DNA from: a virus | Taxonomy: Duplodnaviria > Caudoviricetes | Reading direction: 5' to 3' (one strand) | IMG/VR virus record: IMGVR_UViG_3300020049_008087 | Coordinates: 1 to 64,000 of that record | DNA length: 64,000 nt | In this document: positions 1-64,000 of the stretch, in pieces | How the letters are laid out: the number at the start of each line of letters is the position of its first letter | Numbering within the stretch: the first letter of the stretch is position 1 | Notes under the pieces: generated by a model | What the model was told of the DNA's origin: nothing | What the model saw: only the letters and a program-made list of their open reading frames with translations | Database searches by the model: none | Program-made: the position numbers and the translations under genes

Positions 1-11
1 CGCAGCTAATC

Positions 12-230
12 ATGAATTACTATGATAGTGTAACTATTTTGCACAGATCAATTAATACCAGACGGTATTTTGATCCCAGCAAGCGAGATGATTTGACTGT
101 GTTAAAATTCTTCAAAAAGCATAACAAGTGGAAAGATGGATGTCCATTTTATTTGGAATGGCCTCACGCTGATATTATCAGCATGTGCAACACAAAGTAT
201 TCTGATTACATGTTAAAGCAACTAAAGTAA
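12..230 (+). CDS. hypothetical phage protein
   Basis: 72-aa ORF ending at a bidirectional terminator. Confidence 0.6.
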   Translation: MNYYDSVTILHRSINTRRYFDPSKRDDLTVLKFFKKHNKWKDGCPFYLEWPHADIISMCNTKYSDYMLKQLK

Positions 231-254
231 AAAAGCCCCATATGGGGCTTTTTT
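229..254. terminator. bidirectional rho-independent terminator
   Basis: AAAAAAGCCCC-ATAT-GGGGCTTTTTT between convergent genes. Confidence 0.85.
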
Positions 255-255
255 A

Positions 256-2271
256 TTAGGTCTTCATTATGAAACACAGTGCATAGTAGGGTGGCAAATT
301 CTGATTGGTTCCACTAATACCTGCAGTGTTCACTGTGGTAGACACTGTGCCAGATGGTGTGCCCGCAGATCCTGATGTGATAGAAATGCCAGTTGATGAA
401 TTGCTAGTATAAGCTTGAACTCCACTGGTACTAATCCCACCGTATCCGGATATAGCAGTCGCCATCTCCACTTTAAAATTAGTGCTAACACCACTGTTAC
501 CAAATAAGTCATATCCAGGCCCGATACCCACCCCCATGATGTGATTGTGTTTGGGGTCAGTAACACCATGTGTGTGAGCAGACAACGAATCGCCTGCGAA
601 AGATGAACTTGCAGTGTGAGTGTGGCTGGCCACCACAGCATCTGCCGTACCACCGGTAACACCAACGGTGTATGTTGAACCGGCACCAATAATAAATTTA
701 TTTCTTAAATCAGGTGTACTATTAGTACCATCACATATTCTAAATCCTGAGGGTATGGCAGAGGTGGCTCCGGACCACATCATGATGACACCAGTTGGTA
801 TTGTTTGACTGACTGTTGGTGAAGTTGTGGTTAATCCACTTATTGCCGATTTCACATACTCGGTGGTTGCAATCTGTTTGCTTCCGGCAGCAGCTTGACT
901 GGCGGTAGGAGCTAGAGGAGTTCCAGTAAACTCTGGACTCAGCAAAGGAGCCTTACCCGCCAGTGCAGTTGTCAAAGTTGCAGTACCAGAATAATTGGTA
1001 AGTGCATTGGTGACAAACGCAGTGGTTGCCAATTGCGTAGAATTTGTTCCGTTAGCCGCAGTTGCAGAAACTGCCAGGCCGTTAACTGTTAGGTTACCTG
1101 TGACAGTTGCATTGCCGCCCACAGTTAAATTGGCTGTAATATTAGCGTTGGTTAAATTGCCTGTGATATTGGCACCAGGAATATTACTTATATTACCAGC
1201 ATCGCCCTTAAAGGCACCTGCAGTCAATACTCCGGTATCTTTGTTGAATTTTAAATTTGTATTAGCACCCAGTACACCAGCATCGTTGAATTGTATATGG
1301 GTGTTGCTTCCTGCCGCCGCTACACTACTACCAAATATACCTGCTTGAGCAGTCCAACTAAGGTTTCCAGTTCCATCAGTTTGTAGTATATACCCGCTAG
1401 TTCCTCCCAATATTTTAACATCATCGGCTGGTCCTAAATTAGCTTTAGCCACTATAAGTTGACTGGCACTGATTCCACCGCTTAGTGTGATACTGTTGGG
1501 AAACTCTACTTGTATGTTGCCTGAGCTGGTTACAGGAGTGCCAGTCACTGTTAATGTGCTGCTGACCACTCCCACTTTGGTCACAGTTCCTGCTTGTGTT
1601 GCCAATCTGGCAGAGATAGTAACATCTCCGTTGCTGCCACTGAGTACAATTCCAGTACCTGCAGTCAATTTAGTAACACCTGTGTTTACTATACTGATAG
1701 TTCCATCACTTGTAATGGGGCTGCCGGACACTGCAATTCCGGTTCCAGGATTCACTGCCACGCTGGTCACTGTGCCAGTGCTGACAGTGCTTACAATGCT
1801 GGTTATTCTACCGTATTTGTCTACTGTGACTGTGGGAGCAGTATACGCACCAGCCACTACGCCACTCACTGGTAAATTGATAGTGATATTACCGTCACTG
1901 ACAATGGGTGAGTTGCTCACAGTTAACGAGCTACTGGTCACGCCCACGCTGGTGACTCCAGCTACTAGTTCACCAGTAGAATCTCCGGACACGCTAATAG
2001 TTACGTCGCCGTTGCTGCCGGAGAGTGAGATTCCAGTGCCAGGAAGCAGCTTGACTACTCCTGTGTTCTTGACTGTAACAGTGCCAGTCTGATCGTTGGT
2101 AGCAGTTGATATACCAGTGTCACCCACGAATTTAACATAGGTACTGGCTGAGCTAAACAACGTGGTAAAGTTGTTTTCTATCTTATTGAAAGCCACAAAC
2201 AGCGAATCACTGCCTATCTGTTGATTGGGTGCTGAGCTTACGTTGATTTTTTGTTGACCTGAAATCGCCAT
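256..2271 (-). CDS. tail fibre / baseplate fibre protein with C-terminal tail-collar domain
   Basis: gp9-like N-terminus (GSDSLFVAFNKIENNF), G-T-V-T-S-V repeats, collar motif IPTGVIMMWSG...ICDGTNSTPDLRNKFIIGAG...NLPPYYALCFIMK. Confidence 0.85.
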   Translation of the reverse strand: MAISGQQKINVSSAPNQQIGSDSLFVAFNKIENNFTTLFSSASTYVKFVGDTGISTATNDQTGTVTVKNTGVVKLLPGTGISLSGSNGDVTISVSGDSTGELVAGVTSVGVTSSSLTVSNSPIVSDGNITINLPVSGVVAGAYTAPTVTVDKYGRITSIVSTVSTGTVTSVAVNPGTGIAVSGSPITSDGTISIVNTGVTKLTAGTGIVLSGSNGDVTISARLATQAGTVTKVGVVSSTLTVTGTPVTSSGNIQVEFPNSITLSGGISASQLIVAKANLGPADDVKILGGTSGYILQTDGTGNLSWTAQAGIFGSSVAAAGSNTHIQFNDAGVLGANTNLKFNKDTGVLTAGAFKGDAGNISNIPGANITGNLTNANITANLTVGGNATVTGNLTVNGLAVSATAANGTNSTQLATTAFVTNALTNYSGTATLTTALAGKAPLLSPEFTGTPLAPTASQAAAGSKQIATTEYVKSAISGLTTTSPTVSQTIPTGVIMMWSGATSAIPSGFRICDGTNSTPDLRNKFIIGAGSTYTVGVTGGTADAVVASHTHTASSSFAGDSLSAHTHGVTDPKHNHIMGVGIGPGYDLFGNSGVSTNFKVEMATAISGYGGISTSGVQAYTSNSSTGISITSGSAGTPSGTVSTTVNTAGISGTNQNLPPYYALCFIMKT

Positions 2272-2293
2272 TTGATTGTCTATCCTTATCTAG

Positions 2294-2300
2294 TATTTAT
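2294..2300 (-). promoter_or_regulatory. T4-like late promoter (ATAAATA)
   Basis: ATAAATA about 22 nt upstream of the fibre ATG; the same motif precedes many structural-type genes here. Confidence 0.6.
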
Positions 2301-2313
2301 CAATAAGGACACT

Positions 2314-2868
2314 TCACAGACTTTGACCCCATCTGGTGCTGATCACATTCCAGTTGATTATCTTCCATTGTTCCTGCAGGTACTTCTTTTTGTCAGATCC
2401 GTAGTCCAACAAGAAAGCATGCTCCCACCAATCAACAATAAGCAGTATATCACTGCGAACTTCATGATTTTTTATCGTTTTAATGGCGCCACTGTGGGAC
2501 AAATACACCCAGCCTGACCCCTGTATCTTCATGGCTTCTTCTGCAAACTGGTCTTTGAAATTGTCCCAGTCTGAGAACTTTTTGTCTATAAATGTCTTGA
2601 TTGGCCCAGTGGGTTGATTGTTGTTTCTGACCTCACGGAACTGAGTAAACAGCAGATTATGCAGAAAAACACCAGCATAATTGAAGTCTTTGTCTCCCTC
2701 ACCCTTGTTGTATCTGTCAGCGTAGCCATGAGCCAGCTTGCCATAGTGTAGGTCGATTGTAGCCGCACTCAACACTGGACTAACGTCCTTGTCGGTGAAG
2801 TTTAAGTTGATTATTTCTATGTCTTGGGGCTTTTCTTTGCCCTCAAGTATTGTGATGATATCGCGCAT
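2314..2868 (-). CDS. sod: Fe/Mn superoxide dismutase
   Basis: metal ligands in LHYGKL, LHNLLF and DWWEHAF, plus QGSGWVYL; preceded by ATAAATA (2874-2880). Confidence 0.85.
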   Translation of the reverse strand: MRDIITILEGKEKPQDIEIINLNFTDKDVSPVLSAATIDLHYGKLAHGYADRYNKGEGDKDFNYAGVFLHNLLFTQFREVRNNNQPTGPIKTFIDKKFSDWDNFKDQFAEEAMKIQGSGWVYLSHSGAIKTIKNHEVRSDILLIVDWWEHAFLLDYGSDKKKYLQEQWKIINWNVISTRWGQSL

Positions 2869-2933
2869 TAAGATATTTATGCGTTTTTAATAAAAAGAGA
2901 TAAATAAATCATAAGGAGTAAAATCTAACTACT

Positions 2934-3716
2934 ATGAATGAAAAATACAAACTTAGGGGTGAAAGAATTTCTGAAGCCAAAAGGATGAAACAAGAAGAAT
3001 TTTTAAAAAGAGCCATATCAGTACATGGTACCAAATACGATTATTCTGAAGCAGTTTATATAAATGCACATGCCAAAATAAAAATTGGTTGTTTTGAACA
3101 TGGCATATTTGAACAACGCCCACATGATCATGTTAAAGGAAAAAATGGATGTCCGGTGTGCGGGGAAGAAAACCGAAGAAAAAATCATTCTAAGCAAGCA
3201 TTAGATAAATTTTTAATATTGGCAAAAAAAATACACCAAAACAAATATCAATACGTCATTGAATCATACACCGGAATAACAGATTTGATGGAGATAATTT
3301 GCCCAATACACGGAACATTTAAACAAAGTGCAGATGTTCATAAAAGGGGTAATGGGTGTCAACGGTGTGGATCAGGTCCTATTTCAAAGATGTCCCAAAA
3401 ATGGCTTGATTCACTAAATGTACTAGACCGAGAATATTGGATAATAATTGATAACAAAAAATATAAAGTAGATGGGTACGATATTGGTTCAAATACTATC
3501 TACGAATTTTTGGGCGACTATTGGCATGGAAACCCAAACGTTCATGATCCTAACAAAATTAATCCCCACAATAAAAATACCTTTAGAGAACTTTATGAAG
3601 GTACTATTCTAAGATTAGAAACTTTTAAAAAAGCAGGATATAATTTAATTTTTATATGGGAGCGTGATTATTTAAAGCCTCCTAATAATTCTACCCTTAG
3701 TCAAATCATAAGGTGA
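2934..3716 (+). mobile_element. free-standing homing endonuclease (DUF723-like Zn repeats + Vsr/PD-(D/E)xK domain)
   Basis: two HG-x-F-x-Q...GC-x2-C repeats; VDGYD...IYEFLGDYWHGNP; antisense to neighbours. Confidence 0.75.
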
Positions 3717-3887
3717 AAATTCTACAGAAACCGTGTCGCCTAATAGAATTTTGATGCCGTGTTTGCGCATTTTACCAGAGATGTGACCAAGTACCCGCTG
3801 TCCACTGGGCAGGGTAATGCGAAACATTGCGTTTGGCAACACTTCGTCAACTACCCCATCTATTCTAATACCCTCTTCCTTGGACAT
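3672..3887 (-). CDS. infA: translation initiation factor IF-1
   Basis: [14 protein letters not shown]...[32 protein letters not shown]. Confidence 0.92.
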
Positions 3888-3896
3888 GGTACTGTA

Positions 3897-4286
3897 TTAT
3901 CTCCGCATGCTGCTGATATCTTTAGCCTCTTGGTCACTAAAGATGGGCACTGCATTGCTTTTGTGCATGGTACCGATACCCACAATCTTGGTACCAGTGT
4001 ACTGCGGAGTCTGCTTGATGGTAACTGCACCCGTGTGCCCACTGTCAACACTGGCCACCTTGCGCAATTCAGCTACTCTGGGATTCACTGCAGCAACATA
4101 GGGTTTGCTTTTGAGAGCACGAGTCCTGCGCTTAGCGTCGGCATCAACACCCTGTCGTTTAAGCAAATCGGCCCACTGTTGGTCTAATTGTTCGTGCTGG
4201 CGCTTTTGTTCAGCACTGGCCCATTTGTGTTTGCCTTTGCGTTTACCTGTGGTAGTAAGGGCGGGGCTTGCAAGATGCATTGTCAT
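3897..4286 (-). CDS. conserved phage hypothetical protein
   Basis: C-terminal YTGTKIVGIGTMHKSNAVPIF motif; sigma70 promoter upstream (about 4317-4345). Confidence 0.6.
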   Translation of the reverse strand: MTMHLASPALTTTGKRKGKHKWASAEQKRQHEQLDQQWADLLKRQGVDADAKRRTRALKSKPYVAAVNPRVAELRKVASVDSGHTGAVTIKQTPQYTGTKIVGIGTMHKSNAVPIFSDQEAKDISSMRR

Positions 4287-4346
4287 GATGATAACTTGTG
4301 AGTTGACGATAATAATATTATACAGTGTTGGCTATTTACTGTCAAG

Positions 4347-4964
4347 TTATTTCTTCAGAGTAGCCCAAATCTGCTCTTTTTCTTTAATGTCAGCCTCAAG
4401 TTCTCGGTATTGTTTACCCAATTGTTTCAGCGTTTCCCAGCGTTCTTCCAGCTCAGGATTTGGGTGCAATATGGCCAATCGTTCTTCAATGGATTCCAAC
4501 AACGCGCCAATGTCTTTGCCACCGATAGATACCTTGCCGTCGAATTCTGCATCACCATGAATTTTAATATCATGCGACCTTCCAGTGATTGTGTCCCACG
4601 TGGACTGTGCGCCGTAGCCACCAGGTATGGCCGCGCCGTAACCAAATCCGCCAGTACCACCTCCACCTGTTCCAGTAGTATAAATTGAGGGTGCCAGAGT
4701 AACAGTGCTGCCACCCCAGGTTAGGTTGCTGTCGTATATTCCACCAGTGATTGATCTGCCCAGTGTAGATGCGGTTATTGAATCTATCCCACCAAGACTA
4801 TCACTGTCCAATGGAGTGATTGAGATCGTGTCCTCACCAAAAGAACTGTCTCCAAAGTCTAAAGACATTTGGTCACCCTGATAGGAATAACTGTCAGAGA
4901 TATCATATCCCTTGGAAATAAACACATCCATGCCATTGATGACGCTTTTTTTAGAAGATGCCAT
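4347..4964 (-). CDS. hypothetical protein (Gly/Ser/Thr-rich, C-terminal coiled coil)
   Basis: 205-aa ORF coupled to the upstream gene. Confidence 0.6.
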   Translation of the reverse strand: MASSKKSVINGMDVFISKGYDISDSYSYQGDQMSLDFGDSSFGEDTISITPLDSDSLGGIDSITASTLGRSITGGIYDSNLTWGGSTVTLAPSIYTTGTGGGGTGGFGYGAAIPGGYGAQSTWDTITGRSHDIKIHGDAEFDGKVSIGGKDIGALLESIEERLAILHPNPELEERWETLKQLGKQYRELEADIKEKEQIWATLKK

Positions 4965-5158
4965 TAGTTAACTTTCCTTAGTATAAATTCGCCGTCTGCG
5001 CCAGCGCAGAATTCAATATCGTCGCCCTCATCCCAGCCCAGCTTTTTCAACAGCGCAGGTGGTATAGGCAACAGTATATCACCGTTGGCATCACGGTTAG
5101 TCACAACCTCATATGAGGTGTTCTTTGATTTCTTTTTTGATTTTTTCTGTTCGGTCAT
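4964..5158 (-). CDS. AbrB/MazE/SpoVT-like DNA-binding protein
   Basis: GDILLPIPPALLKKLGWDEGDDIEF pattern. Confidence 0.65.
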   Translation of the reverse strand: MTEQKKSKKKSKNTSYEVVTNRDANGDILLPIPPALLKKLGWDEGDDIEFCAGADGEFILRKVN

Positions 5159-5244
5159 ATGGTGTATTGTACTACATATGACTGTGTATTGTCAATATGT
5201 AAAGATAGGAAATTAACCCAATTATAGAAGATTATGGTTGACAG

Positions 5245-6207
5245 TTACCAGGCCTTGCAGCTCCAGTATCGTGCTTTCCAACGCGGTCCTGGATTAGCGC
5301 AATTATGTCTTGCTCTAAAGCTTTTGCGGCGCTTGGGGTTTGACCGTTTGATAGTCATGTTGGGGTCACCAAAATTAACTTTGACCACGTTGCCTTTGGC
5401 GTTCTTCACATACACTTTGCTTTTCTTTACATCACCCTGCATGGGTTTGCCCAGTGGAACTTTACGGCCCTGATATTCAGCTTCGTGCAGTTCTTGTACT
5501 TGGTCCAGCATCTGTAGAGCAGTTTCATCCATGTGGATAACTATGCCATCTGCCAGTACCTCAGTCACAACTGTTTCTATCAATAGGTCACCCAACTCTA
5601 ACTCAAATACATCACCCTCGCTTATACTGTTGCTCAAGTAGGGTGCATAAATTTTGGTTAATTGCTGTATAGTACCTTGTGTGTTGTTGTCACGATGTAA
5701 TACACCAATGCCGCCTGCAGACTCCCAGCGTTCTATATACTTCTTGTGATCGTCTACCAATACATTGGGCTGACTGGTAGTGGCATACTTTTCTTTCATG
5801 CCAGTAAAGATAGCAGCACTGCTGGTACCTGGATTGTATTGGTCTAGCCAATCTTTTTTACCTGCAATACTGGCTTCGTAATTGCCGCGTAGTGGGGCAC
5901 TCAATATGGTAAAGGGAATCTTGTTCTGCTTGAGCCAATTGACCAACTGATTACCGCCACTAAGTGGTGGCAGAGTGGCAAAGAATTTGTATATGAACTC
6001 AGGTCCACGATTGGTTAAATCGCTTATGCTTTGCTCACGTTCCTCTTTGCCACCAATTTCTTTGTAACGTGCTTTGTTATGAATGTTAGCCCAGGCAGTA
6101 AAGAAGTCGGCTTGAACTCCATCCATGTCCAAATATAAATGTGGCATGGGTGGCAACTGTTCAGGTTGCTCTGTATCTATATCTTCAGTGAGTTCGTGTA
6201 TTTTCAT
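5245..6207 (-). CDS. HAD 5'(3')-deoxyribonucleotidase fused to a basic C-terminal DUF6321-like domain
   Basis: YLDMDGVQADF, ILSAP, LVDDH; C-terminal FGDPNMTIKRSNPKRRKSFRARHNC...ARYWSCKAW; ATAAATA at 6225-6231. Confidence 0.75.
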   Translation of the reverse strand: MKIHELTEDIDTEQPEQLPPMPHLYLDMDGVQADFFTAWANIHNKARYKEIGGKEEREQSISDLTNRGPEFIYKFFATLPPLSGGNQLVNWLKQNKIPFTILSAPLRGNYEASIAGKKDWLDQYNPGTSSAAIFTGMKEKYATTSQPNVLVDDHKKYIERWESAGGIGVLHRDNNTQGTIQQLTKIYAPYLSNSISEGDVFELELGDLLIETVVTEVLADGIVIHMDETALQMLDQVQELHEAEYQGRKVPLGKPMQGDVKKSKVYVKNAKGNVVKVNFGDPNMTIKRSNPKRRKSFRARHNCANPGPRWKARYWSCKAW

Positions 6208-6251
6208 AATATCAGTATATTATATATTTATGCCAAATGCAAGTTATTAGG

Positions 6252-6833
6252 TTACATCCAGAGTAGGATACCCTGACTGCTTAGAATTATACCAACTCCA
6301 GCTATTACAAAGCTACCCCAAAATAAAGGCATACTAACTGCCAATATACTGGCAGACAGTAACACAATTGACAACTGATATGCAGTTGAAGCATACCCAA
6401 TCCAGGGGCTCTTTTTCTTGGCAGCGTCACGGTCTGCTTCCAATCCTTTGGCTCGCGCAAATAATTCTCTTTTTCCTTCTCCATTCACTGGATCAGTTTC
6501 ATAACTGGCTGCTTTCTCAGACCATTTTTTAGCCTTCGCTGGATCAGTTGTTTGCTGTGCTGCCAGTTCGTATTGAGTTTGCTTGACACTTTTTGCTTGA
6601 TAGAAGCTCCACAGGTCATTTGCTTTAATAGTGTTATTCATTATAGTAGAACTTAATCCACCACCAATGTAGGAATTTACTGCTAACAGTAGCGCAAATA
6701 CGGAAATAACCATACCTGCTTTGTCTTTTAGTTTAGCTTCACGCTCGCTGCGTGATCCAACTGGCGGCTTGGGTGCGTCTGGATCTTTTGGTGTTTTGTT
6801 TACGATGTTTAATATTGAATCTATAATACTCAT
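6252..6833 (-). CDS. DUF4337-like membrane protein
   Basis: three hydrophobic segments and the ANDLWSFYQAKSVKQ motif. Confidence 0.6.
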   Translation of the reverse strand: MSIIDSILNIVNKTPKDPDAPKPPVGSRSEREAKLKDKAGMVISVFALLLAVNSYIGGGLSSTIMNNTIKANDLWSFYQAKSVKQTQYELAAQQTTDPAKAKKWSEKAASYETDPVNGEGKRELFARAKGLEADRDAAKKKSPWIGYASTAYQLSIVLLSASILAVSMPLFWGSFVIAGVGIILSSQGILLWM

Positions 6834-6957
6834 TTACTGCTCCCTTAAAAAAGTCTTTATCTATCTTACTCAATGAGTGCGATTATTTTTTGTGTACTTT
6901 ATATCTAAATACTATAGTATTTAGTCACCATAACAATAATAAAAAAGGGGCTACCTC

Positions 6958-7614
6958 ATGGATCCAATTACCGCTTTTGCCATGGCACAAGGGGCCTTGA
7001 AGGCCATTAGATCCGGTGTGGAATTTTACAAGGAATGCCAATCCGCCGCGGCTGATGTATCCGATATCACCATGGAAGTGTCCGGGAACATTGGTAAGTT
7101 CCTGGATGCCAAGGGCGTAGTACAAGATGCTGCTGCCAAAGCCAAGAAAGAAAGCGAAGAAAACTTTGATCCCAGCAAGGTCAACAGTCAGGCCTTGAAC
7201 AATGTCATGATGGAAATGCAGTTGGCCAACGCCGAAAAAGAACTGCGTGAAATGCTGGTGTATGAAACTCCTGGACTGGGTGATATCTGGACAAGATTTG
7301 GCGCAGAAAGAGAAAGACTGTGGGGCTTACAGCAGAAACACCAAGAAGAACTGGATCGTCAGGCAAAACGAGAACGAGAGCAGGCACTGCAAAAAGCAGC
7401 AAGACGCAGACGCCAGCTTGAGCAACTCTGGCACGATGCGCATTGGGTCATAACAGTGTTGGCAATAGTGGCAATATACGCAGGCTCCATGTACATGATA
7501 GTGGAAGATAGAAAAATACAGAATCCTGAATTGGGAACCTGCTTCATACCCAGGGGCGCTCCAGGATATGAATGGTATAGTACTCTCAGATGGGTCAATT
7601 GCGAATTTGACTAA
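6958..7614 (+). CDS. hypothetical coiled-coil membrane protein
   Basis: 218 aa with a C-terminal TM helix; CTAAATA promoter-like motif upstream. Confidence 0.6.
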   Translation: MDPITAFAMAQGALKAIRSGVEFYKECQSAAADVSDITMEVSGNIGKFLDAKGVVQDAAAKAKKESEENFDPSKVNSQALNNVMMEMQLANAEKELREMLVYETPGLGDIWTRFGAERERLWGLQQKHQEELDRQAKREREQALQKAARRRRQLEQLWHDAHWVITVLAIVAIYAGSMYMIVEDRKIQNPELGTCFIPRGAPGYEWYSTLRWVNCEFD

Positions 7615-7675
7615 TACCCAGGGCTAGCTGTGTTTGGGGTTGATCCGATAAATACTACTATTATAGGAGAGCATC

Positions 7676-8137
7676 ATGAAAGCATTACTGGTTGCAATGA
7701 TGTTTCTATTCTCCATCTCTGCCAATGCTGATGAGGAATTTAAACTCAAATTTGAAGATCCAACACAAATAATATTAGATCGCGGCGACTGGGAGTTAGT
7801 CGCAACAGAAGTTACGTACAATCTACATATCAATCGCTTTGTCAATGAAGTCAAGCCCAATGCCAGCGTACAAATACATTCCATGGTGGAGTTTAACGAT
7901 CCAGAGGGATTTAAGTTTGAGGCTCTCATTACTCCAGTAAAACGAATATTCACATTTGGCGTACTAAACTGTGAATCAGGTGTATTGGTTATGCTTACTG
8001 AGTGGTTTACCAACAAAGACAATCAAGTGGTGTACGTGCAGACACATGAGCCAACTGAATATGCAGTTGACATGATAGCACCAGGTACAGCCAGACACAA
8101 GCTGTATTTGAGACTGTGCGGCGGAAAACGCAGTTGA
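7676..8137 (+). CDS. hypothetical secreted protein
   Basis: signal peptide MKALLVAMMFLFSISANA; GGAG SD; ATAAATA upstream. Confidence 0.65.
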   Translation: MKALLVAMMFLFSISANADEEFKLKFEDPTQIILDRGDWELVATEVTYNLHINRFVNEVKPNASVQIHSMVEFNDPEGFKFEALITPVKRIFTFGVLNCESGVLVMLTEWFTNKDNQVVYVQTHEPTEYAVDMIAPGTARHKLYLRLCGGKRS

Positions 8138-8245
8138 TAGACTGCACCTATTGACATATCACTGCTAATATTTTTACGCTGCCTCCAATACTATATAAGT
8201 ATATAGACGCAGCGCTTATAGTGTCTATTGTTATAAGGAGTGCTA

Positions 8246-8437
8246 ATGCGTTTAGTACTACAGTTAGTAAAACGGCTGCTCCGACACATCATGTGTATTT
8301 GGAATTTGGCACCGGTGTTGTTGCTGTTGGAAATATGGGCTTTGGTTAGGGTACTGGTCATTTGTATCCTAGTGGCAATCATAGTATTGAATAGCGTCTG
8401 GGAAGGTGCTATTAATTACGTAATGACATTACCTTAA
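8246..8437 (+). CDS. small hydrophobic protein
   Basis: AAGGAG SD upstream of ATG 8246. Confidence 0.45.
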   Translation: MRLVLQLVKRLLRHIMCIWNLAPVLLLLEIWALVRVLVICILVAIIVLNSVWEGAINYVMTLP

Positions 8438-8447
8438 GGGAATACTA

Positions 8448-8765
8448 ATGAAGAACCGGTTGGCAGTTGTAGTGGGATGTACCTTTTTGGTGGTATATAC
8501 TGCATATGCGTATGCACAAGAAAAGCGTACTATTCCAACGGTGTGTGACAAGACAGAAACTGTTATCGCCACTCTAAAGAACAAGTACGGCGAGATTCCA
8601 ATCATGGCTGGCGTCAGTGCTGATGCTTCTAAGAGTATAATGAGTGTTTGGGGTAACCCAGAGACAAAATCATATACTGTATTGGCAACCAAAGGTGACG
8701 TTACATGTGTACTCAGTGTGGGTGAAAAACTAGAAGTGCTCTTGAACTTGGGTACTGCTATATAA
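8448..8765 (+). CDS. hypothetical secreted protein
   Basis: signal peptide, two Cys, KYGE-x-P motif. Confidence 0.6.
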   Translation: MKNRLAVVVGCTFLVVYTAYAYAQEKRTIPTVCDKTETVIATLKNKYGEIPIMAGVSADASKSIMSVWGNPETKSYTVLATKGDVTCVLSVGEKLEVLLNLGTAI

Positions 8766-8767
8766 CA

Positions 8768-9028
8768 CTAGCGTTTAGTGGGCACGTAGTCTACGTATGG
8801 TTTAGGGGAAAAGTCAGGAATCAGTCTGGTCTTGATACTGTCCCCGTACTTAAGCTCAATGTAGCTGAACAGCTTATCGTTCTCCTCAGTATAATTTTCT
8901 ATTCCAATCTGAAGGTAGTTTAACCAAAATACCTTCAGGTCTATTTTACTCTTAATACTTTTATCAGTCACTATGTCAGTGAAATCGTTTGATTCTCGGT
9001 AGAAGGTTATGAATTTCATTTTTTCCAA
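8768..9028 (-). CDS. hypothetical protein
   Basis: ORF at the end of a coupled operon. Confidence 0.55.
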   Translation of the reverse strand: MEKMKFITFYRESNDFTDIVTDKSIKSKIDLKVFWLNYLQIGIENYTEENDKLFSYIELKYGDSIKTRLIPDFSPKPYVDYVPTKR

Positions 9029-9210
9029 ACTAAAAAATTTATAAAATCTTTCTCTGACTGAAAGTAGAATTTATAAATGCCAGCCAAGTCACCAGCCTCT
9101 TCTGTAACACTCACTCTCCAGCTGTCACTGCAATTTCTCTTGCACCATTCCATCAATGGACCCAGCTCACCCAGTTTCGCATCAAGTACGGTTTCGTAGT
9201 TAAGCTTCAT
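9016..9210 (-). CDS. small W-C...F-x-L-x-W family protein
   Basis: EWCKRNC...FYFQSEKDFINFLVWK. Confidence 0.6.
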   Translation of the reverse strand: MKLNYETVLDAKLGELGPLMEWCKRNCSDSWRVSVTEEAGDLAGIYKFYFQSEKDFINFLVWKK

Positions 9211-9685
9211 ACTTAGTGACCTCAACATTGGACCTTCTGAGAAATTCTATCCCTGCACTGTCTCGGTAATCTTCTTGGTAAAAGACTTGCTTGATACCAG
9301 CTTGGTGTATTCCCTTGGCACAATCTAAGCAGGGTGAGTGTGTTACAAACATGGATGCTTGACTACCCGAACTTGAACTTTTAGCCAATTTCATCAGACT
9401 GTTCATTTCAGCGTGTAACACTTCTGGCTTGGTTTTTAGTCTAGAAAATTTCTTGGTAGACTCATCGTATTGCCAATCACCCATTGAGTGAGTGTCACGT
9501 TCGTCGTAAGTTGATAATACATCTTCGCAGTTGTTATCCCAGCCAGCTGGCATACCATTGTAACCGTAGCTGATAACAGTGTCGTCCTTGACTATAACTG
9601 CGCCCACTTGCAATCTTCGTGCATGGCTTAACTTTGCAGCACTTCGGGCCCAGTTCATGTACAAGTCTATAAATTTCTGTTTCAT
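9200..9685 (-). CDS. cd: dCMP deaminase
   Basis: GYNGMPAG, LHAEMN, HSPCLDC zinc motifs. Confidence 0.9.
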   Translation of the reverse strand: MKQKFIDLYMNWARSAAKLSHARRLQVGAVIVKDDTVISYGYNGMPAGWDNNCEDVLSTYDERDTHSMGDWQYDESTKKFSRLKTKPEVLHAEMNSLMKLAKSSSSGSQASMFVTHSPCLDCAKGIHQAGIKQVFYQEDYRDSAGIEFLRRSNVEVTKYEA

Positions 9686-10215
9686 CAATCCCACAAACTT
9701 CTAAAATATTTACCAAACAAATTCAATCCCTCTTGGATTCGTTCTTCATGCAGTTCAAGTCCAGCAATGTCTAACCAATGCTGATCGGGATTCAAGTCTT
9801 TCATCTCATACGATTTGTCTGCCACGCCTGTGTTGCCTGCAGTGGGATTCAGTTCCAGCCACTCCCAGCGCATTTTCCCATGATGGTACTGTTCAGAATA
9901 GTCGTGTCTGGTCAATTGCTCAAAGCTCCAGATCATCTTGTTCAGCACTTGATCCCATCTCTTGCACCCCTCATCAAATGCATCGCTGTGTGACTCTTTG
10001 TAAAAGTCAAAGCTATCTTGACTTTCATAGTCTGCTCCACCCACGTCGGCAAACTCGTTTGGAACTCCCTGCTTGGTATCTCTTAACTGCAACAACATGG
10101 GGTAAATTATGTGCGACAGAGTGCCGTCACAGTTCCAAGTATCAAACTTGTCAATGTGAATTTCAATTTTTCTACGGTTGGACTGTGCTGCCCAACCACC
10201 CATTTTTATTTTCAT
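9685..10215 (-). CDS. conserved phage hypothetical protein
   Basis: 176-aa ORF, translationally coupled. Confidence 0.6.
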   Translation of the reverse strand: MKIKMGGWAAQSNRRKIEIHIDKFDTWNCDGTLSHIIYPMLLQLRDTKQGVPNEFADVGGADYESQDSFDFYKESHSDAFDEGCKRWDQVLNKMIWSFEQLTRHDYSEQYHHGKMRWEWLELNPTAGNTGVADKSYEMKDLNPDQHWLDIAGLELHEERIQEGLNLFGKYFRSLWD

Positions 10216-10571
10216 GCTGGAGTGTCGTATGTTACTTTGCCATTGACAAAGTATGTGGGTTTGTCGTTATACACGAGCGCGCCAACTGTGTTGGGTTTGC
10301 GATGGTTAAACAGTTCTGCTGCAGTGTCCAAGTTGCCAGCCTGACAGATAAAGTCACTGGTAGTCTTATCGTAAATTAAAATGGTATCGCCCTCTAGGTC
10401 TGCAGATAAAATCATAACGTCTGCTTCCACGGTGACGATGCTGTCAAGATCCACTTGGTATTTTTCGGCTGTTGCTTTGATCAATTCCCGCACCTTTAGT
10501 ATTTGATAAGTCTGTCCCAGTATCCAACCCAAATAGAATATAACCACGGTGTAAACGATTTCTACTATCAT
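10212..10571 (-). CDS. hypothetical membrane-anchored protein
   Basis: N-terminal TM helix, AAGGA SD. Confidence 0.55.
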   Translation of the reverse strand: MIVEIVYTVVIFYLGWILGQTYQILKVRELIKATAEKYQVDLDSIVTVEADVMILSADLEGDTILIYDKTTSDFICQAGNLDTAAELFNHRKPNTVGALVYNDKPTYFVNGKVTYDTPA

Positions 10572-10585
10572 AGTGTCCTTTTGAG

Positions 10586-10867
10586 TTATTTATTGATTTG
10601 CAGATTACTCCACAATTTGAGTTTGTCAAATTTGTTCTGCTTTTTGTCAATGATTCCCTGCTCAGTGACACCTATGTTTAGGTCAATCAGTAGTTCTACC
10701 ATGGCATAAACATCTGCAATCTCTTGTTCCAACAGTTGCATATTGGTTTCAGTGGCGTTGTGTGCAATCTGATCAGGACCAAATCTCATGCACTTGCTCG
10801 CCTGCTGTACAACTTCAGCACATTCTTCCAGCAATATCACTAGTACTTCGGTTGTGTCTGAATTCAT
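10586..10867 (-). CDS. MazG-like NTP pyrophosphohydrolase
   Basis: LLEECAEV...LEQEIADV (ExxE...ExxD). Confidence 0.7.
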   Translation of the reverse strand: MNSDTTEVLVILLEECAEVVQQASKCMRFGPDQIAHNATETNMQLLEQEIADVYAMVELLIDLNIGVTEQGIIDKKQNKFDKLKLWSNLQINK

Positions 10868-11076
10868 TGTGCCTCAGACAATTGCTCTACAACTTTTTCC
10901 AGTGATTCAGTTACTTCCCATGTACCATGAGGTGGACAAAACACATAGGTAACATTTTCCAACAAGCCACTTTCTTTTTCTACAGTGCTGTTGTACACAG
11001 TTGCTACCATGTCTTTTCTAATTGCGATCTTGTTGCCGCGATGTAAATCGGCTGCGTTGGTCAGTGTGATGAACAT
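10864..11076 (-). CDS. FlbD-like small protein
   Basis: MFITLT...V-x-ESLEKV pattern. Confidence 0.4.
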   Translation of the reverse strand: MFITLTNAADLHRGNKIAIRKDMVATVYNSTVEKESGLLENVTYVFCPPHGTWEVTESLEKVVEQLSEAQ

Positions 11077-11600
11077 TATTTTTTCTTTCTGGTTTGTTTA
11101 AATTTTGGTACTATATACTTCTCGTGATAGCTGGTCCAGTTGTTTAGGTAATAATCGTATCTGACCCATCTGTGCTTTTTCTGTTTTACTTGTACTAGAA
11201 ATCCCCATTCGCGGCGTTGTGGACCCATGCACACTAGTGTGGTGGCTGGGTTCTCATCTTCCAGTTCCAACCAGTGCATGTCAGTGGCGCGATGCCAGAT
11301 CACGCTACCTGGGCCACGCCATTTGGCAAACTCTGCTATCTTCTCGCCGGCTGAATTAAACACTGGCAAATGCTCCCAGTATCCACCCTTGAGGATAATC
11401 GTAAAGTAGGACCATGGATGGTCATGAAAGATAGGATCATCGCTGCGTACAATTTTATGTAGAGCAATGTTGAATGGGAACCTGGTGCGGTCTTTGAGGA
11501 ATAGGTAATACCTGTGCATATAGTCTGCGCCAGACTTGCGATCAGGTATCAGCCTGTACCTGCCTAATTTATTCATTATAGAATGTAATATATTTTTCAT
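11076..11600 (-). CDS. cupin-fold protein
   Basis: LHKI..SD...HDHPW...ILKGGYWE...H. Confidence 0.65.
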   Translation of the reverse strand: MKNILHSIMNKLGRYRLIPDRKSGADYMHRYYLFLKDRTRFPFNIALHKIVRSDDPIFHDHPWSYFTIILKGGYWEHLPVFNSAGEKIAEFAKWRGPGSVIWHRATDMHWLELEDENPATTLVCMGPQRREWGFLVQVKQKKHRWVRYDYYLNNWTSYHEKYIVPKFKQTRKKK

Positions 11601-11623
11601 TATTCAGGTACAAAAATTAGTGA

Positions 11624-11688
11624 CAGCCTTTGCGAGACACAGACGGCTGCCTGATCTGTATTAGAAATACAGTCTCTTAGAAAGGCTG
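11624..11688 (-). ncRNA. candidate intergenic structured RNA (nested helices)
   Basis: CAGCCTTT/AAAGGCTG enclosing GAGAC/GTCTC, TGTATT/AATACA and CAGGC/GTCTG. Confidence 0.4.
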
Positions 11689-11689
11689 A

Positions 11690-11959
11690 TTACAGGCCTA
11701 GTGAAAGGGCACGATACCCTGCTGCAATGATTTCACGGCTAGGAGTACCCAGACGATACTTGGTAGTTACTTTACCGTTGCTGTCAGTGCGGTTGTTTGC
11801 ATATACTGCAAAGCCACTGTAGCGCAAGTTGCTTACGGTTGCTGTTGGATTGGCAATGCTAAAACGGGTTGCGATTTGTTTAGCTGTCAGTTGTTCACCT
11901 TTTTGAAATGCTTCTAAGAGGCGGGCTTGTTTTGATTCTGCTTTTACTGTTTTTAACAT
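11690..11959 (-). CDS. winged helix-turn-helix protein
   Basis: LTAKQIATRFSIANPTATVSNLR. Confidence 0.6.
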   Translation of the reverse strand: MLKTVKAESKQARLLEAFQKGEQLTAKQIATRFSIANPTATVSNLRYSGFAVYANNRTDSNGKVTTKYRLGTPSREIIAAGYRALSLGL

Positions 11960-12072
11960 AGTTTATTTTCCTTTAAATAGTTCGCTGATCTCTCAACGTG
12001 ATAACATTATAACACCACTCGTACTGCTTTACAACACATTTGGTAACATTAGTTCAACTAAGTTTACCAAAC

Positions 12073-12582
12073 TTATTCTGTGGGAAACGGCCAAGCTGCA
12101 CTGGCAATGGACCAAGTGGAAGTTTGGTTTGGTTTTGGTTCAACATTGGACTCTATCACTTGGTCAGTGTCAGTGTCAATCAGGTCAATTAACACTGGAC
12201 CCAAGATCAACATGGTGCTTTCTTCCACTTGCCAGTTATGTTCACCATCATGTAACCAACTCATACCACCCTCATGCCAGTTGTTCTCAATCAACTGCTT
12301 TTCTTCATCAGTGAATCCAGCATCAAACTCAAAGAAACAGGCACACAAATCAGTTAGTTCTGCACAGGCAAATCCACTAGTGGCTTCGCAATGAATTCCA
12401 TTGTTGCCTAATTCCCATTCAGTAACTGGATCTTGCTCACTTCTAAATCCATATCCCCAACGGTAAGTTTCTTCTACACTCCAACCACGTGTTGTGCCAT
12501 CTGCTAGGTCTTCGTACACGGCGTTGGTTACCACTACACTTTTCTTGTCCAGTGCTGTTATGCGATATGCCTGTTCCATCAT
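12073..12582 (-). CDS. hypothetical acidic protein
   Basis: 169-aa ORF, ATGA overlap. Confidence 0.55.
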   Translation of the reverse strand: MMEQAYRITALDKKSVVVTNAVYEDLADGTTRGWSVEETYRWGYGFRSEQDPVTEWELGNNGIHCEATSGFACAELTDLCACFFEFDAGFTDEEKQLIENNWHEGGMSWLHDGEHNWQVEESTMLILGPVLIDLIDTDTDQVIESNVEPKPNQTSTWSIASAAWPFPTE

Positions 12583-12788
12583 TCGCCCCCGTAGTATTCA
12601 ATCAATTTGGTCATATACTTTACTAATTTTTTATTCTTGCGCACATCTTCTTTGTGCAAGAATGCGCCATACACGCTACCCTCTAGATGATTTTCTAATT
12701 CTGTTAGCAGATAATTTCTTGCCTCAATCAGATTGGCTAGGGTAATAGCGTCTGCTACCTCATAGTGAATGCTCAGGTGATTGGGCAC
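12579..12788 (-). CDS. hypothetical protein
   Basis: GTG start overlapping the upstream stop. Confidence 0.5.
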   Translation of the reverse strand: MPNHLSIHYEVADAITLANLIEARNYLLTELENHLEGSVYGAFLHKEDVRKNKKLVKYMTKLIEYYGGE

Positions 12789-13012
12789 TATTCTACTCCA
12801 AAGTGTTTTTTTATTTTAAGAATGTGTGCATGTGCTGGTGCCTGTATTATAAATCCAGGAACATCGTACTGCATGCTATCAATCAATGTACAACATTCTG
12901 CAATAAGCAACTGGGTGAACTTTTTAAATTCTGGCATATCCCAGTGTCCAATGTCAAACATATCTGTTTCATAACCAGCCTCTACCGCCAACTGCCGAAT
13001 CCGTTCATTCAT
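12788..13012 (-). CDS. NERI/KFAELIV family mini-protein
   Basis: MNERIRQLA...KKFTQLLIAEC...HFGVE. Confidence 0.8.
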   Translation of the reverse strand: MNERIRQLAVEAGYETDMFDIGHWDMPEFKKFTQLLIAECCTLIDSMQYDVPGFIIQAPAHAHILKIKKHFGVE

Positions 13013-13014
13013 GT

Positions 13015-13239
13015 TTAGAACCTCACCACAGGTTTAGCGGGCACTGGCTCGCGCTCTGGTCCTTGTGGTACGCACATGAACTTACCAAAGATATGGTATT
13101 CATATCTGGATAGTATCATCCAGGAGTTTGCACACGCATCAGCACTGTCATAAGTGCCCAGATATCGCCAGCCACCGTGTTCAGTTTCAGTCACTGGCGA
13201 GATAGCCATGGTCCATAGTAGTAATATATGTGGTATCAT
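13015..13239 (-). CDS. small secreted protein
   Basis: hydrophobic N-terminus; YDSADAC...MCVP resembles 20498..20668. Confidence 0.5.
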   Translation of the reverse strand: MIPHILLLWTMAISPVTETEHGGWRYLGTYDSADACANSWMILSRYEYHIFGKFMCVPQGPEREPVPAKPVVRF

Positions 13240-13475
13240 TATGTCATTCCAAAATATTTTTTAACTGCATCGGCATGCTCGTGCCCATTCTTTGCCTTGG
13301 TATTCTTTCGCATTACAATGCAGGCCTCGTACAGTAGCAAATGAGCCAGTACCTCTGCATATAAAGTTACATCCTGGTAGATACCAAAAGGGCAATACAT
13401 CTTGCCATCTCTTGCCGGATACACCAGCTTGGATTGCTGTAGTAGTCGTTCTATGTTTTTATTAATGTCAGTCAT
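13239..13475 (-). CDS. divergent NERI-family-like protein
   Basis: IERLLQQS...LAHLLLYEAC...VKKYFG. Confidence 0.45.
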   Translation of the reverse strand: MTDINKNIERLLQQSKLVYPARDGKMYCPFGIYQDVTLYAEVLAHLLLYEACIVMRKNTKAKNGHEHADAVKKYFGMT

Positions 13476-13708
13476 GTGATTGGATCAGTGACGAAATCAT
13501 ATGTCTTTTCAAAGATTGCCTGGTCGCAGATATACAATTCAGCGTCTACTCCTCGCATTAGATAGTCGCCAGCTTTACCTTTCTTGTAATTGCCTTCCAG
13601 GGTATTGACTCTGAATTCTTCATGTATCTGTCTGGCCTGAACCACAATTGGACGCTTCATGCAAGCACTCATACCACCCACATCTTCATACGTGTCAAAT
13701 ATTTTCAT
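13472..13708 (-). CDS. PGDYG-like protein
   Basis: KRPIVVQA...TLEG...GDYLMRGV..ELY.C...IFEKTY. Confidence 0.6.
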   Translation of the reverse strand: MKIFDTYEDVGGMSACMKRPIVVQARQIHEEFRVNTLEGNYKKGKAGDYLMRGVDAELYICDQAIFEKTYDFVTDPIT

Positions 13709-13959
13709 TTCGCTTCCTTTAAATTAACGTCAGTGTATTCTAACACCGTTCTGCTCTGCACATCCCAAAACAGTTCAACTGCTTTTTTGGCATAGTCAGA
13801 ATCAATATATTGTCCAAGTACACCTTCCATATCAGTATATACTTTAGCACCCCATATGGTATTCTGTGTGCCAACTCTATAGACCACTCCAATGATTTTA
13901 CCGTCAACATCATCATAAAAAACAGATTGATAAAACTCTTTTTCTTGCCATCTTTTCAT
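13705..13959 (-). CDS. hypothetical protein
   Basis: GGTGAGGTG SD. Confidence 0.5.
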   Translation of the reverse strand: MKRWQEKEFYQSVFYDDVDGKIIGVVYRVGTQNTIWGAKVYTDMEGVLGQYIDSDYAKKAVELFWDVQSRTVLEYTDVNLKEAK

Positions 13960-13993
13960 TCGTCTATCACCTCACCAAAGTTTCGCTCATTCT

Positions 13994-14194
13994 TCAACTC
14001 CTATATACTTCAACAGTATTCAATATATTCTTGGCATAATTAATAGCAGTTTGTGAAGCAACATCATCTCGCATATATTGAGATACTTTATACGTTCTAT
14101 CAAATTTCCAAAACAGAAAGTTTTTGTAATACACATCATACTCTTCCATATGAGCATCATATATGACTTTGGTTTGCTTGAAAAGATGTTTCAT
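13994..14194 (-). CDS. hypothetical protein
   Basis: starts at a GVEE junction and ends within AGGAGTTGAAGAATG read in another frame. Confidence 0.55.
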   Translation of the reverse strand: MKHLFKQTKVIYDAHMEEYDVYYKNFLFWKFDRTYKVSQYMRDDVASQTAINYAKNILNTVEVYRS

Positions 14195-14457
14195 TCTTCA
14201 ACTCCGAAATGTTGTTTAATCATAGCACTTACACATTCTACGGCATTGTCCCATTCAGGATTATGTGTAACTCCGTCTTCCATTAAGTTGCCGCCACCGT
14301 ATTGGAACTCTATTTCCTTAATACATTCCTTAACAATCAACTGGGCGAACTTTTCTATATGTTTTTCTACTTCCAACTCGTGACCACGATAGTCAACTGG
14401 CATGTATGCTCCAAGCCCAGACCGATCATATAGAGCCAGTAAAAGTCGTTCGTTCAT
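14191..14457 (-). CDS. NERI/KFAELIV family mini-protein
   Basis: MNERL...EKFAQLIVKEC...HFGVEE. Confidence 0.85.
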   Translation of the reverse strand: MNERLLLALYDRSGLGAYMPVDYRGHELEVEKHIEKFAQLIVKECIKEIEFQYGGGNLMEDGVTHNPEWDNAVECVSAMIKQHFGVEE

Positions 14458-14669
14458 TCTTCAACTCCGAAATGTTCTTTAATCTCGTTAATAATATGAT
14501 TCACATCATTAGGTGGTGCCCAATCAAATGCCGCACGGTCTTGAGCAATGCTGATACATTCTTTCACAATCAACTCGGCAAACTTTTCACAGAAGTCAGC
14601 ATCAATGTGTTTATCTCCTGGAATAATTTTTCCAGCCTCTAGCATTAGTTCAGTAATTCGTTGGTTCAT
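14454..14669 (-). CDS. NERI/KFAELIV family mini-protein
   Basis: N-half shared with the gene starting at 23575. Confidence 0.85.
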   Translation of the reverse strand: MNQRITELMLEAGKIIPGDKHIDADFCEKFAELIVKECISIAQDRAAFDWAPPNDVNHIINEIKEHFGVEE

Positions 14670-14905
14670 TTTGTTTCTCCATTAGTTGGTGATTCTTCTA
14701 TTCCGAAATGTTTTTTAATATCACTTGCACAGTGTCTTGGCTCAGACGATGGCCACTTTTGTAAATCATCACATACACTGGCACATTCACGCACAATCAA
14801 CTCGGCGAACTTTTCTTTATCAAAGATCCAACCTTCGCCACTGTTTTCTGTTGGCTCAATGTAAGTAGTAGCCTGTTCAGCAAGTAGTTTAATTCGTTCG
14901 TTCAT
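14666..14905 (-). CDS. NERI/KFAELIV family mini-protein
   Basis: C-half shared with 22194..22436. Confidence 0.85.
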   Translation of the reverse strand: MNERIKLLAEQATTYIEPTENSGEGWIFDKEKFAELIVRECASVCDDLQKWPSSEPRHCASDIKKHFGIEESPTNGETK

Positions 14906-14906
14906 A

Positions 14907-15089
14907 TCAACTCCACTTCAATAAAAACCACATAGCGTCTTTGTCATTGCCAAAGAAATAATCAATTTTGGATTGATCGTAGGTATTATATCCATCACAA
15001 TGTAGGTCGTTAGTAATGTAACTTGGGCAATACTTTTTAGCCCACTCCAATGGAGTCCAAAGCGGATCGTAAGGTAAAGTAACGGTCAT
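14907..15089 (-). CDS. F-x-L-R-W family mini-protein
   Basis: close paralog of 47707..47889. Confidence 0.75.
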   Translation of the reverse strand: MTVTLPYDPLWTPLEWAKKYCPSYITNDLHCDGYNTYDQSKIDYFFGNDKDAMWFLLKWS

Positions 15090-15298
15090 GCCCACCTCAA
15101 CGCAAACATAGTAGCATCCCGACCTTGACGGAAATAATAGTCTGTTCCGTTATAGTGATAGACAGCATTCCACCGACTTTTAAAAGCCCCATAGTGTTCG
15201 CCAAGCCATGCTTCAATATCGTCAATCTTTTCGGGTGTTGGTCCTTCCACATTGACTGCTACCTTGTGTGGCCATAGTTCTTTCTTTAGAACTCTCAT
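15086..15298 (-). CDS. F-x-L-R-W family mini-protein
   Basis: YYFRQGRDATMFALRWA. Confidence 0.75.
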   Translation of the reverse strand: MRVLKKELWPHKVAVNVEGPTPEKIDDIEAWLGEHYGAFKSRWNAVYHYNGTDYYFRQGRDATMFALRWA

Positions 15299-15498
15299 GA
15301 ACCCCACCTCAACGCAAACCACGCAAAGTTTTCTCTCACTTGAAATATGTATCCGGTACCACCCGAACTTAACAAAAACGGATCACACCCATTCTTATAC
15401 ATCCAAGAACTGATTTCATGCCAGTCATCGGTCCGCCTACATTGATAAACAGGAAACTTATTCCAACCTGGATATGATGTTTTTTCTACCTTGTTCAT
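15295..15498 (-). CDS. F-x-L-R-W family mini-protein
   Basis: WFALRWGS. Confidence 0.7.
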   Translation of the reverse strand: MNKVEKTSYPGWNKFPVYQCRRTDDWHEISSWMYKNGCDPFLLSSGGTGYIFQVRENFAWFALRWGS

Positions 15499-15743
15499 GA
15501 ACTCCACCTCAACGCAAACCATGTTGCCAACTTGGGATCTTTCACTGTGATAGTGGGCACATATTTTGGTCCCAAATCACGAGGATCAAATGCTTCATGT
15601 GGTTTGGGATAAACACGCTCACGCCGGTAGAACCAAGCATAATCGTAGTTGTCAACAAGACCAGTCATATTACCCTTGCCCACATGCTTGTTTAACCATT
15701 CGGTACAACCTTCTGGTACACCTTGATGAAATTCTACTCTCAC
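15495..15743 (-). CDS. F-x-L-R-W family mini-protein
   Basis: KDPKLATWFALRWSS. Confidence 0.7.
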   Translation of the reverse strand: MRVEFHQGVPEGCTEWLNKHVGKGNMTGLVDNYDYAWFYRRERVYPKPHEAFDPRDLGPKYVPTITVKDPKLATWFALRWSS

Positions 15744-15901
15744 GGTCTATACTCCAGTTTAATACATTTCCAACCGTTGCGTTTTGCCCACCACATGTTG
15801 TAGATGGCTCGGATTACGCTAGGACCAGCGTAAATCTGTAGCCAATAGTAAGGCCCATCAACTGCGCTATCCCATACATTGACTTCATATCGCCATCCCA
15901 T
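15740..15901 (-). CDS. 53-aa hypothetical protein (not in ORF track)
   Basis: MGWRYEVNVW...LEYRP*; start and stop overlap both neighbours. Confidence 0.55.
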   Translation of the reverse strand: MGWRYEVNVWDSAVDGPYYWLQIYAGPSVIRAIYNMWWAKRNGWKCIKLEYRP

Positions 15902-16161
15902 TATTCAACTCCAAACTGTTGTCGAATCTGTCGTTCTACTTCATCAAATATAGCCAGTGCCAAATCTGGATCCATAGTTTTGTGCGAGTTCTTTTCACTA
16001 CACCAACCTCGGGCAATGGCACCAAGTAATTCTTCACGGTTGATACATTCCCTAACAATCAACTCGGCGAACTTTTCAACAAATGTGACCTGACTTGACC
16101 AAGAATCATCTTTGGTAGATTTTGCCGCTTTATTCCAAAGTTCTGCTATTCGTTCGTTCAT
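15901..16161 (-). CDS. NERI/KFAELIV family mini-protein
   Basis: MNERIAEL...EKFAELIVREC...QFGVE. Confidence 0.85.
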   Translation of the reverse strand: MNERIAELWNKAAKSTKDDSWSSQVTFVEKFAELIVRECINREELLGAIARGWCSEKNSHKTMDPDLALAIFDEVERQIRQQFGVE

Positions 16162-16373
16162 TCTTCAACTCCAAATTTATATGCCAATTCTTGAATTAAT
16201 CGTTCCTGTTTTTTGTCTGAGATATCGGATCTATAAATTGATAATATACATTCTTTCACAATCAACTCGGCGAATAATTCTAATGTTGCCTTCTGCACAG
16301 GACCTATATCGTGCCAATCTTTAAGGCGATCAAAAGCAGGTTGGTTTAATATTTCAGCAATTCGGTCGTTCAT
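16158..16373 (-). CDS. NERI/KFAELIV family mini-protein
   Basis: MNDRIAE...LFAELIVKEC...KFGVEE. Confidence 0.85.
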   Translation of the reverse strand: MNDRIAEILNQPAFDRLKDWHDIGPVQKATLELFAELIVKECILSIYRSDISDKKQERLIQELAYKFGVEE

Positions 16374-17198
16374 TTAAATCTCCACGTATACAAGTTCAAA
16401 ATTCTCTGCACGATCTTCATAGCCATCATAACCACGAGGGTTGCACACAATGCGACAACTGCCAATACAATAGTCAAATGGTTCATGGGTGTGGCCATGT
16501 GTCCACAGGCGAATCTGTCTACGATCCAAAATGAAATCGTCCATGTTGGTACTGTATGCACCATTCATGTGAAACTCCGTCTTGTACCTGGGATGAGTAC
16601 TGGCCTTGCTGGGAGCATGATGACCCACTACCACAACAGGCATCAGCTCATACTGCGCCAACACCTGATCCAGTCCCTGACGAAAAGCAAAATGATCTGC
16701 TACAGAATCTTGGGGCAGAAACTTGCCACCTGCAGTGGGTGCAGTGTTTTTGATCTGATAGTAATCATTCATTGTATTCTGCATCTGCATCATGGTAATG
16801 GGGTCCTGTGCGTTCATGTCAGTCCATAGTGTGCCACCAAAGAACAACACACCGTTAATGATACGCCATTCTTTATCCAAGAAATGCACATTGTGCAAGT
16901 CGCCAAAGGTGCCACGAATGATTTTAGCAGTACCAGCATAGTCGCCGTGATAGTGTTCGTGATTGCCCATGATCAAGATCACCTGCGGGAATCGTTCACT
17001 GCAACGAGTCACAAAGTTGTTGTAGCGTTCGGCGCGGGCCTGTACAGTCTCGGTGACTGGCAGCACTGTACCACTGGCGGTTAAGTCGCCGGCTACAAAG
17101 ATGTCCCCACCAAGTATTAACACATCGGCGTTCTCACTGTTGACCAAATCTAAATCACCAAACTCTAGGTGCAGATCACTGCACACTGCGATTTTCAT
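16374..17198 (-). CDS. calcineurin-like metallophosphoesterase
   Basis: SDLHLE, GGDI, MGNHEHY, GHH, HGHTH motifs. Confidence 0.85.
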   Translation of the reverse strand: MKIAVCSDLHLEFGDLDLVNSENADVLILGGDIFVAGDLTASGTVLPVTETVQARAERYNNFVTRCSERFPQVILIMGNHEHYHGDYAGTAKIIRGTFGDLHNVHFLDKEWRIINGVLFFGGTLWTDMNAQDPITMMQMQNTMNDYYQIKNTAPTAGGKFLPQDSVADHFAFRQGLDQVLAQYELMPVVVVGHHAPSKASTHPRYKTEFHMNGAYSTNMDDFILDRRQIRLWTHGHTHEPFDYCIGSCRIVCNPRGYDGYEDRAENFELVYVEI

Positions 17199-17449
17199 TT
17201 TTTACTTTCAACGCAATAGCCGCCCTTGAACACATACACATCTGAATTGAAATCTATCTGTTTGTAAATTTCACCGTTAACGCATTTATATGGATCTCTG
17301 TACATGGTTGACATGTAATAATATATACTATAGCCAATACCACCAAGCACACTAACTACCAATACCAATATGACCAGTGACTTGAGGTTACCCATGATAC
17401 TGGGAATGATTGCCAGTATCTGTGGTAAGAATTTCAATAAATCTTTCAC
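17195..17449 (-). CDS. small membrane protein
   Basis: TM helix and two Cys. Confidence 0.5.
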   Translation of the reverse strand: MKDLLKFLPQILAIIPSIMGNLKSLVILVLVVSVLGGIGYSIYYYMSTMYRDPYKCVNGEIYKQIDFNSDVYVFKGGYCVESKK

Positions 17450-17588
17450 TATACGATTCCTATCTTTATATGATTATAACACCAAATAAGAGTATCCACA
17501 AGTTTGCATATGCCCAAAGGCACAAAGATCATGAGCAACACAGCCATGCTGGCAATCATGCTGCCGATATTTTTACCAACGTCATGCA

Positions 17589-17987
17589 TCATTTGCTATC
17601 TCCAATAGCACTCAGTTCACTCACGTGCTTGCACGATCTACGAAAGGTGAAGCCTGGGCAATTGCAATCCCAACCGCCACTGTCTTTGGTCACCACATAC
17701 TTTTTACCCTTGCTACCGGTAACTTCAAATGTTTGCATGCCAGTGTCAACTGTTTTAAAATCACCGCTCAACAATTCAATGTCACGCACCAAGTTCATGT
17801 CAATAACACGCACTCGCATGGTTTCATCACCGGTCATGCAAAACTGTCGGTCATTCAACCATTTGTGTGATGGAACAACCATGCCCTCAAACACATAGTG
17901 GTCAGGCTGCGGTGGGAACATACGAGGTCCCTGTGCATAACGTATGCTAACGCGAACCTTACTGTCTTTTGTGGGCACTTGCATCAT
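17589..17987 (-). CDS. SWIM zinc-finger protein
   Basis: YVV...WDCNCPGFTFRRSCKHV. Confidence 0.7.
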   Translation of the reverse strand: MMQVPTKDSKVRVSIRYAQGPRMFPPQPDHYVFEGMVVPSHKWLNDRQFCMTGDETMRVRVIDMNLVRDIELLSGDFKTVDTGMQTFEVTGSKGKKYVVTKDSGGWDCNCPGFTFRRSCKHVSELSAIGDSK

Positions 17988-18550
17988 TACTTTCCTTCAC
18001 GTTGATCTTGCATTACCCAACCCTCACCACAGTCAGGGCAGCGATATTGACCATTCAGTTCAACCAGATCCTGTACTATGAGTACAGAACCACAGTTAAC
18101 GCATTCCTCTGATTCCTCACTGATCAGCCGGTCAAATTCTTGCTTTAGTGCTGCCAATCTGACAGCATCAGGCCTGGTATCATACTCTGCCTCTTGACCC
18201 AATTGTACCCTAAGACCATTTACCTCATCACGCAATTCACGAATTATATCTCGGTCTGTTTTGGGTGGTGCGTAATCTGCATCCACCTCATATGTAACTT
18301 CATAGCTGCCTTTACGGTCAGTCCACCAGTCATCTTCGTCAAGCCAGTCCCAATCAATGCTGTACATATTTTGGCTGTGTGCATTTTCAATCAATTCAGT
18401 TACTTCATACTCAGCATCCAACAACTGCTGCCAAATTGCGTCTTGTTCTTCGCTGTCTAAATCTGGGAAAATCTCATCAAGTTGTTCACGCTCAATGTCC
18501 AGTGCATAGCGTCTTTCCACTTGGTGCCATTCACTTTTGATTATTCTCAT
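17987..18550 (-). CDS. acidic protein with C-terminal zinc ribbon
   Basis: CVNCG...YRCPDCG. Confidence 0.55.
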   Translation of the reverse strand: MRIIKSEWHQVERRYALDIEREQLDEIFPDLDSEEQDAIWQQLLDAEYEVTELIENAHSQNMYSIDWDWLDEDDWWTDRKGSYEVTYEVDADYAPPKTDRDIIRELRDEVNGLRVQLGQEAEYDTRPDAVRLAALKQEFDRLISEESEECVNCGSVLIVQDLVELNGQYRCPDCGEGWVMQDQREGK

Positions 18551-18726
18551 TTGTATTCCTTTGTGTCAAAAATAATGGTGGCTCCGATTGTCAACCACAA
18601 GGCGAACAATCCATACTCGTTGTTGTATAAATGGTTCAATGATACCAATATATTTAGGACACCAATAGTATATCCAATGGGCTTGCGTTTACTATTAAAC
18701 CATTCTGAAAATTTCTGCATTGTCAT
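18547..18726 (-). CDS. small membrane protein
   Basis: AAGGAG SD, two hydrophobic segments. Confidence 0.5.
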   Translation of the reverse strand: MTMQKFSEWFNSKRKPIGYTIGVLNILVSLNHLYNNEYGLFALWLTIGATIIFDTKEYK

Positions 18727-18730
18727 CTCC

Positions 18731-19000
18731 TTAAGGGGTGTCACGATTGGATAAGTCAGCACCATTCTTAAACGCTCGGTGTATATCATCACTGAATTCC
18801 TGCATCGCGGTTGTATCAAATGTGTGCATCACTGCATTGCGTACAGCATCAGAATCTTTGCCCCAAAATGCTGCACCTGCGGCCACTCGGGCACACTCAG
18901 CCACAATCAACTGGGCGAACTTTTCAACATCAAAATCTTCCCTAAATTCATCGTCCCAATCAGCCTGATGGGCAAGTTGTTTAATTCGTTGGTTCATCAC
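18731..19000 (-). CDS. NERI/KFAELIV family mini-protein (variant C-terminus)
   Basis: MNQRIKQLA...EKFAQLIVAEC. Confidence 0.8.
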   Translation of the reverse strand: MMNQRIKQLAHQADWDDEFREDFDVEKFAQLIVAECARVAAGAAFWGKDSDAVRNAVMHTFDTTAMQEFSDDIHRAFKNGADLSNRDTP

Positions 19001-19332
19001 ATGTTCCTTATCTTTTGTACTTCAAATCCAAATTCGGTTGTATCTAATTTCCCATCAATCAAACTAATAATTAATGATGAATATTTCTCAACCCATTCAC
19101 TAATCATTCGCAGTTCTTTACCGGACAAACTGCTATTGACATTTTTGACCAATTTTGATGTAGACCCAACTGAAAAGATTGCCGCCCAATCATTATCTTT
19201 TGTTACTTTAATTCTATACTTGTCGTGACCATGCTCTAACGGATCTGTTCTACACCAAATAACAATGTTGGAAGGTAATCCCGTTGTCCTGCTTGAAAAG
19301 TTGGACATTTCATAGAGATCACCTGCCTTCAT
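18997..19332 (-). CDS. 111-aa protein, tandem duplicate copy A
   Basis: near-identical to 19562..19897 (EMSNFSSRTTGLPSNIVIWCRT). Confidence 0.75.
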   Translation of the reverse strand: MKAGDLYEMSNFSSRTTGLPSNIVIWCRTDPLEHGHDKYRIKVTKDNDWAAIFSVGSTSKLVKNVNSSLSGKELRMISEWVEKYSSLIISLIDGKLDTTEFGFEVQKIRNM

Positions 19333-19562
19333 TATTCAACTCCGAACGATTCATGTATGTCTGCTATAATAGCGGTCAGCATAGCATTGTATGCTAAATC
19401 GTATTGAACAGTATTTTCTGTACCCTTGCGTATCTTAGCAACACATTCCCTGACAATCAATTCGGCGAACTTTTTACACTCGGGCATATCCCAATGTCCT
19501 ATACCAAACATATCAGGCAAGTATCCAGCCTGTTCAGCAAGTTCTCGAATTCGGTCGTTCAT
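19332..19562 (-). CDS. NERI/KFAELIV family mini-protein
   Basis: N-half shared with 12788..13012. Confidence 0.85.
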   Translation of the reverse strand: MNDRIRELAEQAGYLPDMFGIGHWDMPECKKFAELIVRECVAKIRKGTENTVQYDLAYNAMLTAIIADIHESFGVE

Positions 19563-19897
19563 TACATATTCCTTATCTTTTGTACTTCAAATCCAAATTC
19601 AGTTGTATCTAATTTTCCATCAATCAAACTAATAATCAATGATGAATATTGCTCGACCCATTCACTGATCATTCGCATTTCTTTGCCGGATAAACTACTG
19701 TTGATATTTTTGACCAAGTCTGAGGTAGACCCAACTGAAAAAATAGCCGCCCATTCATTATCTTTTGTTACTTTAATTCTATATTTGTCGTGACCGTGAT
19801 CTAATGGGTAGGTTCTACACCAAATTACAATATTAGAAGGTAATCCTGTAGTCCTGCTTGAAAAGTTAGACATTTCATAGAGATCATCTGCCTTCAT
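19562..19897 (-). CDS. 111-aa protein, tandem duplicate copy B
   Basis: near-identical to 18997..19332. Confidence 0.75.
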   Translation of the reverse strand: MKADDLYEMSNFSSRTTGLPSNIVIWCRTYPLDHGHDKYRIKVTKDNEWAAIFSVGSTSDLVKNINSSLSGKEMRMISEWVEQYSSLIISLIDGKLDTTEFGFEVQKIRNM

Positions 19898-20124
19898 TAT
19901 TCAACTTCAAAATGTTCAGCAATAAACTGCTTCACAGTAATTGCACCTGATGCCTCAACATCACAATCATGAGTCACAAAACTCATCTCTGCAACTTCAC
20001 ACATACGCATACATTCCCGCACAATCAACTCGGCGAACTTTTCAGCGTGATCAACACCCATCCATTTACCACTACAATCAGTACCAGCTTGTTTCATTAA
20101 TTCTTTAATTCTTTCAGCCATCAT
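19897..20124 (-). CDS. NERI/KFAELIV family mini-protein
   Basis: C-half shared with 21582..21809. Confidence 0.85.
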   Translation of the reverse strand: MMAERIKELMKQAGTDCSGKWMGVDHAEKFAELIVRECMRMCEVAEMSFVTHDCDVEASGAITVKQFIAEHFEVE

Positions 20125-20321
20125 TCAACTCCGAATTTTCTTTTGATCGCCATTGCTAAAATCATTGCAGTTTGACTAGTACCGTCAGGCATACCATATG
20201 CATCACAAATATCAATACATTCCTGCACAATCAACTCAGCAAAATCTTTGCATAGGTCTTCTCGTTCAGTTGCAAACCATAAGCCAGATTGCTTGGCAAG
20301 TTCTATAATTCGTTCGTTCAT
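20121..20321 (-). CDS. NERI/KFAELIV family mini-protein
   Basis: MNERIIELA...DFAELIVQEC...KFGVE. Confidence 0.85.
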   Translation of the reverse strand: MNERIIELAKQSGLWFATEREDLCKDFAELIVQECIDICDAYGMPDGTSQTAMILAMAIKRKFGVE

Positions 20322-20491
20322 TATAAACTCACTCCGCTGATTACTTCATCATCAAGGATTAGTTGAATACTGTGACAGTCGGTGTACATGTGACCGTCAC
20401 TGCCACCATTGTATATGGAATCTGTCCTAACCTCAAGCCGTAAATTGTCTTTGATGTATTGTCTAATCAACTCACTCATTTCTTCACTCAT
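20321..20491 (-). CDS. 56-aa hypothetical protein (not in ORF track)
   Basis: MSEEMSELIRQYIK...GVSL*; TAATG coupling. Confidence 0.5.
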   Translation of the reverse strand: MSEEMSELIRQYIKDNLRLEVRTDSIYNGGSDGHMYTDCHSIQLILDDEVISGVSL

Positions 20492-20497
20492 TTTAAA

Positions 20498-20668
20498 TTA
20501 ACCCTTCTCAATACAAGTGATCCGAAGAATATTACCAGGATGCGGCTTATTCAGCAGCACCCAATTCTGAGCATTTTCACACGCTGATTTGGTACCGAAT
20601 TCTTGCATTGTAAAACCAAAAGGATGTGATCCTGCGGATTGGAATGCTATGATAAGAATCCATTTCAT
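20498..20668 (-). CDS. 56-aa secreted mini-protein (not in ORF track)
   Basis: MKWILIIAF...EFGTKSACENA...ITCIEKG*; starts at a GVEK junction. Confidence 0.55.
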   Translation of the reverse strand: MKWILIIAFQSAGSHPFGFTMQEFGTKSACENAQNWVLLNKPHPGNILRITCIEKG

Positions 20669-20883
20669 TTTTCTACTCCATATTCGGTATAAAGGTTACG
20701 CAAATCTGCTCGGACTCGTTCTGCCATAGGTCTATACTTTTCAGGCAGAATTGGGTAGTATGTCCATTCCATGCCACCCCAAACTTTATTACTACCAAGC
20801 ATTCTATCAAGATCGGCTAATAGTTGGAATCGTGGATCAGCCCACAATGCCTCTAAATTTTCATCACGAGTTATTTCATTCAT
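20665..20883 (-). CDS. hypothetical protein with NERI-type ends but no core
   Basis: MNEI...YGVEK. Confidence 0.6.
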   Translation of the reverse strand: MNEITRDENLEALWADPRFQLLADLDRMLGSNKVWGGMEWTYYPILPEKYRPMAERVRADLRNLYTEYGVEK

Positions 20884-21116
20884 TCTTCAATCCCAAAATG
20901 TTGTAATAGACCGTTAGCACAATCACCGACAGCATCATTATAAGTCAGTTCATTTGTATCAGCAACCTCTTTGTCGAGTACTTGTCCTTTGCAATGTTCA
21001 TAACATTCCAGCACAATCAATGAGGCGAACTTTTCTAAGTGCTCTGCATTATGGAGCACACTATTACCCATCTTATTAGCATACTTCATTGCTAGTTCTT
21101 TAGTCTGTTCGTTCAT
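20880..21116 (-). CDS. NERI/KFAELIV family mini-protein
   Basis: EKFASLIVLEC...HFGIEE. Confidence 0.8.
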   Translation of the reverse strand: MNEQTKELAMKYANKMGNSVLHNAEHLEKFASLIVLECYEHCKGQVLDKEVADTNELTYNDAVGDCANGLLQHFGIEE

Positions 21117-21277
21117 AAATGTCTCCCAAAAAAATCATATACCGCAAACCATTTCCAAGTTTCTGGATGTTCAGCACGCCATGCTATGTGTGCAGGATTC
21201 TGATTCCAACTCATACCATCAGGACCCCATTGCCAGTGATATGTGCCAAATCTAATGTTAAACCAAAGATTGCTCAT
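21113..21277 (-). CDS. 54-aa Trp-rich protein (not in ORF track)
   Basis: MSNLWFNIRF...FFGRHL*; ATGA overlaps at both ends. Confidence 0.55.
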   Translation of the reverse strand: MSNLWFNIRFGTYHWQWGPDGMSWNQNPAHIAWRAEHPETWKWFAVYDFFGRHL

Positions 21278-21585
21278 ACATTCCCCAATCCAATGCGACT
21301 GTAGCCCAACCGGCTCTTGATATCTTTACGGTCTTTATTCTTTTCTGGTTTCCAGGCTCTGGGATCAACAGTTTCTCCAGTGAGTTCATAACGAAAGTCT
21401 GGATCGTATACCATATAGCCTAGTTTGTTCCATTTGATTACACCATCATCAAAGAGAAAGATACATCCACGACACATACAGAAACTGGCACCAGTATCTG
21501 TCATTACATTGCCGTTGACTGTGCCCACATACTTGACCACACGACCATTGTGCATTTCTTGTAAGGCTTGGTAGTAGTCAATCAC
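21274..21585 (-). CDS. hypothetical protein
   Basis: GTG start at a GVES junction. Confidence 0.55.
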   Translation of the reverse strand: MIDYYQALQEMHNGRVVKYVGTVNGNVMTDTGASFCMCRGCIFLFDDGVIKWNKLGYMVYDPDFRYELTGETVDPRAWKPEKNKDRKDIKSRLGYSRIGLGNV

Positions 21586-21809
21586 GATTCAACTCCAAAA
21601 TGTTCAGCAATAAATTGTTTAACAGTAATTGCACCCGATGCCTCAACATCACAATCATGAGTCACAAAACTCATCTCCGTAACCTCGCACATACGCATAC
21701 ACTCCCGTACAATCAACTCAGCAAACTTTTCTAATTTGGTCGGGATACCGTCTGGGTTGTATGTAAGCAATCCAGACTCATGGGCAAGTTCTCTAATTCG
21801 TTCATTCAT
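21582..21809 (-). CDS. NERI/KFAELIV family mini-protein
   Basis: C-half shared with 19897..20124. Confidence 0.85.
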   Translation of the reverse strand: MNERIRELAHESGLLTYNPDGIPTKLEKFAELIVRECMRMCEVTEMSFVTHDCDVEASGAITVKQFIAEHFGVES

Positions 21810-21985
21810 TCTCTATCCCTCCACATCTCTATCGCTTCTTTCAACTGAGCCATCTGATCCAGTCGAATATCGTCCATGATACCCATACCCATAAACTCTG
21901 AATTCATATTGCGTTCAGTCATCTTCCAGAGTATATCATATTGCTTCTGGAGAGTATCAATCACCACATCATAATCTTCTGTCAT
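21806..21985 (-). CDS. 59-aa hypothetical protein (not in ORF track)
   Basis: MTEDYDVV...MWRDRE*; ATGA overlaps. Confidence 0.55.
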   Translation of the reverse strand: MTEDYDVVIDTLQKQYDILWKMTERNMNSEFMGMGIMDDIRLDQMAQLKEAIEMWRDRE

Positions 21986-22197
21986 AATTTGAATGCTTTC
22001 TGGTATAGTTGCAACTCTTTACTTGGTACCCATTCTTCCATGTCCGAATTAGCAGTTGTAGAAAGGCGCAGAAACGAATAGTCTGTAAAATTAAACTTAC
22101 CATTGTTTCTTACTACACGAACGAAAATATCACACGGGTTACCATCCTCATCTGTGCGTGGTCCTCTGACCAAAACGAATTCTGTGTTAGGTGTCAT
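21982..22197 (-). CDS. hypothetical protein
   Basis: starts at a GVEE junction. Confidence 0.55.
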   Translation of the reverse strand: MTPNTEFVLVRGPRTDEDGNPCDIFVRVVRNNGKFNFTDYSFLRLSTTANSDMEEWVPSKELQLYQKAFKL

Positions 22198-22436
22198 TCT
22201 TCAACTCCAAAATGTATCCTTATATCGTTTGCACAATGCCGTGGTTCTGTCGATGGCCACTTTTGTAAATTCTCACAAACATCAGCACATTCAGCCACAA
22301 TCAACTCGGCGAACTTTTGTTCAAACATTTCATTATAATACTTTGTAGACCATTCAGTAGGGTCTTGACTGTTTTCTACTTCCCCGAAAGCATACTGTCT
22401 AGCCTCAACGGCAAGTTTTTCAATTCGTTCGTTCAT
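22194..22436 (-). CDS. NERI/KFAELIV family mini-protein
   Basis: C-half shared with 14666..14905. Confidence 0.85.
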   Translation of the reverse strand: MNERIEKLAVEARQYAFGEVENSQDPTEWSTKYYNEMFEQKFAELIVAECADVCENLQKWPSTEPRHCANDIRIHFGVEE

Positions 22437-22623
22437 CTGGATCTTTCTCATAACAAGTTAAACATACAGCATCATAGCGTGGTCCCATATTAGGACTGAT
22501 AGCACCACTACAATATTTACAAAGAATAAATGCGTGTGTGACTATATAACCTTTTCCCGGAGCATACAAAGGATAGAATCCTTCTTCACGCTCAGTATAG
22601 CCGATTAGTTCTTGTTCGTTCAT
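22420..22623 (-). CDS. small zinc-finger-like protein
   Basis: CKYC...CLTC. Confidence 0.5.
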   Translation of the reverse strand: MNEQELIGYTEREEGFYPLYAPGKGYIVTHAFILCKYCSGAISPNMGPRYDAVCLTCYEKDPDERTN

Positions 22624-22714
22624 AGTCCAAGTCTTCCTAATATATTGCCCAACCACATCATTCCAACTCCAAGCATAATGGTGCCAACGATTAGTATTTT
22701 GATTTCAGTTCTAT

Positions 22715-22927
22715 TCATTCTTCAACTCCGAAATGTTTCAACAAAAATTCTAAATCAGGATGACCTTTATGAAAGGCAGTATCAATACATTCCCGCACAA
22801 TCAACTCGGCGAACTTTTGTTTATCGAAATACTCAGTCGTTTTCCAACGTGTATCCCTACCGTCATAGATTATGTCATCGTAAACCGAAGTGCATTCTTC
22901 GATCAATTGGTTGATTCTGTTACTCAT
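22715..22927 (-). CDS. NERI/KFAELIV family mini-protein
   Basis: QKFAELIVREC...HFGVEE. Confidence 0.85.
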   Translation of the reverse strand: MSNRINQLIEECTSVYDDIIYDGRDTRWKTTEYFDKQKFAELIVRECIDTAFHKGHPDLEFLLKHFGVEE

Positions 22928-23154
22928 TCTTTGACTCCAAAATGTTGTTTTAACTGTGCCATCATATTATGATAACACAAATCTCGAGTAATGGTCCATT
23001 GATCATCGTTTTCACCATTGGATCTCTGGGACTCAATTTCATTTAGACATTCCCGAACAATCAACTCGGCAAACTTTTCTATAATATCTTCAAAATCATC
23101 GCCATACTTATAAAACCCTGCTTGTTTAGCAAGTAGTTTAATTCGTTCGTTCAT
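22924..23154 (-). CDS. NERI/KFAELIV family mini-protein
   Basis: MNERIKLLA...EKFAELIVREC...HFGVKE. Confidence 0.85.
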   Translation of the reverse strand: MNERIKLLAKQAGFYKYGDDFEDIIEKFAELIVRECLNEIESQRSNGENDDQWTITRDLCYHNMMAQLKQHFGVKE

Positions 23155-23360
23155 CGCCATTCTCCTGATCTACGGATTTCTTCGTCAGTAAACTGTCCGC
23201 CCATACGGTCTGGATTCTCAATCCATTCACGGGTAGATTTAGTTTGGTCAATAACCATTTTAAGTTGCTGGATTTCTTTGTCTTTCATTTCCAACAATAC
23301 CTTGGCCATCTCTAATCGTTCTTCAACGGGAAATGCCTCATTGTCTAAAATCTTGTTCAT
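23151..23360 (-). CDS. hypothetical protein
   Basis: starts at a GVEE junction; ends NPDRMGGQFT. Confidence 0.55.
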   Translation of the reverse strand: MNKILDNEAFPVEERLEMAKVLLEMKDKEIQQLKMVIDQTKSTREWIENPDRMGGQFTDEEIRRSGEWR

Positions 23361-23659
23361 TCTTCAACTCCAAAATGTTCTGCGATACGGTTGACTGCTA
23401 AATCAACATAATAAACACAATCCTCTGGTGTACTTGTATAACTGGCGCCCGCAACTTCCATACATTCTTTCACAATCAGCTCGGCGAACTTTTTACAAAA
23501 GTCAGTATCAATATGTTTGTCCCCTGGAATAGTTTTTCCAGCCTCTAGCATTAGTTCAATAATTCGTTCGTTCATTCTTTGTCCTTTATGGATAACAGTA
23601 GCAGAATCGTGAATAGCATCAACTAGCATTCCGTGTTCATCTGGTGTAAGTTCGTTCAT
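23357..23659 (-). CDS. NERI/KFAELIV family protein with in-frame N-terminal extension (family start at 23575)
   Basis: MNELTPDE...KGQR-MNERIIELMLEAG...HFGVEE. Confidence 0.8.
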   Translation of the reverse strand: MNELTPDEHGMLVDAIHDSATVIHKGQRMNERIIELMLEAGKTIPGDKHIDTDFCKKFAELIVKECMEVAGASYTSTPEDCVYYVDLAVNRIAEHFGVEE

Positions 23660-23835
23660 ACTCTCCATCCTGACGGATATTTTTTAAATGGGGCATTATG
23701 TTCTCGCACCCAATCATTGTAGTCATTTACTTGTTTGCCCTGCATTTCTACAATCTTGCATCTAGATGTTGTGCCATAATGAACAACAATTGGATACCAT
23801 AGATGTTCTTCATATCTAGGAACTACTTTGAACAT
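23656..23835 (-). CDS. 59-aa hypothetical protein (not in ORF track)
   Basis: MFKVVPRYEE...GWRV*; preceded by intergenic AGGAGTTGAATAATG. Confidence 0.55.
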   Translation of the reverse strand: MFKVVPRYEEHLWYPIVVHYGTTSRCKIVEMQGKQVNDYNDWVREHNAPFKKYPSGWRV

Positions 23836-23845
23836 TATTCAACTC

Positions 23846-24031
23846 CTAACCAAACCAAACCAATACATCTGCTCGACCGGTAAATACCATCCAAGCGGCA
23901 GTTATTCTTTTTCGTAGATTTATTCCTGGCCATGACATAGGTCTTGCCTGAGTCCATAATCCATTTTTTCCAGCGGATTGAAGTGACCAACATTTAATTT
24001 GGTCCGCAGAATATACCATAGGTGTTCTCAT
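23846..24031 (-). CDS. hypothetical protein
   Basis: starts at a GVEE junction. Confidence 0.55.
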   Translation of the reverse strand: MRTPMVYSADQIKCWSLQSAGKNGLWTQARPMSWPGINLRKRITAAWMVFTGRADVLVWFG

Positions 24032-24282
24032 TCTTCAACTCCAAAATGTTTTCCTATCCGCTTAGAACAATCATCTGCCCAAGCACTATATAATCCATCG
24101 TGCATCTTTCCTCTATCAGCGCAAACTTCGGCACATTCTCGCACAATCAACTCGGCGAACTCTCCCATTACAATGCTGTTGAAAATAGCATCAAGGTCAC
24201 CTACCTTGTGTCCTGTTCTTGCACATTCTTCAAAGCCTTTGGTATAACTCGCTTCAAGTAGTTTTTTGAATTCTTTGTTCAT
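24028..24282 (-). CDS. NERI/KFAELIV family mini-protein
   Basis: EFAELIVREC...HFGVEE. Confidence 0.8.
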   Translation of the reverse strand: MNKEFKKLLEASYTKGFEECARTGHKVGDLDAIFNSIVMGEFAELIVRECAEVCADRGKMHDGLYSAWADDCSKRIGKHFGVEE

Positions 24283-24527
24283 TCTTCAACTCCGAAATGT
24301 AATATACCACCTTGTCCATTATCAAAGTGCTCCTCAATTTTCTGGGCATAATGGTCACCTTCTTTGGTACCATCCATTACAGCCTTAACACATTCAAACA
24401 CAATCAACTCGGCGAACTTTTCCAAAACAGTAGAGTCCAGAGTATCTTTTGGATCGTACATATACACAGCATCCCCCCACACGGCAATACCAGCCTGTTC
24501 AGCAAGTTCTTTAATTCGCTCGTTCAT
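24279..24527 (-). CDS. NERI/KFAELIV family mini-protein
   Basis: MNERIKELAEQAG...EKFAELIVFEC...HFGVEE. Confidence 0.85.
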   Translation of the reverse strand: MNERIKELAEQAGIAVWGDAVYMYDPKDTLDSTVLEKFAELIVFECVKAVMDGTKEGDHYAQKIEEHFDNGQGGILHFGVEE

Positions 24528-24529
24528 GA

Positions 24530-24703
24530 TCAATCCCAATCTTGTGCAGGTTCGCCCAACAAAACGTATTCTGAACCGTTTAATTTGACTACTTGCACCT
24601 CATCCAATTCTAACTCATTTTGGTATTCTCGATTCATGCCAACCTCAACATCCAACTCCGGGTTTTGTTTGGACAGCCATTCTATCAATTCTTTAACTTT
24701 CAT
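24530..24703 (-). CDS. 57-aa hypothetical protein (not in ORF track)
   Basis: AAGGAG SD; MKVKELIEWLSK...DWD*. Confidence 0.55.
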   Translation of the reverse strand: MKVKELIEWLSKQNPELDVEVGMNREYQNELELDEVQVVKLNGSEYVLLGEPAQDWD

Positions 24704-24713
24704 CAGGCGCTCC

Positions 24714-24950
24714 TTAGCCGATTACCACAACACGTTCAAATTTGCTCATGTCGTCCATGAAACTTTTACCCTGTGCTACTGTGCGAAATTCTTTATTGAA
24801 TGTTTCCAGCGGCAATGCTTTGCCGTCAAACACCTGACGGATAGTATCGCAAGTGATAAAGTCACCCTCTACAGCAGTAACAGTACCCACCATGTAGCAG
24901 TTCAAGTTGCCTGGGAAGTCAAATGATTTGATAACAGTTCCGATTTGCAT
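24714..24950 (-). CDS. early hypothetical protein
   Basis: first gene after the early-promoter cassette. Confidence 0.6.
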   Translation of the reverse strand: MQIGTVIKSFDFPGNLNCYMVGTVTAVEGDFITCDTIRQVFDGKALPLETFNKEFRTVAQGKSFMDDMSKFERVVVIG

Positions 24951-24956
24951 TTAGTG

Positions 24957-25013
24957 CTCCTTGTTTTCTAGTGTATGTGTACATTATACACCCAAAGGGA
25001 TTTAGTGTCAACC
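24957..25013 (-). promoter_or_regulatory. sigma70 early promoter + conserved leader/RBS cassette (copy 1 of 5)
   Basis: TTGACA-17-TATAAT-GTACACATACACTAGAAAACAAGGAG. Confidence 0.85.
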
Positions 25014-25016
25014 CAT

Positions 25017-25253
25017 TTAAGTTAAGAATTTGACAACAAGACCCACTGTATAGATCAACAACAGTGTTGCATTAATGACAATCAAGCTCCATTCACGCCA
25101 CATAATAGACACGATAAGCCAAACAAAAGCCCCCAGATTCAGCAATGCCGGACCCAGGGGATACATGTTGATGCTGGTAGCCACTGCACCTGCGATTGTT
25201 ATCACAGTTGCAACCCACTTCAAGTAAACTACGATATCTTTATTCATAAACAT
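25017..25253 (-). CDS. small multi-pass membrane protein
   Basis: three hydrophobic helices; own TTGACA-17-TATAAT promoter. Confidence 0.6.
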   Translation of the reverse strand: MFMNKDIVVYLKWVATVITIAGAVATSINMYPLGPALLNLGAFVWLIVSIMWREWSLIVINATLLLIYTVGLVVKFLT

Positions 25254-25278
25254 ATTATAGCAGAAGTGAGATTTACTG

Positions 25279-25875
25279 TCAAGTGGTTCGTTTTGTTACA
25301 ATTCTGTCAACAAGACCATACTCCAATGCTGTTTGTGCGCTCATGAAATTGTCACGCTCCATGTCTGCTGCCAGTTGCTCAAATGTTTTGCCTGCACTGT
25401 TATGATCAACGTAGATTTGGGTCAGATTCTTTTTCATTTCAAGAATTTCGTTCACTTGAATCAGCATGTCAGTGGCTTGACCACGAGCACCACCGCTTGG
25501 CTGATGTATCATATGACGAGCATTGGGTAACATGAGTCGTTTGCCTTTTGAGCCAGCTTGCGCTAACAGTGAACCCATACTACAGGCTTGACCCATTACA
25601 ATAGTGCTTACATCTGGTGCCACAAACTGTAGTGCATCATAGATTGCCATACCTGCGGTAACCGAACCGCCGGGGCTGTTGATGTACAGATTGATATCTT
25701 TGTTGGTGTCTTCGCTTTCCAGGAAGAGCAGTTGAGCTACGATGAGATTTGCCATTTGGTCACTCACTTCACCTTCAAGTAAGATAACTCGGTCACGCAG
25801 CAGGCGACTGTAGATATCAAATACTCTTTCTCCGCGACTTGAATTTTCTAAAACCATTGGAACTAATGAGGACAT
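25279..25875 (-). CDS. clpP: ATP-dependent Clp protease proteolytic subunit
   Basis: [26 protein letters not shown] (catalytic Ser), MIHQP (His). Confidence 0.95.
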
Positions 25876-25955
25876 AAACTATTAACCTTTCTTGTGATAA
25901 ATTTTAATGTACATGCTGATTATACACTAAATCGCAATAGGTTTCAAGTGAATTG

Positions 25956-26037
25956 GTATAAATACTTGTAGTTCGCGGGATTGGCGTCCCCAACTACTCT
26001 AATGCTTTGAAGGAGCAATCAGCATGTCTATTTATAC
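25956..26037 (+). promoter_or_regulatory. late promoter + two-hairpin endonuclease leader (copy 1 of 3)
   Basis: GTATAAATA...GTAGTT-CGC-GGGA-loop-TCCC-C-AACTAC...TGCT-TTGAAGG-AGCA...ATG...TATTTATAC. Confidence 0.8.
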
Positions 26038-26842
26038 AACAAATAATCACATTCCTTATACTTATCTTATAGGATGGACTAAATTGAACATTTGGTATTA
26101 CGGTAGGCGCACCAAAAAAGGGTGCCACCCTTCTGAATTTTGGATAACGTATTTTACTTCTTCTAATAAAGTCCATAATTTTAAGAAGGAACATGGCGAG
26201 CCAAATGTTGTTAAAATCAGGAAAACGTTTACTGGTACAGATAAAATTCATGATTGTGTGAACCATGAAGTTACCGTGCTAAGAAGAATTGATGCGGTGA
26301 AAAAAGACATGTGGTTAAATAAAGGAAATGCTGGCTCCCAATTTGATACGTCGGGTAAAGTAATCGCAAAAGAAATAGAAAGCGGAAAAATAGTAGTAAT
26401 TAATCAGAATGATTTTGCACCTGGCTCCAGTCTTGTTGGTATTAACTCAGGAATTAAATTTAGAAAATGTAAGTGCCAATGGTGTGAAAAAGAGATTGCA
26501 ATTAATAATATTTCAACTCACGAATTAAGCTGCGCATGTAACCCCGCAGGAGTTATGCATCAACGAACTGGAATTCCACTACCGGAATCAATTAAAGAAA
26601 ACATGAGACTCAACCATGCAGATGTGTCAGGTGCCTGTAATCCAAAAGCAAAACTATGGATATTAACATCACCTAGTGGTGATAAAACATATATCAATGG
26701 TACGCTAAATCAAACGTTACGAGAGAAACAGTTAAGCAGAAATCATCTTATTGCCAACTTAGGACAAATTGTACAGTCTAATTGTTCTATTAGATCAGAG
26801 TTGACCCGAAACACGTTAGGTTGGAAATTAGAATCACCGTAA
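26024..26842 (+). mobile_element. Seg-like GIY-YIG homing endonuclease
   Basis: YTYLIGW...WYYGRR...YFTSS; antisense to flanks. Confidence 0.75.
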
Positions 26843-26868
26843 TTCAGTTAAAATACAAAGGATTATGG

Positions 26869-28365
26869 TTACCGTTTTTTTCTTCCCACACCCACTGCAG
26901 CGGATTTTTCTAGGCGTTTGGGTTCTACTATGTCTGCTGCCGCGGCAGCAACAGCAGGTCCAACATCAACTGTATCCACTTCAGTTTCACCCGGTTCACT
27001 GCTAACACTGTCATCAGTCTTACCCAACTTGAAACTGAACCCGCCGCTGGTTGGATCACTTGCACTGGATTTGTTTTCTATTGATATCTCACCATCCAGT
27101 TTTGCTGGCCATTGAGTGCTAAAGGTCAGTTCGCCTGCTTTGTAGTCAGTGTACTGTTGGATAAAGTTCATTTCCAGTATCTGTAAAACTGTGGCACCGA
27201 ACTCGGGTATAGCATCGTTATTGTTTATTGCATCAGCTACTGTTTTCTTGATAGCATAAATCAATTTACCACCATCAGTAGCAGTGCTCTTGGCTTTTAT
27301 GTCAGCATACAATGGTTGAAATTGTTTCGGTAACGGCAACTGTTCTTTTAAACTCCTGATGCTCATCTGAACAATGTTGGGGAATTTGGAACTAAACGGT
27401 AGGAACTTTTGCCATACTTTGGGTAATGAGTTTGGATTAATCTGGTAAATAAAATCAATGGCCTTGAATGCTGATGTAATCGTAGTTGGACCAGACTTGT
27501 CAATTTCTTGACATAATTCAATGAACCTTACTGAGTCTTTAAATGCAGGGTTACGTTTCAGGTCGTTGGAAATCTTCAATCCTGACAGTGCAGGAGCAGC
27601 ACCTCCTCCGGTTCCCTTACTGCTAATGTTGATAGTATGGTTAGTACCTGGATTGGTAATTACTGCAAAGCTGTCAGCCAAATTGTTATTTGCTTTGCTG
27701 GGGAAGTTTAACATTAGATCATCTATGCTACCACCCAACCACTGTTCAAATTGTGCTCGCTTTGGAAATCGTGTTCTGTGGTACAGTAAGGCCAACACAC
27801 CCAAATACTCTCCGGCGTAGTCAACCACTGCTGCACGAATCTTGTCATTACTCTGTAATTCTTCAGGCAAAAATACTTGCTCTCCTGAAACAATATACTC
27901 GGCCAACTGAATGATTCCTTTACCGTACTCAGTGCCGGCTAATGTGGGGTTGTTGGCAATGGATGCATAGAAGTCACTGGCAGGAATATTTTTGTCTACT
28001 ATGCCTATTTGGCTGGGTTTGACTACCAATGTTTCTTTACCAGCAGTGGATCCTTCTTCGCCAGCTGCCACCTGCTGTCCACCAAACTCTTGTGTTTTTC
28101 TTAGGGTGCTCAGTGCAACTTCCTGGCCGTCTGTGGTTCTGGCCTTTAGTCCACCTTTAAACTCACCAGCATTGCGTAACTCAACAAAACGTTTGGCCTC
28201 TCTGGGATCAATTATAACTTCCTGTCCCTGAGCATCAGTAAACGGGCTTCTGCTTTGTATTTTTTTAATGAAGGTAGTAAAGCGTTCTTCGTATTTGGTA
28301 ATCTCGCCGGCGCTGAGTCCAGTAGCTTCGTTTATTGTATTGAGTAGGTCTAAAATATCGCGCAT
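26869..28365 (-). CDS. large late protein, possibly virion-internal with a PD-(D/E)xK-like fold
   Basis: MRDILDLL...NE N-terminus, ATAAATA at 28372-28378, E...LADS...ISSK motif. Confidence 0.5.
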   Translation of the reverse strand: MRDILDLLNTINEATGLSAGEITKYEERFTTFIKKIQSRSPFTDAQGQEVIIDPREAKRFVELRNAGEFKGGLKARTTDGQEVALSTLRKTQEFGGQQVAAGEEGSTAGKETLVVKPSQIGIVDKNIPASDFYASIANNPTLAGTEYGKGIIQLAEYIVSGEQVFLPEELQSNDKIRAAVVDYAGEYLGVLALLYHRTRFPKRAQFEQWLGGSIDDLMLNFPSKANNNLADSFAVITNPGTNHTINISSKGTGGGAAPALSGLKISNDLKRNPAFKDSVRFIELCQEIDKSGPTTITSAFKAIDFIYQINPNSLPKVWQKFLPFSSKFPNIVQMSIRSLKEQLPLPKQFQPLYADIKAKSTATDGGKLIYAIKKTVADAINNNDAIPEFGATVLQILEMNFIQQYTDYKAGELTFSTQWPAKLDGEISIENKSSASDPTSGGFSFKLGKTDDSVSSEPGETEVDTVDVGPAVAAAAADIVEPKRLEKSAAVGVGRKKR

Positions 28366-28385
28366 AATGAGTATTTATCTAAAAT

Positions 28386-28874
28386 TTAGCACTTGAACAA
28401 ATCCTGATGCTTGAACCATTTCTTCATTGAATGTGAAGTACGCAATGATATGCCAATGTCTCTGAGTTTTAACTGTTTGTGATAAAAGCTGGGACCATGA
28501 CTCATTATCCTGTCTTTGCCCTTTTCTGCACGTTCCGCACTGAATATTTCCCACTGATATTGATGACACATCTCATGTGCCAGAGTGGTCACCATCCACT
28601 GAGTACAGTACCATTTGTCCATGAGTTTTATCTCACAATAGCTGCCTGAGGAGTATGGTATTGTTTCTCCATAGCACATGCCCCAGTATTTTCTGCATCT
28701 GCTGGACAGCTTTATATTGGGTTTGGTCAACTCATTGTCAAAAACTGCCTGATTTATCAGATCGTACACGTATTCCACTTCAGATTGGCTGGCTCTGTAC
28801 GCCAATTTTCTCTGTAGAGAAATCTTGGGCAAAGGGATAGCCATAATCTCTTTTAGTGTCATTGTGTCAATCAT
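28386..28874 (-). CDS. SprT-like zinc metalloprotease
   Basis: LAHEMCHQYQ...SHGPSF. Confidence 0.8.
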   Translation of the reverse strand: MIDTMTLKEIMAIPLPKISLQRKLAYRASQSEVEYVYDLINQAVFDNELTKPNIKLSSRCRKYWGMCYGETIPYSSGSYCEIKLMDKWYCTQWMVTTLAHEMCHQYQWEIFSAERAEKGKDRIMSHGPSFYHKQLKLRDIGISLRTSHSMKKWFKHQDLFKC

Positions 28875-28945
28875 AAAGTATTTAATCCGGGGAAAAATTT
28901 GGGTAGAATTTTTAGTGCTAAATATACTATATCAAGGAGAAGGCA

Positions 28946-29359
28946 ATGTTTAATTTTTTAAAGAAACTATTTGGGGCAAAACAATCACCACAGGATTGGC
29001 CATTTCCCACCAGCAAGACAGCACCAACCATGTCACCACAGGCACCATATAAAGTTGAACCAGCAGTCGAGGTTACTACCAAAATTGATGGTATCGGGCA
29101 TGAATCTATTACGGCTGAACCTGAAGTAACCAGCAAACTTGATGTCAACAAAGACGGAAAAGTTAATCTGGAAGATGTTAACGCTATCGTGCAACAAGTA
29201 TCCAAAAAGATAGTGAAAACTGTCAAGGAAAAAGCTGATGTTAACAAGGACGGCAAAGTTAATGCTGCTGATGCCAAAGCAGTGGTCAAGAAAGTGGCTG
29301 ACAAAGCCAAAACTATTTCCAAAAAGACTGCTCCTAAAAAAGCAGCTCCTAAGAAATAA
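28946..29359 (+). CDS. protein with two EF-hand/dockerin-like loops and a Lys/Ala-rich tail
   Basis: DVNKDGKVN-x-x-D twice; KKTAPKKAAPKK. Confidence 0.6.
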   Translation: MFNFLKKLFGAKQSPQDWPFPTSKTAPTMSPQAPYKVEPAVEVTTKIDGIGHESITAEPEVTSKLDVNKDGKVNLEDVNAIVQQVSKKIVKTVKEKADVNKDGKVNAADAKAVVKKVADKAKTISKKTAPKKAAPKK

Positions 29360-29374
29360 CACTGTGTTGAGTAC

Positions 29375-29400
29375 AAAAGGGGCTTAGGCCCCTTTTTTTT
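29375..29400 (+). terminator. rho-independent terminator
   Basis: AAAAGGGGC-TTAG-GCCCCTTTTTTTT. Confidence 0.8.
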
Positions 29401-29418
29401 ACCGCACATAAATACTTA

Positions 29419-30114
29419 ATGAACTTAAGTTTTGATTTAATCAGTGACCTCAACCTAACGCCCGGTGACAAGTTTGTTTGGGAAGGCAAAGTAACCAGCT
29501 TATTTTGCGTGATTCCAGGTAATATAAGCAGCGACTTGGCCATAGTGAAAAAGACACTGACCTACTTGGCCGAACTCTATCAGGGTATCTTCTACATAGA
29601 TGGTGCCGCTGAACACCTGAATATCTTCCAGCGCAGTGAAAGAATAACTCAGCTTGAGAAAATCTGCAAAAATATCAACAACACTGTATACTTGCATGAC
29701 AATGTGATAATTGTCAATGGCGTAGCTATACTGGGCATTAATGGATGGTATGGAAATTACACTAAAGCAACAGGCGCGCTGGATAGTATACGACTGGATG
29801 CGTTTCGTCAAGAAGATTTGGTCTATTTGCATGAAAGTATCAAACGCATGCAATTGCATCCTGAAGTAAAACACATACTGATATTGTCAGCCAGCGTTCC
29901 CAGTAAAGAACTATACTTTGGCGAACACACTGCCATAAATGACTCAATGAGTCCTACCGTGAGTTTACTTGGTGATACTGAAAAGAAAGTGACACATTGG
30001 GCGTTTGCTGGATCCAATAAAAAAGTTGATATCACTATTAATGATATCAACTATCTTGCTAATCCTCGTACTACCACTGAGCCCTACTGGGCCAAGTGTA
30101 TACCAATCAATTAG
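29419..30114 (+). CDS. degenerate metallophosphoesterase-fold protein
   Basis: DLISDLN, PGNI, DGAAEH align with the MPE fold but several metal His residues are lost. Confidence 0.55.
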   Translation: MNLSFDLISDLNLTPGDKFVWEGKVTSLFCVIPGNISSDLAIVKKTLTYLAELYQGIFYIDGAAEHLNIFQRSERITQLEKICKNINNTVYLHDNVIIVNGVAILGINGWYGNYTKATGALDSIRLDAFRQEDLVYLHESIKRMQLHPEVKHILILSASVPSKELYFGEHTAINDSMSPTVSLLGDTEKKVTHWAFAGSNKKVDITINDINYLANPRTTTEPYWAKCIPIN

Positions 30115-30410
30115 GCTTCAGCTTCAATTTTTACCTGCAGTGGGAATCCCTGACTGCGAGCCTCAACTGTAACCTCAATTCCTTTTTGTTCTGCGATTTC
30201 GTAGGGTAGCACTGCTACCACGGCAGAACCATCTTCGTGAATACTCTGTGTGATGTTGCCCGCAGTATCTCCATTGTAATGGAAATGTTCAATTAAGCTG
30301 CCCACAACGAATTCCATACTGGTAAGATCGTCATTGATATAAATGACTTTGTACATGGGGGGTTCTTCAACTCGCAAGTTTGGTGTTATTGTAATTTTAG
30401 TATCTGACAT
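30111..30410 (-). CDS. clpS: Clp protease adaptor ClpS
   Basis: PPMYKVIYINDDLTSMEFVV...IHEDG.AV...YEIAEQK...GFPL. Confidence 0.9.
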   Translation of the reverse strand: MSDTKITITPNLRVEEPPMYKVIYINDDLTSMEFVVGSLIEHFHYNGDTAGNITQSIHEDGSAVVAVLPYEIAEQKGIEVTVEARSQGFPLQVKIEAEA

Positions 30411-30466
30411 TTGTTACCCTAAAAGTTATGAGGTGTGCAGCTTGATTGCCGACACCTGTTATTATA

Positions 30467-30913
30467 TTACTTAATATATGAAATTGCAATAGATTTGGGT
30501 TTGTGATCTTCAGGGATCACTCTCTCCAAGTCTATCACCAGCATACCATCACGCATCACTGCACCCTTTACTTCAATATGTGGGCCCAATGGAAAGGTGC
30601 GTTCAAAGTTCCGAGTGCTGATGCCACGATGCAAATATTCCACATTCTCAGGCATCAGTTCTTTCTTAGCACCAGTGATAGTTAATAGATTCTTCTCAAT
30701 GGTAACATCAATTTCCCCTTCTTTAAATCCGGCTACTGCCACTTCGATGCAAAAGTCGTTGTCGTCAACCTGCAGCAGGTTGTAAGGTGGATAGTTGGTT
30801 TGTTGAGCTTCTGTTGTACGTAATAGTTCATTAAGCATAGTATCAAAACCTACTCCGAATTTATGAATTGATGGAATATTTAACGCACGTAAGGTTAGTG
30901 TTGGATTTGTCAT
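30467..30913 (-). CDS. hsp20: small heat-shock protein (IbpA/Hsp20)
   Basis: NYPPYN...IEVAVAGF...YLHRGIS.RNF.RTF.L...DGML.IDL. Confidence 0.92.
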   Translation of the reverse strand: MTNPTLTLRALNIPSIHKFGVGFDTMLNELLRTTEAQQTNYPPYNLLQVDDNDFCIEVAVAGFKEGEIDVTIEKNLLTITGAKKELMPENVEYLHRGISTRNFERTFPLGPHIEVKGAVMRDGMLVIDLERVIPEDHKPKSIAISYIK

Positions 30914-30919
30914 TTTAGT

Positions 30920-30974
30920 CTCCTTAAAAATAAGCGATTGACATTGATATAGACCCGACCGTTCGGCATCTATA
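30920..30974 (-). promoter_or_regulatory. ROSE-like RNA thermometer in the hsp20 5'UTR
   Basis: UCGCUU-AUUUUU-AAGGAG hairpin with bulged G, plus an upstream hairpin at 30948-30974. Confidence 0.6.
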
Positions 30975-31029
30975 ACACTATTTATTATACTACGTTTGCG
31001 TAAAAAAGTAAATTATTTTGGGTTAAAAG

Positions 31030-31109
31030 ATAAATACAGTTGTAGTTCACGGGATTGCAGTCCCTAACTACTCTAATACTGTTAAGGAGTATCAGCAATG
31101 ACTATTTAT
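31030..31109 (+). promoter_or_regulatory. late promoter + two-hairpin endonuclease leader (copy 2 of 3)
   Basis: ATAAATA...GTAGTT-CAC-GGGA-loop-TCCC-T-AACTAC...TACT-GTTAAGG-AGTA. Confidence 0.8.
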
Positions 31110-31769
31110 TCAAAAACTAATCTACCATCAGGTTTCTATGTTTATGCTTACCTACGAAAAGACGGAACCCCGTATTATATTGGCAAAGGCTCGGGTAATC
31201 GGGCTTGGAAAAAAAATCCTAAAGAATTTCTGCCGCCTAAGGATAACAACAGAATTATCATAATATACCCTGATCTTACTGAATTATGGGCATTTTTAGT
31301 AGAACGACGACTAATTCGTTGGTACGGGCGTAAAGATAAAAACACTGGTATTTTACACAACAAGACAGACGGTGGAGAAGGTACCTCTGGGAAAGTGGTC
31401 ACTGAGAAGACCCTCAATATGTTTAGAGGAAATAATAATCCCGCAAAACGAACCGAGGTTCGTAAAAAAATCAAACAGAACCATGCATTAAATGACCCGG
31501 CTCGGAGAGAAGTATTGTTAAATCGGGTTAGTGGAGCAAATCATTTTAGTCAACAAGAAGGGTATGAATCCAAAATAAAAGGAGTGGCCCATCCTAATTA
31601 TGATCATACTATCTACACATTTATTAATAAACACACTGATGAGATCCTATATGCTACCCAACGAGAAATGTTAGTATATTTGGATAAAGAACATAGGTCC
31701 AGTAATATGAGCATGCTTATTAGCGGAAAAAGAAAGTCATTTTTCGGATGGAAGATATTTCGCAACTAA
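31098..31769 (+). mobile_element. GIY-YIG homing endonuclease
   Basis: [19 protein letters not shown]...E...I..YGR...[10 protein letters not shown]; 3' end overlaps clpX. Confidence 0.8.
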
Positions 31770-32957
31770 TAGTATTGGATTATCTACGTGTTCTTTTTTG
31801 ATTAATAACTCTATGACATTGCATTCCTTATACGTCCGGACGTGAAACATCGCCGGCATCAGTACCCGTTCAATTTCTGTGTGCAACCCACGAGCGCCTG
31901 TTTTTAGCGTAAGAGTGTTTTCCGCAAGTTGTTCCAGTGCTTCATTGGTAAAAGTCAGTTCAATATTGTCCAGCTTGAACAAGTACTGGTATTGACTGAT
32001 ATAGTTGTTCTTGACATTTTTCAGAACATGTACCAACTGTTCTTTGGTCAACTCTGATATGCTAACTGAAGTGGTAAATCTGCCAACGAACTCGGGTATC
32101 ATACCAAACTTGGTCAGATCATCTGGCGTGAGTTTGGACAGATCGCCCTCTAGTTTGGCATTCTTTATATTAGCACCAAAGCCAATACTGGTACCACTCA
32201 TGCGATTGGCGATAACATCCTTTAGTCCCACAAACGCGCCACCAGCAATGAACAGGATGTCTTTGGTATTGACTTCACTCATTTCACTGCCAGGATGCTT
32301 TCTACCGCCTGCGGTGGACACTCGGCAAACTGTACCCTCTACCAGCTTGAGCAGGGCCTGCTGTACACCTTCTCCACTCACATCACGTGTTATACTGGCA
32401 CTCTCACCTTTACGGGCGATCTTGTCAATTTCATCAATAAAGATGATACCACGTTCAGCTTTTTGCAGATCACCACCAGCTGCGTTCACCAGCATGTTAA
32501 TCATGCTTTCAACATCATCGCCCACATAACCAGCTTCAGTGAGACTGGTGGCATCGGTAACTATAAATGGCACATCCAGATACTTGGCCACTGTTTTAGC
32601 TAACAGTGTCTTGCCTGATCCAGTAGGACCCACTATGAGTACGTTACCCTTTTGGATATCAATATCTTTAGAGGGATGAGTGATTCGTTTATAGTGGTTG
32701 TATATTGCTACACTGAGTACAACTTTGGCATCCTCTTGTCCGATAACATGCTCATCCAAATGTGCTTTGATAGTTTCGGGATCATGCTCGCTGGGTGGTA
32801 TGCTAACAGGTTCAACTGTCTCATCTACTATTAACTCTTGGCATAGTTCTACGCAGGTACTACATATAGCAACATTGTCACCAACTATAAGTTTTTCAAC
32901 TTGTTCTTTGTTGGTCCCGCAAAAACTACAGTGATTTAATCTTGTATCTTCAGTCAT
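31737..32957 (-). CDS. clpX: ATP-dependent Clp protease ATPase subunit
   Basis: C4 zinc domain, [32 protein letters not shown] and IGF loops. Confidence 0.95.
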
Positions 32958-32993
32958 ATATAATACTTATCTCAGTGATGGGTGCCTATTAAA

Positions 32994-33974
32994 TTAGTAG
33001 ATACAGGCACTAACTGCCTTGACCTTGATGTTGGCTACCTTGGGCATTAGGCTCTGCATCCTATCGTCCATATCCAACCCAAATGCCAGTTGCTCAGCCC
33101 AACGATTGTTCACCATTAGTCGTCCAGGGTTTTTGTCGTATACACTGGGTGTAACTGGTAGCAAACAACGGTACTCCAACACTTTGCCTGTGATATCCGA
33201 TAACTCAACTTGAAATGTCACTGATTCCCTAAACGTATTCACCACTTGCATTGGTCTTACACTGTCGTTGAAATAGTAAGTTTTAGCAGTACCCAGTATT
33301 TCGTAACCCTTGACTACATTGACTGTGATACCAAAGTTCTTGTCGCACATGGCCTTACAGTCAAAGTCTCGCACCTCATTGAGCGCACCCATTAATCCCA
33401 CTAGATAATCAGGATTGAACTCATACCAGAATGGTATGTATAAAATCATTCTGCGGTTACGGTCTGCTTGAATCTCAGTTTTGCCCTGGTCAATCTTAAA
33501 AGCTTTTGTAGGGTAATCCTGCAGCACTTTGTTCAAGTATGCGTCGCCAGTGGCTCGTTCTTTTTTATAAGTAGAAACTGTGGCACTGGCTCGCTCACCG
33601 TCAAGTTTCCCTGAAGCCTCTGACACGTGCAGCACATAGTCATTAATCATGCTGGGTTTTACATACACGATAGCTTCAACTGTGTACTTGCCATTGGCTT
33701 GCGTAGTACTGGAGATAACAAAATTGTCAACATAGCCTGAGCTATGGCTGGCGATTTCTTTGGTCACCAGTTTACTGTCAACCGTCACTCGCTTGCTGAT
33801 AATGGCAGAGCCAATGCTCTGCTCTACTGCTTGTCTAAATGCCGATTCTTTTGCCTGCTCAAACGTGTTGCCATGTCCTGTTACGTTATAGGGACCACTC
33901 GCTGTGATGCCATTGGTAGTAGCACAACCCACCATTACCAATGACAACCAAACCACCAAGATAGCGGCGCGCAT
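32994..33974 (-). CDS. lipoprotein (LPP20/FlgT-N-like)
   Basis: lipobox MVGC; G.G...EQAKESAFRQAVEQ. Confidence 0.6.
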   Translation of the reverse strand: MRAAILVVWLSLVMVGCATTNGITASGPYNVTGHGNTFEQAKESAFRQAVEQSIGSAIISKRVTVDSKLVTKEIASHSSGYVDNFVISSTTQANGKYTVEAIVYVKPSMINDYVLHVSEASGKLDGERASATVSTYKKERATGDAYLNKVLQDYPTKAFKIDQGKTEIQADRNRRMILYIPFWYEFNPDYLVGLMGALNEVRDFDCKAMCDKNFGITVNVVKGYEILGTAKTYYFNDSVRPMQVVNTFRESVTFQVELSDITGKVLEYRCLLPVTPSVYDKNPGRLMVNNRWAEQLAFGLDMDDRMQSLMPKVANIKVKAVSACIY

Positions 33975-34639
33975 TATCGGAAGTTCTTGCGCAGAGTTTC
34001 AACAGCCTTCTGACTGTCACGATCCCAGCGAATCACCACCTTCACCATACGACCACCTGACATGATGTCAGTATCTTTAATAAAGACACCACTCAGAATA
34101 CTATTACTCTCCTCGCTGATTTTCTTGATTACTGTGCGAGTGGTTTGGTTGATATTGTCACGAATAGCAATGTTGTTCTCTCCAGCGTCTTTGTCTTTGG
34201 CCACTGGTGCTGCGGGCGCTGCTGCCTCAACGTCACTCATTACAACTACGTCATCTTCACCACCCTTGATTTTGTTTCGGGTTTTGTCATGCGCCTTCTC
34301 CACGTTCTTGCTCATGGTGTTGGTCACACGCGAGCTAGTGATGCCTTCACGCAGAAACCTGACCAACTTTGCTTTGGCATCAAGTTCTGCTGCATCAAAC
34401 GCATTGTCATGCTCAAACTCGGTGTTGCCTGCAGCAGGCGCGTAGCCAGTGACTTCCACTGATTTCAGTTCACCAGTCATAGTCCAGTCGATTTTGATAC
34501 CTTCTTTTCTAAAATTGGTACTAAGTCGTTGTTCTTGAATCGCTGTCACAGGTGCAGGAGTCACTGTGTTGGGACCACTAAGTGTACCGCATGCAGTCAG
34601 TGATACTGAAACCGCTAAAACTAAGTATTTTAATTTCAT
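33974..34639 (-). CDS. lipoprotein (LPP20-like)
   Basis: lipobox LTAC; A.DAAELDAKAKL. Confidence 0.6.
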   Translation of the reverse strand: MKLKYLVLAVSVSLTACGTLSGPNTVTPAPVTAIQEQRLSTNFRKEGIKIDWTMTGELKSVEVTGYAPAAGNTEFEHDNAFDAAELDAKAKLVRFLREGITSSRVTNTMSKNVEKAHDKTRNKIKGGEDDVVVMSDVEAAAPAAPVAKDKDAGENNIAIRDNINQTTRTVIKKISEESNSILSGVFIKDTDIMSGGRMVKVVIRWDRDSQKAVETLRKNFR

Positions 34640-34751
34640 GATGTTCCCTATTAATTAGTGTAGAGTGATATAATACAACAAAATGGATTTACTGTCAACC
34701 AGAATCAACATCTTTTCTTAGAAAGTTTGCTTTTTCTCTGTAAATACTGCA

Positions 34752-35321
34752 TCATTTCAGTTTATATTTGGTTTGTTTTCTTCCCGGAGTTGCATAATCA
34801 CGATTGATATTACTCTTAACAGCATGACAACATTTGCATAATGTTTGTAAGTTTTCTGTACGTGAATCAAATGGATCTCCATTGATATGGTCAACATCTA
34901 GCATCCCTTCCCATATAATAGTAGTAGTGCATTTAAATTCTAAACGACCGTCAATGTTCTCGCAGTATGATTTTCTAAACGCTAAATGTCCGGTTAGAGC
35001 ACTAGAATGTTCTTTGCAGTATATAGTGTACTTTATCTTACCTGAATGATTGGTGCCAGATATCTCTACTTTTTTCTTGCAAGTAGTAACCTTACAGCAA
35101 TGCAAAGTACGCCGGTCAACTAACGCAGATTTTACTTGAAAGTTGGCTCGTCGATCAGTATGACAGGGCGTACAATATTTACGAAATTTGGGGTAGCCGT
35201 TAACGTAATATATTCCCATATGCTGCGTTTTATTGTTGCACCCTGCAGTGGTACATATGGGTCGATCTTTTAAGGGGACGGTAACTTTATCTTTATTTTT
35301 TGCACTAAGTCGGTGTGTCAT
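34752..35321 (-). mobile_element. HNH endonuclease with N-terminal Cys-rich repeats
   Basis: LDVDHINGDP.D.RTENLQTLCKCCH. Confidence 0.8.
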
Positions 35322-35419
35322 GACAGTATCCCAAAGTTAAGTTAAGAACTACATGATATCAAAGATTGGATTTATTGTCAAGTAAAATAGCAACTATCGT
35401 GAAATAGTTGCTATTTTAG

Positions 35420-37177
35420 CTAGATATGCTTGGGATTGGTGATGTATGAGGTAACAGTGTCAGTTTCACTGTCTGTTAGAATTTCAGGGTCTATTTCCCC
35501 TGTACCAATTTTATCAACCAAGTATTGCACATACTGGTTGTTAGTCAGATAACTTTCTGAATGTTCTCTGTTCACTTCAATCCATTTGCCACCATTGAAT
35601 TTGAACACGCGGTTGGGCAGTGCATCTACTCTGACAAAGATATCTCCCATGATTGCGTATTCAGGAAAGCTTGTACCAAAGCCAGTTTGTTTGTCTGCCT
35701 TGCCATCTTCCTGTAGGCCAAACAAATCTGGACGAGTTTGCTTGAGTACCTTTTCGTGCATACGCTTGCCCTCAAATTCAACATACTCTGAATCTTTGAG
35801 TCTGCGATATGATTCTTTGGTAACGCCTGCAATTTCAATCTCGGTATTTTCTACCACTGCTGCTATCTCATCATTGACCAATACTTCAATGGTTGGTGCC
35901 ACTACATTGGCCAAGGGGTCATCTTCTAGTGTGCCTTCAGGACGTTCCAAAGGGAAGGGAAATGCATCTGACGTATCAGCCGAAGCCTCCGCCATTGGCA
36001 TGATGCTGTCAACAGTGAGTACCTCTGAGTCACTGCTAACTGGTTCAGCCACTGGTTCGGTTGAAACAGCCACTGGCGGCACTTCATCTAGTTCTATAAT
36101 TTCTTCTACTGGATCCAACAATGCAATAGCAGCATTGGCCTCTAGTATGTCTGCCTGCTCATCATGTATTTGCTCTAACTCTGACTGAGTTCTCAGTGCA
36201 TCAACAAATTGGTCATTATCAGTCACCTGTTGTTCAGGTGGTGTAACATTATCAGCTACATCACACTCTTTGTTTGGACAGAATGGACCAATGCCAGGCG
36301 CATCCAACAGTGCAGTATTACATTTATAACAATGGCCAATATCCAACACAGTGTCTGGCAGTTGTTCAGGTTCCATAGCACCCACTGGGGTAGTTATTGG
36401 AGCACTGATTTTTTCTTTATCTTCTCTACCCCATTCAAATTGTTTATTGGCTGCAAGAATCAAACACAATGCCAGTGGATCAAACACAACCACAATCAAT
36501 ATGATTACCCAACGCACTGCTTTTTCTAAAACGTTTTGATCTGGATTATCGCCGTATATAAATGCAGCTATATACTTGATTGGACCAACTTCAGCCTCAA
36601 CTTTTCTAAACTCTGCTGCCAGTGGAGCACGTTCTTCCTGTAACAGTACGATACTCTTTTGTGCTTTATTGATCTCAGCCTGCAAGCTGGCTCGTTCTTT
36701 GGCTTGATTCTTACGAATTTGCACTGCACGTTCTGCACCACGATCGGTGTCAGTACGACCCATCATGCCATCAACCTGAGCATTCATTTGCTCAATTGCT
36801 TTTTTTGCACTGGCTATGTTGTCTTTTTCTGTGGCGATCTTTTCATCATAGATGGCTACCTTACTGATAGCATCACCGCTGATCAAGCCCTGGTCACTGT
36901 TGGCTTTGCTTAAGAATCCAAAGATACCCATGCTGGTCAATATCATGAGGAACAAGATAGCAGGAACCAAGTATACTTTGAACAGGAAACTGATACGCTT
37001 CCAGTTATTGTGTAACCAAACAGTGGCAACTACCTTGCCCAATTCTAAGCTGGCGCCCATGATGATAACAGGAATCACCGCCGCAGAAAAGATGGCAGTG
37101 AGTCCGGCTACTGAGTAGTAGGCTGCTACCATACTGAGTAGCAGAGCGGTGGATAGAATGGCTAAGGCGAATATCAT
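35420..37177 (-). CDS. membrane-anchored coiled-coil protein with acidic low-complexity region
   Basis: 4 N-terminal TM helices, coiled coil, TM helix, C-x2-C...C-x4-C, acidic linker; ATAAATA upstream. Confidence 0.7.
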   Translation of the reverse strand: MIFALAILSTALLLSMVAAYYSVAGLTAIFSAAVIPVIIMGASLELGKVVATVWLHNNWKRISFLFKVYLVPAILFLMILTSMGIFGFLSKANSDQGLISGDAISKVAIYDEKIATEKDNIASAKKAIEQMNAQVDGMMGRTDTDRGAERAVQIRKNQAKERASLQAEINKAQKSIVLLQEERAPLAAEFRKVEAEVGPIKYIAAFIYGDNPDQNVLEKAVRWVIILIVVVFDPLALCLILAANKQFEWGREDKEKISAPITTPVGAMEPEQLPDTVLDIGHCYKCNTALLDAPGIGPFCPNKECDVADNVTPPEQQVTDNDQFVDALRTQSELEQIHDEQADILEANAAIALLDPVEEIIELDEVPPVAVSTEPVAEPVSSDSEVLTVDSIMPMAEASADTSDAFPFPLERPEGTLEDDPLANVVAPTIEVLVNDEIAAVVENTEIEIAGVTKESYRRLKDSEYVEFEGKRMHEKVLKQTRPDLFGLQEDGKADKQTGFGTSFPEYAIMGDIFVRVDALPNRVFKFNGGKWIEVNREHSESYLTNNQYVQYLVDKIGTGEIDPEILTDSETDTVTSYITNPKHI

Positions 37178-37180
37178 AAG

Positions 37181-37396
37181 CTAGTATTTATCACGTGGCT
37201 GACCGACATCAAACAGATGTCCATAAGTTGATACAAACTCATTGGCTTCCATTTGCAATTTTTTAGGTATAGAATTGGCGTGTGAAGTGGCATAGTGTAC
37301 CCATTGCACACCCTCATCACGAGTCTTTACCTCTAATACAGTAATACTGATGCCATCTTCAAACAGGTATGATTTACCTTCAAGTAGTTGTTTCAT
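37181..37396 (-). CDS. hypothetical protein
   Basis: coupled ORF. Confidence 0.5.
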   Translation of the reverse strand: MKQLLEGKSYLFEDGISITVLEVKTRDEGVQWVHYATSHANSIPKKLQMEANEFVSTYGHLFDVGQPRDKY

Positions 37397-37996
37397 TTAT
37401 TCAACATGGTGAACACTGTACTCACCCCATTTAACATCATATTCGCCTGCATTGTTGTCAATCGCTTGACCTGCATACTCAATGCTGCTGACAATTTCAC
37501 CGTGATCGGTTTCAGACACATGGAATTTTAGTTTGGTAAAGTCAATATCTTCTTCGGAGTCAAATGATCCCTCAAAGTAACAGCCCTTGCCACCCTGCAC
37601 CCATTTGAGATAAAAGCCAGGATCCAGTACACTAATGTAGTAGTCCCGATCTCCATGGTCACTCATGCCCAGTTCATATTCTGGATCATATTCACTGATC
37701 ATGTCGCCAATACTGCCGTGGTACACGATATTGCCTTCTGCATCCTTAATGACCACTAGACCATCGTCTAGGTCTGGCCCGCCCGCAAACACCACGTCAT
37801 TGTATTCATTGTAATAGTCAAGCAGCTTACATTCTTCTGGAGTTCCATTCTCATCATAGTCAAATGATGACTGCAGCGCATCAGACAAATATTCCTCGAA
37901 CTCATCACTGCTCCAGTAATCATATTGTGCTTGAGTGATTGTGCCAATGCCCACGTCCATGCCGCGGCTGAAAATTTCAATTGTGTATTCTTTCAC
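37397..37996 (-). CDS. acidic hypothetical protein
   Basis: GTG start after GGAGG. Confidence 0.55.
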   Translation of the reverse strand: MKEYTIEIFSRGMDVGIGTITQAQYDYWSSDEFEEYLSDALQSSFDYDENGTPEECKLLDYYNEYNDVVFAGGPDLDDGLVVIKDAEGNIVYHGSIGDMISEYDPEYELGMSDHGDRDYYISVLDPGFYLKWVQGGKGCYFEGSFDSEEDIDFTKLKFHVSETDHGEIVSSIEYAGQAIDNNAGEYDVKWGEYSVHHVE

Positions 37997-38241
37997 TGTG
38001 CTGCCTCCTGTAGTGTTATTTGTGTTTTGAATCCCATGCGAGTGCAATATTCCACATAGTCATCTTTGTGTACATACCTATCCATGCCCTGTTGCCCGGT
38101 GGGTACTTGCAAGTAGTTCACTAGATTGAATCCACTGCCACTGCCCACTCTACGATGTACGCTGATGCGGCGCAGGTCGGTTAGGTGATCACGCTCTCGT
38201 ACTAAAAAATATTCTGTTGGTTCATTAAGTTGATTGATCAT
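37993..38241 (-). CDS. hypothetical protein
   Basis: ATGA overlap with the ligase stop. Confidence 0.5.
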   Translation of the reverse strand: MINQLNEPTEYFLVRERDHLTDLRRISVHRRVGSGSGFNLVNYLQVPTGQQGMDRYVHKDDYVEYCTRMGFKTQITLQEAAQ

Positions 38242-39572
38242 TTGTCATCTCTAAATCTGATAAAGCGAGGGAAACGCAAACTGTATGTGCCATCCTGATT
38301 CTGTGTTATGGCATCGCACATGACTTCTGCGGTACGACCAATTATCACATTGCTGTTGGTCCAGTATTCAGTGCGGTCCTCATCACTGAAGCCACTGCCC
38401 ACATTGACTGTGATGTGTTTACCATCATCCGTACCCTCACATAACAATGCACCCAGGCGACCCAGATTGCGTCCAGTGCCTTCGTCTACGCCAATGATGG
38501 AGAGGTCAACTGTGATAGTGGGTTTCCATTTCAACCAGTCAGTACTGCGTTTGCACACATAGGGTGCATCAATATCTTTGATCATGATGCCTTCAAAGCC
38601 TGCATTTACATTGTCTTTGGCATAACGCTCAAGTTGATCTTTGCCCTCAGCAAAATCCAAATCAACCATCAAGTGAGGCAGCAGTTCTACGTTGGGCATA
38701 CTATCAATGACAGGACGCATCTTTTCTAGGATATCAATGCGCTTGTGCAGTTGAGCATTCCAATAACCACGATTGAAATCAACGATTGGAATAACGTCAA
38801 AGATATTGAACACGCTGTCATCGGCCTGTGTATCTGACTTACGCCGAGCTTGCCGCATGAGTTCTTGGAAACTGTTGCCAATTACCTCACCATCTAGCAC
38901 GAACCCAGCCACCAGATGCTGGCGTCCGGCGGCAATTAACTTAGTTAATTTGGATTTGATTTGTTCTTCAATGTGAGTGAAGTTCTCAAACACTTTGCCA
39001 TTGCGGCTGTAACACTGCACAAATGGATAATCAGAATCAAAATCGGAACACAGTACCAGTACTCTGACACCATCCAGCTTGGGCTCCAATCGTTTCTGTC
39101 CCTTCATCTCTGGTCTGCCTTCGCAATTGGTTGCCAGTTGGCAGGCAAAGATGGGCACTTCGTAATCTGTTTTCTTACATACTTTGTTAATTGTTTTGTC
39201 ACTAATACCCGCACGAAGGTCACGTGCCAGCACAGGCTTTAAGAATAGATTCCATTCTTCACTGTCAAACCGTTCACTCATGGCAGCAATAGCATCACGG
39301 GCAGCATGACCAGTCAGGCAGCGGGTGGACAGTTGTACCATTAGATCGTTGAATTCATCCCAGGGATTCTCTGCACCAGTGATACCCACTGTTTCCGGAA
39401 TCTGTTTTACACCAAAAACCACGTAGGGGTTGTAACATGCTTTAGTGAATGATAAAAAATTGATAGCATTAATACTACCTAGGACACTTGCTTCAAGGGC
39501 TTGAAGCATCACATCTTCTTTATGTGAACGACTATTACTTTCATTTAATTTTTTTATCCACGCAGCCGACAT
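38238..39572 (-). CDS. lig: ATP-dependent DNA ligase
   Basis: EPKLDGVR (KxDG), LDGE, FEGIMIK, WLKWK, LRFPRF. Confidence 0.95.
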   Translation of the reverse strand: MSAAWIKKLNESNSRSHKEDVMLQALEASVLGSINAINFLSFTKACYNPYVVFGVKQIPETVGITGAENPWDEFNDLMVQLSTRCLTGHAARDAIAAMSERFDSEEWNLFLKPVLARDLRAGISDKTINKVCKKTDYEVPIFACQLATNCEGRPEMKGQKRLEPKLDGVRVLVLCSDFDSDYPFVQCYSRNGKVFENFTHIEEQIKSKLTKLIAAGRQHLVAGFVLDGEVIGNSFQELMRQARRKSDTQADDSVFNIFDVIPIVDFNRGYWNAQLHKRIDILEKMRPVIDSMPNVELLPHLMVDLDFAEGKDQLERYAKDNVNAGFEGIMIKDIDAPYVCKRSTDWLKWKPTITVDLSIIGVDEGTGRNLGRLGALLCEGTDDGKHITVNVGSGFSDEDRTEYWTNSNVIIGRTAEVMCDAITQNQDGTYSLRFPRFIRFRDDK

Positions 39573-39636
39573 ATAAATTCCTTTATTTGAATGATTATAT
39601 TATAGTTGAATTTAGATTATTTGTCAACCTTTTGGC

Positions 39637-39717
39637 ATAAATAATGGTGTAGTTCGCGGCAGTGGAATGCCCAACTACTCTAAATGCTTTAAAGGAGCAA
39701 TCAGCATGAATATTTAT
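39637..39717 (+). promoter_or_regulatory. late promoter + two-hairpin endonuclease leader (copy 3 of 3)
   Basis: ATAAATA...GTAGTT-CGC-GGCA-loop-TGCC-C-AACTAC...TGCT-TTAAAGG-AGCA. Confidence 0.8.
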
Positions 39718-40290
39718 TACCTAATGGTAAAGACCCATAATATAACTGGGTTAAAGTACCTTTGTCAGACAAGAAAAAAAGATCCTTACCGTTATCTAGG
39801 GTCGGGTATTGAATGGGCTACTCATTTGAGGAAGTTTGGAAAGACAGTTACAACGGAAGTTATTTTCCAAACAACGGACAAACAGCAACTAAATGATTTA
39901 GGTAGATACTATAGTCAATTATGGCGGGTAGTAGATGCTATGGATGATTTTGGAAATAAAATTTGGGCAAACTTAATTCCCGAAACAGGTGGTGGACCAG
40001 GAGTAGCAAACCCCACACCGGAAATTAATTATAAGCGTTCGCTAAAACTATTAGGAAGAACGTTTCCTCATATGAAAGAATCACCATCTGACGAAACCTG
40101 CTTAAAGATGAGTTTGGCACAAAAAGGAATTCCCAAAGGACCAATGAGTGAGGAACAAAAATTAGTTCGCAAAATAAAACAAACCGGAGTACTTAAAGGT
40201 CCTCAAGTACTAATAACTTGTCATTGTGGAAAGACCGGCGGAACATCAAACATGAAACGATATCATTTTAATAATTGTAAAATAAGGTAA
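39706..40290 (+). mobile_element. Seg-like GIY-YIG homing endonuclease with NUMOD3-like tail
   Basis: IYYLMVKTH..TGLKYL...YLGSG..W...ANL.PE.GGG; C-terminal C-H-C-G...MKRYHF..C. Confidence 0.75.
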
Positions 40291-40369
40291 TCATCCCTAC
40301 TCTCCTCAATTATTTTTTATAGTGTGCTATAATAGCACACCATTGATAGTGTGTACAGAAATTTGGGCG

Positions 40370-40723
40370 TTACCATGAACTGCTGTAGATTACCTTAAAT
40401 CCCAAAAAGATTTGGGTACGAGCCTCAGTGATGAACTCCAAATCCCTGTCACGGTAATGGTCATCACTGTTATTACCAAAAAAGAATCCATTGGTGTCAG
40501 GTAATTCACCATGAATGATAGCATTTTCCAAATCAGTAATATCGTCCCAGGTCAATTCTAGATCATCACCATTAAAGTCACCGCTATTGCCTTTTGATTC
40601 CCAAAGCTGCTTCATCCAACCATGCAGATTGGGATGCTTGCGCCAGTAAGCAATTTCACTGGATGAATTTCTATCGTCAGCCTCTGCGTTCACAGTGGCA
40701 AATGCCCACATATCTAGTCCCAT
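40370..40723 (-). CDS. conserved phage hypothetical protein
   Basis: MGLDM...YWRKHPNLHGWM...Y.SSW. Confidence 0.65.
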   Translation of the reverse strand: MGLDMWAFATVNAEADDRNSSSEIAYWRKHPNLHGWMKQLWESKGNSGDFNGDDLELTWDDITDLENAIIHGELPDTNGFFFGNNSDDHYRDRDLEFITEARTQIFLGFKVIYSSSW

Positions 40724-40870
40724 GATTACTCCTGACTGGCTTTAATAGCCTGTGTTTTAGTAACGTCCACTGCTTTGTCTAGCATACGTGCTACACCAGT
40801 GAATCCAATTGTTGCTACTACAATACCAAATACAGTTCCAAAAATAAAGTTTTTCATGTTGAATTTCCTA

Positions 40871-41095
40871 TTAGCGTTTCATTATCTGTGCCAACACTTT
40901 CATGGCTTCTGGGTATGCGTTCATTTTTGCTATGTTGATTTCTGCACCTTCCAAACGCAATTCTTCGCTCATCACTTCCAACAACTCCATTGCGTATCTG
41001 ATATCATCGTCTGTTTGATCTTGAAACCAAGCATGGATAATCTCAGGAGTTGACTCTAATAAAAATCGTAGATTTTCTTTATCTTGTTCGGTCAT
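40871..41095 (-). CDS. hypothetical protein
   Basis: coupled ORF. Confidence 0.5.
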   Translation of the reverse strand: MTEQDKENLRFLLESTPEIIHAWFQDQTDDDIRYAMELLEVMSEELRLEGAEINIAKMNAYPEAMKVLAQIMKR

Positions 41096-41511
41096 TGTGC
41101 ATCATCCTCAATCATAGATTCAATTTCATCCTTGAGCACTTTCCAGTACTTGCCCTCAGAAACTAACCACTGGCCACCAGTGTACAAATAAAAGAACTCG
41201 CCATCTATGCCATTGATAAAATCATCACGACTGGTGAACACTGCAAACTCGTTGTCATCTTCGCCACGATCACGACCATAAAACACAGTACAACCCTTTT
41301 CAGGGGTAGTATGCGTATGGTCACCCACTGGCACTATGTTTTTGCCCAGCGAACTGATATTGCCCAGTTTGATCAACTGCGCAATTTTAACAGTGTCTTG
41401 ATAAGATTCATTGAGAATCTTGCCATTGTGTTCTAAATAACCATCCCAGTGGCAAGATACTGCTTTGATTACACCTTCGTATTCAATTGCGATAGCTGAA
41501 CGAGTACTCAT
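41092..41511 (-). CDS. early protein, MSTRSAIA paralog A
   Basis: CHWDGY...SSLGK...FYGRDRGE; paralog of 42561..42983. Confidence 0.7.
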   Translation of the reverse strand: MSTRSAIAIEYEGVIKAVSCHWDGYLEHNGKILNESYQDTVKIAQLIKLGNISSLGKNIVPVGDHTHTTPEKGCTVFYGRDRGEDDNEFAVFTSRDDFINGIDGEFFYLYTGGQWLVSEGKYWKVLKDEIESMIEDDAQ

Positions 41512-41517
41512 TTGCGT

Positions 41518-41574
41518 CTCCTTGTTTTTCAGTGTATGTGAGTATTATACACCCAAATTCAATTACTGTCAACC
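41518..41574 (-). promoter_or_regulatory. early promoter cassette (copy 2)
   Basis: TTGACA-17-TATAAT-ACTCACATACACTGAAAAACAAGGAG. Confidence 0.85.
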
Positions 41575-41936
41575 GTTTGTGGCTGTTTCTTTTTTGCAAA
41601 CTTTACGCACCACATGCACTTGACACTGGGCTTGTCATAAAAGTAAGCACCCATGTCAAAATATTTGGTGTCGCACACAGCACATACAAACCTTGTCATT
41701 GGTGGACCATTTGGTCCCGCTGCTGCAAACGCCTGTTTGTCACCAAGTGGCGTTTTGCAGGCACCGGCTGTTGACTGTTTAATCTTAGGCATAGGCCGAT
41801 GGACTCAGCGTATCAGCTTCCAATACTGCATCATGGTAAGTGTTGGCACCCAGCAAAACCGTTTGCCCATCTGCATAACAGGCCATGTATGCACCATTCA
41901 TTGCCACGTATACAATTTCAATCAAGAAGTTATCCA

Positions 41937-42119
41937 TTATGCCAGTTCCTCATCTGAGTTAATTGTTGCATTGCACTTGTCTTGAAAAGTATTACCAATT
42001 GAAGTCTCTAGTACATCTGCCCTTGTGGGGTAATCGTATACCAGAATTGCTGCCAATTGAGAAATACTGGTGTTGTTGAGAAATGCAATTTCGTTTGCCA
42101 ATTGTTCTAATTTAGTCAT
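41937..42119 (-). CDS. hypothetical protein
   Basis: GGAGG SD. Confidence 0.5.
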   Translation of the reverse strand: MTKLEQLANEIAFLNNTSISQLAAILVYDYPTRADVLETSIGNTFQDKCNATINSDEELA

Positions 42120-42394
42120 TATACTGCCTCCAACATGTTAGCTGGAACACGCCAGTTCGTCAATCCTACATTAACAATAACATTCTTAATTTTGATTTCT
42201 TTAACAGTGCCCACTGTATAACCACCGGTGCGACTGTTGATGAAACGGACCTGAGAACCAATTGCCAAACTGCGGCGAGCTTGTTTGGTCAACTGAATGC
42301 GGGCATACTTGATTGACATTGCAATACCATTGAGTTGGTCATTACAAAATTGACCGGACATAATTGCTTGATTGATTTCATTGATTGTAGTCAT
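42119..42394 (-). CDS. hypothetical protein (SH3-like C-terminus)
   Basis: CAAGGAG SD; GSQVRF...GTV..I..K. Confidence 0.55.
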   Translation of the reverse strand: MTTINEINQAIMSGQFCNDQLNGIAMSIKYARIQLTKQARRSLAIGSQVRFINSRTGGYTVGTVKEIKIKNVIVNVGLTNWRVPANMLEAV

Positions 42395-42491
42395 TGTCAG
42401 CTCCTTGTTATTCAGAAAGTTCTTCAGCCGATGGAACATAAACCCAGTCATCTTCGTACTCATCAAAAATCCAGTAACCGTTCATTTGCTG

Positions 42492-42548
42492 CTCCTTGTT
42501 TTTCAGTGTATGTGAGTATTATAGCACCGATTGGATTTACTGTCAACC
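42492..42548 (-). promoter_or_regulatory. early promoter cassette (copy 3)
   Basis: same consensus; drives a 25-aa ORF and then 42119..42394. Confidence 0.85.
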
Positions 42549-42560
42549 AAAAAAGTGTTG

Positions 42561-42983
42561 TTATGCAGCAACAGATTCTAGTACTTCCGATACTTTCTTC
42601 CAGTCTGTGCCCGACAGGTCCTTAACATACCAAGCACCATCGGTTCCCAAAATGTAAAAGAACTCGCAACCAAGACTTTCATAATGCAATACAAAATCTT
42701 CGGCAATATCAAATTGCATCCAATCAATGTCACGCTCACCGCGATCACGACCATAGAACACTGTGGTGTCCTTTTCAGGAGTAGTGAATGAATGACCGCC
42801 CAGAGGCACTACACGTTTGCCCAATGAACTCATGTCACCATGAGCCACAAGTTGTACTGCTTGCTCAAAATTATAGTTGTCTACTAAACAACGACCCACA
42901 TAGTCAGGGTAACCATCATAGTGGCAATAAGCGCCCTTGATAACATTGTTGTGAGTGACTGCGATAGCTGAACGAGTTGACAT
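42561..42983 (-). CDS. early protein, MSTRSAIA paralog B
   Basis: CHYDGY...SSLGK...FYGRDRGE. Confidence 0.7.
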   Translation of the reverse strand: MSTRSAIAVTHNNVIKGAYCHYDGYPDYVGRCLVDNYNFEQAVQLVAHGDMSSLGKRVVPLGGHSFTTPEKDTTVFYGRDRGERDIDWMQFDIAEDFVLHYESLGCEFFYILGTDGAWYVKDLSGTDWKKVSEVLESVAA

Positions 42984-42990
42984 TTTCTTT

Positions 42991-43045
42991 TCCTTTTCTC
43001 TAGTGTATGTGTACATTATACACCCAACGGGAATTACTGTCAACC
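42991..43045 (-). promoter_or_regulatory. early promoter cassette (copy 4)
   Basis: same consensus. Confidence 0.85.
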
Positions 43046-43074
43046 AAAAAAAAGCCCCAATTAAGGGGCTTTTT
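43046..43074. terminator. bidirectional terminator
   Basis: AAAAAAGCCCC-AATTAA-GGGGCTTTTT. Confidence 0.8.
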
Positions 43075-43086
43075 GTTGCTAATTTG

Positions 43087-43392
43087 TTAATCAGCTTTCT
43101 TGGCTTTTGCTGCTGTTTTAGCAACTCCTACTAGGGAGCCACTGTTGACAAATGCATACATCTTTTCAGCGGCTTCAAGCACTTTATCAAGTCCTGGGAA
43201 CTCAGGCATACCAACTGTGGTAACGATCTGACCAGTCTTTTCGTCTTTTACTGCTGTCATTTCCCAACCAGCAAACTTGGTACTGTGTTCTGATTGGACC
43301 ATGTCCTTGGCCATAGCCAAGATATCTGTGCGGATCTCGTATCCGTTTTTGTTGAATTTTACTTCTGGTAATTTAGGTGTATCAAATGACAT
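43087..43392 (-). CDS. conserved phage hypothetical protein
   Basis: KNGYEIRTDILAMAK...AEKMYAFV. Confidence 0.6.
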   Translation of the reverse strand: MSFDTPKLPEVKFNKNGYEIRTDILAMAKDMVQSEHSTKFAGWEMTAVKDEKTGQIVTTVGMPEFPGLDKVLEAAEKMYAFVNSGSLVGVAKTAAKAKKAD

Positions 43393-43802
43393 TATAATCT
43401 CCTTGTGTGAATGTCTGTGTGTGGTGTGCTTACTTCTGGTTCAGCACTGTACTGATTATATATTAATGAATAATATATATCAAGCACTTTGGGGAAGTTT
43501 TGTGGGATTGTTTACCCACTCCACATCCTCGTCAGTCATGGGTTGCCATTGGTTCATAACCAACCCTGTTGCTTTTTATAACTGAATTCTTGTATGAGTT
43601 TGTCCAGGTCTCCGGCTGTTTGCGGAGGTCTTGCCTGTATGTATCGTTCTAGTTCGCTCTGTTGGGTAGGCGTAAACCAGCCGATAATTCGGTTGAATAG
43701 TGTTAACATCGTGTCCTCTGTGTGTGTATGTTTTGAGGTTTTTGCAGAACCTCGTAACTGTAATTGTAATTGTATTTATACTACTGTTTTACGTAAAGAC
43801 TA

Positions 43803-44012
43803 TTACTTTTTTACAGCTTTTTTGCCTTTTGCAGCTGGCTTCTCTGCATCTTTGCTATGGTCTTTCTTTTTAGCCAACATCAATTTGCCCTTGGTTACTG
43901 GAGCATTGGCTACCACTTCTACTGGCGGCAAACTTTTTTCTACCGCGACTGCATGAGTGGCACCCAGAATTGCAAGAACTGCCAGTGCTGCACATAGTGT
44001 ATTTTTAATCAT
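43803..44012 (-). CDS. small secreted Lys-rich protein
   Basis: signal peptide. Confidence 0.5.
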   Translation of the reverse strand: MIKNTLCAALAVLAILGATHAVAVEKSLPPVEVVANAPVTKGKLMLAKKKDHSKDAEKPAAKGKKAVKK

Positions 44013-44202
44013 CTTCCTCTACCTACCTTTCGTGTTAATGAGCTTCCGCCAAATCCCTTGTTTGGTTTAGGGGCTTTGGTCTCTGGTTGACTACCGTTAG
44101 CGAACCCAGCTGTCTTTTTGGCTTTGGCTTCAGCAGCCATGTTGATAAAGGGATTCTTACTTTTCTTTTCTTCAGTCATTGTGTCCTCCACAGATATTTA
44201 TG

Positions 44203-44604
44203 TTATTTTCTGCGCTTCGTAGATTTCACATAGTCATATACATCACCGTACAGTGATATCATCATGGCCACTTTGCTGTCGTACAGTCTGATGTGTGCTC
44301 CGCCGGCGATGTTTTTTCCCAGGTAGTAGGGACAGGTCAGTTTGTGGTTCAGTTCCATGAGGAAAGCATTCCAAGTGGTCTGATTTTTAGTAATGCTTTT
44401 TTTGTAGTCCAATGGCAAGTCAAAGTATTCTATCTCAGCCAGTGAAAAGTAAAGTTTACCCACTTCAGTCAACCTCAACCCACCGTCGTTTCTGATATTC
44501 ACCCACCATGATTTTGCTGCAATGCTCAACTCCAGCTGACTCTGTTCTGGTAGCTGATCCAGCACTGCCTGTGTGATTCTAGATTTTACTGAATCTCTGA
44601 TCAT
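44203..44604 (-). CDS. hypothetical protein
   Basis: GGLRLTEVG motif; coupled. Confidence 0.55.
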   Translation of the reverse strand: MIRDSVKSRITQAVLDQLPEQSQLELSIAAKSWWVNIRNDGGLRLTEVGKLYFSLAEIEYFDLPLDYKKSITKNQTTWNAFLMELNHKLTCPYYLGKNIAGGAHIRLYDSKVAMMISLYGDVYDYVKSTKRRK

Positions 44605-44891
44605 TCAGGATATACTTTAGTCCCATGATTCATAAACACCACACTAAATTGATCAGTCTTGAACTGTTGGTTTAGTTTCCTACACAAGTTACGTGCATGT
44701 CCAGGATTGCTAAAACTGGTTTTCTTGTACTTGGGCACACTCTCACTGTCTAGATAATGTTGACTTTTTAGATTGATTGGTTGACCATCCAAAAAAACAG
44801 CCCATATTCCAGCGGCCTCAACAATCTGATCATTCTTGTATGTGGTTTTATCTACTATCTCTAACAATATTTTTGGCTGAGTTCTGCTCAT
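44601..44891 (-). CDS. conserved phage hypothetical protein
   Basis: KYKKTSFSNPGHA.NL..KLN. Confidence 0.55.
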   Translation of the reverse strand: MSRTQPKILLEIVDKTTYKNDQIVEAAGIWAVFLDGQPINLKSQHYLDSESVPKYKKTSFSNPGHARNLCRKLNQQFKTDQFSVVFMNHGTKVYPE

Positions 44892-44895
44892 TAAG

Positions 44896-45096
44896 TTACC
44901 ACTTGCTACCTTTCAATTCCACATTGATAACTTCATCGTGCGAGTTATTAGTGGGCACCTGTTCATATCGGTCAATAATCAATTTGGCGATTTCATCACG
45001 CAGTGCTCTAGCATCTGAACTGGTCATTACCACATCACGCCCCTGGCGACCCTCCATACTGGATACTTTGTCAATAAATCGTTTAATATGAATCAT
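44896..45096 (-). CDS. hypothetical protein
   Basis: coupled ORF. Confidence 0.5.
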   Translation of the reverse strand: MIHIKRFIDKVSSMEGRQGRDVVMTSSDARALRDEIAKLIIDRYEQVPTNNSHDEVINVELKGSKW

Positions 45097-45560
45097 AGTG
45101 TATTTATCACATTTTTAGCTTCATCTTGGGTTTTATATGGACCATAGCTTTCATATCGCTGAATAAAGATATACTTGGGAGCCAGCAGGGTAACAAATTC
45201 AGTGCCCTGTTTGATATTAAACCAACCAGCTGCATGAAAGCATTTGCTCTTTGGCTCAGTGGTAAACAGGTGTACTTTACGTTTGATGTCTACTACTGAA
45301 TTGTAAACTCGGGCGTGTCCAGTTGGATACACGCCATATGAGGGAACAAAGGGCTTGGTTTCTGCTTTGGCATTGGGGATAAACTCTATCTTTTCCTTAG
45401 TGGCAATGGCAGTGGTGCTGCTATAATGTTTGATAGTGTTGCCTATTCGCACATCGTAGCCCGTACCATCTGACATTACGTTGCCCACTTTTTGTGTACC
45501 GTCAGTGACGATCCAATATTGATTGTTGACCACTGGTTTTGCGATTAGTGTGTTAGACAT
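45093..45560 (-). CDS. hypothetical protein
   Basis: AAGGA SD. Confidence 0.55.
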   Translation of the reverse strand: MSNTLIAKPVVNNQYWIVTDGTQKVGNVMSDGTGYDVRIGNTIKHYSSTTAIATKEKIEFIPNAKAETKPFVPSYGVYPTGHARVYNSVVDIKRKVHLFTTEPKSKCFHAAGWFNIKQGTEFVTLLAPKYIFIQRYESYGPYKTQDEAKNVINTL

Positions 45561-45620
45561 TTGTTTCCTTTATGTTCTGTAAATAGTATCATATTATAAA
45601 TAAATTTGCAAGTGTTTTGG

Positions 45621-48600
45621 TTAGCCGAATATAAGCATATAAAATGGAACGTATTTTTCAGTGTATATCATTATGTCTAAGTGTATTGATCCGGAAAAAT
45701 CCCAATCAGTTCCCCGCTCACCCAAATTTCTACGACACCACTTGATGTGTTCAACTGATTCCTTGGCTGAGTTTAACATAAGCCTGTGATGGTGTATTAC
45801 GCGCCTGCTCATAGATATCGTAGTATAAACATTGTTTTCTTTTGTTCGTCAAAAAAGTCAAGTGACACCGTGTGCGTGAATCCAGTTTTCACATGCCAGC
45901 TGGGTTCATGATTACGCACAGTAAATCCCAGTACCCGTTTCATTGTGTTCCTCACCAGAAACACTGAGGGGTTATCCGGGTAGTCTTGTTTTAGCTGCGC
46001 CAGTATTTTGCGCCACTGATTTTCTGGTAATGTGATCATGGATATTTTGTTTTGATGTCCATTTCAAATATTCCCCAACCCAGTTTAGTTTCAGGAGTAT
46101 TTTTGTTATATCTAATCCATATGTAACCATCATCACAGAATCGAAATTGCCATTTTACATAACTTTCGCTGTATAATCTTTTCTTCATATCATACAGATA
46201 CTTGGCAGGGGTGTGAGTTGGCTTCCACGAATCACCGCTTACTTTTTCAGTTAGCACATGAATCAGATATTCTTTCTCTAACCCATCTTTGGTGATTGGA
46301 GTAAAGTATGCTCTGTCATACAGCGAATAGTGTCCACCTGACTTCATTGGGACCGGCTGGAGCTCCTTAATGAAATCATATTCACGCATGATGATTTTTC
46401 TACTCAACAACAGTGTCATAGCCACACCAGTCTAAACATAAGTGCATCTTTGGCGTTGGCAAAGTACCATATAGTATCGCCAAATTTATAACGCAGGCAC
46501 CAAGTGGCAGAGTTGCTCACTTGATCCAGTTCACGGGCTGATTGACCAAAGCGGTTGTAGCACCATTTTTCCATAGCATATATTTTATAATACTCCAGCT
46601 TTGGCATTGTTACTTGTTCAGCTATCATAGCCACATCAACGCAAACATTATAGCATCGTTCTCATTTTTAAAATACCATTGATATCGTTTTTCTGGGCCG
46701 CGCCAAAAGCAAGTCCACTCACCAGTTCTGGCAAGTACGCTCCATCTTGGACCAATATAACTAATGCACCATTTTTGGGCATCGTAGTTTGGTTGGATAG
46801 CGTTAACAGTATAGGGTAATTCTTTCATGACCAGTTCAATGCTGCTATTGTAGCATACTTTGCATACTTTTGCCTAATCTTTATGGTCAATCTATTCTCA
46901 GTAACATCCTCGCCACCCATGCCCCATTGCCAATTCCAACTTTGTTTCCCCACATGTTTTTCTAACCACGGACGATAATGATCGTTAGGGTCAGCACTAA
47001 AACCTAAATTTACCCACACAGCACCACCCATGTCACGCCAACGTGGATCACTGTGATCTACCACAATGTCTCCTCTTGGCCATGCCACATTGATCACCGC
47101 ACCGGGCATGAATCGCCACCAGAGTTTATCAACGATGTTTAAACCACAGGGCATGTAATGGTCGCCATACTTTCCTTTGAACTTAAAGATTGCGTTTATT
47201 TCAAGTTTACTCATAACCACCTCAACAACCAAAGCATAATTTCGTCACGATTGACAAATCCCCACCACTCCTCGTCATCACTGGCGCTGTAACAACTTAC
47301 GCCGCTGGGACAATGCCGTTTACACCAGGCCCAAAATTGTTGTTGATTTGCACTGTACAGTGACAATCGTATTGGTTTGATACATATGAACCACTGCGAT
47401 TCAGGGCCATAGGCTCTTTCATAAGCCCATAGACCACTGTCAGCATCACCTAAACCAGGCTTCACTGTGTTCCAATGTTCAGCAAATTGATTGCGGGTCA
47501 CTATGGTCACAACCACCTCAGGGCAAACATGGTAGCGTCTTGGTGACGAGAAAAGTAATAAACTCTATTGTCAGGATTTTTAGTGTCAGCACCACCCCAA
47601 TCCCAATTGTGTTCATCTACGTTATCCAGCAACCATATCTGCAGATTACGTAAATGCTCGTATCTATACCAAGGCACACTGACAGGAATATTACACCAAT
47701 CGGCTTTCATTGCCACCTCAGCATAAAAACCATAGCGTCTTTGCCTTCGCTAAAAAAGTAATCAATAAGAACACCTTGCCCAGATTCGTTTGTATTTTTA
47801 TGAACATCGTTAGTAATATAACTTGGGCAGTGTTCCTTGGCCCAGGTCAACGGCTCCCAAAATGGATCGTAGGGTACAGTAACTCTCATGACCACCTCAA
47901 TATAAACAAAGTGCGGTCGCTTTCATATTTGAAATAGTATTTGTTATTGCTGGCCTGCCAACGACCAGTTCCCCACTCAGTTAAATTCTTGGCGCCAAAG
48001 GTTTGTTCTACCCAAGCAAATATTTCTATGTTGCGAGCCATGACATCATGATAGTCCTCTATGTCAGTAAACCGTAGTTTACTGGGGTTTTCCACCCAAT
48101 AGGCATAATCAGAGTTATCATAAAAACCAACTTTCATACAATGCTATAACCATCTCAGTGAAAACAATATGGCATCCTGTTCATTCTGAAAATAAAAATC
48201 CATATATTCACTTGTGGCTTTGGTGGCGAACCTATGACCTGGTAATCCAAAATTCTCTATAGCCCAGATGCAAGTGTCATTCCAATACTCTTGTTCCTTG
48301 TCATGGTCAGCATCATTGTCCCACTTGATGTGAACCACATATTCATCGTTGCTTTTTTTTATCACACTCATGTTATAGCCAAGTGAGTGCAAATAGTGTG
48401 TATGCTTCTGGTGTCATATATATTCTCTTAAGACCGTCCACTGAGTGCCAGGCCCATTTGGCAGTGCAGTATTCATCAAGTTGTAGTGCAAATTCTCTTT
48501 CCATTCCAGGTCCCAGTGAATCATGGAACCACTGCCTAAATTTAATATAAGACTTGATCTTTGCATTGAACGAAGGGAATCCACGCGGTGACTGTACCAC

Positions 48601-49107
48601 ATAATGGCTAAACATACCAATGCCGGTATGCCTGTTGTCCATCTTGGTAACTTTTAATTCTTTGCCGGTCATGTCAACTCCACCTCAATGCAGTTACCAT
48701 GATATCGTTGGGAGCATTTTTCCAAATTCTTACGCCGTGGTCGATTGTAGATTCTGTATAATCTTTACCGGAACAGGTTTCTTCGTGGGATTGGGTACAC
48801 CAAAACCAAGTAACTTCTTCTTCAGGTTTACCAAATTTTTCAATCATCCAATCACATATTTGCTTGAATTCTTTATAGTATGTACGCTCATTAATAGAAA
48901 TCCTTACGCTCATTATGACCACCTCAATATAAACCAACTTTTCTTTTTGTCATCATCAAATATAAACTCTGAAATAGCGGCATTGAATACTGCACCGTGT
49001 TCCTTTTTTAACCAAGTCTCAATGCCCATGCATTTGGTTTCAATTTCCCAATGTATATTATCATAGTAGTAATCACAAATTTTATGCCAGGTGTCAGAAT
49101 GATTCAT
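45621..49107 (-). repeat. tandem array of about 13 F-x-L-R-W family mini-genes
   Basis: ORFs 45621-45812, 45809-46039, 46416-46628, 46625-46828, 46825-47214, 47211-47510, 47507-47710, 47707-47889, 47886-48137, 48144-48371, 48373-48672, 48674-48913, 48913-49107; most share W-C/W-x-x-E and F-x-x-E-x-D-A-x-x-F-x-L-x-W; junctions (TT)GAGGTGG...ATG. Confidence 0.8.
46036..46419 (-). CDS. hypothetical protein inserted in the LRW array
   Basis: lacks the family C-terminus. Confidence 0.5.
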   Translation of the reverse strand: MTLLLSRKIIMREYDFIKELQPVPMKSGGHYSLYDRAYFTPITKDGLEKEYLIHVLTEKVSGDSWKPTHTPAKYLYDMKKRLYSESYVKWQFRFCDDGYIWIRYNKNTPETKLGWGIFEMDIKTKYP

Positions 49108-49337
49108 CGTGTTAGCTCGTCCAATACCAGTTGCTTAGCACGTTCATCAAGGAACCGTTCTTCCGCCTCAGCGATGTCTCTTGCCTGATTTTCTATCCAC
49201 TCTACAATTTCTTCCCTACCCTTTGCAGTAAACTTACTGTACTCTTTGCCTATTGAACTGGTGTAGTATATGTTGGGATTTTTGAGTAACTCGGTTAGTC
49301 CACCGTAGAATGCATCCTTTAGTGTATCTCTGCGCAT
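49104..49337 (-). CDS. hypothetical protein
   Basis: AGGA SD. Confidence 0.5.
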   Translation of the reverse strand: MRRDTLKDAFYGGLTELLKNPNIYYTSSIGKEYSKFTAKGREEIVEWIENQARDIAEAEERFLDERAKQLVLDELTR

Positions 49338-49348
49338 CTGAGTATATC

Positions 49349-50356
49349 CTATTTTGAATTTGTTAAGCAACCTACGTAAGGCGAGTTTAACCATTTTGCA
49401 TATGTCTCCGCTTGTTCACTGATTTTAGTAAGTTCATATTTGCCACACAGTTTCATAAAGTGCATGCCCACTTGTGTGGTAGAGGTAGTGCGTACTCCAT
49501 TAATAATAGCATCATCAACCAATTGCTTGATTTCATCAGGCTGTGCGGTCAAGTCAATCAGTATGCGATTGCGCTCATAATCATCCTTAACACGATGCTC
49601 TACGCCATGGTGATCTGTCCACTTTTGCAGCATGACATTGTTCCAATTAAATCCTTGTTTGGTACGATCAGCATAGGCCTCAGTCAAGCCAACTTTATTC
49701 TTGGTACCTTTCTCACGTACTCCCGGATATGCACTGAACACATTGTCACTACTGTCACCACGCATACATTTCATAAACAAGTGCCACTGAGGATCACCCA
49801 ACAGCTTGGGCTCCTTAGTTTTCTTGTCAATGACTAATTTGCCTTTATCGTCAAAGTAGCCCTGGGGTGTGATAAGTTGGTTGGAGATGCCATTATATTG
49901 GAAGACATTATCAGATATAAGCTGGATGTAATCAGTGTCGCTACTAATAATATAAATTTGATCATTGGGATGTAAGTGTACAAATCTGCCGATGACATCA
50001 TCGGCTTCTGCTCGTTCTTGTCTAAGGACGCTGCAATTGGTTTTTTCTTTGAGATAGGTAATGAACATATCATACGTTTCCCAAAACATAGTATTTTCTT
50101 CAACCTCAGCTTGGGTCTGAGATTGTTCGTCAACTATGCGATTTTTCTTGTAGGGCAAATAGTGGTCCTTGCGCCATGACCTACCCTCGGTGCAGAACAC
50201 CACATGGTCAACTCCAAACTTTCTTACAATTTGATTGACACTGGCAAATGTCAAGTGCAATGCCATGCCAATCTTTTCCCAAGTGTCAGTGTTGCGACTG
50301 GCCACATGCCGGGCACGAAAGAAAGTGTTTGCTGTGTCAATGAGTGCGTATTTCAT
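49349..50356 (-). CDS. rnh: T4-type RNase H / 5'-3' exonuclease
   Basis: LIDTAN, EADDVI, SSDTDYIQL, GDSSDNV. Confidence 0.88.
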   Translation of the reverse strand: MKYALIDTANTFFRARHVASRNTDTWEKIGMALHLTFASVNQIVRKFGVDHVVFCTEGRSWRKDHYLPYKKNRIVDEQSQTQAEVEENTMFWETYDMFITYLKEKTNCSVLRQERAEADDVIGRFVHLHPNDQIYIISSDTDYIQLISDNVFQYNGISNQLITPQGYFDDKGKLVIDKKTKEPKLLGDPQWHLFMKCMRGDSSDNVFSAYPGVREKGTKNKVGLTEAYADRTKQGFNWNNVMLQKWTDHHGVEHRVKDDYERNRILIDLTAQPDEIKQLVDDAIINGVRTTSTTQVGMHFMKLCGKYELTKISEQAETYAKWLNSPYVGCLTNSK

Positions 50357-50408
50357 GTGATCCTAAATTATTAGTAGGTGTATATTATAGCATTAATTTT
50401 ACTAATTG

Positions 50409-50675
50409 TCAAGCCTTGTATGATTGATAACTGCGGATTTTGCTTTGACGATCAGTGTGATTAGTTTTAAACTTGACATCATAGCCCAGCTTAGTGAGTG
50501 AACTTATCAATGTGCTAAGATCGCAATCTTCTTCCAAAAACGCATTGACACCCTTTTGATACGAATAAGAAGATATCTGATTAGCAATGCCCAGTTTGGT
50601 TAGGCGTGCTTTTGGAAACCGAGCCCAACCGTGACCAGGATCTTCAAAAATTTGCAGAGTTATTGTACGGTTCAT
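50409..50675 (-). CDS. early hypothetical protein
   Basis: DPGHGW...LEEDCD; TTGACA-17-TATAAT at 50705-50733. Confidence 0.6.
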   Translation of the reverse strand: MNRTITLQIFEDPGHGWARFPKARLTKLGIANQISSYSYQKGVNAFLEEDCDLSTLISSLTKLGYDVKFKTNHTDRQSKIRSYQSYKA

Positions 50676-50735
50676 TTCGGCTCCTTATTGTTTACGATGC
50701 ACATATTATAGCACCATTTGGATTTGGTGTCAATA

Positions 50736-50939
50736 CTAAAATGCTTCGCACATGTTGGGAAATTTTCCTGTTTCTTCAAGTATACGCACAGCACGAAATC
50801 CTGCCCACAGTGCATCAGCTTCGGTGGGAAACACGTAGGCGGATTCAAACTCCCCAGACTTATTTTGCATTTCTAACAACACAGACCATTTATCTCTTGT
50901 TGGGCTATATTTTGCATCAGAAACTTTTGCTTTAGACAT
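50736..50939 (-). CDS. early hypothetical protein
   Basis: follows the promoter cassette. Confidence 0.55.
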   Translation of the reverse strand: MSKAKVSDAKYSPTRDKWSVLLEMQNKSGEFESAYVFPTEADALWAGFRAVRILEETGKFPNMCEAF

Positions 50940-50945
50940 TGTGTT

Positions 50946-50999
50946 CTCCTTTTTCAGTGTATGTGTACATTATACACCCAAAAGGAATTACTGTCAACC
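50946..50999 (-). promoter_or_regulatory. early promoter cassette (copy 5)
   Basis: TTGACA-17-TATAAT-GTACACATACACTGAAAAAGGAG. Confidence 0.85.
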
Positions 51000-51028
51000 G
51001 AAAAATGTTGCTAAAAAACAACATATAA

Positions 51029-51610
51029 CTACGAAAAATTACTATCCCAAACTGTTTTTGGTGTGTGTCCGTTTCTGTAGTGTTTGGACCGTGAGGGGTC
51101 TTGCACGTTGAGATAGGGCAAACGCCCCTTCTTGTCTTTGTATTGCATTGCCAATGTGCCTTCTGCCCATCCTGTGGCCTTAGGTTCGTCTGAGGGTAAA
51201 ATGTCTGCTGCTATCATTCTCTTAGATACATCCCAAACTGCTATTACAATGGAATTTTTATCAATGGCTGCTGGTATTTGTTTTCGCGGAATTAGAAAAT
51301 TAGCTATTCCCATCCAAAAATCTGAACCGTTTGAACTTCTCACTGGTTCTTCTTGCCAGCCCGGCATCCATGCCAGTTGCCGAGTAATTCTTTCTCCAAC
51401 CTGATATTCTCTGGTTTCCCCAAGTGAAGGAGAACTCATGCCCACTTTTAAGAAATCATAAGTTATAGGGGAGTCTTTAAAACACATACCATATACATAC
51501 GAGTTTTTTATTTTATTAGACCGCATGAGGGTGTATATGTCTTTGCAATTCCTAATGGAACTACAATCGATTGCAAAATCAGGGTTATATAACTTGATAT
51601 CATCAAACAT
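51029..51610 (-). CDS. hypothetical protein (possible GIY-YIG-like)
   Basis: YVYGM...LKVGMS...GERI.RQ. Confidence 0.4.
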   Translation of the reverse strand: MFDDIKLYNPDFAIDCSSIRNCKDIYTLMRSNKIKNSYVYGMCFKDSPITYDFLKVGMSSPSLGETREYQVGERITRQLAWMPGWQEEPVRSSNGSDFWMGIANFLIPRKQIPAAIDKNSIVIAVWDVSKRMIAADILPSDEPKATGWAEGTLAMQYKDKKGRLPYLNVQDPSRSKHYRNGHTPKTVWDSNFS

Positions 51611-52039
51611 TTAACTTACCTCCGTACGGCCGCCACCGATATCTCTTGTAGATATGGGACGGATGAATTCACGATTGGCAGGATCGGCCTGTTCTTGCTC
51701 ATACACTTCCAGTGCTATGTTGCGACACACTGTTTGGAACCAACGGTCAATGATCACATTGTCCTTGTCATCCTCTTTTAGTTTATATCCAGCCTTGATT
51801 AAATTGAGTAGAAACTTATCATTCCAATCCAATTCAAACGCACCATTGTTGATATTGTTTGGATCAATGTCTACTCTGAGTATTGACACATATGGTTCGC
51901 CAGCAGCAGTGGCCTTGTCTTTTTCAGACGGCTCTGCCTTTTCTTGCTTGACCTTAACTCGCTTGACAACAGGTGCTGCCTCTTTAACTGGATCAGAGTT
52001 AGTCTTCTTTGAAAACAAGTTTTTTAGTTTGTTCAACAT
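51611..52039 (-). CDS. conserved phage hypothetical protein
   Basis: GAFELDWND.F...L...GY. Confidence 0.55.
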   Translation of the reverse strand: MLNKLKNLFSKKTNSDPVKEAAPVVKRVKVKQEKAEPSEKDKATAAGEPYVSILRVDIDPNNINNGAFELDWNDKFLLNLIKAGYKLKEDDKDNVIIDRWFQTVCRNIALEVYEQEQADPANREFIRPISTRDIGGGRTEVS

Positions 52040-53066
52040 TAGTTTTTACCTTATTTAAGTATGTATCATGCAAAGTAAAGCTGGCAAGATTTTTACCTTT
52101 GCTCTCGCACATTATATCAAATTGATCATTGAATGTCAATGCCCAATCGTTAACTGCATCATTCCAGTAAAAATTACTGTGTGCCCTAAGCTTCTGTTTC
52201 TTGTGACCTTCCAGTAACAATTGATCCAGATTGGGCATATGTGCAGCAGAGTGCCCAACTAGTATATCCTCATGACTGGTCGAGAAGTGCATAGTGGGTC
52301 GGACACCACGCCATGAATCAATCACACGTTTACATCTATCGTCGGTGGCTTGAATGTACTCTCCTGTACGGACCCAGTGATGGTGTATGTCGAGGACGAG
52401 GGCACAATGACTGGCGAGTTCAAGGCTGGATTCAATTCCCCAGGAGTTTTCGTCGTTTTCGATTGTGATGCAGTTTCTTGCTTCGGGGCTGAGTCTTGGG
52501 ATAACGTCGATGATTCCCTGAGGCCCTTGTTTTCCACTGATGTGAACATTGATTTTAAAATCTTGGAATTGCTCACCATATCCCATGTATCTTGCCATGT
52601 CTGCATGATATTCAAACTCCTCTATTGATCGTTCAACAATATTTTGATTGACACTGGCCAACACTGTAAATTGACCTGGGTGCATACTAAGTCTAACATC
52701 ATTTGCTCTGGCTGATTCACCAACCAGAGCAAACAGGTGTTCCATTCTGTTTACTACGTCGGCCTGTTTCCAAAAATCATTAAATTCAGGCACGGTATAG
52801 AAACTCAGTATGTCGCTGCTAAGACGAACCATTCTGAGTTCAGGTGCAAGCGTACCAACTAGATTCACCAGGTTCAGTGTGTTGGTAATATTGCGTTCCA
52901 TTATGTCATATATCTTTTGCTCGGCCACAGCACGTGTTTGTCGTTTAGCCCAAGTGAGTGTGGTGCCACCAGTGTTGAGTCCTTCACTGCTGACTACCTC
53001 GTTCTTGTGATTTACTTCTGCCCATTTACAAGCAAAGCCTATGCGTTTGATATTTTGATTGGTCAT
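51999..53066 (-). CDS. uvdE: UV-damage endonuclease
   Basis: RIGFAC, RLSSD, LSMHPGQF, INVH, IEND, LDIHH, DIMCESK. Confidence 0.9.
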   Translation of the reverse strand: MTNQNIKRIGFACKWAEVNHKNEVVSSEGLNTGGTTLTWAKRQTRAVAEQKIYDIMERNITNTLNLVNLVGTLAPELRMVRLSSDILSFYTVPEFNDFWKQADVVNRMEHLFALVGESARANDVRLSMHPGQFTVLASVNQNIVERSIEEFEYHADMARYMGYGEQFQDFKINVHISGKQGPQGIIDVIPRLSPEARNCITIENDENSWGIESSLELASHCALVLDIHHHWVRTGEYIQATDDRCKRVIDSWRGVRPTMHFSTSHEDILVGHSAAHMPNLDQLLLEGHKKQKLRAHSNFYWNDAVNDWALTFNDQFDIMCESKGKNLASFTLHDTYLNKVKTNVEQTKKLVFKED

Positions 53067-53109
53067 GTGTTGTGTCAAAGTGGTTATCGTGTAGCATTGT
53101 ATCATACTA

Positions 53110-53334
53110 TCAATTTATTGTCAACTCTATCCAAACAAGATATTTTGGGTCATCCGTTTCCAAGTGCCACGCACCATCGTACAAATATACTCTCCAACCC
53201 ACACCACCAAACTGGTTGTGTAACCAATATTTTCTGGGTGAAATGTTATCCTCACACCAATGCTTAACCTCGTGTATGTTGTTTTTGTTGGATAATTTTA
53301 TGCTGGCTTTGTTTGGTGTTACTGGTATTATCAA
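53110..53334 (-). CDS. W-C family mini-protein (LRW-family related)
   Basis: EVKHWCEDN...ETDDPKYLVWIELT. Confidence 0.5.
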   Translation of the reverse strand: MIIPVTPNKASIKLSNKNNIHEVKHWCEDNISPRKYWLHNQFGGVGWRVYLYDGAWHLETDDPKYLVWIELTIN

Positions 53335-53341
53335 TGGAGAC

Positions 53342-54439
53342 CTAACTGTTTAGATTGGTTAGTACACCTCTTGCACTAAAGAAGCGTTCAGCTAAGTCCT
53401 GCGCTTGCCTGCCAATGCTGGGCAAGCTGGTGTGATAATTGTCCATGTGCTGAATAATCTCCATACACAGGCTACGACGATATACAGTATACGCCTCCCA
53501 GCTTTCAGTCCATTCACTGGGATACTTGAAAGCGCCCCAGTACATTTCTGTATAGCTGAGTCTGTCTGGCACCATGGGAATTGCATCAACCACTGCACCC
53601 TCATAGCAACTGATACCCAGTGTCTCCTGCAAGTTGGCACTGAACACCATCTTTGCTTGACCTAACAGTGTATGATACTCATGCTTGGTTAACTGTTGGT
53701 CTTGACATACTACAAATTCATATTGTGGCAGAGATATTGCCAAGTCTCGGAATATTTCAACTTGCTTCTCTGGTGCAATTCTGTGAGGGAACAAGATCAG
53801 GTCACGCTTGGGCATACCCTTGTAGTCAGCCAGTGTATCCTGTGTGTATTCCATGGGCCAACCAGTGCGTACAATCTTGCCGCTATCATATCGCTCTTGC
53901 CAGTCTTGATGCCACCAGGGATTCTCACTTGTGTAGCCATCATTGAGCAATTGTTTCATAAACAAGTGAACGTGAAATTCTGTGGCAAAGTAGTTGTGAT
54001 CAAATGCATGGTAGAAACTTTTCTCAGCATGTCTGACCCAGGGCTTCTTACCAACCAATCTACCCAAGAAATCTTGTGGGTCATAACTGCCGGCATGCCA
54101 TAAGCCATGTGTAATTACTGGGATACCCAACAACTCACTCATATACTTCAAGTTTATGATACCAGGATGCCAAGCATCAGTAAACAAGAAATGATCACCA
54201 GGCTTGACCGTTCCCTCACAAAACAGTCTGCTCATTTGTTCAACTTGACTGGCCTTGTATATGTTGGTGCCGCCAAAGTTAAGGAAAGCACCAGGAGTAG
54301 TGGCAGTGGGTATATCAGTGGGACCAGATATAACATGAACCGCGTGTCCATTATCCTTGAGCAATTTCGGCACATGGCTTTTCCATTCGCCTGTGTATCG
54401 GCTGTCAACTGCCTCTAGATCAACTAAGAATATTGTCAT
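53342..54439 (-). CDS. GT-B glycosyltransferase
   Basis: ILFPHRIAPEKQ...ETLGISCYEG...VPDRLSY (E-x7-E). Confidence 0.75.
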   Translation of the reverse strand: MTIFLVDLEAVDSRYTGEWKSHVPKLLKDNGHAVHVISGPTDIPTATTPGAFLNFGGTNIYKASQVEQMSRLFCEGTVKPGDHFLFTDAWHPGIINLKYMSELLGIPVITHGLWHAGSYDPQDFLGRLVGKKPWVRHAEKSFYHAFDHNYFATEFHVHLFMKQLLNDGYTSENPWWHQDWQERYDSGKIVRTGWPMEYTQDTLADYKGMPKRDLILFPHRIAPEKQVEIFRDLAISLPQYEFVVCQDQQLTKHEYHTLLGQAKMVFSANLQETLGISCYEGAVVDAIPMVPDRLSYTEMYWGAFKYPSEWTESWEAYTVYRRSLCMEIIQHMDNYHTSLPSIGRQAQDLAERFFSARGVLTNLNS

Positions 54440-54591
54440 TGATTGTTATCCAACAGTTGTGTTGCGCAATTCCATATACGCCTCAATTGATTTGATCAGT
54501 TCTAATAAACTGGGTTCTGGATTGTACATTGCACGTTTTCTAAGATAGGGTAACGACTGCTCCAGTAGCTGTGCAGTTAGTTCTAGTTCTC

Positions 54592-54846
54592 TCATCTGGG
54601 GTTTCCTTTTAAAATTTCAGTCAAGTGCTCCTGCTGTGTACGCCATCTGGCTTCAACTACCGGTTCACTGGGAATGCCAAACCATGTGGTGCTGCCACGA
54701 TATGCCTTGGTGAGCCAAATAATTTTGTTAGTCACATCTGATCTAACTGGTAACCAACAAAAGGTCAATTTCCAATATGCTCTAGCATAAAATTCCTTGT
54801 CTTTGGTCATCTCAATCCAATCGTAGGACCAATTGGTGCCCATCAT
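54592..54846 (-). CDS. hypothetical protein
   Basis: coupled ORF. Confidence 0.5.
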   Translation of the reverse strand: MMGTNWSYDWIEMTKDKEFYARAYWKLTFCWLPVRSDVTNKIIWLTKAYRGSTTWFGIPSEPVVEARWRTQQEHLTEILKGNPR

Positions 54847-55685
54847 GTGCCCCAGTGGTTTTTGAACAGTGGCACCTGAAGTCTATCACTGTAACGCCAG
54901 CCTTTTTGCATTGCCAATTCTGCCACCTTACGATTGTTCAAACAGTATACGCTTTCTACTCCACCAACAGGCATCAAGTACACATATCCCTTGAATCCTG
55001 CCGCACGATATTCTGCTACTGCCAGTTCTGCTTCTTCAACGTCTGCTTGATTGGCCACTACGAATTTAAGATAGGTGTTACCAAACCATTCGTACATGTC
55101 AACTATCCCTGGTACGATAGCATCAGACCAGGCCTCACCCGACACTGACAGCTTGGGAGAAACTGAAAATGTAAGATTGTTTTTTCTAGTTGATGTCCAA
55201 TTTCTGTACAAGTATTTTCTAAAGTCCTCAGATAATTCTTGAGTGCCATTTGTTTCAAATGTAAGTTCAGCCAGATTCTTCATCTTATCATGGTTCAACA
55301 AGTCAGGATAACTGCGCTGCCAACCCAACAAAGGCTCACCACCTGTGATAACTAGATGTTCATCACGCCATTCTTTATGTGGCAACATGTCTATAATACG
55401 CTCTGCAATAGCATCTGATTCAACCACAGGACTCAAATCTTTGAATCGTGGATCCCAGCTGGCATAACTATCACAGCCAGTTGATACCAGTGGTAACGAA
55501 TTGTATGACGTATAGTTCTCTGGAGTGATGTACACTGCCTCTGTGCTCTTTTCACCTTTGGGCATACCAAAACCACTACAAGTAAAGTTACAACCAAATG
55601 TGCGAAGGAACACACTGGGAACTCCCATGTATCTGCCCTCACCCTGAATACTATAGAACAGTTCTGCTACTTTAATTTTACTCAT
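54843..55685 (-). CDS. queE: 7-carboxy-7-deazaguanine synthase (radical SAM)
   Basis: FYSIQGEG...FLRTFGCNFTC...GCDS, ITGGEPLL, ETNGT, SPKLS, RLQV. Confidence 0.9.
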   Translation of the reverse strand: MSKIKVAELFYSIQGEGRYMGVPSVFLRTFGCNFTCSGFGMPKGEKSTEAVYITPENYTSYNSLPLVSTGCDSYASWDPRFKDLSPVVESDAIAERIIDMLPHKEWRDEHLVITGGEPLLGWQRSYPDLLNHDKMKNLAELTFETNGTQELSEDFRKYLYRNWTSTRKNNLTFSVSPKLSVSGEAWSDAIVPGIVDMYEWFGNTYLKFVVANQADVEEAELAVAEYRAAGFKGYVYLMPVGGVESVYCLNNRKVAELAMQKGWRYSDRLQVPLFKNHWGT

Positions 55686-56565
55686 TTTTTGTTTTTCCTT
55701 TAAGACCTTTATTCCAAGGTATTTTTCCTTTGCTAGATGCACTAATTTTTTTCTTAGTATCGTCTGAAAGTGGCTTTCTTTTCCCTTTCCTAGATTCACT
55801 CATTTTTTTCTTAGTTTCTTCAGAGTGTTTCCATCCTAACCTACTAAATTTTTCTTTTTGATATTCAGTTAATCTTTTACCACAATGTGCTTCACTGATT
55901 TTTCTGTTGTGTTCTTCTGAGTTAGGTTTTCCTTTCCTAAACACACTCATTTTTTGTTTAGCCTCTTCAGTATGGTTTTTACCACGCATTGACCCACCGT
56001 GTTCTTTTATATGAAGAACTATTTTTTCTCGTTGTTCTTCGGTCCATTTGTGCCCGGACTTTCCTTTCCTAGCTAGACTTGAATTTTTTCTATGTTCTTC
56101 GGTTTGTTTCCTGCCTTTCATAGCGATGCTCATTTTTTTCCGTTGCTGCTCGGAAGGAACTCTTCCGGTCATTGCCTCTGCTTGTATTTTCACGACTTCA
56201 GGTTTAATTTTTTCGTATACTCTGCTTGTTATAGCTGTGGAATATCTTTTTTGATTATCATGATTTATTGCTTTCATAAAACTTAATGCTCTATACATCT
56301 TGCTACGAAATACACCAAATGGAAGCATTTTCACTAGCAACCAATGGCATATAAAATGTTCTCTTGCAGTAAGTTTTACGATATTTATTTTCTTATTGCT
56401 ACCACCAAAACTTCTAGGAAAAATATGATGTTTTTCATAATAAGTGTCTTCCGGTAATGATCTTGTTTGGGCGCGAACAACAAGTTGTTCATACCATCTA
56501 CTATACTTACTTTCAGTGAAATCCTGAATACTATAGAACAGTTCTGCTACTTTAATTTTACTCAT
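55643..56565. repeat. 43-bp perfect direct repeat (queE codons 1-14) flanking an HNH gene
   Basis: 55643-55685 identical to 56523-56565. Confidence 0.95.
55678..56565 (-). mobile_element. HNH homing endonuclease with NUMOD3 repeats, N-terminus borrowed from queE
   Basis: YEKHHIFPRSFGG.N...LTAREHFICHWLL; repeated H-T/S-E-E-x-K-x-K-M-S. Confidence 0.85.
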
Positions 56566-57112
56566 CTCCGCACCAACTTTCCCAAGGAAATACAATCCAA
56601 CCTGGATCGTTTACTTCATTAACTTCTGTACCTGAATATCTGACATTGATTTCGCTCTTGCTTGATTCTTTGTTGTACAGTGTTGCCACTCTCACATTGC
56701 TGTCCCATACCACATTCCATGCATGGTGTTGAGGGAAACAACTGGATTGCCAATCCATTTTGATCCAATTGAGTGTGGCACCTGTGTCATTGATATCGTC
56801 AACAATCAGGATATTTTTCTTGCAGCTGGGATCAACAGTGGTTCCAGAATCACCTCGTTGATCAAATGGTATATACCCAATTGCATTTTCTGCCATCCAA
56901 CAATTGCTCTCGCACTCAGAGTCATCTCGCAAACTCACTTTCAATGTTTGCATTTTACAGTTAAACCAGTTGCTTAGCAACACGGCTGGTACAAGTCCAC
57001 CTCGTGTAATACCCACTATGTAATCGGGTACCCATTGATCTCGGCTGATCTGCTTGGCTATGTTTAAACAAAGCATTTCAACCTCTCCATAATTAACGTA
57101 TGTTTTCTTCAT
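56558..57112 (-). CDS. type I phosphoribosyltransferase (Gpt-like)
   Basis: VGITRGGLVPA, ILIVDDINDTGATL, WIVFPWE. Confidence 0.85.
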   Translation of the reverse strand: MKKTYVNYGEVEMLCLNIAKQISRDQWVPDYIVGITRGGLVPAVLLSNWFNCKMQTLKVSLRDDSECESNCWMAENAIGYIPFDQRGDSGTTVDPSCKKNILIVDDINDTGATLNWIKMDWQSSCFPQHHAWNVVWDSNVRVATLYNKESSKSEINVRYSGTEVNEVNDPGWIVFPWESWCGDE

Positions 57113-57113
57113 G

Positions 57114-57638
57114 TTATCTTTCATAGCTTGCTGAGTTACCAGCATGTTCAAATACTTCCACTGACCGTAGCTTGACTCCAGAACCAACTGGGTAACGTGC
57201 TTCAAACACACGACCATCTGGATGAGTCCAACCACGAGATTGTTGGTATGCAGTTAAGATTTCGCTCATTGTACGATATGCTAATTCAGCAAACATCTCA
57301 CAGCCAACAGCTTCAACTAAACGTAAATCTAATACGCCGCCTTCTGCTTGTTTACCCAACTTGGCCAGTTCTTTAAACTTTGGCAAGTGAGGATCGTCCA
57401 GTGCAATAACTGTGGTATGATCAAACTGCCATTCACTCCACTCTTTAAACGCCTTGAGGCCACCAAAGTCCATGACCCAATTGCGATCATCTAAGGTTTC
57501 GCTTTCAAATACAAGTTTGATACCAATTGAGTATCCATGCAGCAGTGAACAGTGGCTGTGTGAGCTACGCCATTGTCTAAAGCAGCATGATAAGCCGCGG
57601 TCGTTACCGTATGTTTTTGTTGATAGATATGTTGCCAT
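57114..57638 (-). CDS. queD: 6-carboxy-5,6,7,8-tetrahydropterin synthase
   Basis: HCSLLHGY, DFGGLK, FDH, GCEMFAE, EHAGNSA. Confidence 0.88.
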   Translation of the reverse strand: MATYLSTKTYGNDRGLSCCFRQWRSSHSHCSLLHGYSIGIKLVFESETLDDRNWVMDFGGLKAFKEWSEWQFDHTTVIALDDPHLPKFKELAKLGKQAEGGVLDLRLVEAVGCEMFAELAYRTMSEILTAYQQSRGWTHPDGRVFEARYPVGSGVKLRSVEVFEHAGNSASYER

Positions 57639-57647
57639 TTTATTGCT

Positions 57648-57686
57648 CCTATGTGTAATTATAACATAGGCTGTAGAATTTGTAAA
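57648..57686 (-). promoter_or_regulatory. sigma70 promoter nested in an SD-sequestering hairpin upstream of queD
   Basis: TTTACA-17-TATAAT; CCTATGT/ACATAGG stem covers AGGAG. Confidence 0.55.
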
Positions 57687-57718
57687 GCGGGATAAAGCCC
57701 AGAAAGGCCGCTGTGTTG

Positions 57719-58192
57719 CTATTTGTTTAATGTACTGGTAATGTGTGCTTCTGCCACACGCTTGCGCAGGCTGCTGCTACTGAAACTGTGGTCACGCCCA
57801 TTATAGATAATTTCAATGTTGCGTTTATTGCAAATATCCTTGCCAGTGAAGTCCTGATTTTTATACTCTACACCCAAAATCCTAACGTCAACTGGCAATA
57901 TCAACAGTAGGTCTTCCACATCCTTTTCAGTTTGGTAGACCACAATCTCATCTACAAAACGGGTAGCACTCAATTGTATTTGTCGTTCAACTATACTTTG
58001 GATTGGTTTGTTTTTGGTATCTGGTCTATCTATGGTGGCATCGGTTTGCAATGCTGCAATTAGATAATCACAGTGATTCTTGGCTTCACTCAACATGGCG
58101 ATATGTCCTGCATGTAAGATATCAAATTGACTAAACACGATACCAATACGTTTACCCTCTTGCTTGAGTTCTTTTATCTTGTTGAATATCAT
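57719..58192 (-). CDS. cytidylyltransferase (TagD-like)
   Basis: FDILHAGH (HxGH), ERQIQL...VDEI, R.HSFSSS.LR. Confidence 0.85.
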   Translation of the reverse strand: MIFNKIKELKQEGKRIGIVFSQFDILHAGHIAMLSEAKNHCDYLIAALQTDATIDRPDTKNKPIQSIVERQIQLSATRFVDEIVVYQTEKDVEDLLLILPVDVRILGVEYKNQDFTGKDICNKRNIEIIYNGRDHSFSSSSLRKRVAEAHITSTLNK

Positions 58193-58374
58193 ACCATTTC
58201 CTCTACCACGCCGAAAATCTCTGCGGCGATAAGAAACACACCAGCAAGTATAATGCTCTGTGGCCAAACAAGAGCGATGCCAGCCGCAATTCTAATAGCA
58301 CTCTTGATAAGACTCACATAAAAGTGTCCCCGGCTGGTATCTTTGGGTTGTATCTCTATCGTGTCATTCATCAT
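58189..58374 (-). CDS. small membrane protein
   Basis: hydrophobic C-half. Confidence 0.5.
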   Translation of the reverse strand: MMNDTIEIQPKDTSRGHFYVSLIKSAIRIAAGIALVWPQSIILAGVFLIAAEIFGVVEEMV

Positions 58375-58506
58375 TTTTCTTACCTCGTGGGCAATCGCAC
58401 GGCTGTCTGCCCTGCATGCAAGTACCAGTGCAACCTGGAGTGCTATTCATATATAGCAGCGCCGTATTGATCACCAGGCCAACTGCAATTACACACATGA
58501 TTACTA

Positions 58507-59190
58507 TTAGCATTTTGTATTGCCTCTGGCAATCTGATAGAACTCTGCTCTGACTGCAGGATCAGATTTAAATCCACCACCCAATCGGCTGGTTACAGTA
58601 GAACTGCCAGTATCTTCTACACCACGTGATTTAACGCAATAGTGCTGTGCCTCAATCATGACCGCTACATCATCTGTTTCCAAGATGAAACACAGTGCAT
58701 GAAATACTTGCTCAGTTAACCGTTCTTGAATCTGTGGACGCTTTGAGAAATACTCTACAATACGATTGATCTTGCTGAGTCCCAGTACCTTTTGTTTGGG
58801 TACATAGGCCACAGTGGCCAAGCCATCGATGATAACAAAGTGATGCTCACAATTGCTTTGTACGTTGACATTGCGTTCAACTACCATTTCATTGTAGTGC
58901 ATTTTGTTATCTACTGCAGTGCATTTGGGGAATGCTTCATAATCAAGACCCCAAAAAATTTCATTGCAATACATTTTAGCAACACGCTTTGGTGTATCCA
59001 TAAGACTATCATCACTTAGGTCTAACCCTAATGTTTCCATAATACCTTTGAAGTGCTTTTCAATGATATCAATCTTTTCTTTACGGTCAATAATACTAGA
59101 AATAGTTGGAGTTTCAACTCCCATTTTAACTAGATATTCGTGAACCGCTTGACCCAATACAGGATCTGTTTTTGTTTTATTGTATGACAT
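58507..59190 (-). CDS. folE: GTP cyclohydrolase I
   Basis: TPKRVAKM, SNCEHH, GLSKINR, RPQIQERL, QHYCVKSRG. Confidence 0.95.
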   Translation of the reverse strand: MSYNKTKTDPVLGQAVHEYLVKMGVETPTISSIIDRKEKIDIIEKHFKGIMETLGLDLSDDSLMDTPKRVAKMYCNEIFWGLDYEAFPKCTAVDNKMHYNEMVVERNVNVQSNCEHHFVIIDGLATVAYVPKQKVLGLSKINRIVEYFSKRPQIQERLTEQVFHALCFILETDDVAVMIEAQHYCVKSRGVEDTGSSTVTSRLGGGFKSDPAVRAEFYQIARGNTKC

Positions 59191-59298
59191 ATGAACCTTC
59201 CTTTGTGATGGTTTGTTTTTGATTTGTGTAACCGTTGTGTTACATCTTTATTTAGCATTTGCGGCAGAAGTTGTTTTAAAACTTCTGCCTGGTTCATA

Positions 59299-59502
59299 TT
59301 AGTTACTGAAGTATTTGTTTAGTGCTTCCAGCTTGTCCATATACTCTGCAATGTAAGCTATCTCTTTTTCAATAGCATCCATGATATCACTGTGTTCGTG
59401 AATTGCAGTGGGGTTACTTAACATTACCTCTACGTTAATACGATGTTTATCTACATGCGCCTGGTAGTGGGCGCGGCTTGCGTCAATCAGTTGTGTTCTC
59501 AT
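59299..59502 (-). CDS. conserved T4-like hypothetical protein
   Basis: NVEVML.NP..I.EHSD. Confidence 0.55.
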   Translation of the reverse strand: MRTQLIDASRAHYQAHVDKHRINVEVMLSNPTAIHEHSDIMDAIEKEIAYIAEYMDKLEALNKYFSN

Positions 59503-59525
59503 AGTTTCCTCTAAGTTAGTTATTC

Positions 59526-59735
59526 TCAGGAAGGACGACGATCATCAGCCCAGCAGTTTTTGGGATACTTGCCCGACTTGAGTTTGTCGTACTGACGATA
59601 TGCAAACTGTCGCATATCATACAAATGTGCCTCATCAAATTTATACCCATAGTCCACACAGAACTCCAAGTATTTTTCCAAGTCATCAAAAATCTGTTTG
59701 ACTTTGGGATTGTGTTTGATAATAACTTTTGCCAT
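59526..59735 (-). CDS. hypothetical protein
   Basis: AAGGA SD. Confidence 0.5.
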   Translation of the reverse strand: MAKVIIKHNPKVKQIFDDLEKYLEFCVDYGYKFDEAHLYDMRQFAYRQYDKLKSGKYPKNCWADDRRPS

Positions 59736-59744
59736 TTTGTTTCC

Positions 59745-60227
59745 TTAAATTTTTATTTGATTAATAGGTTTTAGTACATTGTAATAGATCGTGGCGCCAT
59801 TCTCACCATCTTCGCTTATGGTAATCTCAACATCACGTTCTGGGTAACGACCGGCGATTTGTTCGTATAAATCGTCGGCAATCATTTCGCAGCTCTTGAA
59901 GTTCAATTCTAACACACCTGTGTATAAACTGTCAAGCCAGCGTTTGACCTGAATAAATTCAATATCCCGATCATTATGGAATACCTGAATGGCCACGTTG
60001 AAATGGAACATGTGCCTATGTGGGTTAGCCAAAAAACTCACATCATATTGGTCATTGGTTTTTAGATTGGGATCAGTTGCTGCCGCAGGATAACAATGGA
60101 TACCTTCACGTTGGAAGGTAACAAAGATCATGCGTCTGGCATCTTGCCTGATTCTATTTCTGGTTTCTTGTAGTGCGTGTTGCCTTTGGTCCACGTTATT
60201 CTCCGAGGTCAACGGTATCATGATCAT
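59745..60227 (-). CDS. second QueD-like T-fold protein (candidate DpdL-type CDG decarboxylase)
   Basis: EGIH...LANPHRHMF (L-x3-HRH-x-F instead of C-x3-HGH), SCEMIA, SEDGENGA. Confidence 0.6.
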   Translation of the reverse strand: MIMIPLTSENNVDQRQHALQETRNRIRQDARRMIFVTFQREGIHCYPAAATDPNLKTNDQYDVSFLANPHRHMFHFNVAIQVFHNDRDIEFIQVKRWLDSLYTGVLELNFKSCEMIADDLYEQIAGRYPERDVEITISEDGENGATIYYNVLKPINQIKI

Positions 60228-60402
60228 GATCCCATTGTAGTTTGGTTAAACGATTAATCTCGTCCTTGAGAGCCAATCTTTGCTTTTTCAGTGATGCAGT
60301 ATTTTCCACAGCAGTGTGTGGATGGTTGCGTTCAATGTCATCAATTTGTTTGTTTAGTACTTTGTGCATTTCTTCTAGGTGTTTAATCTTGGTTTTATAC
60401 AT
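60196..60402 (-). CDS. DUF465/YdcH-like coiled-coil protein
   Basis: LEEMH..L..QI...LKKQRLALKDEI. Confidence 0.6.
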   Translation of the reverse strand: MYKTKIKHLEEMHKVLNKQIDDIERNHPHTAVENTASLKKQRLALKDEINRLTKLQWDHDHDTVDLGE

Positions 60403-62028
60403 TTAGTCCTCCAAATTACGTTGCATAAGTTCAGTTTCGTCATTCGCCCATGTTTCATCTATTCCCATTGAGGGAATATCCAGTACAGCATTTACCTTTA
60501 CTACCCCTTCACGGAACAATTTGTTATATTGTGTCAATGAATTTGTTGCCTTCTTGCCGCTAAATCCCTGACTGCCACTTTTGAATTGAACCCAGAACCA
60601 ATTGTATTCTTCAATCTTGGCAAGACTGGCTGCTCTGTCTTTGAGACTGAAGATTTCTTCAGCCACCTCACTAAACCTGACTCTGCTGAATTTCTCATGC
60701 ATTAGCATACCAGGAGTTACTCCTGCATCGTATTGTCTGTTGGCCTCTTGCACTGCCACCAAGTGTTGATGCACATTGTGTCCTTGTAGCAGTGTGTAAC
60801 TGAGTGTATCCCAACTGGTCTTAGTTTCTTTACCATGATTGCCCAAGAATCCTTGCCCACGATAACACATGTCCTTAAGCAACAGTTTATCAGTTACTGG
60901 ACTATCTGTGAAGTCTGTATGGATACCGTCAGCCAATACCGCATCTCTGAATTTACGTGTATCAGTAGAGTAGGATTTTTTCTCAGCAGTTTTCTCCATG
61001 GTATAAGTCCACTTCTTACCATGTTCAATGTAAGTGTTGTTATACGCCAGTCCTTTGGCAGCAGCAAAGAATGGGCTTGCACAGTCAAAGCTAATGGTAA
61101 GCTGTGGATTATGATGCTTGCGAATTGCTCGTTGTACATCACTGAACAACAATGCCCATTCTAATATACTGGTTCCCAAACAGTGAATCCAATCATGCAC
61201 GCCTTCTTTTAGTAGGCCATCGTGTATGATATTGACCACACGCTTGAGAAAGAGGCTGACATCAACTTTAGTTTGACCTCCCATTGCCCAACCGTTGAAA
61301 TGATTATCGGGATATTTTACAGGATCACAATAGTCTTTCATCTCAGCATACCAATCATCGCTCTGTTGATGATTACGACCTTGTAGCACGTTTAAGAATT
61401 TACATTTACCACTACGATTCTCAATAAAATATTTGTTATTGATATGTGTAGCTTTAACTGCATCTTCAATCGTTTTGATACCATGCAGCGAAACACCTGA
61501 ACCGGGTATAATTACACCCTTGGCATCTTTCTTCAGAGTTTTGGGATCTTGTAAGTGATGGGTAATAAGTGACTGCGATGGAATATCAAGTACCATACCA
61601 TAGTCCATATAAGTATCCATCCAAGCCAATACTTGTTTACGCTTTTTCATTGCACGTGGGCAATTGGGATCCTTCCAATCTGCAGGCCATTGACCTTTTA
61701 AGATTTGGAATCCACCACTGTCACCCAACATGAATGTACCCTTTTCACGTTCATGCACGATGCTTTCGCCATTGCCCTGTTTCTTGGGATCAAGTTCAGC
61801 GTGACCTGCACTGTACAGTGCCCACTTGTAGGGGAACAATGCTTGTTGACTGTTCAGGAAGTTCATTGCTTCCAAGTCAGGGATACCCTGTGGTATTCTG
61901 GCAGCAGGAAAATAGTTTTCACCTTTTCGTTGTTTGCCCAATCCAGTGATATAGAATGTACTGAGTGCAGGCAAGAATAGTGCCCAATCGGGTTTTTGTT
62001 TACTTGTTAAATCATCTTGTTCTATCAT
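60403..62028 (-). CDS. dpdA: TGT-fold guanine transglycosylase (DpdA-like)
   Basis: LGDSGGFQ, MVLDIP, NVLQG, AMGG, HCLG, SFDCASP. Confidence 0.75.
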   Translation of the reverse strand: MIEQDDLTSKQKPDWALFLPALSTFYITGLGKQRKGENYFPAARIPQGIPDLEAMNFLNSQQALFPYKWALYSAGHAELDPKKQGNGESIVHEREKGTFMLGDSGGFQILKGQWPADWKDPNCPRAMKKRKQVLAWMDTYMDYGMVLDIPSQSLITHHLQDPKTLKKDAKGVIIPGSGVSLHGIKTIEDAVKATHINNKYFIENRSGKCKFLNVLQGRNHQQSDDWYAEMKDYCDPVKYPDNHFNGWAMGGQTKVDVSLFLKRVVNIIHDGLLKEGVHDWIHCLGTSILEWALLFSDVQRAIRKHHNPQLTISFDCASPFFAAAKGLAYNNTYIEHGKKWTYTMEKTAEKKSYSTDTRKFRDAVLADGIHTDFTDSPVTDKLLLKDMCYRGQGFLGNHGKETKTSWDTLSYTLLQGHNVHQHLVAVQEANRQYDAGVTPGMLMHEKFSRVRFSEVAEEIFSLKDRAASLAKIEEYNWFWVQFKSGSQGFSGKKATNSLTQYNKLFREGVVKVNAVLDIPSMGIDETWANDETELMQRNLED

Positions 62029-62363
62029 GTAGTCTCTTGTTTTACCAATGCCATAATAATATCCAATTGCTCCTTAGCATCCTTGACTGCAGGATACTGC
62101 TCTGCGAGTGCAAGAATACGTTTTTCTTCTTCCATCTTTCTAGCAGCCCATTGCATGATATCACTACCATGCAATGACATTTCCAGCGTGACATAATTGT
62201 TAGTAAAGGGCATCCAATTGCCACCATCAAATACATCAAGACTTTGATTGGTAGCATTAAATCTCACCATGCCAGCACCGCTACCATTGTTGCCTATGTA
62301 GGGTGCGCTGGTACCTCCTGTCACTGCTAGATATGGGCTGCTACAATTGATGTTTTTGATCAT
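62025..62363 (-). CDS. hypothetical protein
   Basis: coupled ORF. Confidence 0.5.
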   Translation of the reverse strand: MIKNINCSSPYLAVTGGTSAPYIGNNGSGAGMVRFNATNQSLDVFDGGNWMPFTNNYVTLEMSLHGSDIMQWAARKMEEEKRILALAEQYPAVKDAKEQLDIIMALVKQETT

Positions 62364-63091
62364 TTTGATTGAGCAGGAATCAAGTAACGATACACTGCCA
62401 AACCACTGTCAACTGTAATCTCAGCTACACCTTGATCACTGATCTTCATGGTCTTGTCACCACTCAGACTCAAGATGTTGATAACTTGTGCAACTGGCCA
62501 CTGCCATGCTCTGGTCATGCTGCCACCAACTCCAGCGTGAAACACAAAATTACCACTGTGTGTTGCTGGGTCACCAAAGTAGACCTTTAAGTCATTGTTT
62601 TCAATTTTAGTAGTAAACTGTGGTTCTTCACTGTTGGCCTGTGCCTGCTTTTTCAAACGCAAGATACTGGCTACACTGGGATTGAACTCACAATGCCACA
62701 CTGCTCCTTTGAAGGTGACATCCTTAATTTTACCACTGACAACCATTTCACTCATCAAGCGATAGTCATTGACAAAATCGCCCGTGCTTGTTTCAAAGTG
62801 AATTGACTCAGGAACTAGTCCAGCACCCTTGTCAGCACGTTTAACCGTGATAAGGGAAGTTTCATCGTAGTCATCAAAACTAAGAATAGTTTTAAGTTTG
62901 CCCAAGTTAGGCATACCAAACACGCCAATGAAATCTGCAATAGGACTGTTGAATTGTCCTTCAATTACTACAGTGTTGCCTTCAGTGACTGCATTGATCT
63001 TGGATTCAACATCAGTGCCAGTAATCTTGATCACATCCATGTTACCAACAGTAACTGTATGCTCAATCAAATCTAATAAATAATCTTTCAA
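62360..63091 (-). CDS. probable DNA polymerase sliding clamp (gp45-like)
   Basis: 243 aa, FGMPNL.KL motif, directly downstream of the DNA polymerase. Confidence 0.55.
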   Translation of the reverse strand: MKDYLLDLIEHTVTVGNMDVIKITGTDVESKINAVTEGNTVVIEGQFNSPIADFIGVFGMPNLGKLKTILSFDDYDETSLITVKRADKGAGLVPESIHFETSTGDFVNDYRLMSEMVVSGKIKDVTFKGAVWHCEFNPSVASILRLKKQAQANSEEPQFTTKIENNDLKVYFGDPATHSGNFVFHAGVGGSMTRAWQWPVAQVINILSLSGDKTMKISDQGVAEITVDSGLAVYRYLIPAQSK

Positions 63092-63170
63092 AATATTCTC
63101 CTTGTGTTAATATATTTAGGTAAGTGTTACACGTATTATAATGGATTTTTTTGCGGAATGCAATAGCAAT

Positions 63171-64000
63171 TTAACCAAATGTAAACAATGAATCAAATGT
63201 TGAATTCACATCAGTGCTATCACGCAAGTCCCAATTTAATACTCCCAGTAGATTGTCTATCTTTTCATCTACCAATGTTTTTTCCATCTCATTATCATCA
63301 AACGGTAACTCACAAAACCACTTGGGTAATCTGAGTTCGTCTGTTGGGTAAGCTACGCTGGTAAAGCCCAAGGGATTGGGTTTCAATTTGCATACGATAA
63401 TTTTCATACCATCTACGATTGTTTGGCTATAGTTATCACCATTTATCCTACGCAAGTAATTCCAATTCAATGCTGCACGAACGTGTCCAGGCATATTGGC
63501 TCTGCCAGTTTTACTGGACTGCTCTTTCTCATTGTACATGGTCAACTTGTTTACTGACTTGGGACTACCCTTGGTCCAACTTGATTGCTTGCCCAAGATG
63601 ATCTTGAAGTCCTTGATCAGAGCAATTACAGTTTCACGATCTCCGCCACCCAATACACATTCCAATACACTCATCAGAAACTCTTGTACATATTTGGGTG
63701 TGTCAGCACGTTTTAAATCCAAACCCATGGCTTTAATTTCACCCATCTTGCCATTGACATCTTTACGCTTGCCCTCTTTGTCATAGATATTGACTGCATA
63801 GCGCTTTTTGGTAATGAATATGCTGCGGTCAGCAACCAATTCTCTACCTGCACGAATGATGGATCCCTTGTTTCTGGGACAATGAAATGCTCGTTCCATA
63901 AAGCCAGGAAAGCTTTCATTGATTTGGTCAGCTATGCCATCATACAGTTGCACTGCAATATCTTTGTTCCAGTCCATGACACCAGCGGCAATTTCATCCT
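63171..64000 (-). CDS. family B DNA polymerase, C-terminal part (continues beyond the window)
   Basis: TKKRYA, KAMGLDLKRADTP, HVRAALNWN; frame open to the window edge. Confidence 0.88.
   Translation of the reverse strand, partial: DEIAAGVMDWNKDIAVQLYDGIADQINESFPGFMERAFHCPRNKGSIIRAGRELVADRSIFITKKRYAVNIYDKEGKRKDVNGKMGEIKAMGLDLKRADTPKYVQEFLMSVLECVLGGGDRETVIALIKDFKIILGKQSSWTKGSPKSVNKLTMYNEKEQSSKTGRANMPGHVRAALNWNYLRRINGDNYSQTIVDGMKIIVCKLKPNPLGFTSVAYPTDELRLPKWFCELPFDDNEMEKTLVDEKIDNLLGVLNWDLRDSTDVNSTFDSLFTFG

Follow-up and report, generated by a model that had tools for sequence, protein, structure and literature searches.

A fragment of a freshwater giant phage carries about 20 paralogs of a small uncharacterised gene, interleaved with unrelated small "cargo" genes in an array (12788..24527, minus strand; ORF list and alignment A1), and raises the question of whether the end shared by these genes is kept for the protein, for translation of the next gene or as a place where genes are exchanged. 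The window, the whole stretch of DNA that was analysed, was 64,000 nucleotides long and is part of an 85-kb record. The initial annotation had proposed that the junction is a DNA module that lets unrelated cargo be inserted or deleted by short-homology recombination without an integrase.

Within the array an HMM scan gave 19 matches to the family and profile A3 gave 18. The proteins (66-103 aa) had the signature MNERI...FAELIVxEC...HFGVEE-stop with three conserved blocks and a three-helix fold (alignments A1 and A3; AF2 model, pLDDT 84.7), in which the F of HFGVEE was modelled as the final residue of helix 3 with the G straight after it. A structural role for H, F and G is plausible from this model. 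The family protein had more than 7,740 metagenomic relatives and no match in Pfam, PHROG or PDB. At the DNA level the paralogs shared a 5' block (ATG AAC GAA CGA ATT), a core block (AAG TTC GCC GAG TTG ATT GT) and a 3' block (CAT TTY GGA GTT GAA GAA TGA), which were near-invariant including synonymous sites, the N-terminal and core blocks being as frozen at those sites as the 3' block. From its head, the array reads as follows.

25254-25282, minus strand: second sigma-70 promoter.
24983..25011, minus strand: sigma-70 promoter with a perfect consensus (12/12), heading the array.
24279..24527, minus strand: family gene with an HFGVEE-stop end and an ATGA overlap with the next family gene; a 4.9-kb core-to-core crossover has one arm in its core.
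24028..24282, minus strand: family gene with an HFGVEE-stop end, the stop overlapping the ATG of cargo gene 23846-24031.
23846..24031, minus strand: non-family cargo gene, phrog_21988, ending WFG-TAG.
23833..23848, minus strand: non-coding copy of the junction string, tAGGAGTTGAATAATG.
23357..23668, minus strand: family gene extended at its N-terminus; the N-half is about 89% identical to the N-half of 14454-14669 and the C-half differs, a mosaic at the core.
22924..23160, minus strand: family gene with an HFGVKE-stop end.
22715..22927, minus strand: family gene with an HFGVEE-stop end, then the membrane mini-gene MNRTEIK.
22194..22451, minus strand: family gene with an HFGVEE-stop end, then cargo gene MTPNTEF (21982-22197).
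21582..21809, minus strand: family gene with an HFGVES-stop end, read GGAGTTGAATCGTGA, the next gene starting with GTG; left edge of a 2,590-nt block missing from metagenome variants.
20880..21116, minus strand: family gene with an HFGIEE-stop end (GGG ATT variant).
20665..20883, minus strand: gene with family-like ends (MNE..., ...YGVEK-stop), without the core.
19897..20321, minus strand: two family genes with ends FGVE-stop and FEVE-stop.
19332..19562, minus strand: family gene with an FGVE-stop end; the second arm of the 4.9-kb crossover lies in its core.
18731..18997, minus strand: family gene without a GVEE end; right edge of the 2,590-nt variant block.
15901..16373, minus strand: two family genes.
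14191..14905, minus strand: three tandem family genes.
13994..14194, minus strand: non-family cargo gene with its Y-R-S-stop within the junction string, in the other frame.
13967..14001, minus strand: junction string and a 7-codon mini-ORF.
13239-13475, minus strand: divergent outlying family gene with an FGMT-stop end.
13015-13239, minus strand: non-family gene between both outlying family genes.
12788-13012, minus strand: outlying family gene with an FGVE-stop end.

Strong promoters were confined to the array head in a promoter scan; across the array, promoter-like and terminator-like sites were not above shuffled expectation, with no promoter or terminator between cassettes.

The conserved FGVEE-stop end had been described as GGAG, 7 nt and an ATG overlapping the stop, and direct reading of the junctions gave this arrangement (TTY GGA GTT GAA GAA TGA, ATG overlapping the stop). 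Allowing up to two mismatches, GGAGTTGAAGAATG matched 18 times in the window against 0.71 expected, and none of 100 shuffles reached 18. Across the 85-kb record all array matches lay at 13988-24293 on the minus strand, and one extra 2-mismatch match was located outside the array at 80897. When counted by reading frame, as had been suggested, 14 window copies closed family genes, with G-V-E(-E)-stop or something close to it, one closed the coreless gene 20665-20883 (GVEK-stop), one was in the other frame (13988-14001; tat AGG AGT TGA aga ATG), one came after a stop (23833-23846) and one was a chance internal match (24224). The initial annotation was therefore right that the string also occurs where GVEE is not encoded. 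The copy at 23833..23848 overlaps the TAG stop of the cargo gene and gives its ATG to the gene at 23656-23835 (read ggt TAG GAGTTGAATAATG); a 97% identical homolog of this cargo gene in the related locus L105 ends WFGVEE-stop in frame, where the window has WFG-stop plus the motif. The mini-ORF launched from the junction string reads as had been described (13990-13967; ATG AGC GAA ACT TTG GTG AGG TGA) and, as it begins ATGAACGAA in the relative L002, is probably the relic of the 5' end of a family gene. The gene at 20665-20883, reported to have family-like ends and no core, indeed had no detectable homology to the family profile (hhalign probability 0.5%), and its relatives end EYGVEE.

In 1.88 Mb of related loci there were 261 copies of the junction string, all of them on the coding strand, and the exact 15-nt string was reused across at least 120 viral-contig stretches. 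Among the non-redundant copies 13 read xRS-stop or xWS-stop, 19 were behind stops or short ORFs and 33 ended genes unmatched by the family HMM, and indel errors in metagenome assemblies could partly lie behind the frame-shifted family members. The motif was located at 79% of junctions from family gene to family gene, 66% from family to other, 11% from other to family and 2% from other to other.

These frame-independent copies bear on an explanation in which HFGVEE is kept for the protein, the Shine-Dalgarno and ATGA being incidental and the frozen codons reflecting recent common descent. The same ending was present in 83 of the best 120 of the more than 7,740 metagenomic homologs, and the model places H and F with confidence in a helix, with G right behind its last residue, as such an explanation would have it. 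It is nevertheless quite improbable, given that the same DNA was kept when read KRTFRS-stop or xRS-stop or behind stop codons and that the tail was also found on unrelated proteins. Codon choice told against it as well. A non-redundant set of 251 family genes, drawn from about 160 viral contigs, used GGA for the tail Gly in 238 cases (95%), compared with 30% for the remaining Gly codons in those genes; GTT was used in 92% of tails against 38% elsewhere, the GAA codon was kept in 199 of 202 and the stop was TGA in 88%, while the neighbouring Phe codon varied freely (TTC 157, TTT 94). The synonymous freezing persisted where adjacent sequence was unrelated, with GGA in 166 of 179 clusters whose neighbouring 60 nt were less than 60% identical (p = 3e-70). 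GGAG, 7 nt and ATG were kept together in 197/251 (78%), and synonymous variants that destroy GGAG, which the initial annotation had asked about, were rare rather than common (13/251). Just five of the 251 members were missing the coupled start, and in four of these five the tail had decayed. A constraint on the 3' block as DNA, beyond what the peptide needs, was supported by these results. The junction was thus a DNA module in that it was conserved as DNA and used across frames and between genes; it was not a free-standing one, as it belongs to a paralog gene with three blocks, in which it is the 3' one and the other two were equally frozen.

Translation signals coincide with this block. The string GGAGTTGA has 7 of 8 bases of the ideal Shine-Dalgarno GGAGGTGA and is followed by an A-rich spacer and an ATG that overlaps the TGA, and GGAG with 6-7 nt spacing was the commonest Shine-Dalgarno class in the record. 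ATGA overlaps were present at 90% of junctions from family to family and 66% from family to other, and, over the whole record, at 46 of the roughly 158 neighbouring gene pairs. From this arrangement we infer translational coupling at the junction string. Eight folded junctions had no excess structure relative to shuffled sequence (z -0.09 to +1.33) and no stable hairpin over the Shine-Dalgarno, so strict coupling is left unenforced, and the ribosome-binding site could be accounted for just as well by plain de novo initiation.

The string might then be a near-optimal initiation region for packed genes with no mechanistic role in recombination, the breakpoints arising from illegitimate recombination and selection, with gene-breaking recombinants lost. 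This would fit with the conserved positions, which are those of an extended Shine-Dalgarno, spacer and ATGA with the variable third base of Phe just outside, with the commonness of ATGA overlaps genome-wide and with a second paralog family that encodes a different Shine-Dalgarno in its C-terminus. We consider such an explanation unlikely, and the core block is a first reason, as it has no initiation role and yet is equally frozen and carries crossovers making in-frame chimeras. The other reasons come from the breakpoints.

Relative to L002 (98% identical backbone), the clearest rearrangements were core-to-core crossovers yielding chimeric genes. Two chimeric genes were joined in the core, including one at the core of 16158-16373 with a 21582-type C-half, and there was a 4.9-kb presence/absence difference; identity with L002 picked up again at 14484, 30 nt short of the stop of family gene 14454-14669. 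Within the window the C-half of 19897-20124 was 90% identical to that of 21582-21809. Relative to L001, the same cargo genes were located behind different paralogs, including MTPNTEF behind another paralog and MNRTEIK, which also changed paralogs in L013 and L023, and inside the block identity rose abruptly, from about 30% to 95-100%. The similarity change fell inside the 22-25-nt block in every inspected case, which the initiation-only explanation would not lead one to expect.

Abrupt switches were observed at motif sites in 83 of 93 informative pairs (0.89) and at the core in 95 of 99; the corresponding fractions were 0.43 at tight junctions lacking the motif and 0.00 in the mid-gene controls. 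Similarity tracts ended at 0.77 of junctions from family to other against 0.33 of ordinary boundaries. Switches were therefore about twice as frequent at the motif as at other tight junctions, a roughly two-fold enrichment that is approximate because the controls used ungapped anchoring and pseudo-replicated pairs. Breaks were also frequent at non-motif boundaries (0.33-0.43), as selection on initiation regions would allow, so mosaicism does not depend on the motif. The proposal that cargo is inserted or deleted by short homology at the motif held to the extent that similarity rose inside the string in relatives and metagenome variants; the best-documented L002 rearrangements were core-to-core instead.

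Freshwater metagenome contigs yielded two joints. A core-to-core joint, 19461|24409, was present in two runs (Logan), and the joint 21588|18997, which recreates GGAGTTGAA-GA-ATGAACCAA and skips 11 genes, was present in three runs. The latter variant is not a simple product of both window sequences, as its flanks differ (TCGTGA, CATGTG). The comparison sequences were all metagenome contigs, and contig ends and assembly-graph branches accumulated at block edges, so that chimeric genes and joints could have been assembler misjoins at short repeats. This is extremely improbable, since the blocks, at 15-35 nt, fall below the k-mer length of the assemblers concerned, the core-to-core joint (13 ambiguous bases) occurred in the IMG/VR contig L002 and in Logan contigs from two separate runs, and 21588|18997 recurred across its three runs.

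The array was proposed to be integrase-free, and this agreed with the gene content: tyrosine integrase (PF00589) was not found in the record (24% complete) nor in four complete relatives, and all four complete relatives had a RecA-family gene (RecA/UvsX-type recombinase).

We favour, with a probability of about 0.68, an early-operon array with a dual-coding 3' block in which the three blocks act as crossover points. In this giant freshwater phage the array would serve as an early operon under the sigma-70 promoters at its head. Its 3' block would encode both the helix end and tail, H-F-G-V-E-E, and a complete translation-initiation region for the next gene, and ribosomes would reinitiate or load there so that downstream genes may be expressed without signals of their own. 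Identical blocks of 20-45 nt recur every few hundred bases, here and presumably in co-infecting relatives, and homologous recombination would cross over inside them, probably by a phage RecA/UvsX-type enzyme. Crossing over in the core would shuffle gene halves and remove or add kilobases; in the 3' block, alone or together with the adjacent 5' block, it would swap, delete or insert whole cargo genes and leave frame and translation signals intact; any benefit of this we likewise infer. Repeated exchange would homogenise the blocks, which is the sole explanation offered for the frozen core, and selection on the ribosome-binding site would fix the 3' block further.

The finding is a combination of known kinds, intragenic Shine-Dalgarno coupling and PeSL-like modular shuffling. 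In T4-type phages, regulatory cassettes of the promoter-early stem-loop (PeSL) type mediate the modular shuffling of hyperplastic regions (Arbiol et al. 2010, PMC2839356; Comeau et al. 2014, PMC4122927). Common to both are short conserved expression signals repeated between small non-essential early genes, indels or replacements between close relatives that end in the repeats (here L002, L001 and the metagenome joints), moved genes that keep working expression signals and no site-specific recombinase. PeSLs, however, are intergenic, about 100 bp long and consist of a sigma-70 promoter and terminator stem-loop, whereas here genes overlap and the repeat is 15-45 nt, translational (Shine-Dalgarno and ATGA), inside coding sequence and part of a paralogous protein family with two further recombining blocks.

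Termination-reinitiation at ATGA overlaps with the Shine-Dalgarno within the upstream gene has been described (Huber et al. 2019, PMC6728339; review PMC12548453), and local RNA structure blocking independent initiation was proposed for E. coli pairs (PMC6728339). The 4-nt stop/start overlap and a Shine-Dalgarno at functional spacing in the last codons of the upstream gene are the same here. Known cases are gene-pair specific, whereas here one 15-nt string is reused, sets four residues at the C-terminus throughout a family and persists when the frame changes, and the eight folded junctions had no RNA structure against de novo initiation.

As in integrons, promoterless unrelated small genes share a single orientation and a common promoter, and cassettes are gained or lost at a repeated boundary sequence. 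Unlike in integrons, there was no IntI or other tyrosine integrase in the genomes searched, the boundary is a translated direct repeat and exchange also occurs inside genes. No attC-like inverted repeats were present at the boundaries; the only inverted pairs were four distant, chance-like ones.

Segmental gene conversion at conserved blocks diversifies multigene families such as Neisseria pilE/pilS and Borrelia vls. There as here, nucleotide-identical blocks flank hypervariable segments that reassort between copies. The array differs in that all copies look expressed in tandem rather than as one expression site with silent donors, in belonging to a phage rather than encoding a bacterial surface antigen, and in that its blocks also carry the translation signals of neighbours.

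The second paralog family ended in L-R-W(x)-stop, where TTG AGG TGG nnn TGA provides another Shine-Dalgarno and ATGA.

Approximately twenty paralogous genes on the minus strand (array 12788-24527) encode small proteins of 66-103 aa whose alignment follows the pattern MNERI..LA.QAG...EKFAELIVxEC...I..HFGVEE, and three blocks recur in them: a 5' block, a core and a 3' block. The family end read directly as TTY GGA GTT GAA GAA TGA with the stop overlapped by an ATG, as the initial annotation had described. The junction string GGAGTTGAAGAATG was present in the window in 18 copies at two mismatches or fewer versus 0.71 expected, all on the minus strand within 13988-24293. Judged by the established 16S sequence, 7 of 8 positions in GGAGTTGA would agree with GGAGGTGA, the ideal complement of the anti-Shine-Dalgarno sequence. 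The 7-mer GAGTTGA is common to the core (GCC GAG TTG ATT) and the string (G GAG TTG AAG), for example at 14323-14355 and 14455-14468, which may be a coincidence.

The string was also used outside the GVEE ending, as had been claimed. The gene 13994-14194 ended tat AGG AGT TGA within the string and was followed by a 7-codon ORF (13990-13967). The counterpart of this ORF in L002, a related viral contig, began ATGAACGAA, the family 5' block, and the mini-ORF is therefore probably the relic of a deleted family gene. A further copy (23833-23848) came after an unrelated gene's TAG and contributed the start codon (ATG) of the gene downstream. The cargo gene 23846-24031 (phrog_21988) ended WFG-TAG followed by the string, while the homolog in the related contig L105 (97% identical) ended in-frame as WFGVEE-stop. 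A TGGTT run at the end of the window gene (23846-23870) contained 5 bases more than L105, which shifted the frame so that the protein stopped at the TAG just before the string. The gene 20665-20883 had family-like ends (MNE... and ...YGVEK) without a core, as first noted, and hhalign gave it a probability of 0.5% against the family profile.

Conservation of the blocks was assessed with 321 non-redundant family genes from 160 viral-contig loci, which were found by a search queried with six close paralogs; the 251 genes ending FG[VI]x(x)-stop were used for the codon analysis of the junction.

Table. Codons and signals in the three blocks of the family genes
Junction, Gly codon: GGA in 238/251 (95%); 30% elsewhere in the same genes
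Junction, Val codon: GTT in 92%; 38% elsewhere in the same genes
Junction, Glu codon: GAA in 199/202; 75% elsewhere in the same genes
Junction, stop codon: TGA in 88%
Junction, GGAG + 7 nt + ATG: 197/251 members
Phe codon just upstream of Gly (free): TTC 157, TTT 94; elsewhere TTC 39%, TTT 61%
Core (AAG TTC GCC GAG TTG ATT GT), AAG: 91%; background 36%
Core, GCC: 82%; background 28%
Core, GAG: 90%; background 21%
Core, TTG: 91%; background 33%
5' block (ATG AAC GAA CGA ATT), AAC: 91%; background 48%
5' block, CGA: 93%; background 34%
5' block, CTT: 77%; background 21%

The junction was conserved as DNA, in line with the original proposal, as GGA, GTT and GAA each dominated at the family end over a lower background in the same genes. 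The GGA bias was kept after reduction to 179 clusters with unrelated adjacent 60 nt (166/179, p = 3e-70). Only five members were without a coupled start, and four of these had a decayed tail. The junction is not unique in this respect, as the core and 5' block were equally frozen at synonymous sites. A repeat finder recovered the same three direct-repeat families and found no inverted repeats at the cassette boundaries.

A census by reading frame in 1.88 Mb of related loci identified 261 coding-strand copies of the string at one mismatch or fewer and none on the other strand. After redundancy was removed, 163 copies were in-frame ends of family genes and thirty-three ended genes without a family HMM match (e.g. 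...EYGVEE, RATVGVEE, DKLLGVEE). Thirteen copies were read one base over as xRS-stop or xWS-stop, including five family genes in which identical DNA gave KRTFRS rather than KEHFGVEE before the stop, and nineteen were located after stop codons or short ORFs. The string was kept in another frame, after stops and at unrelated gene ends, as the DNA-module proposal had held. Between 66 and 79% of the junctions behind family genes carried the string, compared with 11% of the junctions from another gene into a family gene and 2% of those between two other genes, and it is mainly a property of the upstream family gene. Given the low share (11%) at junctions leading into a family gene, against the 66-79% behind family genes, a main reading of the string as the family gene's own 5' leader was rejected.

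Breakpoints in relatives were located at the blocks. Contig L002, with a backbone ~98% identical to the window, was without window positions 19475-24386 and was joined inside the core, which generated a chimeric gene with its N-half from 24279-24527 and its C-half from 19332-19562. A second L002 chimera consisted of the N-half of 16158-16373 and a C-half of the 21582 type, and identity to L002 resumed at 14484, 30 nt ahead of a family stop. In L001, a 111-kb relative, the cargo genes MNKILD, MNRTEIK and MTPNTEF were placed behind paralogs other than those of the window, and identity rose from ~30% to 95-100% within (A)ACATTTYGGAGTTGAAGAATGA. A core-to-core joint of positions 19461 and 24409 was present in independent contigs of two metagenome runs. 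A joint of 21588 and 18997 occurred in three runs, read as the canonical junction GGAGTTGAA-GA-ATGAACCAA, and left 2,590 nt (11 genes) absent from the variant. Run X11 also contained numerous high-depth joints with short sides (22-36 nt), which represented other family members of the metagenome rather than variants of this phage and were ignored. In a variant found in all four runs, 510 nt (21310-21819) including the family gene 21582-21809 were swapped for 169 other bases, with one edge away from any family block.

Over all loci, abrupt switches were scored in 83 of 93 informative pairs (0.89) at the motif junction, 95 of 99 at the core, 0.43 at other tight junctions and 0.00 mid-gene, while similarity tracts ended at 0.77 of motif junctions (family gene into other gene), 0.63 of cores, 0.33 of other tight junctions and 0.01 of mid-gene positions; both sets of figures are pseudo-replicated and their controls are upper bounds. 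A peptide-anchored neighbour-discordance test was set aside, since ordinary junctions already scored 0.60 and this baseline was too noisy. The suggestion that cargo boundaries fall at the string was borne out in L001 and in the joint of 21588 and 18997. The junction does not stand alone as a module: it is one of three blocks in a paralog gene, and the core and 5' block are equally frozen. A RecA/UvsX-type protein was encoded in all four complete relatives and no tyrosine integrase was found in the four, which agrees with the integrase-free character first proposed. RecA, RecT and integrase had no match in the window's own record, a negative that carries no weight as the record is only 24% complete.

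The 3' block is probably dual-coding, specifying a protein tail and a portable translation-initiation region, and all three blocks are likely crossover points in homologous recombination. Crossovers in the core would reassort gene halves and those at the junction would swap cargo, with frame and translation kept intact. No structure was seen in junction RNA folding, and since these RNAs are unstructured, independent initiation appears equally possible as translational coupling. A bolder reading, with a probability of roughly 0.3, sees in the family a gene library of giant phages that shuffles itself: three joints frozen in nucleotide sequence would act as cloning-like overlaps, the phage's homologous recombination would reassort protein halves and swap neighbours across a shared environmental gene pool, and the 3' joint would guarantee downstream translation; if true, the system would be maintained because early host-takeover or anti-defence proteins diversify faster through it.

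The array works like PeSL-mediated shuffling, a known gene-shuffling system with promoter and terminator elements (PMC2839356), although its cassettes are without these PeSL-defining elements. It differs from an integron in being without the defining integrase and attC. The junctions would work in a similar manner to Shine-Dalgarno-assisted reinitiation at ATGA overlaps (PMC6728339). The array can be viewed as a translational, coding-sequence counterpart of the promoter/terminator shuffling cassettes of T4-type phages, and raises the question of whether hyperplastic regions of large phages are built around short portable expression signals doubling as recombination sites. What the neighbouring gene requires, rather than the protein itself, may fix the C-terminal residues throughout a protein family, and annotators and family curators would otherwise misread the HFGVEE-type end as a functional motif.

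The family proteins had no Pfam or PHROG match. The family profile matched more than 7,740 metagenomic proteins, with 83 of the best 120 ending HFGVEE. An AlphaFold model was a three-helix bundle (pLDDT 84.7) in which helix 3 terminated at F67 and G68-E71 formed a non-helical tail. Foldseek gave no PDB match at E <= 0.001 for this modelled fold, and BFVD and ESM Atlas matches were to uncharacterised viral proteins only. The family has thousands of members and no name, and candidate roles for it are early host takeover or counter-defence.

The IMG/VR record is linear with 85,182 bp and a GC content of 41.6%, the window being its first 64 kb. At the 24% completeness given by CheckV, the whole genome would measure roughly 350 kb, and complete relatives were 214-374 kb. 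Nearly all genes are on the minus strand, ATGA overlaps are frequent across the whole record, and the neighbourhood includes ClpP, ClpX, ClpS, HSP20, DNA ligase and a metallophosphoesterase. Sequencing runs holding the window sequence were mostly freshwater metagenomes. A profile search identified 18 family copies in 12 kb of this fragment versus 3-17 per complete relative. Two perfect sigma-70 consensus promoters (12/12, 17-nt spacers; 25282-25254 and 25011-24983) were located directly upstream of the array and none was found between its cassettes, and for this reason the array looks like a long early operon. Among 50,697 GenBank phages, neither the array (megablast) nor a family member (tblastn) had a match, and distant matches were obtained only for the phosphoesterase. 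A Pfam and PHROG scan of the family and cargo genes gave nothing beyond phrog_21988, the phosphoesterase and weak DUF4160 and SWIM matches.

The weak DUF4160 match (gene 19562-19897) was below the cut-off. The 111-aa gene with this match was present in two copies (18961-19260 and 19526-19825; 88% identity over 300 nt) alternating with family genes, which suggests that a two-gene unit was duplicated recently. The stretch 25820-28348 was replaced relative to the 98%-identical L002, and the 498-aa gene 26869-28365 was divergent in its middle. Within this stretch a plus-strand gene (26024-26842) resembles a homing endonuclease but had no Pfam match; L002 may lack this gene.

A second tandem paralog family (14907-15743 and 45809-48371) ended ...FALRW(x)-stop, read TTG AGG TGG nnn TGA, and its last codons form a GAGGTGG Shine-Dalgarno sequence and overlap the following gene as ATGA; as read from these codons, the same principle would apply with a different Shine-Dalgarno string. 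Past the window end, seven consecutive genes (record 67072-73676; 145-629 aa) all start M-R-A-x-E-F-(V/I)-x-E and constitute another fixed-terminus family, here at the N-terminus.
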